A stretch of 33,330 nt of DNA, from the sequence record NZ_CP054625.1; one strand, 5' to 3'. Of this stretch, positions 1 through 33,330 are shown in pieces; position 1 is the stretch's first letter; every line of letters begins with the position of its first letter. The position numbers were made by a program, and so were the translations under genes. Below the pieces are notes generated by a model, which made no database searches, had not been told where the DNA came from, and saw only the letters and a program-made list of their open reading frames with translations. This stretch comes from a plasmid.

Positions 1-344
1 TGTCATCGATATAGGTGCGCATGCCATACGCCATGCCGACCGGCGGAATCGCGCCGAGCACGCAGTCCTTGAACACTTCGCGCACCTCGTCCTCGCTGGC
101 CATCGTCAGCCGGCGCCCGGTGCGCTCGCATAGTTCGGACAGATCGAGCAGGCGGGTCGACGGCATCACCGCCGCCACGTAGCCCGCCTCGTCCTCGAGC
201 AATACCGTCTTGACCAGGCGATCGCCCGGCACATGGGCGGCCTGCGCGGTGGCCATGCTGCCCAGCGCATAGGGGTGGCGGATGATATCGAAATGGCTGT
301 TCTTGGCTGCTCAGGCAAGTCGCCAGGGTGGTTGCCAGTGCCAT
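1..344 (-). CDS. YbaK/ProX-like aminoacyl-tRNA deacylase, N-terminal and central part. The CDS runs off the window start and has an apparent frameshift near 290-312.
   Basis: Manual minus-strand translation of 2-301 gives ...NSHFDIIRHPYALGSMATAQAAHVPGDRLVKTVLLEDEAGYVAAVMPSTRLLDLSELCERTGRRLTMASEDEVREVFKDCVLGAIPPVGMAYGMRTYIDD, which matches the YbaK fold pattern (compare E. coli YbaK ...YKTLLV...GYLVGGISPLGQ...). This frame is absent from the ORF track because it never reaches a stop inside the window. A plausible start MALATTLATCLSS sits at 344 but in a different frame. Confidence 0.6.
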
Positions 345-575
345 GATGGGTCCCCTCATCGAGATCAGGGATGGCGCGCACTGGCGTGAGGCGCGTGGCG
401 CGCCGTCCATCAGCCATCACTGGGGGCGCCGGTGCAACGCTGGCCTGCGGGTATCTACTATAGGACGCGGGGACATGACGCGCGGACGCGGCGGCGGAAC
501 GCGACGCGGCAAGACGGGCGGCGGCGATCGCGCCGTCCATCCAGAACAATTCAGCGGGACATCAGCGGGGGAAGG

Positions 576-878
576 TCACGGTGCCATGCACGGTGACGCC
601 CGGCGGCACATAGACCGGGCGGGTTCGACATAGACCGGCGCCGGGCCGTAGTAGCCGTAGCGCGGCCCTTGCACTTGCGCTCTTCCTTGTAGTCGCCGTT
701 GCCTTGAACTTGCGTTCGACCTTGCAGTTGCCGTCCAGTATTCTTCCTTGTAGTCGCCGCCATGGTGATGGCCGCGCCATTTGCCATGGCCGCTTTCGTC
801 CTTCCAGGGATCGGCCTGGGCGGCCAGCGGCAGCGCGAGCAAGGCGGCGAGACAGAGGGATGTTGCGGTTGCAGTCAT
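576..878 (-). CDS. Small secreted Gly/Tyr/His-rich repeat protein, hypothetical. The frame assignment after the first repeat is uncertain.
   Basis: An ATG at 878 opens a clear signal peptide MTATATSLCLAALLALPLAAQA, followed by DPWKDESGHGKWRGHHHGGDYKEEYW. A GDYKEE-encoding unit recurs 59 nt later, and all three minus-strand frames stay open across 576-880. Confidence 0.45.
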   Translation of the reverse strand: MTATATSLCLAALLALPLAAQADPWKDESGHGKWRGHHHGGDYKEEYWTATARSNASSRQRRLQGRAQVQGPRYGYYGPAPVYVEPARSMCRRASPCMAP

Positions 879-1043
879 GATGGTGTCCCGATCCGATACG
901 GGCCGACGGAGAGTTCTTCTTCTCGAAGAGCTTAGCGCCGGCGCGGAACGCCGGCGACCCATCAGGTGAAACGTCGGTAAGCAAATGTTTCGGCCGATCA
1001 CACCGGCCGGCGCACGCCGACAGGAAGTGGCGATGAAGAAGTG

Positions 1044-1129
1044 TGGTGCGAGGGAGGGGACTCGAACCCTACACCATTGCTGGCGTCAGGACCTAAACCT
1101 GGTGCGTCTACCAATTTCGCCACCCTCGC
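1044..1129 (-). tRNA. tRNA-Leu (anticodon UAG), type II with a long variable arm
   Basis: The reverse complement reads GCGAGGGTGGCGAAATTGGTAGACGCACCAGGTTTAGGTCCTGACGCCAGCAATGGTGTAGGGTTCGAGTCCCCTCCCTCGCACCA. It has a 7-bp acceptor stem, the GTGGCGAAATTGGTAGACGC D-arm typical of tRNA-Leu, the anticodon loop UUUAGGU, the T-loop TTCGAGT and an encoded CCA. It closely resembles E. coli leuW. A C:A mismatch at 27:43 and weak T-stem pairing were noted. Confidence 0.75.
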
Positions 1130-1456
1130 GGTCCAGGCGGTGCCGCCCTGACGGGAGGCACCGCGGTCTGCCGAACATCGGGCCGAAAAAACAAAAGAGG
1201 CGACTGGAACCGCTTGCCGCCCCTGCTTCTCCGACCGGCCTGCGGCGTTGCACCGCTGCCCGGCAAAGACCGCGGATTGTAGCGCATGGTTTCGCGCGAA
1301 TCCAGCCCCCGGGCGGCCCTTCGCCGACACGCCGACACGCCGACGCGCCGTCACGCCATCAAGCCATCACGCCGCTCCCCTGCTCCGGCCGCCGCACGCG
1401 GAACCAGGCCGCGTACAGCGCCGGCAGGAACAGCAGCGTCAGCACCGTGGCGACGA

Positions 1457-4400
1457 TCAGTCCGCCCATGATCGCCACCGCCATCGGCCCCAGAACACCG
1501 AGCGCGACAGCGGGATCATCGCCAGCACGGCGGCCGCCGCGGTCAGCATGATCGGCCGGAAGCGGCGTACCGCGGCCTCGACGATCGCGGTCCAGGCCGG
1601 CACGCCGGCGCGGATGTCCTGCTCGATCTGGTCGACCAGGATCACCGAGTTGCGGATGATCATGCCGACCAGCGCGGTAATGCCGAGCTGGGCGACGAAG
1701 CCCATCGGCGAGCGCAGCAGCAACAGCGTCGCCGCGGCGCCGATCAGCCCCAGCGGGCCGGTCAGGAACACCATCACGGCACGCGAGAAGCTATGCAGCT
1801 GCAGCATCAGCAGCGTGAAGATCAGGAACACGCACAGCGGCAGTTGCGCGGCAATCGACGCACCGGCCTTGCCGCTCTCCTCTTCGGCCCCGGCCACCGT
1901 GATCAGGTAGCCGGCCGGCAGCTCGGCGCGCAGCTTGTCGAGCTGCGGATCGATCTGCGCCGTCACGGTCGGCCCCTGGATGCCGTCGACCACGTCGGCC
2001 TGCACGGTCACGCCGAAGTCGCGATTCTCGCGCCAGACGATGCCCGGCTCGGAGCGGATGCCGATGCGCGCGACCTGCGTCAGCGGCACCGCGCGGCCGC
2101 TGCTCGTCGGCACCTGCACGTTGTGCAGATCGGCCAGCGCCTCGCGTTCGTCCTTGGCCGAGCGCATCACGATGTCGATCAGCTTGTCGCCGTCGCGATA
2201 CTGTCCGACCGGCGCGCCGGTCAGCACGGTCTGGGTGACGCGGGCGATCGCATTGGTGGTCACGCCGAGCGCACGGGCCTTTTCCTGGTCGATATCCAGG
2301 CGCAAGACCTTGACGTTCTCGTTCCAGTTGTCGTTGACGCCGACGGTGTTCGGGTTCGCGCTCATGATCGCCTTGACCTGGTCGGCGATCCGGCGTACTG
2401 TCGCGGCTTCCGGCCCGATCACGCGGAACTGCACCGGATAGGCCACGGGGGGCCCGTTCGGCAGCAGCTTCACGCGTCCGCGCAATTGCGGGAAGTCGCT
2501 CGCCAGCAGCGCGATGATGCGCTGGCGCAGCCGCTCGCGCACCTCGACGTCGACCGGCAGCACGATCAGCTGCACCACATTGCTCTGCGGAAAGATCTGG
2601 TCCAGTGGCAGGTAGAAGCGCGGCGCGCCGGTGCCGACGAACGTCGTGATGCTGCCGACATCGGCATCGCCGCGCAGCGCGGCCTCGAAGCGCCTGGCCT
2701 CGGCCTCGCTCTGCGCGAAGCTGGCGCCCTCGGGCAGCCACATCTCGACCATCAGTTCCGGCCGGCTGGAATCGGGGAAGAACTGCTTCTGGACGAACTG
2801 GAAGGCGAAGATGCCGAGCGCGAAGGTTCCCAGCGTGATCGCGATCACGGTCTTGCGCCAGTCCACGCACCAGTCCACCGCGCGCCGGAAGCGTGCATAG
2901 AACGGCGTGTCGAACACCTCGTGATGGCCGCCCTCGCTCGGCTTGACCTTCAGCAGCAGGTAGCCCAGGTACGGCGTGAAATAGACCGCTGCCAGCCACG
3001 ACAGCACCAGCGCGAGCGCCGTCACCGCGAAGATCGCGAACGTGTATTCGCCGACCGTCGAACGCGCGAGCCCGACCGGCAGGAAGCCGGCGGCGGTGAT
3101 CAAGGTGCCGGTCAGCATCGGCATCGCGGTCGACGTATAGGCGAAGGTCGCCGCCTCCATCTTGGAGAAGCCTTCCTCGAGCTTGCGCACCATCATCTCG
3201 ACCGCGATGATCGCATCGTCGACCAGCAGGCCCAGCGCGATGATCAGCGCGCCCAGCGACACCTTGTGCAGGCCGATGTCGAACACGTTCATGAACAGGA
3301 AGGTGACCGCCAGCACCAGCGGGATGGTCAGCGCCACCACCAGGCCGGGGCGCGCATCGAGCCGCAGCGGCTTCGTATGCAGGCCCAGCGAGATGAAGCT
3401 GACCGCCAGCACGATCACCACAGCCTCGATCAGCACGCGCACGAACTCGCCCACCGAACGCTTGACCGCCTCGGGCTGGTCCTGCACCTGCTCCATCTCG
3501 ATGCCGACCGGCAGCTGCTTGCGCAGCGCGTCGGCCTCGGCGCGCAGTGCCTCGCCCAGCGCGATGATGTCGCCGCCCTTCTCCATCGAGATGCCCAGGC
3601 CGATCACGTCCTTGCCGTTGAAGCGCATGCGCGGCGCGGGCGGATCGACATAGCCGCGATAGACGCGGGCGATATCGCCGAGCCGGATGTTGGCCGCGCC
3701 GTTGGGCCCGCGCAGCACCATGTTGCGCAGATCGCCGACATCGGCGAACTGGCCCGACACGCGCACCTGCACGTTGTCGCTGGGGGTCACCAGCACGCCG
3801 CTGGCGGTCAGGTTGTTCTGCTCGGCGATCTGGTCGGCGATCGCGTTCAGGTCCAGGCCGAGCTGCGCGAAGCGGGTCTGGTTGAACTCGATATAGATCT
3901 TCTCGTCCTGCAGGCCGATCAGCGACACCTTGGCCACCGACGGCACGCGCAGCAGCTGCTGCCGCACCAGGTCGGCGTACTCGCGCAGCTCCTTGTAGGT
4001 GAAGCCGTCGGCGGACAGCGCATAGATGGTGCCGTAGACATCGCCGAACTCGTCGTTGAAGAATGGCCCGCGCACGCCGGCGGGCAGCGTGCCGGCGATA
4101 TCGCCGATCTTCTTGCGCACCGTGTACCAGATCTGCGCCGTCTCCTTCGCCGGCGCGTCGTCGCGCAGCTGGAAGATCACGGTGGTCTCGCCCGGTTTCG
4201 AGAAGCTGCGGATCTTGTCCGCGTAGGGCACCTCCTGCAGCTGGCGTTCGAGCTTGTCGGTGACCTGCACCGCGATCTGCTCGGCGGTGGCACCGGGCCA
4301 GAAGGCCTGCACCACCATCACGCGGAAGGTGAACGGCGGGTCCTCGTCCTGGCCAAGCTGGAAGTACGACATCAGCCCGGCCAGCAGCAACACCACCAGC

Positions 4401-4465
4401 AGATAGCGGGTCAGCGCCTGGTGCTCGAGCGCCCAGCGCGACAGATTGAATCGGGAGTGCTCCAT
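1457..4465 (-). CDS. RND multidrug efflux permease (AcrB/HAE1 family) with a frameshifted C-terminus; an intact frame would end near 1374
   Basis: The 1002-aa ORF has RND hallmarks throughout (FNDEFGDVYG..., large periplasmic loops, 11 predicted TM segments). The ORF ends ...IPLSRSVFWGRWRWRSWAD*. The +1 frame immediately continues PMAVAIMGGLIVATVLTLLFLPALYAA, which is the conserved TM12 of AcrB-like pumps. Confidence 0.9.
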   Translation of the reverse strand: MEHSRFNLSRWALEHQALTRYLLVVLLLAGLMSYFQLGQDEDPPFTFRVMVVQAFWPGATAEQIAVQVTDKLERQLQEVPYADKIRSFSKPGETTVIFQLRDDAPAKETAQIWYTVRKKIGDIAGTLPAGVRGPFFNDEFGDVYGTIYALSADGFTYKELREYADLVRQQLLRVPSVAKVSLIGLQDEKIYIEFNQTRFAQLGLDLNAIADQIAEQNNLTASGVLVTPSDNVQVRVSGQFADVGDLRNMVLRGPNGAANIRLGDIARVYRGYVDPPAPRMRFNGKDVIGLGISMEKGGDIIALGEALRAEADALRKQLPVGIEMEQVQDQPEAVKRSVGEFVRVLIEAVVIVLAVSFISLGLHTKPLRLDARPGLVVALTIPLVLAVTFLFMNVFDIGLHKVSLGALIIALGLLVDDAIIAVEMMVRKLEEGFSKMEAATFAYTSTAMPMLTGTLITAAGFLPVGLARSTVGEYTFAIFAVTALALVLSWLAAVYFTPYLGYLLLKVKPSEGGHHEVFDTPFYARFRRAVDWCVDWRKTVIAITLGTFALGIFAFQFVQKQFFPDSSRPELMVEMWLPEGASFAQSEAEARRFEAALRGDADVGSITTFVGTGAPRFYLPLDQIFPQSNVVQLIVLPVDVEVRERLRQRIIALLASDFPQLRGRVKLLPNGPPVAYPVQFRVIGPEAATVRRIADQVKAIMSANPNTVGVNDNWNENVKVLRLDIDQEKARALGVTTNAIARVTQTVLTGAPVGQYRDGDKLIDIVMRSAKDEREALADLHNVQVPTSSGRAVPLTQVARIGIRSEPGIVWRENRDFGVTVQADVVDGIQGPTVTAQIDPQLDKLRAELPAGYLITVAGAEEESGKAGASIAAQLPLCVFLIFTLLMLQLHSFSRAVMVFLTGPLGLIGAAATLLLLRSPMGFVAQLGITALVGMIIRNSVILVDQIEQDIRAGVPAWTAIVEAAVRRFRPIMLTAAAAVLAMIPLSRSVFWGRWRWRSWAD

Positions 4466-4475
4466 CGCGGCGCCC

Positions 4476-5610
4476 TTAGCTGCGGGCGGCCGGCGCGCTG
4501 GCCGGCGGGTTTGCCGGCGTCGCGGCGGGGACAGGCGCCGAGGCGGGCGCGACGGCCTGCAACGGCCGCACCTTCTGGCCCGGCTTGAGCAGATGCACGC
4601 CGGCGGTGACGATGGTCTGGCCCGGACGCAGCCCGCTGCTGACCTCGACCTCGTTGCCGATCGGCTGGCCCAGCGTGACCGCGACGGGCTGTACCGTGCC
4701 GGCCGCGCTGTCGTAGACCCAGACCTGGTTGCTGCCCTGCTGCTGCAGCAACGCGGTCAACGGCACGCGCACCGCCGGCGAGGCGCCGGTCCGCACGAAG
4801 GTGACCATCGCGGTCATGCCGAACTTCAGGTCGGCGGGCGGATTGGGCACGGTGATGCGTGCCGCGTAGGTGCGCGTGACCGGATCCGCGGCCGCCGCGA
4901 TCTCGCGCACGCGGCCCGGCAGCCTGCGCTCCGGCTCGGCCCAGGTCCGCACGCTGACGTCGCGGATGTCGCGCAGCCAGTCGACCTGGTCCTCGGGCAG
5001 ACCGATCGCGACCTCCTTCTCGGCGGTCTGCGCGACCCGCACCACCGACTGTCCGGCGCTGACCACCTGCCCCACTTCTGCGTCGATTGCGGTAACCACG
5101 CCGTCGGCATCGGCGGCCAGCACCGTATATCCGGTCTGGTTGCTCTGCTCGCGCAGCGCGGCCTCGGCCTGGCGCAGCCGCGCGGCGGCGGCCTCGTAGC
5201 TGGCCTGGCGACGGTTCTGCTCCGCCGCGCTGATAAAGCCCTTGGCAAACAGGTCGTTGTAGCGCTTCAGATCGGCCGCCGCCAGGTCGCGGTCGGTGCG
5301 CGCCGCCTCGTACTGGGCGCGCGAGCCCTGCTCGGCCAGGTTCAGGTCGGTCGGATCGAGCCGGGCCAGCGGTTGGCCGCGCCGCACAGTCGCCCCGACG
5401 TCGACCAGCCGCGCAGCGATCTTGCCGCCGACGCGGAAGCCGAGCCGCGATTCGATGCGCGGCCGCACGTCGCCGGAGAACTCATAGGCAGACTGGCCTG
5501 TCGCCGACTGCAGCTGCAACAGACGCACCGGCCGGACGTCCGGCGCGCGCTCGGGCTCGCGCGAACAGCCGCCGAGCACCAGCAGGGCAAGCAAGCACGG
5601 CAACACCATG
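4476..5610 (-). CDS. RND efflux periplasmic adaptor (membrane fusion protein), lipoprotein
   Basis: The start MVLPCLLALLVLGGCS at 5610 carries an LGGC lipobox. It is followed by an HlyD/AcrA-like coiled-coil and beta-barrel region. Its stop lies 10 nt upstream of the RND permease start, consistent with co-operonic arrangement. Confidence 0.85.
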
Positions 5611-6015
5611 CCGACGGTCGACGGCAGGGGCTTCAAAGCGTTGACGGCCGCGACTTCCGGCCCAGGGCAAGGCACTGGCATGGATGGCGATGAGACGGGT
5701 GCAACGGCATGACGAGAGGCGACGTGCGCCGGCACGGCCGGACTGGCGGCAAGCCGCAAGGCTGCCGCGCGACACGACAAGGGCGCCGACCGAAGGACGG
5801 CGGGTCCGGCAGTAAATAACCGGCCGGTCAGCAATATATCGACCCCTTCGGGGTGCGTCAAACGCGACGCGACGAACCACCCCATTTGGGGGGTGGAACC
5901 GTCGATTTAGGCGCCAATTGGCGCGTGATGCGTGTCGACGGCCCCCCAATGGGTAGGGTGCCGGGCGTCCCGGCATGCCCTTGCATGCAGGCCGCGTGGT
6001 TACAATGCTGCCGCC

Positions 6016-6966
6016 ATGTCCAAGCCCGACGCGCCTTCCGCCGATACCCCGCAAACGCCGTCCCCGATGCCGGCGTCAATGCCGGACGCCCCCGCGGCCG
6101 CGGAAGGCGATGTCGTGGACCACTACGAGAACTTTCCGGTGGCCAGCGTGCTGCTGCCCCGCCCGCTGCGCCGGCCAGTGGCGGTGATCTACCGCTTCGC
6201 CCGCACCGCCGACGATCTGGCGGACGAGGGCGATGCGGCGCCCGCCGAGCGGCTGGCCGCGCTCGGCGCCCTGTCCGATGCGCTCGAACGCATCGGCGCC
6301 GGCACCGATCCCGGTACGCCGATGATGCGCGCGCTGGCCGAGGTCATCGCCGAATACCGGCTGCCGCTGCCGCTGTTCCACGATCTGCTCGATGCGTTCC
6401 GGCAGGACGTGACGGTGCACCGTCATGCCGACTGGGACAGCCTGCTCGACTATTCGCGCCGCTCCGCGAATCCGGTGGGCCGGCTGATGCTGCATCTGTA
6501 CGGCGCGGCCACGCCGGACCGCTTCGCGCGTGCCGATGCGATCTGCACCGGCCTGCAGCTGGTCAACTTCTGGCAGGACGTCGCGATCGACTTCGCGCGC
6601 GGCCGCATCTACCTGCCCGCCGACGCGATGGCGCGCCACGGCGTCGACGAAAACGCGCTGGCCGAGGGCCGCTGCGACGTGCGCTGGCTGGCGCTGATGG
6701 AGGAGCTGAAGATCCGCACGGAGGCGATGCTACAATCCGGCGCTTCGCTCGCGCTGGACCTGCCTCGCACGGTGGACTGGCGTATCGGCTGGGAGCTGCG
6801 GCTGGTGGTGCAAGGCGGCCTGCGCGTGCTGGAACGCATCGAGGCCGTCGGCTACGATGTCTTCCGGCGCCGTCCGACGCTCGGGCCCGCCGACTGGCTG
6901 CTGCTGGCATGGCGGGCGGCAGCGCGCTACCGCAGCGGCACCGCGCCGAGCAAGCCGGCTCATTGA
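6016..6966 (+). CDS. hpnC: Hydroxysqualene/squalene synthase HpnC (squalene/phytoene synthase family)
   Basis: The N-terminal HYENFPVAS motif and the DD..D and YCYxVAG-like motifs (FARTADDLADE; QLVNFWQDV) are present. It is the first gene of an hpnC-hpnD-hpnE run. Confidence 0.85.
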   Translation: MSKPDAPSADTPQTPSPMPASMPDAPAAAEGDVVDHYENFPVASVLLPRPLRRPVAVIYRFARTADDLADEGDAAPAERLAALGALSDALERIGAGTDPGTPMMRALAEVIAEYRLPLPLFHDLLDAFRQDVTVHRHADWDSLLDYSRRSANPVGRLMLHLYGAATPDRFARADAICTGLQLVNFWQDVAIDFARGRIYLPADAMARHGVDENALAEGRCDVRWLALMEELKIRTEAMLQSGASLALDLPRTVDWRIGWELRLVVQGGLRVLERIEAVGYDVFRRRPTLGPADWLLLAWRAAARYRSGTAPSKPAH

Positions 6967-7035
6967 GTTCGGGACCGAGCCGGGCTTGCATCCGGATCGA
7001 GTCCGGGATCGAGCCCCCAGATTGAGCCCCCCAGT

Positions 7036-7899
7036 GTGTCCCCTAGCGAGCGCGAGACCGCTTTGACGCCCGACCAGTACTGCCAAGACAAGGCCGCCCA
7101 GAGCGGCTCCAGCTTCTACTACAGCTTCCTGTTCCTGCCCCCGGAACGGCGGCGCGCCATCACCGCGCTCTATGCCTGGTGCCGCGAGGTCGACGACGTC
7201 GTCGACGAGACCCAGGACCTGACCGTCGCCCAGCAGCAGCTGGCCTGGTGGCACGGCGAGCTCAAGCGCCTGTTCGCCGGCGAACCGACCCATCCGACCA
7301 CGCTCGCGCTGCAGCCGCATCTGGCCTCCTGCGGCCTGACGCAGCCGATGCTCGCCGAGGTACTGGAGGGCATGGAGATGGACCTGATGCAGACGCGCTA
7401 TCTGGACGAGGCGGGCCTGGACCGTTATTGCCATTGCGTGGCCGGCGTGGTCGGCACGATGAGCGCGCGCATCTTCGGCTACCGCGATCCACGCACGCTC
7501 GAATTCGCCGAGAAACTGGGGCGCTCGCTGCAGCTGGTCAATATCATCCGCGACGTCGGCGAGGATGCGCGGCGCGGCCGGCTCTATCTGCCGGTCAATG
7601 TGCTGCAGCGCTTCGAAGTGCCGGCCGCCGACATCATGCAGGGCCGCCATTCGCCGCGCTTCGTCGCGCTGATGCAATATCACGCCGAACGCGCGCGCAC
7701 CTTCTACCGCGAGGCGCTGGCGCTGCTGCCCGATAGCGACCGCCGCGCCCAGCGCGCCGGCCTGCTGATGGGCGCGATCTATCACGCCCTGCTCGACGAG
7801 ATCGAGGCCAGCGGCTTCCAGGTATTGAACCAGCGCATCTCGCTGACCCCCATGCGCAAGCTGTGGATCGCATGGAAGACGTGGATACGCAACCGCTGA
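7036..7899 (+). CDS. hpnD: Presqualene diphosphate synthase HpnD
   Basis: The GTG start gives MSPSERETALTPDQYCQDKAAQSGSSFYYSFLFLP...YAWCREVDDVVDE...YCHCVAGVVG, the phytoene/squalene synthase fold, placed second in the hpn trio. Confidence 0.85.
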   Translation: MSPSERETALTPDQYCQDKAAQSGSSFYYSFLFLPPERRRAITALYAWCREVDDVVDETQDLTVAQQQLAWWHGELKRLFAGEPTHPTTLALQPHLASCGLTQPMLAEVLEGMEMDLMQTRYLDEAGLDRYCHCVAGVVGTMSARIFGYRDPRTLEFAEKLGRSLQLVNIIRDVGEDARRGRLYLPVNVLQRFEVPAADIMQGRHSPRFVALMQYHAERARTFYREALALLPDSDRRAQRAGLLMGAIYHALLDEIEASGFQVLNQRISLTPMRKLWIAWKTWIRNR

Positions 7900-7907
7900 A
7901 CACCGCG

Positions 7908-9422
7908 ATGGCGGAACGCGCCGCCACGCCCGCCGCCACGCCCGCCGCAACGTCGCCGCGAGCCGGCGACGCGGTGGGCGCAGCCGGCGCGGTCGGCATC
8001 ATCGGCGGCGGCTGGGCCGGCATGGCCGCCGCGCTCGAACTGGCGCAGGCCGGGCGCGTCGTCCATGTGTTCGAAGCCGCGCCGGTGCTCGGCGGCCGCG
8101 CGCGCCGCGTCGCGCGGCGCCATCCGCAGGTGGCAGGCGAACTCGACAACGGCCAGCATCTGCTGCTCGGCGCCTATCGCCATACCCTCGCGCTGATGCG
8201 CCGCGCCGGCGTCGATCCCGATGCCGCGCTGCTGCGGCTGCCGCTGCAGATGGCCTATGCCGATGGCTGGCGGCTGCAGGCGCCGCGCCTGCCGGCGCCC
8301 TGGCATCTGCTCGGCATGGGCCTGACCGCACGCGGGCTGGGCTGGCGCGAGCGCGCGGCATTGGCGCAGGCGCTGTCGCGGCTGCGCGCCGCCAGCGATG
8401 ACGACGATGCTGCTGATACCGATGGCGCGGGTGCCAACATCGGCGGCGAGACCGTCGCCGCGTGGCTGGCGCAGGCACCGTCGTCGCTGCGGGAACGCCT
8501 GTGGTTCCCGCTGTGCGTGGCCGCGCTGAACACCCCGGCCGAACAGGCCGACGCCCGCGTGTTCCGCCGCGTGCTGCGCGACAGCCTGCTGGCGGCGCGC
8601 GGGGACAGCGACATGCTGGTGCCGCGCCGGGACCTGAGCCGGCTGTTTCCCGAGGCCGCCGCGCACGCGATCGTTGCCGCGGGCGGCACGGTACGGACCG
8701 GCGCCGCGGTGCAGGCGATTTCGCAAAGCCCGCACGGCTGGCTGCTGCAGACGCACGCCGGCCGGCAGGAGGTCGCGCAGCTGGTCGTCGCCACCGCGCC
8801 GCGGCAGGCGGCGCGCCTGCTGGCGCAGGTCCCGCATGGCCCGCACCAGGCCGCGCTGCAGGCGGCCGCGGCGAAGCTGCAGGCCTTCGACCATGTGCCG
8901 ATCGTCACGCTGTATCTGAACGTCGGCGCGCTGCGCCTGCCGCGTCCGTTTCTCGCGCTCGACGCCAGCGCCGCCGCGCCGGGTCAGTTCGTCTTCGATC
9001 GCGCCGCGCTGTCGACCGAGCCCCGCGCGTCGGCCGCGCCGGATCACGACAACGTCTGGTCGGTCGTGATCAGCGCGGCCGACGATGCCGCCGCGCTGCC
9101 GCAGGCAGAGCTGGCGCGGCGCGTGCGCGCGCAGCTTGCCACGCAACTCGCACCGTGGATTGCCGGTGCCGCGCACCTTGCCGACGCGCGCGGCGAATTC
9201 GTGATCGCCGAACGCCTGGCCACGTTCCGCTGCATACCGGGCCTGGCGCGTCCCGGCAACGATATCGGCGTGCCGCGCCTGGCGCTGGCGGGCGACTATA
9301 CCGACGGGCGCGACGGCGCCTATGGGCCCTACCCGGCCACCATCGAAGCGGCGACGCGCAGCGGCTCGGCGGCCGCGGCGCTGCTGCAACGCGAACGCGT
9401 GCCGTCCGCCGCGACGGCATGA
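7908..9422 (+). CDS. hpnE: Hydroxysqualene dehydroxylase HpnE (FAD-dependent amine-oxidase-like)
   Basis: The Rossmann motif GIIGGGWAGMAAALELA is near the N-terminus. The ATG at 7908 lies 9 nt after the hpnD stop; an alternative upstream start at 7863 overlaps hpnD. Confidence 0.8.
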   Translation: MAERAATPAATPAATSPRAGDAVGAAGAVGIIGGGWAGMAAALELAQAGRVVHVFEAAPVLGGRARRVARRHPQVAGELDNGQHLLLGAYRHTLALMRRAGVDPDAALLRLPLQMAYADGWRLQAPRLPAPWHLLGMGLTARGLGWRERAALAQALSRLRAASDDDDAADTDGAGANIGGETVAAWLAQAPSSLRERLWFPLCVAALNTPAEQADARVFRRVLRDSLLAARGDSDMLVPRRDLSRLFPEAAAHAIVAAGGTVRTGAAVQAISQSPHGWLLQTHAGRQEVAQLVVATAPRQAARLLAQVPHGPHQAALQAAAAKLQAFDHVPIVTLYLNVGALRLPRPFLALDASAAAPGQFVFDRAALSTEPRASAAPDHDNVWSVVISAADDAAALPQAELARRVRAQLATQLAPWIAGAAHLADARGEFVIAERLATFRCIPGLARPGNDIGVPRLALAGDYTDGRDGAYGPYPATIEAATRSGSAAAALLQRERVPSAATA

Positions 9423-10720
9423 CTTCCCTTCCCATCGACGTACCGAAGAGCCAGCACATGCATTCCCCCTCTCCTTCCCTGGGCCAGTCCATTCTCGATG
9501 CCGCCGAGGCGCTCGCGCGCTTCTCCGATATGGAGGGCGGCCTGACCTGCGCCTATCTGACGCCGGCCCATCGCGCCGCCGCCGCGATGCTGGCCGAACG
9601 CATGCGCGCGGCAGGCATGCAGGTGCGCGTCGATGCGATCGGCAACGTGATCGGCCGCTACGAGGCCGATCCGTCCGCTGGCCCCGATGCGAAGGTACTG
9701 ATGACCGGCTCGCACTTCGACACGGTCCGCAATGGCGGGCGCTATGACGGCCGGCTCGGCATCCTGCTGCCGATCGCGGTGGTCGGCGCGCTGAACGAGG
9801 CCGGCATCCGGCTGCCCTACCATTTCGAGGTGGTCGGCTTTGCCGAGGAGGAGGGGCTGCGCTTCAAGACCAGCTTCCTGGCCAGCAGCGCGCTGGCCGG
9901 CCGCTTCGACCCGGCGCTGCTGGCGCGCGCCGACGCCGACGGCATCACGCTGGCGCAGGCGCTGGCGCAATCGGACCTGCCGGGCGGCGGCGATCCCGAG
10001 GCGCTGCGCGCGGCCGCGGTCGACCCCGCGACGCTGCTGGCCTTCGTCGAGGTCCATATCGAACAGGGACCAGTGCTGCTGCACCATGACCTGCCGCTGG
10101 GCATCGTCACACAGATCGCCGGCAGCAGCCGCTTTCAGGTGCGGGTGGAGGGGCTGGCCAGCCATGCCGGCACCACGCCGATGACGATGCGCAAGGATGC
10201 GGCCGCCGCGGCCGCCGAGATGGTGCTGCTGGTCGAGTCGCGCTGCGCGCAGGCGCCGACGCTGGTCGGCACGGTGGGCCAGCTGCAGGTGCCGAACGGC
10301 TCGAGCAACGTGATTCCTGCCGCGTGCCACTTCTCGATGGATATCCGCGCCGGCGAGGACGCGGTGCGCGAGTCCGCGATCGCCGATATCGTCGCCGGCA
10401 TCGAGGCGATCGCCGCGCGCCGCGGCGTGCGTGCCGAGGTGGAACGGGTGCCGCCGGTCAACAACGCGCCGTGCGCGCCGTGGCTGCGCGAGCAGTTCGC
10501 GGCGGTGCTGAACAAGCGCGGCCTGCAGGCCTTCGAGCTGCCGTCCGGTGCCGGGCACGACGCGATGATGATGCAGCGGATCACCGACGTGGCGATGCTG
10601 TTCGTCCGCTGCGGCAACGGCGGCATCAGCCACAACCCGCTGGAGACCATCACCGCCGAGGACGCGCAGCTGGCGGCGGAGGTGTTCGTCGATTTCCTGC
10701 GGCATTTCCGGCCGCGGTAA
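9419..10720 (+). CDS. Zn-dependent M20-family amidase (allantoate amidohydrolase or N-carbamoyl-L-amino-acid hydrolase type)
   Basis: The sequence MTGSHFDTVRNGGRYDGRLG...VGFAEEEG...GAGHDAMMM is the pattern of the AllC/AmaB/hydantoinase-carbamoylase M20 family. The ATG at 9419 overlaps the hpnE stop as ATGA; 9458 is an alternative start. Confidence 0.8.
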   Translation: MTSLPIDVPKSQHMHSPSPSLGQSILDAAEALARFSDMEGGLTCAYLTPAHRAAAAMLAERMRAAGMQVRVDAIGNVIGRYEADPSAGPDAKVLMTGSHFDTVRNGGRYDGRLGILLPIAVVGALNEAGIRLPYHFEVVGFAEEEGLRFKTSFLASSALAGRFDPALLARADADGITLAQALAQSDLPGGGDPEALRAAAVDPATLLAFVEVHIEQGPVLLHHDLPLGIVTQIAGSSRFQVRVEGLASHAGTTPMTMRKDAAAAAAEMVLLVESRCAQAPTLVGTVGQLQVPNGSSNVIPAACHFSMDIRAGEDAVRESAIADIVAGIEAIAARRGVRAEVERVPPVNNAPCAPWLREQFAAVLNKRGLQAFELPSGAGHDAMMMQRITDVAMLFVRCGNGGISHNPLETITAEDAQLAAEVFVDFLRHFRPR

Positions 10721-10792
10721 TGCGGGCGGGTAATGCGGGCGGAGAGTGCGGGCGGGTAATGCGAGCGGCTGATGCGGGCGGCTGATGCGGGC
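10717..10792. repeat. 13-bp imperfect tandem repeat (GTAATGCGGGCGG-like), about 5.8 copies, overlapping the amidase stop codon
   Basis: Read directly: gtaatgcgggcgg gtaatgcgggcgg agagtgcgggcgg gtaatgcgagcgg ctgatgcgggcgg ctgatgcgggc, followed by aaaaagg. Confidence 0.8.
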
Positions 10793-10880
10793 AAAAAGGT
10801 CCCACCGATCCCCGCCATGACTTCTCTCTCGCGCTCGCGGGAGCGGCGCGGAACGCGGGACACTGGCGTCGCGACCGGCC

Positions 10881-11270
10881 CTAGTTGCCTTGGTACATCT
10901 CCCTGCTGATGTCGTACAGGCTCTGCCGCAGCTTGCGCCGTTCGTCGGCCGACAGCTTGCCGCTGCGGCCCTGCCGCTCGCCGGCCTCGCGCTCGGCGCG
11001 CTGGCGGTTGGCGCGGCCCCGGCTTTCGCGCGGCGATGGCCGCTCGCGGTCCTGCCGGGCATGGCCCGGATGCCCCGGATAGCCCTCCGCGCCCCGGCCC
11101 GGATGGCGCGCGTGGCCCTGCAGCAGCGCGCCGAGTCCCGGCGACTGCGCGGACGCGCTGGCGGCATGCAGCAGCATCGACGGCAGCAGCAGCGCAAGCA
11201 GGGCTCCGGCGACACGGCGTCGGGCGCCGGACGCGCGGCGCGGTTCGGACCGGGTGGATTTCGCTTTCAT
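10881..11270 (-). CDS. Hypothetical secreted Arg/Gly/Pro-rich low-complexity protein
   Basis: An ATG at 11270 gives MKAKSTRSEPRRASGARRRVAGALLALLLPSMLLHAASASA, a signal-like N-terminus, followed by a charged Arg/Glu-rich tail ending ...RRKLRQSLYDISREMYQGN. No recognisable family. The longer ORF-track version (to 11495) probably over-extends upstream. Confidence 0.45.
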   Translation of the reverse strand: MKAKSTRSEPRRASGARRRVAGALLALLLPSMLLHAASASAQSPGLGALLQGHARHPGRGAEGYPGHPGHARQDRERPSPRESRGRANRQRAEREAGERQGRSGKLSADERRKLRQSLYDISREMYQGN

Positions 11271-11358
11271 TGATAATGGCGGTCTGGGGCTTGCCCGCTT
11301 CGGGCTTGCGCTGGACGACGCCAAGGCTCCCGGATCGAGGCTGACCGATTTGCCCTTT

Positions 11359-11389
11359 GCGGGCAGCGCGCAGTGTAAACGCTGCCCGC
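11359..11389. promoter_or_regulatory. Perfect 10-bp inverted repeat (GCGGGCAGCG ... CGCTGCCCGC) in the ompR divergent intergenic region
   Basis: Seen directly: gcgggcagcg cgcagtgtaaa cgctgcccgc. There is no T-run, so it is more likely an operator or REP-type element than a terminator. Confidence 0.3.
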
Positions 11390-11410
11390 TGTGCACTTGG
11401 CGAGCCGCAA

Positions 11411-11465
11411 GGTAAAGTATGTAACCTTTTGTTAAGCCATTTTGACCCCTAGCGAGACTCGCTAA
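11411..11465 (+). promoter_or_regulatory. AT-rich ompR upstream region with GTAAC/GTTAA direct motifs and a 15-bp palindrome TAGCGAGACTCGCTA just before the RBS
   Basis: The sequence gtaaagtatgtaaccttttgttaagccattttgac resembles OmpR-type direct-repeat boxes. The palindrome tagcgag-a-ctcgcta lies at 11450-11464. Confidence 0.3.
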
Positions 11466-11475
11466 GATTAGCGCC

Positions 11476-12198
11476 ATGGAAAATACCAGCCACAAGATTC
11501 TCGTCGTGGACGACGACCCCCGTCTCCGCGATCTGCTGCGCCGCTATCTCGGCGAGCAAGGCTTTACCGTGCTGGTCGCGGAAAACGCCACCGCCATGAA
11601 CAAGCTCTGGCTGCGCGAGCGTTTCGACCTGCTCGTGCTCGATCTGATGATGCCCGGCGAGGACGGCCTGTCGATCTGCCGTCGTCTGCGCGGCGCCAAC
11701 GACCAGACGCCGATCATCATGCTGACGGCCAAGGGCGAGGACGTGGACCGCATCGTCGGCCTGGAAATGGGCGCCGACGACTATCTGCCCAAGCCGTTCA
11801 ACCCGCGCGAACTGATCGCGCGCATCCATGCGGTGCTGCGCCGCAAGGGCCCGGCCGAAGTGCCCGGCGCCCCGTCGGAAACGCCGGAGACCTTCGCCTT
11901 CGGCGACTTCGTGCTGAACCTGGCCACGCGCACGCTGACCAAGAACGACGAGGAAATCACGCTGACCACCGGCGAGTTCTCGGTGCTCAAGGTGTTCGCC
12001 CGCCATCCGCGCCAGCCGCTGTCGCGCGAGAAGCTGATGGAAATGGCGCGCGGCCGCGAATACGAAGTGTTCGACCGCAGCCTGGACGTGCAGATCTCGC
12101 GCCTGCGCAAGCTGATCGAACCCGATCCCGGCAATCCACGCTTCATCCAGACCGTCTGGGGGCTGGGCTACGTCTTCATTCCCGATGGCGTGAAATAA
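11476..12198 (+). CDS. ompR: Osmolarity response regulator OmpR
   Basis: Near-colinear with E. coli OmpR: KILVVDDD.RLR.LL.RYL.EQGF... MLPGEDGLSICRRLR ... TVWGLGYVF.PDG. Confidence 0.95.
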   Translation: MENTSHKILVVDDDPRLRDLLRRYLGEQGFTVLVAENATAMNKLWLRERFDLLVLDLMMPGEDGLSICRRLRGANDQTPIIMLTAKGEDVDRIVGLEMGADDYLPKPFNPRELIARIHAVLRRKGPAEVPGAPSETPETFAFGDFVLNLATRTLTKNDEEITLTTGEFSVLKVFARHPRQPLSREKLMEMARGREYEVFDRSLDVQISRLRKLIEPDPGNPRFIQTVWGLGYVFIPDGVK

Positions 12199-12213
12199 GT
12201 CCCGGCCGTTATC

Positions 12214-13563
12214 GTGGCGACTGTGATCCGCCGCACGGCCACGCGTTTCTTCGGTTCGCTGTTCTGGCGGACCTTCATGCTGATCGCGCTGCTGCTGGCC
12301 ATTTCGCTGGGCATCTGGTTTCAGAGCTACCGGCTGTTCGAACGCGCCCCGCGCGCGCAGCAGATCGCGATGCAGGTGGTCAGCGTGGTCAAGCTGACGC
12401 GCGCGGCCCTGCTCTATTCCGACCCGGCGCGGCGCCGCTTCCTGCTGCTCGACCTGGTACAGAACGAGGGCATCAAGGTCTATCCGCGCGAGCGCGACGA
12501 CGACTTCACCACGCCCACCGCGAATCCCTTCCTGACCCAGCTGGTGCAGCAGGAAATCCGTGGCCGGCTCGGCGGCGATACCGTCATCGCGACCACGGTC
12601 AACGACATTCCGGGCGTCTGGGTCAGCTTCGAGATCGAGGGCGACGACTATTGGGTCGCGATCAGCCCGGAACGCTTCGAGCGCGTACCGGGGCTGCAAT
12701 GGCTGTGGTGGACCGTGGCCGCGCTGCTGCTGTCGATCTTCGGCGCGGCCTTCATCACCGCGCGGGTCAACCGGCCGCTCAAGCGGCTGGCCGATGCCGC
12801 GCGCGCGATCGGTTCGGGCGGCGATCCCCCGCCGCTGCCCGAGCGCGGCGCCAGCGAGGTTGCCCAGGCCAATCACAGCTTCAACCAGATGGTGCGCGAC
12901 CTGCGCCAGCTCGACGACGACCGCGTGGTGATGCTGGCCGGCATCTCGCACGACCTGCGCACGCCGCTGACGCGGCTGCGCCTGGAGACCGAGATGTCGC
13001 CGGTCGACGACAGCACGCGCGAGGCGATGATCGCCGACATCGAGCAGATGGACGCGATCATCGGCCAGTTCCTGAACTACGCCCGCCCCGCGCAGGAGAG
13101 CAGCGAGCCGGTCGACCTGTCGTCGCTGGTGCGCGATGCAGTCAACGTCTATGCCGCGCACGACGACATCCGCATCCGCGTGCATGCGCCCGAGCCGGTG
13201 ATGGCGATGGCGAACCGGATGGAGGTGCAGCGCATCCTCGACAACCTGGTCGAGAACGCCCGCCGTTATGCCAAGGATCCGGACAGCGGCATCGCCGAGG
13301 TCGAGATCACCACGCGCAACCACGACAAGGAGGCGATGCTGGTGGTCGCCGATCGCGGCGACGGCGTGCCCGACGCGCAGCTGCCGCTGCTGACGCGGCC
13401 GTTCTATCGGCTCGACGCCGCGCGCAGCGAGGCCAAGGGCGCGGGGCTCGGCATGTCGATCGTCAACCGGATCATGCAGCGCAACGGCGGCCGCCTGGTG
13501 CTGACCAATCGTCCGGCCCCGGGCAGCGGCCTCGTGGTCAGCGCCTGTTTCCGGCGCGCTTGA
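12214..13563 (+). CDS. envZ: Osmosensor histidine kinase EnvZ
   Basis: GTG start. It has two TM segments, a HAMP region, the H-box GISHDLRTPLTRLRL and the G-box GAGLGMSIVNRI, and lies immediately downstream of ompR. Confidence 0.9.
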   Translation: MATVIRRTATRFFGSLFWRTFMLIALLLAISLGIWFQSYRLFERAPRAQQIAMQVVSVVKLTRAALLYSDPARRRFLLLDLVQNEGIKVYPRERDDDFTTPTANPFLTQLVQQEIRGRLGGDTVIATTVNDIPGVWVSFEIEGDDYWVAISPERFERVPGLQWLWWTVAALLLSIFGAAFITARVNRPLKRLADAARAIGSGGDPPPLPERGASEVAQANHSFNQMVRDLRQLDDDRVVMLAGISHDLRTPLTRLRLETEMSPVDDSTREAMIADIEQMDAIIGQFLNYARPAQESSEPVDLSSLVRDAVNVYAAHDDIRIRVHAPEPVMAMANRMEVQRILDNLVENARRYAKDPDSGIAEVEITTRNHDKEAMLVVADRGDGVPDAQLPLLTRPFYRLDAARSEAKGAGLGMSIVNRIMQRNGGRLVLTNRPAPGSGLVVSACFRRA

Positions 13564-13899
13564 TGCAGCGCCGCCGATCGCCACGCTGGCGTCACGCCAA
13601 TGGTGTATGGTGGCGCGATGCTCCAGTTCGACCGTCGTTCCCGCGCAAGCCGGGACCCGCGGCTCGACCGGCGCATGAAGACGCTGGGTCCCCGCGTTCG
13701 CGAGGACGACAGCATCGACGCAGCAGCCAGTCCCGCCCCTATCGGACTCTTTGAGATTTTCAATTAGCCGTGCCGAGCAGGATGCTGCATACTTCCCATT
13801 CGTTGCGTGGCGTGCGCAACGGCCCGAGAAAATCGTCTTCGACGATGGCCGTCTGTCATGCCCCGCTGGCGTCTGTTCAACCGTATCCAGGAGAAGTCC

Positions 13900-14448
13900 A
13901 TGAAGACCGTTGGTGACAAGCTCGAACCGTTCCACGTCGTCGGTGTCAAGCCGGGTTTCAACGCCCACGAAGAAAACGGCCAGTCGGCCTTTGAAGACAT
14001 CACCGAGAAGTCGTTCGAAGGCAAGTGGAAAATCATCTACTTCTACCCGAAGGACTTCACCTTCGTGTGCCCGACCGAGATCGTGGCCTTCGCCAAGCTG
14101 AACCAGGACTTCGCCGACCGCGACGCCGTGGTGCTGGGCGGCTCGACCGACAACGAGTTCGTCAAGCTGGCATGGCGCCGTGAACACAAGGACCTGAACA
14201 AGCTGAACTCGTGGCAGTTCGCCGATACCACCGGCTCGCTGATCGACCAGCTGGGCGTGCGCGAGAAGGATGCCGGCGTTGCGCTGCGCGCCACCTTCAT
14301 CGTCGACCCGGACAACACGATCCAGCACGTGTCGGTGAACAACCTGAACGTCGGCCGTAACCCGGACGAAATCCTGCGCATTCTGGACGGCCTGCAGACC
14401 GACGAGCTGTGCCCGTGCAACCGCGCTGTCGGCGGCGCGACGCTGTAA
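13900..14448 (+). CDS. ahpC: Peroxiredoxin AhpC (AhpC/TSA family, mycobacterial type, paired with AhpD)
   Basis: The peroxidatic motif FTFVCPTEI and a C-terminal ...LCPCNR with two extra Cys (as in the M. tuberculosis AhpC C174/C176 arrangement). ahpD follows. Confidence 0.93.
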   Translation: MKTVGDKLEPFHVVGVKPGFNAHEENGQSAFEDITEKSFEGKWKIIYFYPKDFTFVCPTEIVAFAKLNQDFADRDAVVLGGSTDNEFVKLAWRREHKDLNKLNSWQFADTTGSLIDQLGVREKDAGVALRATFIVDPDNTIQHVSVNNLNVGRNPDEILRILDGLQTDELCPCNRAVGGATL

Positions 14449-14464
14449 TTCGCGCGATGTCGAT

Positions 14465-14490
14465 GTTGCCGGCGGTTCGCCGCCGGCAAC
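14465..14490 (+). other. Perfect GC hairpin (11-bp stem, TTCG loop) directly after the ahpC stop, with no U-tract
   Basis: gttgccggcgg ttcg ccgccggcaac. Confidence 0.5.
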
Positions 14491-14510
14491 CGCGCCCCAG
14501 TGCGCACCGA

Positions 14511-14534
14511 AACCCGCTCACGCGGGTTTTTTCC
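14511..14534 (+). terminator. Rho-independent terminator-like hairpin with a T6 tract between ahpC and ahpD
   Basis: aacccgc tcac gcgggtt followed by tttttt (T-run 14527-14532). Confidence 0.65.
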
Positions 14535-14557
14535 GCCCAAAGCGATAGGAGAATTTG

Positions 14558-15079
14558 ATGGAATTCCTCAACACGATCAAGAATCTCATCCCCGACTATG
14601 CGAAGGACATTCGCCTGAACCTGGACGGCACCATCGCACGCTCCTCGCTGGAGGGTAACGATGCGGTGGGCGTGGCATTGGCTGCGGCCTTCGCCGCCAA
14701 GAGCAAGATCATCGTCGACGCGATCCGCAACGCCGGCGTGCTGTCGCCCGAAGAGCTGAACGGCGCGCTGACCGCGGCCGCGCTGATGGGCATGAACAAT
14801 GTCTGGTACCCGTATGTCGAGATGGCCGCCGATCCCGATCTGGCGAGCCAGCCCGCGGGCCTGCGCATGAACGCGTATGCCACTCACGGCGGCGTCGACA
14901 AGCGCCGCTTCGAGATGTACGCGCTGGCCGCGTCGATCGTCGGCAAGTGCCACTTCTGCGTCCGCTCGCACTACGAGCTGCTGAAGAACGAACAGGGCAT
15001 GACCTCGCAGCAACTGCGCGATGTCGGCCGCATCGCCGCCGTGATCACCGCCGCGGCCAACGTGATCGCAGCCGAGTAA
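14558..15079 (+). CDS. ahpD: Alkylhydroperoxidase AhpD (carboxymuconolactone decarboxylase family)
   Basis: The CxxC-H motif CHFCVRSHY is present. The ATG at 14558 is preceded by AGGAGA; the ORF track starts at an upstream TTG. Confidence 0.9.
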   Translation: MEFLNTIKNLIPDYAKDIRLNLDGTIARSSLEGNDAVGVALAAAFAAKSKIIVDAIRNAGVLSPEELNGALTAAALMGMNNVWYPYVEMAADPDLASQPAGLRMNAYATHGGVDKRRFEMYALAASIVGKCHFCVRSHYELLKNEQGMTSQQLRDVGRIAAVITAAANVIAAE

Positions 15080-15133
15080 GGCTGCATCGCCTGTCCTGAC
15101 CGGATCCCGCCCACGCGGGCATCCCGCATCGCC

Positions 15134-15165
15134 GATGGCCGCCTTGGGCGGCCATCGTCATTTCC
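15134..15165 (+). terminator. Putative terminator after ahpD: 10-bp perfect stem, TTG loop, then a T-rich tail
   Basis: gatggccgcc ttg ggcggccatc gtcatttcc. Confidence 0.5.
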
Positions 15166-15260
15166 GGCGCGCCGGCGGCGCCGCGCGTCCGCATTTCTCC
15201 GACTGCATTTGTGCACGGTCCGGCCTACAATCGAGGCAGATTCTGCTTCGCGGACCCTCC

Positions 15261-15836
15261 ATGAGCCAACTGCCCTCGCCCTCCTCGCCGCATTTCCACT
15301 ATCGTCTCGCCACCGCTTCGGACTGGGGCCAGATCGCCGCGGTCACGCAGGAAGCGTATGCGCAGTACGAGCTCGAGATCATGGAGGACTGCCGCGCGTC
15401 CTTCCAGCAGGGCATGCGTTCGGTGCTCGCGACCAATACGTCCGACATGGAATGGTGGGTCGCCGACACCGATCACGGCATCAGCGGCGCGGTGCTGTTC
15501 TGCCACCCGGGCGCGACGCTGCAGGCGCTGGACGGCAGCACGGTGACGCTGGCCCTGCCCGAGGCGCGGCTGCTGTCGGTCAGCCCGCAGGCGCGCGGCC
15601 TGGGGCTCGGACGGACGCTGATGCAGATCTGCATCGAGCGGGCGCGCGATATCGGCGCGCAGGCGCTGGTGGTGCGCACCATGCCGGAAATGGGTGCCGC
15701 CAACCGGCTGTGCCAGCAGATGGGCTTCGTCAAGCGGACCGAGGCGGGCGCGCGCTCGGGGCCGCTGGAACGGCTGGTCGACTACGTCTACGCGATCGAG
15801 CCGAAGGAAGCCGACGCGCCGCAGCCGGGCCTGTAG
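15261..15836 (+). CDS. GNAT-family N-acetyltransferase
   Basis: The core LSVSPQARGLGLGRTLMQICIERARDIGAQALVV matches the acetyl-CoA-binding motif A pattern (Q/RxxGxG/A). Confidence 0.75.
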   Translation: MSQLPSPSSPHFHYRLATASDWGQIAAVTQEAYAQYELEIMEDCRASFQQGMRSVLATNTSDMEWWVADTDHGISGAVLFCHPGATLQALDGSTVTLALPEARLLSVSPQARGLGLGRTLMQICIERARDIGAQALVVRTMPEMGAANRLCQQMGFVKRTEAGARSGPLERLVDYVYAIEPKEADAPQPGL

Positions 15837-15887
15837 CGGCGCGCATCGCGCCGAAAGCGCGACGCCGCGCGCTCGACGCGCAAGCGC

Positions 15888-16398
15888 TCAGTCCTGCGGC
15901 GCGACGATGGCGCCGCGCCACAGCAGCACCACCGCCTGCGCGACGATGCCCTCCTGGCGCCCTTCGAAGCCCAGCTTCTCGTTGGTCTTGGCCTTGACGT
16001 TGCAGCGGCCGGCCGCGATGCCCAGATCCTCGGCCAGATTGGCCACCATCGCGCCGATATGCGGCGCCAGCTTCGGCGCTTGCGCGATCACCGTCGCATC
16101 GACATTGCCCACTTCATAGCCGGCCTCGCGCACACGCCGTACCGCCTCGCGCAGCAGCGCGCGGCTGTCGGCGCCGGCAAAGGCGGGATCGGTGTCGGGG
16201 AAATGCCGGCCGATATCGCCGAGCGCCGCGGCCCCGAACAAGGCGTCGGTGATCGCATGCAGCAAGGCATCGGCATCGGAATGGCCGAGCAGGCCGCGGT
16301 CGTGGGGAATCTCCACGCCGCCGAGCACCAGCTTGCGGCCCGGCACCAGCGCGTGCACGTCGTAGCCTTGTCCCACGCGGATATCGAAGGGCATCATC
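15888..16398 (-). CDS. ispF: 2-C-methyl-D-erythritol 2,4-cyclodiphosphate synthase IspF
   Basis: [17 protein letters not shown]...[34 protein letters not shown]... is colinear with E. coli IspF. Confidence 0.95.
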
Positions 16399-17185
16399 GC
16401 GGTCGGTCTCCAGAAGAACCAGAAGAAGCGGCGGCGGGCTGGCCGCCGAGCAGGACTTCGGCCAGTGCGAAGTCCTCGGGATAGGTCACCTTGAAATTGC
16501 GCAGCGAGCCGTTGACCAGCCGCGGCTTCAGGCCGAGCCGCTCGATCGCGCTGGCCTCGTCGGTCACGACCGCGCCGCTGGCGAGCGCGTCCTCCAGCGC
16601 CTGACGCAGGACGCCGACGCGGAACATCTGCGGGGTCTGCGCCTGCCACAGCCCTTCGCGCGGCACGGTGCCGCCGATGCGGGACGGCTGCGAGGGATGC
16701 AGCGGTTCCGCATCGGCACGCTTGAGCGTATCGGGTACCGGCACCGCCAGGATGCCGCCGATCGCCGCGTCGGGCCCATCGCCATCGTCCCCTTCGACCG
16801 CGCGGATCAGCGTATCGATCATCAGCGGCGTCAACCCGGGACGGGCGGCGTCGTGGACCAGCACCCAGTCCTGATCCTCGGCGCCGAGCTGGACCAGATG
16901 CCGCAAGCCGTTCAACACCGATTCATGGCGTGACGAGCCGCCGACGAAGGCCGTATCGAAGCGCAGCCCGGCGAAGGCCGCCGAGCCGAAGCGCGCCTCC
17001 AGCGGCAGATCGTCCGGCGCCAGCACCAGCGCGGTCGCGCTGATCGACTCGCAAGCCGAGAACGCGGCGAGCGCATACCAGATCATCGGATGGCCGGCCA
17101 GCTCGCGATACTGCTTGGGCAGGCCCGCGCCCGCGCGGCTGCCACTGCCGGCACAGGGAATCAGGGCAAAACGTCGTTCGGACAT
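16394..17185 (-). CDS. ispD: 2-C-methyl-D-erythritol 4-phosphate cytidylyltransferase IspD
   Basis: The N-terminus [13 protein letters not shown]...PKQY is the IspD nucleotide-binding pattern. Its stop overlaps the ispF start (ATGATG/TGA overlap). Confidence 0.9.
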
Positions 17186-17273
17186 GCGGCGGACAGGCGG
17201 ATAAGGGAATCGGCGGGCGGCAAGGCAGGCGGCGCCCGAATGTGGCGGCCGATGGCCGGGCGCTGCGCATTCT

Positions 17274-17279
17274 ATAATA
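17274..17279 (+). promoter_or_regulatory. Candidate -10 element TATAAT upstream of mfd
   Basis: It is the only canonical TATAAT in the 160-bp ispD-mfd divergent gap, about 68 nt before the mfd ATG. Confidence 0.3.
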
Positions 17280-17346
17280 CGACCCTCTTCTCGACACCCC
17301 CGCCCGCGTTGCCGGCGGGGCGTCGTCGTTTGATCCGAACCGCTTT

Positions 17347-20832
<3,486 letters not shown>

Positions 20833-20834
20833 CG

Positions 20835-20877
20835 ATGTGCCGGGGGACACGGCGCGGCAAAGTGGACCCCGGCACAT
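20835..20877. repeat. 11-bp inverted repeat (ATGTGCCGGGG ... CCCCGGCACAT) directly after the mfd stop
   Basis: Seen directly. The long loop (21 nt) and absence of a T-tract suggest a REP or weak terminator. Confidence 0.4.
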
Positions 20878-20920
20878 GTCCAGGTGTAGGATCGGACATC
20901 CAACAGCGTGATCCTGCCGC

Positions 20921-22135
20921 ATGCCAGCCCATACCCCTGCTCCCACCGACGCCTTCACGGACATTCCCGAACACGCCGCCCTCGACTGGACCCGCCGGCT
21001 GATCGAGTTCGACACCACCAGCCGCGAATCCAATCTGGGCCTGATCGAGACGGTGCGCGACCACTTCGCCGCCCGCGGCCTGAAGCCCCACCTGAGCTAC
21101 AACCCGCAGCGCAACAAGGCCAATCTGCATGTGACCGTGCCCGCGGCCGACGGCAGCGAGCAGCGCGGCATCGTGCTGTCCGGGCATACCGACGTGGTGC
21201 CGGTCGACGGCCAGGACTGGAGCACCGATCCGTTCCGGCCGGCGCTGCGCGACGGCAAACTGTATGGCCGCGGCGCCTGCGACATGAAGGGCTTCATCGG
21301 CACCAGCCTCGCGCTGCTGCCCACGCTGCTGCAGGCGCGGCTGCGCGAACCGGTGCACTACGCGCTGTCGTTCGACGAAGAAGTCGGCTGCATGGGCGCC
21401 CCCTATCTGATCGACGACCTGCGCGAGCGCGGCATCCAGCCCGCGGGCTGCATCGTCGGCGAGCCGACCAGCATGCGCGTGATCGTCGCCCACAAGGGCA
21501 TCAACGCCTATCGCTGCTGCGTCAAGGGTCAGGCCGCGCATTCGTCGCTGACCCCGCGCGGCGTCAATGCGATCGAATACGCGGCGCGGCTGATCTGCTT
21601 CATCCGCGACCTCGCCGACGAGTTCCGCGCCAAGGGGCCCTACGACGATGCGTTCGACGTGCCCTTCACCACCGCATCGACCGGCACGATCCAGGGCGGC
21701 ATCGCGCTGAACACGATTCCCGCGCTGTGCGAGTTCGTGTTCGAGTACCGCAACCTGCCGGGCGTCGATCCGGAGGCGATCCGCGCGCGCATCGAGGCCT
21801 ATGCCAACGACGTGCTGCTGCCGCGCATGCGCGCCGAGCATGCCGACGCGGACCTGAGCATCACGCGCATCGCCGCGGCGCCGGCGCTCGACGCCGCCGA
21901 GCGCGATGCGATCACGCAGCTGGTGCGCGCGCTGACCGGTGACAACGCGATCAGCAAGGTCGCCTACGCCACCGAGGGCGGGCTGTTCCAGCGCGCCGGC
22001 ATCCCGGCCGTGGTCTGCGGCCCCGGCGACATCCAGCAGGCCCACAAGGCCGACGAGTTCGTCGCGCTGGAGCAGCTCGCGCAATGCGAGGCCTTCCTGC
22101 ACAAGGTTGTCGACAGCCTGCGCCTCGCGGCCTGA
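20921..22135 (+). CDS. argE: Acetylornithine deacetylase (ArgE-like) M20 metallopeptidase
   Basis: LSGHTDVVPVDGQDWSTDPF...DGKLYGRGACDMKG is the ArgE/DapE signature. Confidence 0.75.
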   Translation: MPAHTPAPTDAFTDIPEHAALDWTRRLIEFDTTSRESNLGLIETVRDHFAARGLKPHLSYNPQRNKANLHVTVPAADGSEQRGIVLSGHTDVVPVDGQDWSTDPFRPALRDGKLYGRGACDMKGFIGTSLALLPTLLQARLREPVHYALSFDEEVGCMGAPYLIDDLRERGIQPAGCIVGEPTSMRVIVAHKGINAYRCCVKGQAAHSSLTPRGVNAIEYAARLICFIRDLADEFRAKGPYDDAFDVPFTTASTGTIQGGIALNTIPALCEFVFEYRNLPGVDPEAIRARIEAYANDVLLPRMRAEHADADLSITRIAAAPALDAAERDAITQLVRALTGDNAISKVAYATEGGLFQRAGIPAVVCGPGDIQQAHKADEFVALEQLAQCEAFLHKVVDSLRLAA

Positions 22136-22319
22136 CGGTTCCCGTCGGGACACCACGACAGCCACGACACCCAACCCCGCGGGCGCGGCGCGCCTGCTCA
22201 CCGATGGCCTGAACGGCCGGGCCGCGCATGGTCCGGCCGGAATCTCAAGGGGCACGCAGAGGCCCCGTTGCAGAACCTATCGCAACACCAACCACAACGA
22301 CACCAAAGGAGAACTCCAC

Positions 22320-23753
22320 ATGGCAGCACGCCGCTCCCCCGCTTTCGCTCCCAGCCAACGATTCCTGACGCTGCCGGCCGCCTTGTCCGCGCTGGCGGCG
22401 GCCGCCGGCCTGCTGTGCGGCTCCGCGCTGCTTTCGCCGGCGCTGGCACAGACCGCCACGCCTGCCGCGGCGCAGAGCCTGGCAAGCAGCGGCGACCCTG
22501 CCCTGCACGCGCAGATCGAGACGCGCGCCAAGGCGGCCGAGGCCCGGCTGATCGCCTGGCGGCGCGACATCCACCAGCATCCGGAGCTCGGCAACTACGA
22601 GACGCGCACCGCGAAGCTGGTCGCCGACCACCTGCGCAAGCTCGGCATGGACGTCAAGACCGGCGTCGCCAAGACCGGCGTGGTGGGCCTGCTCAAGGGC
22701 GGCAAGCCCGGGCCGGTGGTGGCGCTGCGCGCCGACATGGACGCGCTGCCGGTCAAGGAGCGCGTCGACGTGCCGTTCGCCTCGAAGGCCAAGGGCAAGT
22801 ACCTCGGCAAGGAGGTCGACGTGATGCATGCCTGCGGCCACGACACCCACGTCGCGATCCTGATGGCGACCGCCGAGGTGCTGGCCGGGATGAAGGACCA
22901 GCTGCCCGGCACCGTCAAGTTCATCTTCCAGCCGGCCGAGGAAAGCCCGGCGGACATCGAGCCGGACGGCACCAATATCTGGGGCGCGAAGCAGATGGTG
23001 GCCGAGGGCGTGCTGGAGAACCCGAAGGTCGATGCGATCTTCGGCCTGCATGTCAGCAGCGGCATCGAGTCGGGCAAGCTGGCCTGGCGCAGCGGGCCGG
23101 CGATGGCCGCCGCCGACCAGTTCTGGATCGACGTCAAGGGCCGCCAGACCCATGGCGCGCGCCCGTGGGGCGGCATCGACCCGATCGTGGTGTCGTCGCA
23201 GATCGTGCTCGGTCTGCAGACGATCCAGAGCCGGCAGGTCAATGCAATGCTGGAGCCGTCGGTGATCACCGTCGGCACGATCCACGGCGGCAACCGCATG
23301 AACATCGTGCCGGAGAAGGTCGAGATGATGGGCACCATCCGCACCTATGACGAGGGCATGAAGAAGGACATCCATGCGCGGATGAAGCGCACCACCGAGT
23401 CGATCGCGGCCAGTTCCGGCGCCGAGGCGACCTTCCGCGTGGTCGAGCTCTACAACGCGACCGTCAACCAGCCCGCGCTGACCGAGAAGATGGCGCCGAC
23501 GCTCAAGCGCGTGGCCGGCGACGGCAACTGGATGCTGGCGCCCAAGGCCACCGCGTCGGAGGACTTCTCGTTCTACCAGGAGAAGGTGCCGGGCCTGTTC
23601 TTCAATCTCGGCGTGACGCCGAAGGGCACCGATGTCACCAAGGCGCCGTCGAACCACTCGCCGGAGTTCTACGTCGATGAGCCGGCGCTGATCCATGGCG
23701 TGCGGGCGCTGTCGAACCTGACGGTCGACTACATGACGATGGCCCAGCGCTAA
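22320..23753 (+). CDS. Secreted M20D-family amidohydrolase (hippurate hydrolase or aminoacylase type)
   Basis: An ATG preceded by AAAGGAGA, then the signal peptide MAARRSPAF...LLSPALAQ. The M20D metal-binding motifs MHACGHDTH and FQPAEE are present. Confidence 0.8.
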   Translation: MAARRSPAFAPSQRFLTLPAALSALAAAAGLLCGSALLSPALAQTATPAAAQSLASSGDPALHAQIETRAKAAEARLIAWRRDIHQHPELGNYETRTAKLVADHLRKLGMDVKTGVAKTGVVGLLKGGKPGPVVALRADMDALPVKERVDVPFASKAKGKYLGKEVDVMHACGHDTHVAILMATAEVLAGMKDQLPGTVKFIFQPAEESPADIEPDGTNIWGAKQMVAEGVLENPKVDAIFGLHVSSGIESGKLAWRSGPAMAAADQFWIDVKGRQTHGARPWGGIDPIVVSSQIVLGLQTIQSRQVNAMLEPSVITVGTIHGGNRMNIVPEKVEMMGTIRTYDEGMKKDIHARMKRTTESIAASSGAEATFRVVELYNATVNQPALTEKMAPTLKRVAGDGNWMLAPKATASEDFSFYQEKVPGLFFNLGVTPKGTDVTKAPSNHSPEFYVDEPALIHGVRALSNLTVDYMTMAQR

Positions 23754-23859
23754 GGGGCCGGGCGGGCCGGGCGCAGGGGCAGGCGCGGGACGATTACAAT
23801 AGCGTCCTTTCACCGCCGCCCCTGCCCCGTACGGGGCGGCGCATGCATCCGACCCGTCC

Positions 23860-24714
23860 ATGCCCCTGATTGTCCAAAGCCTCCAACCCATCGCCTCCCA
23901 GGATATCGACACGCTGCGCGCGCTTGCCGACGCGCCCGGCCTGAGCCTGCGCGCCGACACCGTCGCCACGGCCGAGGCCTGCGCGCCGCTCGACGACCGG
24001 CTGCGCGATGCGCTGGAGACGTTCTGCGAGCCGCGCCGGCTCGACTGGGCGGTGCTGCCGACGCACCGGACCCTGTCCGACTTCCGGCTGGTCGCGATGG
24101 ACATGGATTCGACGCTGATCACGATCGAGTGCATCGACGAGATCGCCGATTTCTGCGGCCTGAAGGCCGAGGTCTCGGCGATCACCGAGGCGGCGATGCG
24201 CGGCGAGATCACCGACTTCAACGAAAGCCTGCGGCGCCGCGTCGCGCTGCTCAAGGGGCTCGATGCCAGCGTGCTGGACCGCGTCTACGAGGAACGGCTG
24301 CGGCTGTCGCCGGGCGCCGAGCGGATGCTCGAGGCCGCGCGCGCCGCGGGCCTGCGTACGCTGCTGGTATCGGGCGGCTTCGTGCACTTCACCGAGAAGC
24401 TGAAGGCCCGGCTGGGCCTCGATTACGCCCGCGCCAATACGCTCGAGATCGTCGACGGCAAGCTGACCGGCCGCGTCGAGGGCGAGATCGTCAATGCCGA
24501 GGTCAAGGCCCGCACCGTGCGCGAGACCTGCGAAGCGATCGGCGCCGATCCGCGCCAGGCGATCGTGATGGGCGACGGCTCGAACGACCTGAAGATGATG
24601 GCGATCGCCGGCCTGTCGGTCGCGTTCCGCGCCAAGCCGGTGGTACGCGCGCAGGCCAGCGTGGCGTTCAACCATGTCGGGCTCGATGGGTTGTTGAATC
24701 TGTTCGCGGCTTGA
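23860..24714 (+). CDS. serB: Phosphoserine phosphatase SerB
   Basis: The HAD motif I VAMDMDSTLI plus GDGSNDL motif III, after an N-terminal ACT-like regulatory region. Confidence 0.9.
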   Translation: MPLIVQSLQPIASQDIDTLRALADAPGLSLRADTVATAEACAPLDDRLRDALETFCEPRRLDWAVLPTHRTLSDFRLVAMDMDSTLITIECIDEIADFCGLKAEVSAITEAAMRGEITDFNESLRRRVALLKGLDASVLDRVYEERLRLSPGAERMLEAARAAGLRTLLVSGGFVHFTEKLKARLGLDYARANTLEIVDGKLTGRVEGEIVNAEVKARTVRETCEAIGADPRQAIVMGDGSNDLKMMAIAGLSVAFRAKPVVRAQASVAFNHVGLDGLLNLFAA

Positions 24715-24792
24715 CCTCAGTCGACCTCAGTCGACCTCAGTCGACCTCTGTCGGCCTTTGTCGACCTCTGTCGGCGGACCTCTCTGCCGACC
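24713..24792. repeat. 10-bp tandem repeat (GACCTCAGTC-like), 7-8 copies, overlapping the serB stop codon
   Basis: gacctcagtc x3, then gacctctgtc, ggcctttgtc, gacctctgtc, ggcggacctc, tctgccgacc. Confidence 0.8.
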
Positions 24793-24833
24793 AGGCTCCG
24801 TAGTCTCCTGCCGCCGCATTGCCCTGTCCCCAA

Positions 24834-24949
24834 CCCTCTCCCGCAAGCGGGAGAGGGAGAACGCCGCCGGTGTCGGCGACCCCATCCCCGCTCCGTAACG
24901 CTTCCCGCCTCCGCCACCCGGCCCCCTCTCCCGCTTGCGGCAGAGGGGC
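24834..24949. repeat. Pair of REP-like GC palindromes (CCCTCTCCCGC-nn-GCGGGAGAGGG at 24834-24857, and a near-copy at 24921-24949)
   Basis: The first is a perfect 11-bp stem with a 2-nt loop. The second, cccctctcccgc ttg cggcagagggg, has one mismatch. They are 64 bp apart. Confidence 0.5.
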
Positions 24950-24974
24950 TTGAGCAGTGGCAAGCCGCACCCGT

Positions 24975-25074
24975 CACCGCGTCTTCCAATACATTGCAAA
25001 CAATATCAATAACTTGCATCGTCAAATACGAATCATTACCATTTGTGTTTTGAATTCCGTAACAAAATATTGGC
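24975..25074 (+). promoter_or_regulatory. About 100-bp AT-rich island (unusual in this GC-rich DNA) with Fur-box-like motifs, placed as the promoter of the iron-uptake operon
   Basis: aatacattgcaaacaatatcaataacttgcatcgtcaaatacgaatcattaccatttgtgttttgaattccgtaacaaaatattgg. GAATCATTACC matches 9 of 11 positions of the Fur consensus half TAATCATTATC. A TonB-dependent receptor and PepSY gene downstream fit Fur control. Confidence 0.45.
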
Positions 25075-25351
25075 GATGCAACTCTTTGCCGCTCTTCTCG
25101 GCCTGGCGGGCGCTGCCTGCCTGTATCTGGCCGGTCCCAACCAGGTGCTGCTGCGCCGGCCGCCCCAACGCCGGATGATGGTGTGGCTCGGCATCGTGCT
25201 GACGTCGGCCGGCGCGGTCGGCTGGTCGGTCGAGCACAGCTGGCCCTCTTCGATCGCCGCGACGCTGGCCACGCTCGGCACCGGCCTGTCGCTGTGGCCC
25301 TTCCTTGGCTGTTATCTGCACAAGCGCCGCGGCGGCGAGGAGGCGGCATGA
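25075..25351 (+). CDS. Small three-TM inner-membrane protein of the PepSY/TonB iron-uptake operon (DUF3325-like, tentative)
   Basis: MQLFAALLGLAGAACLYLAGPNQVLL...; hydrophobic, 91 aa, first gene after the AT-rich promoter. Confidence 0.5.
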
Positions 25352-25632
25352 ACGGCGGCATCGGTACCAAATGGCTGGCCGGCACCCTGCTCGGCTTTCC
25401 GCTGTCGCTGGCGGTCTGCACGCTGGCGATCCTGTGGCTGCCGGGCGGCTGGCAGAGCGGCATCATCGGCGCGGTGACCGCCAGCCTGCCGCTGTGGGTC
25501 GCGATCATCAGCACCAGCCTGCTGTTTTCCAGCAGCCGCGCCGCCTGGCTCTGGCTTGGCGCGGCCAATCTGATCTGTTTCGGTGCGTTGTGGGGATGGC
25601 GGCTGATGGCCGTGCCCGGCGCGGCCGCGTAA
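25348..25632 (+). CDS. Small three-TM inner-membrane protein (hypothetical), start overlapping the previous stop as ATGA
   Basis: MNGGIGTKWLAGTLLGFPLSLAVCTLAILWL...; 94 aa and hydrophobic. Confidence 0.5.
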   Translation: MNGGIGTKWLAGTLLGFPLSLAVCTLAILWLPGGWQSGIIGAVTASLPLWVAIISTSLLFSSSRAAWLWLGAANLICFGALWGWRLMAVPGAAA

Positions 25633-25642
25633 GGAGTTGGCC

Positions 25643-27274
25643 ATGAAGGCTGCAACGCTGCGCGTTTATCAGACGCTGCATACCTGGGTCGGCCTGATGG
25701 CCGGCTGGGCCCTGTTCATCGCGTTCTTCGCCGGCGCGATCACGGTGTTCCACCACGAGCTGCACGAGTGGCAGTCGCCGGCGCGTATCCGCGGCGAAAC
25801 CCACACCGCCGCCAAGCCGTCGCCCGAGGACCTGGACCGCTTCGTCGCCACGCTGGTCAAGGCCCATCCCGAGGCCGCGGCCAGCGTCTATATCGGCCTG
25901 CCGACCGAAGGCGAGCCGCACACCACTGCCTACTGGATGGACGCCAAGGGCGAGTGGCAGACCACCAACGAGGAGAAGCTCGGCGCGGGCCGGACCTCGC
26001 CGCAGGACACCTCGCTCGACGGCGTGCGCGGCGAGCTGTCGAACTTCCTGAACGCCCTGCACTACACGCTGGGCCTGCCGATGCAGGCCGGCATGCATTT
26101 CATGGGCGTGGTGTCGGTGCTGTACGGGCTGGCGCTGGTTTCCGGCGTGCTGCTGCATCTGCCGCGGCTGAAGAAGGACCTGTTTGCCGTGCGCCCGGGC
26201 CGCAACCTGAAGCGCTTCTGGATGGACGCGCACAACGTGATCGGCCTGTTCAGCCTGCCCTTCCATCTGGTCATCGCGATCACCGGCGCGCTGTTCTGCG
26301 TGTCGATGACGCTGACGATGGCCTTCAACGTGCTGACCTTCGACGGCAAGCTGATGTCGGCCCTGCCTACCGCAATGTCGTCGGTGCCGGAGGTGCAGGC
26401 GGCCGGCAAGCCGGCGCCGCTGATGCCGGCGCGCGAACTGATCGAGATCGCGCAGCGCACCGCCGGCGACGGCTTCAAGCCGAATTCCGTCCGTTATCAG
26501 CGTGTGGGCGACGCCAATGCGCTGATCGAAGTGCGCGGCGACAGCGAGCGCGCGCTCGGCAATTTCGGCTCGGTCGGCATCCATGCCGCCGCCGGCCAGC
26601 CCGACAGCGGGCGCGTGATCGCCAATCAGACCGCCAGCGGGCGGGACGCCAACCATGGCCTGTACAGCGCGCTGTTCGCGCTGCATTTCGGCACCTACGG
26701 CGACCTGGCGCTGCGGCTGGTCTATCTGATCGCCGGGCTGGCGGGGGCCTTCCTGTTCTACTCGGGCAATCTGCTGTGGATCGAGTCGCGCCGCAAGGCA
26801 CGCCAGGCCGAGCAGCCGCGCGTGCACCGGCTGCTGGCGCAGGCCACGGTCGGCGTCTGCATCGGCTGCTGTGTCGGCGTGGCGGTGGCCTTCACCGGCG
26901 CGCTGCTGTGGCCCGAGCGTCCGTCGTCGTTTGTCTACTTCCCGGTGTTCTTCGCCGCGCTGGCCTGGGCGCTGCTGCGTCCGCCCGTGCGCGCCGCGAT
27001 CGAGCTGCTGTACGCGGCGGCGCTGGCCTATCTGGCGGTACCGGTGGCCAACGCGATCCTGACCGGCGACCATCTGCTGCGCAGCGTGCGGCAAGGCGAA
27101 TGGGCCGTCGCCGGCTTCGACATCGGCGCGCTGGTGTTCGCGGTCGGCTTCGTCGCGCTGGCACGCGCCACGCAGCGCCGTGCCCGCACCGGCCCCGCCG
27201 ACTCGGTATGGGCGCCGCGCCCGAGCCGCGGCGATCCGGGCCCGTCGGCGCCGCCGGTGGTCGACACGCCGTAA
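25643..27274 (+). CDS. PepSY-associated TM-helix protein (PiuB-like iron-regulated membrane protein)
   Basis: An N-terminal TM segment, periplasmic region and further TM helices arranged as in PepSY_TM proteins. AAGGAG lies 6 nt before the ATG at 25643. Confidence 0.8.
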   Translation: MKAATLRVYQTLHTWVGLMAGWALFIAFFAGAITVFHHELHEWQSPARIRGETHTAAKPSPEDLDRFVATLVKAHPEAAASVYIGLPTEGEPHTTAYWMDAKGEWQTTNEEKLGAGRTSPQDTSLDGVRGELSNFLNALHYTLGLPMQAGMHFMGVVSVLYGLALVSGVLLHLPRLKKDLFAVRPGRNLKRFWMDAHNVIGLFSLPFHLVIAITGALFCVSMTLTMAFNVLTFDGKLMSALPTAMSSVPEVQAAGKPAPLMPARELIEIAQRTAGDGFKPNSVRYQRVGDANALIEVRGDSERALGNFGSVGIHAAAGQPDSGRVIANQTASGRDANHGLYSALFALHFGTYGDLALRLVYLIAGLAGAFLFYSGNLLWIESRRKARQAEQPRVHRLLAQATVGVCIGCCVGVAVAFTGALLWPERPSSFVYFPVFFAALAWALLRPPVRAAIELLYAAALAYLAVPVANAILTGDHLLRSVRQGEWAVAGFDIGALVFAVGFVALARATQRRARTGPADSVWAPRPSRGDPGPSAPPVVDTP

Positions 27275-27484
27275 CACCGGCCGCACCGGGCCTCCCCGGT
27301 GCCCCCACCGCACCCACCGAGGCGCGGCAGGGCCGAGCGGCGCGGTTCCCGGCGCCGCGGCCCACAACACCACCCCCCACCCAATCTGCACAGCTCCCAG
27401 GCGCACGCGGTCCCCCGTGGCGTCCGGGGAGCCGTGCGCGTTCGCATAACGCATTCGCATCACGACCGAAGAGGAAATCGAGCC

Positions 27485-29698
27485 ATGTCCAACCCTCGCC
27501 GCGGCCGCCCCGCGCTGACACCGCTGGCGCGCCAGCTTGCCCTGATCGTCGCCGTCGGCGGCGCCGCCACGCCGGCGCTCGCGCAGAACGCCACGGGCAC
27601 CGCCGCCGTTCCACCTACCCCCGCTGCCACACCCACCGCCACCGCGCAGGCCGAACTGCCGACCGTCCACGTCACCGCCGGCAGCGAGCCCGCCTATCGC
27701 GCCCGCGACGCCAGCACCGGCGCCCTCGGCGACAAGCCGCTGCAGGACACGCCGTTCTCGGTGTCGGTGGTGCCGCAGGAGCTGATCGAGAACCGCCAGG
27801 CCATCACGCTGGGCGACGTGTTCCGCGGCGATCCGTCGGTCGCGCCGATCGGCGACGGCTATATCGGCGAGTCGGCGGGTTTGACGATCCGTGGCCTGCA
27901 TCTCGATCTGCTCGAGGGCTACAAGATCGACGGCCTCGCCATCCCGAACTGGGGCAGCGACGTGCCGCTCGAACACTTCGAACGCGTCGAGCTGCTCAAG
28001 GGCCTCGGCGGCTTCATGTACGGCTTCGGCGCACCGGGCGGCATCGCCAACTTCGTCACCAAGCGCCCCACCTCGAAATTCGCCGGCAGCGCGACGCTCG
28101 GCTATGTCTCGGACGGGGTGCTGCGCGAGTCGATCGACGTCGGCGGCCGCTTCGGCGCGAACGACATGTTCGGCGCGCGCGCCGGCTTCGTGCACGAGGA
28201 AGGCGACACCTTCGTCGACGGCGGCCATATCAAGCGCGATTCCGCCTCGGTGGCGCTCGACGCAAGGCTGAGCCCCAACCTGCGCTGGTCGCTCGACGGC
28301 CTCTACCAGCAGCGCAACGTCAAGGGCGCCTACTACGGCATCATCCCCGGCCAGGACTTCGGCGCGCCGGTGACCGAATTCGTCCACACGCCCCGCACGC
28401 TCGACGGCAGCCAGCGCGTGGCGAGCAAGGGCACCTATTACGAGACCGAGATCAAGAGCATCGGCACGGAGCTCAACTGGGGCTTCGCCGACGACTGGAA
28501 CCTGCGCACCTCGTACCGCTTCACGCAGCAGAACCGCGGCAACGCCGACAGCGCGATCCTGCTGCTGGACAACGCCGGCAACTACGCCGAGAACCAGTAC
28601 AGCTCGTACTCGCGCTACCACTATCAGCACGCCCAGACGATGGCGACCGGCAAGGTCCGCACCGGCAGCATCGAGCACGACATCGCCGCGGGCCTGTCGT
28701 GGCAGAGCCTGGTGCAGAACTGGGGCAGCTTCGCCGGCGGCGGCATCATCGGCTACGGCAATCTGTACGATCCCGGCCAGTTCGTGCCGACCGGCCTGCC
28801 GCTGTCGCGCGTGCCGTCGTCGGACGTGCTGTACCGCGCGTCGAAGATCGAGCAGAAGTCCGTCTTCTTCAGCGACACGATCAAGTTCAACGAGCAGTGG
28901 TCGGTACTGGCTGGCCTGCGCTACACGCGCTACGACCAGACCGGCTACACGCCGGAGGGCGCGATCTCGAGCACCTACAGGAAGTCGCCGCTGACGCCGA
29001 CCGTCGCGCTGATGTACAAGCCGGTGCAGCCGCTGACGCTGTACGGCAGCTATGTCGAATCGCTCGAAGCCGGAGGCTCCGCACCGCTGACCGCGCGCAA
29101 CGCGGGCGAGGTGTTCGGTCCGCTCAAGAGCCGCCAGTACGAGATCGGCGCCAAGGCCGAACTGGAGGACTGGACCATCAATGCGGCGCTGTTCCAGATC
29201 CAGCGCGGCCTGAACTACCTTCGCAACGACAACGTCTACACGCAGGATGGCGAGACCCGCTATCGCGGCATCGAACTGTCGGCCCGCGGCAAGCTCGCGC
29301 GCGACTGGACGCTGATGGGCGGCGTCACGCTGCTCGATTCGGAGAACGTCGAAGCTTCGCCAGACGTGCTGGGCAAGCGGGCCTACAGCGCGCCGACCTT
29401 CAAGGCCACCGCCTACATCGAGTACGCGGTACCGCCCGTGCCCGGCCTGGTGCTGACCGCCGGCGGCCAGTACGTGTCGAAGATGGCGCTGGAGGCGAAC
29501 AACAGCAACTGGGTGCCGGCGTACCACACCTTCGATGCGGGTATCCGCTATTCGACCAAGCTGGGCAAGACGCCGGCGGTGTTCCGGCTGGTGGTCGACA
29601 ACCTGACCAACGAGAAGTACTGGCTGCCAAGCTACGGCTTCATCCTGACCCAGGGTGCGCCGCGTACGGTGCGGGCCAGCGCGACGTTCAGCTTCTGA
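27485..29698 (+). CDS. TonB-dependent outer-membrane siderophore receptor
   Basis: Signal peptide; a TonB-box region (ELPTVHVTA); the plug domain (FSVSVVPQELIENRQAITLGDVFR...TIRG); a 22-strand barrel ending with the C-terminal aromatic ...RASATFSF. Confidence 0.9.
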   Translation: MSNPRRGRPALTPLARQLALIVAVGGAATPALAQNATGTAAVPPTPAATPTATAQAELPTVHVTAGSEPAYRARDASTGALGDKPLQDTPFSVSVVPQELIENRQAITLGDVFRGDPSVAPIGDGYIGESAGLTIRGLHLDLLEGYKIDGLAIPNWGSDVPLEHFERVELLKGLGGFMYGFGAPGGIANFVTKRPTSKFAGSATLGYVSDGVLRESIDVGGRFGANDMFGARAGFVHEEGDTFVDGGHIKRDSASVALDARLSPNLRWSLDGLYQQRNVKGAYYGIIPGQDFGAPVTEFVHTPRTLDGSQRVASKGTYYETEIKSIGTELNWGFADDWNLRTSYRFTQQNRGNADSAILLLDNAGNYAENQYSSYSRYHYQHAQTMATGKVRTGSIEHDIAAGLSWQSLVQNWGSFAGGGIIGYGNLYDPGQFVPTGLPLSRVPSSDVLYRASKIEQKSVFFSDTIKFNEQWSVLAGLRYTRYDQTGYTPEGAISSTYRKSPLTPTVALMYKPVQPLTLYGSYVESLEAGGSAPLTARNAGEVFGPLKSRQYEIGAKAELEDWTINAALFQIQRGLNYLRNDNVYTQDGETRYRGIELSARGKLARDWTLMGGVTLLDSENVEASPDVLGKRAYSAPTFKATAYIEYAVPPVPGLVLTAGGQYVSKMALEANNSNWVPAYHTFDAGIRYSTKLGKTPAVFRLVVDNLTNEKYWLPSYGFILTQGAPRTVRASATFSF

Positions 29699-29741
29699 CG
29701 TGGTGCCGTCGCGGCAGCAAGACGCAAGCAGAAACGAGGAA

Positions 29742-29770
29742 GGCGGACCGGTGGGTCCGCCGTGTTGTCG
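29742..29770. terminator. Bidirectional terminator-like hairpin between the convergent TonB-receptor and Rpn genes
   Basis: ggcggacc ggtg ggtccgcc followed by gtgttgtcg. Confidence 0.5.
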
Positions 29771-29794
29771 CGCTGGTCCTTGGCGAGGGTCGCG

Positions 29795-30729
29795 TCAGGC
29801 CCGGAAAACGTCCTCGATCACTTCCGCGCGCAGAAGCTGAATGCCCCAGCGCTCGAGTTCTTCAGAGGTTGCGATCTCGATCCGCTGCACAACGGACGTT
29901 TGCAGCGGGCCAAAGCGCTCGGCCAACTGCTTTTGCAGCATGCGGGCCTCGCCTTCTTGCCGAGCCTCCTCGCGGAGCTTGTGGGTGAAACGTTGTAGAT
30001 TGGCACCTACCACTTGCATGTCGACCTCCATCAATTGAAACACCTGATCGGGTGTCAGGACGCTGCCCCGTTGGCCGCACAGCAATGCCGCGAAGGTCTT
30101 GGCGAACGCCAGCTTGAGTTTCGGCTCATGCCGCAAGCGCGTCCTGCATTCGATCATCAGCGACACGACAGTATCGTAATCGGCTGCCCGCTCAATGCGA
30201 AACAGCAGCGCCGCTAGATTGTCATCGGGCAACTGCGCTTCGCTCAATCGGTTGATGTCCAGCAACGTATGTTGCTGGTGCAATTGACACGCTGCCAAGC
30301 CGTTGGGCAGCGACACAACGACATCGCGGATGTTCGTACATGCGCTCCATGGCGTATCGCCGTTATACAGGACGATCGACAGCGCCGCCGGCACCCTGCG
30401 ATCCGGCAACACCTGGCCCGCGCGAACAAGCTCCTGGTGCAGCAAAGCCGTATAGGCCGCCATGCGCGGCGCCATGTAGCGATCGATGGTGCTCTGGAAT
30501 TCGAGCAGCACGTACAGGTGGCCCCATGGATCGCCGGCATCGACACGCCACACCATGTCGCTGGCACGCTGCCGCATGTTGTCGGCGACGTAGTTGCCGG
30601 AAACCCGTTCCAGCGTCGAGTAGTCCAGCGCGCGAAGCCAGTCGCTGCGAATGAATTCGCGCAAGAGGTCGCGCATCATTTCCGGCATGGCGAACAACAG
30701 TTTGTAGCCGGCGTCGTAGTCCCTGGCCA
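29795..30729 (-). CDS. Rpn-family recombination-promoting nuclease / putative transposase (YhgA-like, PD-(D/E)XK)
   Basis: The ATG at 30729 gives MARDYDAGYKLLFAMPEMMRDLLREFI..., the canonical Rpn/YhgA N-terminus. The protein is 311 aa and carries the C-terminal DUF4351-like helix-rich tail. Confidence 0.85.
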
Positions 30730-30892
30730 TTGCTTCGTTCAGCGTTGTTGAGATGCCGCAAAGAATGCCTTTGCACGGGACCTCGTGCTGACGAAAAGAT
30801 GTGCCGTACTTTAGGTTGCAGACGGGATGGGGCGAGCCAGCTTCGCCACGGCGTGATCCGGCTTCCGGGCCCTGCAACGGAACGAGGCCCGC

Positions 30893-31831
30893 TCAACCGA
30901 CCAGATTCGCTTCCATCGCCGCCTTCAGATCGGCAATCAGGTCGCGCGTATCCTCCAGCCCGATATACAGCCGCACCAGTTCGCCAGCGTCCTGCCAGCC
31001 GGCGGGCGGCCAGCTGCCCGCCGGGCGCATCGTCGGCACGTGGTACGGCACGGCCAGGCTGTGCGCGCCGCCCCAGGACCAGCCGATCGAGAACAGTCGC
31101 AGCGCCTCGACGAAGGCATCGACCTGGGCGCGCGGATAGCGCGCGCGCAGCACTACCGCGAACAGGCCGCTCGCCCCGGAGAAATCGCGGCGCCAGAAAG
31201 CGTGGCCGGGACAGTCCGGCAGCGCCGGATGCAGGACCCGGGCAACCTCGGGCCGCTGCGCCAGCCACTCGGCGACCTCGCGGGCGGCGCGGTCGTGCGC
31301 GGCGAGCCGCACCGGCATGCTCGGCAGCGAGCGCAGCACCAGGTAGCAGTCGTCGGCCGACACGCCCCAGCCCATCAGCATGCGCACGCGCTTGATGCGC
31401 TGGTAGAGCTTGTCGTCGCGGCACAGCACCGCGCCCATCAGCACATCGCTGCCGCCGGACTGGTACTTCGTCAGCGCCTGCACGGACAGGTCGATGCCCT
31501 TGTCGAAGGGACGGAAATAGATGCCGGCCGACCAGGTGTTGTCGATCGCGGTCAGCACGCCGCGCGCCTTGGCGGCGGCGACGATGGCCTCGCTGTCCGG
31601 CACCTCCATCGTCACGGAGCCCGGGGCCTCCATCCAGATCAGCCGCGTATTGGGCCGGATCAGCTCGGCGATGCCGGCGCCGATCATCGGGTCGTAGGGT
31701 CGTACCGTGATGCCGAAATCGCGCGCCAGCCATTCGCCGTGCTCGCGATTGGGACCGTAGACGTTGTACGGCACCAGCACGTCGTCGCCGGCCTTCAGCA
31801 GCGCGAAATAGACCAGCGAGATCGCGCCGAG
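30893..31831 (-). CDS. metC: Cystathionine beta-lyase (MetC-like, Cys/Met-metabolism PLP enzyme), C-terminal about 310 aa only; the N-terminal roughly 95 aa are absent and it is fused in frame to an mnmC fragment
   Basis: Colinear with E. coli MetC from about residue 95 onward: ...[31 protein letters not shown]...[10 protein letters not shown] (PLP lysine)...[16 protein letters not shown]. Confidence 0.75.
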
Positions 31832-32155
31832 GCCGGCGTGCAGCTCGGCCAGCCCCTCGCGTGTGAACGGATGCTTCTCGATCGAGACGAAATGCAGGCG
31901 CGCGCAGCGGCGCGGATCGTCGCGCCAGGCCTGCCACGTCGCCAGGAAATTGAGCCCCTGGCCAAAGCCCGTCTCGACGATGACGAACTGCTCCCGGCCC
32001 TGCCACGCCTGCGGCAGGCCATTGCCGCCGAGAAACACGTGCCGCGCCTGCGCCAGTCCGCCCTCGACGCTGTGATAGACGTCGTCATAGCGCGGCGAGT
32101 ACGGCGTCCCCTGGTCGGACAGGATCGGCTCGGCGGGATCGAGGGCGCGGGGCAT
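31832..32155 (-). CDS. mnmC: MnmC N-terminal methyltransferase-domain fragment (first about 110 residues of tRNA mnm5s2U bifunctional MnmC), fused in frame to the metC segment
   Basis: [47 protein letters not shown]...[17 protein letters not shown]...[22 protein letters not shown] matches the E. coli MnmC N-terminus (EGTPVSRDFDDVYFS...ESGFGTGLNFLTLWQAF...[20 protein letters not shown]). Confidence 0.7.
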
Positions 32156-32301
32156 CGGGAGAACAAAAACGGGGCGGAGGACTGCGGGGAAAGGCGTCTC
32201 GCGGCACGGCAAAACCGCCGCAGCATGCTGCATGACGGCGCTGGGCGCCGCGGAAGGTCGGCCGGATGGTAGCATGGCGCCCTGCTCCGCCCGCCCCTGC
32301 C

Positions 32302-33159
32302 ATGCTCAGCTATCGCCACGCCTTTCACGCCGGCAATCACGCCGACGTTCTCAAGCACGCCATCGTCGCCCACCTGCTCGATTACCTGACGCAGAAGGAC
32401 AAGCCGTTCTGGTATATCGACACGCATGCCGGCGCCGGCCTCTATGCGCTGGACGAAGGCTACGCGACCAGGAAGTCGGAGTTCGAGACCGGCATCGCGC
32501 CGCTGTGGCGCGCCGCCGCGGACGGCCGTGCGCTGCCGCCGCTGCTGCAGCAATACCTGGACCAGGTGCGCACGCTCAATCCCGACGGCCGCCTGCGGCA
32601 CTATCCCGGCTCGCCGTGGCTGGCCTGGCAGACGCTGCGCGAGGCGGACCGGCTGCGGCTGTTCGAATTGCACAGCACCGAGATCCAGGTGCTGCGCGAG
32701 AACTTCCGCGGCGCGGGCCGTCGCGTGATGCTGTATGACGGTGATGGTTTCGGCGGCATCAAGGCCATCCTGCCGCCCCCGCCGCGCCGCGCGCTGGTGC
32801 TGATCGATCCGTCTTACGAGGACAAGCAGGACTACGCGCGCACCTTGCAATGCCTGCGCGACGGGCTGCAGCGCTTTGCCACGGGGACCTATGCGGTCTG
32901 GTATCCGCAGGTGCAGCGGCGCGAGTCCGTGCAATTGCCGGTCCAGATGAAGGCGCTGCCGTTCAAGAGCTGGCTGCACGCGACGCTGACCGTCAAGCAC
33001 CCGGTGCCCGGCGGACTCGGCCTGCACGGCAGCGGCATGTTCGTCGCCAATCCGCCGTGGACCTTGCGCGCCGCGCTGGAGGCGGCGCTGCCGGCGCTGG
33101 TCGAACTGCTCGGCCAGGACGCCGGCGCCGCCTTCACGCTGGAAGGCGAACAGCCCTGA
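32302..33159 (+). CDS. rlmJ: 23S rRNA m6A2030 methyltransferase RlmJ
   Basis: [22 protein letters not shown]...[10 protein letters not shown]...FVANPPW is the RlmJ signature, colinear with E. coli RlmJ. Confidence 0.85.
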
Positions 33160-33199
33160 GCGCGGGACAGCGCTGCGTGCCGGCGCTGCGCCCGCCCCG

Positions 33200-33330
33200 C
33201 TACATCATGCGGCGGGTGAACTGCCCTCGCTCGGCGCCGGCCATCAGATCCAGGAACGCTTCCGTCGTCATATGGATCAGTTCCTCGTGGTCGCCCGCCT
33301 CGAAATAGACCTCGGGCTGGCCGAGCAGGC
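33200..33330 (-). CDS. C-terminal 42 codons plus stop of a YbaK/ProX-like deacylase, entering from beyond the window end and reading in frame into the ORF at the window start
   Basis: Minus-strand translation from 33328 gives LLGQPEVYFEAGDHEELIHMTTEAFLDLMAGAERGQFTRRMM*, which matches the YbaK C-terminus (compare ...[27 protein letters not shown]). It is absent from the ORF track because it is edge-truncated. Confidence 0.6.
   Translation of the reverse strand, partial: LLGQPEVYFEAGDHEELIHMTTEAFLDLMAGAERGQFTRRMM

Follow-up and report, generated by a model that had tools for sequence, protein, structure and literature searches.

The window (the whole stretch of DNA that was analysed, 33,330 nucleotides long) is, as judged from its sequence, a single piece of chromosome of 33,330 bp whose two ends are joined to each other, because natural contigs tile all of it in rotated order. 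Its sole departure from the native order is a switch from mnmC to metC at 31825-31836. The joint is of an already known kind (duplication, circle or assembly closure), and the chimeric open reading frame (ORF) that spans it is a by-product, not a working gene. The origin that we consider probable is that short-homology recombination made a head-to-tail joint in the sequenced culture, and that an assembler emitted the segment as a self-closing contig.

Extent and domain content of the chimeric ORF

The features found at the joint are the following:

30893..32275, minus strand: chimeric ORF, 460 aa as listed, 420 aa from 32153
31837..32153, minus strand: mnmC 5' fragment, native codons 1-106 and the first base of codon 107, identical to natural contig L092
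31825..31836, plus strand CGCCGAGGCCGG, coding strand CCGGCCTCGGCG: crossover zone, 12 bp of perfect microhomology, codons 147-151
30893..31824, minus strand: metC 3' part, native codons 109-418 and the stop codon

The ORF listing of the window gives a product of 460 aa for the frame at 30893..32275 on the minus strand. When the mnmC gene call of L092 (6926-8965) is mapped onto the window, the native MnmC start (MPRALDP) falls at 32153. On this comparison, the first 40 codons of the listed ORF are likely an upstream extension, and the chimera would be 420 aa long from its likely real start.

Pfam detected a single domain in the 460-aa ORF, PF01053 (Cys/Met metabolism PLP enzyme; aa 146-455, profile positions 74-381 of 381), and neither PF05430 nor PF01266 was matched. 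Both parents were recognized with NCBIfam models. The cystathionine beta-lyase model PRK07050 aligned with aa 147-457 (model positions 88-392 of 394) at 567.7 bits and thereby passed its curated cut-off of 500 bits, for which the C-terminal 310 residues alone suffice. The MnmC model PRK01747 aligned with aa 47-151 (model positions 2-106 of 645) at 173.2 bits, below its whole-protein cut-off of 540, as against 856.9 bits for the native MnmC of this strain. A preliminary description of this DNA had proposed a chimeric ORF with an abrupt homology switch somewhere within 31800-31860, and both the two-part match and the position of the switch bear this out.

The same description had held that neither partner is complete and that the product is unlikely to be functional, a view with which the domain limits agree. 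Native MnmC of the same strain has 679 aa, with MnmC2 at aa 18-231 and MnmC1 at aa 252-653. The fragment retained in the chimera amounts to roughly one half of MnmC2, the methyltransferase domain, which is cut near residue 108 of 231; MnmC1, the FAD oxidoreductase domain, is absent. On the other side of the joint, the MetC part lacks the first ~105 of 418 residues, and positions 1-87 of the PRK07050 model are missing. The joint lies at native MetC residue 106-108, which aligns with residue 86-88 of E. coli MetC (1CL1); the missing N-terminal segment is the one that in the E. coli enzyme gives Tyr56/Arg58 to the active (PLP) site of the neighbouring subunit.

Compared with native MnmC (PRK01747, a bifunctional tRNA mnm5s2U34 enzyme), the DNA is identical but only residues 1-107 of 679 are found in the chimera. 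Compared with native MetC (PRK07050), the DNA is again identical but only residues 109-418 of 418 are present; the metC part shows zero mismatches to contigs L084, L087 and L088, and L086 is 100% identical over 24830-31685. Judged by these truncations, the chimera is without essential parts of both enzymes, and its product is very unlikely to work.

Base composition shows no step at the mnmC/metC switch. A promoter and terminator scan of 30700-32450 found no sigma-70-like promoter site. One terminator-like hairpin lies on the joint, at chance level for that scan.

The window is a rotated chromosomal segment

The window was compared by blastn with C. gilardii CCUG 38401 (contig L003). Window 31815-33330 corresponds to L003 9552-11065, and window 1-9846 corresponds to L003 11066-20891. 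Positions 33330 and 1 of the window are adjacent in L003 and in ten further natural contigs (L089-L098), and a PF04073 gene is cut by the window edges, so that the wrap-around of YbaK noticed in the preliminary description is confirmed. Tiling is provided by L092 (window 31815-33330 plus 1-9822), L099 (7347-24856, 100% identity), L083 (19796-31844), L084 (24828-31844) and L086 (24830-31685). The genes that mark the two sides of the joint and the window edges are these:

32302..33159, plus strand: rlmJ-like gene (PF04378), divergent from mnmC, its native neighbour; PF04378 is found in 10 of 10 natural places
33200..33330, minus strand: ybaK-like gene (PF04073), 3' part, cut by the window edge and continued at 1-343
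1..343, minus strand: ybaK-like gene (PF04073), 5' part, with a one-base insertion at 305
29795..30730, minus strand: rpn-like gene (PF04754 Transposase_31 and DUF4351), directly downstream of metC

In the native order, mnmC reads towards tig and is divergent from rlmJ. Beyond rlmJ lie, among others, the RND pump, hopanoid genes, the two-component system, ispDF and mfd, followed by peptidases and the TonB receptor, and finally by rpn, metC and the bktB/pha genes, with metC reading towards rpn and the bktB/pha genes reading towards metC. Native mnmC and metC are located on the same strand, 33.3 kb apart. In the window, the metC-proximal end of the segment is joined to its own mnmC-proximal start in direct orientation. 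This head-to-tail topology fits either a tandem duplication (A-S-S-B, where S is the segment) or a circle of S.

The segment carries genes for an RND permease with its adaptor, SQS_PSY and amine-oxidase proteins of hopanoid type, M20 peptidases and a two-component system, together with AhpC/CMD, ispDF, mfd, a HAD hydrolase, PepSY_TM and a TonB-dependent siderophore receptor. Its gene order is shared by Cupriavidus sp. H18C1, C. cauae and other C. gilardii. The rpn-like gene lies next to native metC in C. gilardii, whereas Cupriavidus sp. H18C1 lacks it. On gene content and synteny, the segment is ordinary core chromosome (C. gilardii chromosome 1).

To our knowledge, no Pfam family recorded on the tiling contigs belongs to replication, partition, integrase, relaxase or phage structural proteins. 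A plasmid, a phage or an integrative element was rejected as the identity of the segment on the grounds that no such Pfam family was recognized among those recorded for its genes, that gene order is conserved, and that window 31300-32300 gave no match in PLSDB or INPHARED. No mention of a plasmid of ~33 kb was found in the literature on C. gilardii genomes.

When the window was compared with same-strain contigs derived from Illumina reads, 11 single-base indels and zero substitutions were detected. All the indels lie within 305-1487, most of them in short runs of G or C. Homopolymer indels without substitutions are some indication that the window stems from a long-read assembly. The window-specific frameshifted RND permease (1002 aa) is not on record in an exact-product look-up. 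The composition of window 1-3000 is nothing unusual. The location of the error cluster, at 305-1487, is misplaced for a simple picture in which coverage falls away from the joint.

A 12 bp microhomology at the seam

A three-way comparison of the seam was made with the window, native mnmC (L003, L092) and native metC (L083-L085). The coding strands, with same-strain references for the two parents, read as follows:

mnmC: ...GAGCTGCACG CCGGCCTCGGCG AGCTCGCT...
metC: ...CTGCTGCCGT CCGGCCTCGGCG CGATCTCG...
window: ...GAGCTGCACG CCGGCCTCGGCG CGATCTCG...

The window is identical to mnmC (L092) through the 12-mer and to metC (L084) from the 12-mer on, with zero mismatches on either side, and mnmC and metC have little similarity around it. 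The 12-mer occurs once in the window. It encodes (Ala/Ser)-Gly-Leu-Gly, and the fusion is in frame because the two parents share the codon phase of the 12-mer. A previous estimate of 3-9 bp of microhomology, obtained with Cupriavidus sp. H18C1, which has SNPs at the joint, was discarded and replaced by the same-strain value of 12 bp.

In 2 million simulated random joins within the window, the probability of finding at least 12 bp of microhomology was 1.2e-5. An arbitrary cut followed by rotation is therefore very unlikely, and the join appears to have been guided by homology rather than made by a blind cut. This bears on one of the options raised in the preliminary description, namely that the original ends of a linear segment had been brought together here by rotation. 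The topology implied by that option holds: the order ~31832-33330 followed by 1-~31831 is native, and true neighbours meet at the window edges. The arbitrary nature of the cut ends does not, in view of the 12 bp identity and its probability.

Native genomes carry intact mnmC and metC

A homologue search of the chimera was performed against 5.8 billion protein clusters and yielded 7,997 matches, the best 120 of which were examined. Coverage among these 120 was at most 76% of the chimera, and all were plain MetC (Cupriavidus cystathionine beta-lyases). Close relatives carrying the same in-frame fusion, which the preliminary description had named as the observation that would speak against it, were thus not seen among the best 120 homologues, and the native loci hold separate genes. 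In an exact-product look-up, neither the 460-aa nor the 420-aa chimeric product was on record. Window 31300-32300 gave no megablast match in PLSDB or INPHARED. The exact junction sequence was not found in IMG/VR or JGI metagenomes, and neither were the non-junction mnmC patterns of the window.

The two sides of the joint were traced separately in natural DNA. The DNA belongs to C. gilardii or to a species very close to it. The rlmJ product is 100% identical in amino acid sequence to that of C. gilardii CCUG 38401, and each of the 10 natural places with an identical RlmJ has, divergent from rlmJ, a gene for full-length MnmC (679 or 683 aa); tig-clpP-clpX-lon lie beyond it. Native metC DNA was reached through the rpn-like neighbour, and the MetC cluster members P0122 and P0133 are not on record. 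An identical rpn-like protein is found in 6 natural places. Five of them extend to the 5' end of metC, and all five contain a full 418-aa MetC; upstream of metC on L083, the one long contig, lie bktB and pha genes. Both sides occur in the same SRA samples, in each case without a mismatch to the window; runs in which this strain is present at zero mismatches are SRR24269694, SRR31155647, SRR31155648, SRR31155650, SRR35367210, SRR33585352 and ERR085347. In several samples of the identical strain only the intact parents are seen, and in the closest strains both genes are intact and 33 kb apart.

Origin of the joint

The joint links the distal end of the segment, in direct orientation, to its proximal start, and it matches each parent exactly up to a microhomology that is longer than expected by chance. 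In the explanation that we favour, the 12-mer CCGGCCTCGGCG in metC would have paired with the identical 12-mer in mnmC, 33,330 bp away. Unequal sister-chromosome exchange and template switching at a short direct repeat are possible routes. The outcome would be a tandem duplication (A-S-S-B) or, if the event were intramolecular, an excised circle of S; a free circle seems less likely. The chimeric ORF would then begin with the start codon and the first 107 codons of mnmC and go on with codons 109-418 of metC, and it would be transcribed, if at all, from the mnmC promoter. A tandem duplication would keep both parental genes intact at its outer borders, and for this reason the joint could exist without cost and without any need for function.

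The second half of this explanation concerns the assembly. A long-read assembler most likely output the repeated unit as a self-closing contig of its own, and this proposal would account for a window of exactly one unit with an arbitrary start inside ybaK. For the two lengths to agree exactly, however, one must also assume that the window is the whole self-closing contig. That the join took place in cells and not in the tube or in software, that a tandem duplication is to be preferred over a circle, and that the assembler acted as described are all points that we infer.

Known systems offer two points of comparison. Eight candidate spontaneous duplication junctions have been tested in Salmonella, and five of them were verified, with 11-27 bp of microhomology; ligation chimeras show a short, random distribution of microhomology (PMC3411829). 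For RecA-independent joining in bacterial tandem duplications, the range quoted is 5-25 bp (bioRxiv 10.64898/2026.05.22.727201). By analogy, a head-to-tail joint formed at a direct repeat of 12 bp would correspond to the classical picture of a RecA-independent short-junction duplication. The window resembles the short-junction tandem duplications of Salmonella (PMC3411829) and of the 'Tandem' tool (bioRxiv 10.64898/2026.05.22.727201) in its head-to-tail joint between sites tens of kb apart, in its perfect short direct repeat (12 bp here) with no extended homology around it, in the novel chimeric ORF formed at the joint, and in that the segment is ordinary chromosomal DNA. It differs from them in that it shows one self-closed unit and not an A-S-S-B array with outer borders.

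The other comparison is with spurious small circular contigs from long-read assemblies, which are the output of an assembler for collapsed tandem duplications or chimeric reads. Shared traits are a length of one unit, an arbitrary start inside a gene, residual homopolymer indels, duplication of chromosomal sequence, and the lack of replicon functions. A difference is that the sequence around the joint of the window is error-free.

A chimera generated in vitro or during assembly is the main rival explanation, which we regard as less probable: a template switch during amplification (phi29 MDA of a plasmidome or low-input library, for instance, or PCR), or a few chimeric long reads, would have been followed by closure of the contig, and no chromosome would ever have contained the joint. 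Polymerase template switching in vitro uses microhomology and would give an identical sequence; chimeras produced by template switching in MDA are also formed at microhomologies. The homopolymer errors in 305-1487 suggest thin or poorly polished coverage, and the joint is in none of the public collections searched, several samples with the identical strain having only intact parents. However, several kb on each side of the joint are error-free when compared with natural contigs, which argues for decent coverage of the joint and not for one bad read. Another mild argument is that the joint is direct, whereas MDA chimeras are mostly inverted. As for simple ligation chimeras, they are made without microhomology, and 12 bp lies far out in the random distribution (PMC3411829). 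An artefact of construction with no physical joint behind it, either a rotated linear slice or a false 'circular' call on a short terminal match with subsequent trimming and rotation, seems improbable. It would account for a window length exactly equal to unit length and for window ends that are native neighbours. Very permissive circularity tests, with about 10 bp of terminal identity, do exist in some older pipelines, but the usual tests need at least 20 bp, and assembler overlaps, of length k-1, amount to at least 21, not 12. In addition, a shared stretch of 12 bp or more would arise from a blind cut only at P ~ 1.2e-5, and a virus or plasmid pipeline would have no reason to keep a segment that lacks recognized mobile or viral Pfam families.

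The preliminary description had also considered a genuine deletion or rearrangement breakpoint. A chromosomal deletion that fused mnmC to metC, with the chimera as the only copy, is attractive in principle, as a deletion between two co-oriented genes gives an in-frame fusion of truncated genes, but it is refuted here by the head-to-tail topology. In the window the end of the segment is joined to its start; deleting the segment would give the reciprocal product, metC-N::mnmC-C, and would lose all the content of the window. Furthermore, the window edges are native neighbours, unlike those of a slice through a deletion breakpoint. Deletion of the remaining 3.4 Mb of the chromosome would be the same as the circle version of the short-homology recombination that we favour. 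Scarcely conceivable, finally, is a natural bifunctional MnmC-MetC protein with a function of its own. The frame is open for 460 codons and the MetC part alone scores above the PRK07050 cut-off, but both domains are truncated, neither of them being complete, and the architecture is absent among the best 120 of the 7,997 matches. With the genes intact and 33 kb apart in the closest strains, and separate and full-length at the native loci, a conserved natural fusion gene was rejected.

Significance and possible cargo

The chimeric ORF should be neither annotated nor mined as a new bifunctional enzyme, and it would be wrong to regard the 33.3 kb sequence as a plasmid or mobile element, since it consists of core chromosome joined end to end. 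A physical joint would be the trace of one spontaneous event of short-homology duplication or circularization in C. gilardii, with the crossover at base-pair resolution. Such an event would be routine biology and would be of interest only if the amplification were selected.

There is a small chance that selection did play a role. One may imagine that the 33.3 kb unit really exists in a C. gilardii population, amplified or outside the chromosome, and is kept for its cargo, and that the Rpn nuclease may have started the break. The RND efflux permease with its adaptor, the TonB-dependent siderophore receptor and the AhpC/AhpD-like pair may be candidates for the selected cargo, in which case the unit may represent an amplification of the heteroresistance type, in a species that is emerging as multidrug-resistant. 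The rpn-like gene, which encodes an Rpn-family recombination-promoting nuclease, lies 1.1 kb from the joint. Rpn proteins are reported to promote RecA-independent recombination in E. coli (PMC5350276) and, elsewhere, to be toxic DNA endonucleases with a role in defence against phages (PMC10400941). The rpn-like gene is the only mobile-looking gene in the segment.

Natural counterparts of the window

Many unrelated sequencing runs hold a strain that is identical to the window, with zero mismatches; the natural contigs concerned are listed below.

Natural contigs matching the window with zero mismatches, by sequencing run
L086 and L096: SRR24269694
L087: SRR31155647
L088: SRR31155650
L094: SRR31155648
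L084: SRR35367210
L099: SRR33585352
L092: ERR085347

A scaffold from a TARA ocean metagenome (L083) is also closely related (~99% identity to the window), and its rpn-like protein is identical. Wherever these same-strain contigs and L083 reach mnmC and metC, both genes are intact. Such recurrence across unrelated runs would fit a C. gilardii lineage that is either widespread or a contaminant, Cupriavidus being a known contaminant of water and reagents. Two separate rlmJ loci (L008 and L009), with 96% identity to the window, were found in the metagenome-assembled genome Cupriavidus sp. RH59_bin.035; two strains are probably mixed in this bin.

Window edges and the adjacent indel cluster

The window edges split the following gene, whose two halves directly adjoin each other in all native contigs examined:
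33200-33330 plus 1-343, minus strand: ybaK-like gene, Cys-tRNA(Pro) deacylase family (PF04073; native length 157 aa)

Compared with same-strain natural contigs (L092, L094-L098), the window shows eleven single-base indels, nine deletions and two insertions, between 305 and 1487, mostly within short G or C runs. No substitutions were found in that interval, and no further differences outside it in the compared range (1-9822). Three genes are frameshifted by the indels: the ybaK-like gene at its 5' end, a 106-aa gene and, at its 3' end, an RND permease, which is 1002 aa long in the window versus 1035. The cluster resembles a long-read consensus that was left unpolished. In the same region, at ~1108-1444, several short-read contigs also break.

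Surroundings of the mnmC/metC joint

Two features lie at or near the joint:
29795-30730, minus strand: rpn-like gene (PF04754 Transposase_31 plus DUF4351; weak NCBIfam match to RpnA)
31813-31830, minus strand: terminator-like hairpin overlapping the joint, with a 6 bp stem and then a T-rich tail

The block that carries the rpn-like gene (29699-30886) is located between metC and a TonB-dependent receptor. In each of the six C. gilardii-like contigs recovered through it, the block adjoins metC; it is absent from Cupriavidus sp. H18C1. The rpn-like gene is about 1.1 kb from the joint, and any part it may have played in forming the joint is purely speculative. The hairpin is at chance level, as one terminator-like hairpin was observed versus 0.5 expected in shuffles.

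In the 460-aa chimeric ORF, codons 1-40 (32154-32275) form an upstream extension that reaches into the mnmC-rlmJ intergenic region and overlaps the longest rlmJ ORF (32266). The native start of MnmC is at 32153, and that of RlmJ is probably at 32302 (MLSYRHAF).

Follow-up and report, generated by a model that had tools for sequence, protein, structure and literature searches.

Gene content of the window

The window, by which we mean the whole stretch of 33,330 nucleotides analysed here, contains, in this order along the closed sequence, a partial mnmC, rlmJ, a YbaK-like gene, a tRNA-Leu gene, an RND pump, hpnCDE, risAS, ahpCD, ispDF, mfd, serB, a PepSY gene, a TonB-dependent receptor gene, an rpn-like gene and a partial metC. 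Pfam searches on the large ORFs recognized the RND pump and a membrane-fusion protein, hpnC-, hpnD- and hpnE-like products, M20 peptidases, the RisA/RisS two-component system (RisS with its RisS_PPD domain), AhpC and AhpD, a GNAT protein, IspF, IspD, Mfd, SerB, a PepSY_TM protein, the TonB-dependent receptor, a YhgA/Rpn-like protein, a Cys/Met PLP enzyme and RlmJ. The preliminary description of this DNA had judged such a content to be chromosomal rather than plasmid-like, and rightly so: these are core chromosome genes, and contigs of the same strain tile the window with 0 substitutions.

The gene rlmJ (23S rRNA methyltransferase, 285 aa; positions 32302-33159, plus strand; Pfam RsmJ, 1.3e-64) has its native place next to the YbaK-like gene, lies divergently to mnmC and is found in the same order in the contigs L095 to L099. 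The tRNA-Leu(TAG) gene (1044-1129, minus strand), likewise a chromosomal core gene, carries one single-base indel. The genes for the RND pump and the membrane-fusion protein (1457-9422) are arranged divergently beside those for the hpnC/hpnD-like squalene/phytoene synthases and the HpnE-like amine oxidase; in more distant loci of Cupriavidus (L003-L008) there is a single SQS_PSY gene and no oxidase. The Rpn/YhgA-like gene (Transposase_31; 29795-30730, minus strand) sits in a low-GC patch; the region 29795-30877 on this strand, with Transposase_31 and DUF4351 domains, has a GC content of 0.61 versus about 0.69, and the gene is disrupted in the chromosome CP066227.1.

No family of replication (Rep), partition (Par), mobilization (Mob), T4SS or integrase proteins was found by Pfam in the 29 ORFs scanned together with the YbaK-like product; for small ORFs that were called in relatives, no Pfam match is on record. 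The sequence thus appears to encode neither a replication initiator nor partition or mobilization functions of an autonomous plasmid, although an origin that needs no plasmid-encoded protein would be compatible with the sequence taken alone. Neither is it distinct from chromosomal DNA, with 0 substitutions relative to same-strain contigs and about 99% identity to 3.5-Mb chromosomes. The doubts previously raised about a true 33-kb replicon are therefore borne out by the lack of Rep, Par, Mob and integrase families.

The linearisation point and the gene that it cuts

A YbaK-like reading frame had been described as running on from the end of the window into its start. When the last and first bases are joined and translated, the minus-strand frame is indeed free of stops across the 33330/1 seam, where a Ser codon (AGC) is split in the way described, position 1 contributing one base and positions 33329-33330 the other two. 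The product around this residue is ...YIDD-S-LLGQPEVYFEAGDHE...RRMM*, its stop codon lying at 33200-33202; written out across the seam, the translation reads ...GAIPPVGMAYGMRTYIDD up to the junction and SLLGQPEVYFEAGDHEELIHM...RRMM* beyond it. The joined open stretch of 146 aa gave the single, near-full-length tRNA_edit match (PF04073) that had been expected of it, with E=5e-29 and 101.3 bits (cut-off 25.5), aligned over positions 7-122 of the 123 in the profile. By itself, the part before the junction reaches only position 94 of this profile and the 43-aa tail alone has no Pfam match; therefore, the two pieces meet at the same position of the domain.

The ends of the window are also direct neighbours in six independent contigs of Cupriavidus gilardii. 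In that of the type strain CCUG 38401 (L009), positions 1 and 33330 correspond to the consecutive bases 10310 and 10311 (window 1-10330 aligning with L009 10310-1, and 31825-33330 with 11816-10311), and a scan of species-representative genomes matched the joined protein contiguously in this strain over residues 1-146 at 99%. The same adjacency is present without gaps, at 100% identity, in four Logan contigs that come from different runs (L095, L097, L098 and L099); window positions 33330 and 1 are bases 15689 and 15688 of L095. A TARA scaffold (L096) contains this adjacency at 99.2%. No terminal overlap longer than 10 nt exists between the window ends. The window is a circular sequence record whose ends are native neighbours, as the proposed circular continuity implied. 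The 33330/1 point itself, as these alignments show, is native sequence of the chromosome and no more than the site at which a circular contig was opened, which makes it biologically uninformative.

The gene cut at this point occupies positions 344-1 followed by 33330-33200. Its 5' part (1-344, minus strand) starts with the ATG at 342-344 and its 3' part (33200-33330, minus strand) comprises about codons 115-157 plus the stop codon. An extra G at 305/306 shifts the frame of the first 13 codons in the window; the intact gene, at L095 15346-15819, encodes a protein of 157 aa, somewhat shorter than the 165 or so residues anticipated, which begins MALATTLATCLSSKNSHFD... The assignment to YbaK stood only at the level of the domain: the 157-aa protein scores 41.4 bits with the YbaK_EbsC equivalog model TIGR00011, whose cut-off is 153.25, and the gene is accordingly a member of the tRNA_edit superfamily and not a YbaK orthologue. 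The closest solved chains are 3op6_A (E=3.6e-16), which is uncharacterised, and 2cx5_A (E=1.3e-11), the putative trans-editing enzyme TTHA1699 of Thermus thermophilus. Like the free-standing trans-editing proteins of the YbaK/ProX/INS type (PF04073), it is a single-domain protein with a full-length tRNA_edit match, but it differs from the Cys-tRNA(Pro) deacylase YbaK of E. coli, as its sub-threshold TIGR00011 score indicates. Except for containing the cut point, this gene is unrelated to circularity.

Single-base indels next to the linearisation point

Between positions 306 and 1492 the window departs from same-strain contigs by 11 single-base indels (9 missing and 2 extra bases) and by no substitution, ten of the 11 altering the length of a run of G or C. 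These are its only differences from those contigs, the remaining ~32 kb, including both flanks of the joint described below, being error-free. Four genes are hit: besides the frameshift in the YbaK-like gene, a 106-aa Gly/Tyr-rich ORF is garbled, the tRNA-Leu gene lacks one C and the RND pump is shortened at its C-terminus to 1002 aa versus 1035 aa. Pseudogenes that seem to be present near the window start were rejected as such, given that they result from these consensus indels relative to the same-strain contigs. Errors of this pattern are typical of a long-read consensus with thin coverage at a contig end, here beside the linearisation point, and not of mutation. The error-free consensus on both sides of the joint, in turn, suggests that many reads lie behind it.

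Chromosomal origin of the segment

Three contigs of the same strain, one of them a 275-kb chromosomal contig among the tiling set, account for the whole circle. L095 covers window positions 31825-33330 and 1-15681 with 0 substitutions, L090 covers 13860-24856 at 100%, and L107 (GCA_025399655.1) covers 17485-31836 at 100%. Together they tile it colinearly without a single substitution, so that the joint at 31825-31836 is the sole rearrangement. The 3.54-Mb chromosome CP066227.1, found through an exact-protein look-up of RisA, is colinear with window positions 1469-22180 at 99.1%, the differences being mostly substitutions spread along the sequence. An artificial mutation of the window, considered on account of this 99.1% identity, was discarded, since the pattern is that of natural divergence and other contigs are 100% identical. 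Gene order is kept in chromosome 1 of CP066227.1, CP080293.1 and CP098736.1 and in C. cauae; the segment was present, colinear and unrearranged in every strain examined as well as in C. cauae. The native order in L095 to L099 is membrane-fusion protein, RND pump, 106-aa ORF, (tRNA-Leu), 157-aa tRNA_edit gene, rlmJ, mnmC, tig and clpP. On the basis of the same-strain tiling, positions 1-33330 represent one contiguous ~33.3-kb segment of C. gilardii chromosome 1, extending from the interior of mnmC to the interior of metC and closed head-to-tail, with a unit length of 33,330 bp as deposited and of about 33,337 bp once the 11 indels are repaired.

Some further observations were made on these contigs. 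Sequence 100% identical to the window, its 11 indels apart, is carried by at least 10 different SRA runs (L090-L102, L104, L108-L112); this occurrence in many runs, along with the TARA Oceans scaffold at 99.2%, suggests that the C. gilardii clone is widespread, as a contaminant of environmental or reagent origin. At about 24830-24856 there is a break in many independent Logan assemblies, and the neighbouring stretch 24875-24981 is hypervariable between strains (L108); two conserved small ORFs of 91 and 94 aa, neither with a Pfam match, have this break and hypervariable region (24830-24981) directly on their upstream side. Compared with window positions 22180-22851, CP066227.1 has ~11.9 kb of extra DNA within the second M20 peptidase gene (L001/L103, 1871406-1883928).

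A novel joint at positions 31825-31836

Given that the ends of the window are native neighbours, its non-native adjacency must be internal. Base-by-base comparison placed it 1.5 kb from the 33330/1 seam, at positions 31825-31836, where the window equals its metC-side parent (L107) through 31836 and its mnmC-side parent (L095) from 31825 onwards. The 12 nt common to both chromosomal breakpoints, CGCCGAGGCCGG, occur once in the window. On the window's end side the match of the type strain breaks off at 31825; from the other side, L089, L107, L109, L111 and L112 follow the window to about 31836 and then continue into the rest of a 413-418-aa Cys/Met PLP gene which is missing from the window. Both breakpoints have the same orientation, mnmC and metC being encoded on the minus strand, and they are 33.3 kb apart. 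Microhomology of at least 12 nt arose with a frequency of ~1e-5 when joins were simulated at random 2,000,000 times on the same native sequence. The preliminary description had favoured a rotated copy of a linear segment over a true 33-kb replicon; this part of it has to be replaced by a circle closed at a specific novel joint whose 12-nt microhomology would be met at random in about 1 of 100,000 cases. A joint of this kind would mean that a head-to-tail junction existed in the sequenced molecules.

Within 4 kb on either side of each breakpoint no longer repeat was detected, the best other match being 26 nt at 88% (E=0.2), and homologous recombination between longer repeats near the breakpoints was discarded for this reason. 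The 12-mer was also considered as the core of a site-specific att site and rejected, as there is no integrase, the breakpoints fall within conserved ORFs and the segment is found in every strain examined.

The joint was then sought in sequence collections. A 38-mer spanning it has 0 exact matches in IMG/VR and in JGI metagenome contigs, and megablast with the joint region retrieved from PLSDB only an unrelated 81.6% match (rlmJ on a Ralstonia megaplasmid) and nothing from the phage collection. Other sequences that overlap the window at 100% identity, such as L107 and the Logan contigs, carry the native, unrearranged borders.

The chimeric mnmC'-'metC ORF

The joint fuses codon ~108 of mnmC in frame to codon ~88 of metC, the gene for cystathionine beta-lyase, thus creating a 420-aa ORF (30893-32155, minus strand) made up of MnmC residues 1 to ~108 and of MetC from about profile position 88 to its C-terminus. 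NCBIfam models assign ORF residues 7-111 to positions 2-106 of 645 of MnmC (PRK01747) and residues 107-417 to positions 88-392 of 394 of MetC (PRK07050); the native proteins of relatives have 679 aa (MnmC) and 418 aa (MetC). Depending on the start, the chimera (30893-32275, minus strand) would span 420-460 aa, with the N-terminal ~108 aa of MnmC preceding the C-terminal ~310 aa of MetC, and it lies behind the native mnmC promoter region. With neither of two alternative starts did the chimeric protein find an exact match in a collection of 15 billion proteins, nor did RlmJ when read from its upstream ATG; the source record is apparently missing from that collection. Since both the 38-mer and the chimeric protein are absent from the collections, the rearrangement is without an independent sighting. 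An in-frame fusion is expected by chance in 1 of 3 cases, and that of mnmC to metC is probably of no functional significance.

Origin of the circular sequence

The explanation that we favour, and hold to be reasonably probable, is that the window represents the unit of a microhomology-mediated tandem duplication, or the circle looped out of one, which a long-read assembler emitted as a circular contig. The joint would have been formed in vivo, by RecA-independent, microhomology-mediated illegitimate recombination or by template switching between sister chromosomes, and such an exchange between sisters would have yielded a direct tandem duplication, or an amplification, of the segment. If long reads did not span the 33-kb repeat, the output of the assembler would be one unit plus the joint, i.e. 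a self-overlapping contig, which, once trimmed and taken to be circular, may have entered the databases as a 'small replicon', probably that of 33,330 bp in strain FDAARGOS_639; the indel cluster at 306-1492 would then mark the thinly covered start of that contig. A duplicated chromosome would retain intact mnmC and metC at the outer borders, carry ~30 genes at double dose and gain a single chimeric mnmC'-'metC ORF. With its outer copies of mnmC and metC intact, the tandem duplication is the only biologically harmless version of the rearrangement. What was found at the locus is a novel head-to-tail joint in direct orientation, with short exact homology (12 nt, within the class of ~5-25 bp) and without long flanking direct repeats. 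Tandem-duplication junctions with 5-25 bp of microhomology that are not produced by homologous recombination have been described (bioRxiv 10.64898/2026.05.22.727201), and microhomology junctions are known in amplifications (PMC11721125).

The main competitor of a tandem duplication would be a joint without any counterpart in vivo, either a chimeric molecule of the library or a spurious leftover contig of the PacBio type closing on itself. Small redundant contigs are, in general experience, common in long-read assemblies, this one has evident quality problems (the 11 indels at 306-1492, mostly in homopolymers) and its joint was seen nowhere else, be it in IMG/VR, the JGI metagenomes or the protein collection. 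Ligation chimeras, on the other hand, are expected to lack microhomology and to combine random partner loci in random orientation, whereas the two loci joined in the window lie at a distance of 33 kb in a genome of 5.7 Mb, are directly oriented and share 12 exact nt (P ~1e-5); an assembler would need an overlap much longer than 12 nt to make the join on its own, and the error-free consensus on either side argues for the support of multiple reads. We regard such an artefact as unlikely, yet it ranks next to the favoured explanation. Rather doubtful, and a step further down, is a free, non-replicating extrachromosomal circle, either looped out of an existing tandem duplication through homologous recombination of its copies or cut out directly at the microhomology. 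In topology the record corresponds exactly to a circle with one copy of the 12-mer, and duplications are normally lost by looping out, amplifications being unstable (PMC11721125). A molecule devoid of replication functions would be diluted, though, and would be too rare to be assembled at high quality; its direct excision would in addition remove ispD/ispF, mfd, serB and a tRNA-Leu gene and truncate both mnmC and metC. The genes of the MEP pathway are essential in Betaproteobacteria, so direct excision would very likely be lethal.

The remaining explanations are much less probable. A computational rotation of an arbitrary linear slice of 33,330 bp would account for the chromosomal content, and circular permutation would likewise make the ends continuous, but an arbitrary slice would have no 12-nt identity at its seam (P ~1e-5). 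In favour of a mobile genomic island, excised at att sites of 12 bp, one could cite the Rpn/YhgA-like 'transposase_31' gene located 1.1 kb from the joint; against it, no integrase is encoded, the borders lie inside the conserved coding sequences of mnmC and metC, and the segment occupies its colinear, unrearranged place in all the strains examined and in C. cauae, so that the features of an integrative element are missing. Taken together, rotation and island are highly improbable. The least credible of all is that the window is a true plasmid or small replicon of 33 kb with autonomous replication, for which a circular record cited as a 'small replicon' (PMC12029693) speaks. This reading conflicts with the lack of Rep, Par, Mob and T4SS families in the 29 ORFs scanned, with the base-for-base match to chromosome 1 DNA of same-strain contigs, with borders that cut two housekeeping ORFs and with its absence from PLSDB, the sole match in this plasmid collection being the 81.6% one to rlmJ on the Ralstonia megaplasmid.

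A bolder extension of the tandem-duplication reading is that the reference strain itself carries the 33-kb unit in amplified form, as an array or a persisting circle, generated by RecA-independent joining at the microhomology, possibly promoted by Rpn, and kept for gene dosage. This is a long shot in our estimation. Rpn proteins of E. coli promote RecA-independent recombination (PMC5350276), and a role of the Rpn/YhgA-like gene in forming the joint is speculative. If the amplification were true, the dose of the RND efflux pump, hpnCDE (hopanoid synthesis), RisAS, AhpCD and the TonB-dependent receptor would be doubled, and an adaptive amplification would be hidden as a 'plasmid' in a reference genome.

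Identity and significance of the record

A "small replicon" of 33,330 bp was cited in 2025 for C. gilardii FDAARGOS_639 (PMC12029693). The length of the window equals exactly that of the unit, i.e. the repeat period, which is implausible for a slice of fixed size; the window is therefore the whole circular record, and from species and exact length it is very likely that of FDAARGOS_639. The window is absent from both PLSDB and the phage collection. The literature apparently counts this record as a small replicon belonging to the C. gilardii reference genome at NCBI (PMC12029693), but it has none of the properties of a plasmid. It duplicates about 30 core chromosomal genes, adds an artificial-looking mnmC'-'metC fusion ORF and four genes affected by indels, and thus inflates counts of plasmids, pangenome paralogues and pseudogenes. 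If the joint is real in vivo, it would provide a clean, base-resolved 33-kb microhomology-mediated duplication in an emerging multidrug-resistant opportunist, one that takes in an efflux pump and envelope-stress genes. Knowledge of the mechanism is left unchanged by either the curation point or the example of a duplication; the main outcome is a curation correction together with one probable new example of a well-known class of rearrangement.

Comparison with known rearrangements and assembly products

Two known classes resemble the window. With the redundant 'circular' long-read contigs that are deposited as plasmids it shares a small size, identity to the chromosome, the lack of replication genes and homopolymer-indel errors at one contig end beside the linearisation point. 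Typical spurious contigs are, by contrast, linear and rich in errors throughout, whereas the window is free of errors over ~32 kb and closes precisely at a microhomology, and this speaks for a junction really present in the DNA. The second class comprises the junctions of bacterial microhomology-mediated, RecA-independent duplications and amplifications. The window differs from known duplications in that it is known as a stand-alone circular record only, and not as a chromosomal array. As in that class, its joint connects sites in direct orientation that lie tens of kb apart, uses a microhomology, here of 12 nt, with no IS, rrn or longer repeats at the borders, and yields a chimeric ORF, with the outer copies of the genes expected to remain intact. 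In every feature that can be examined at the sequence level, the rearrangement agrees with the junctions of microhomology-mediated tandem duplications.
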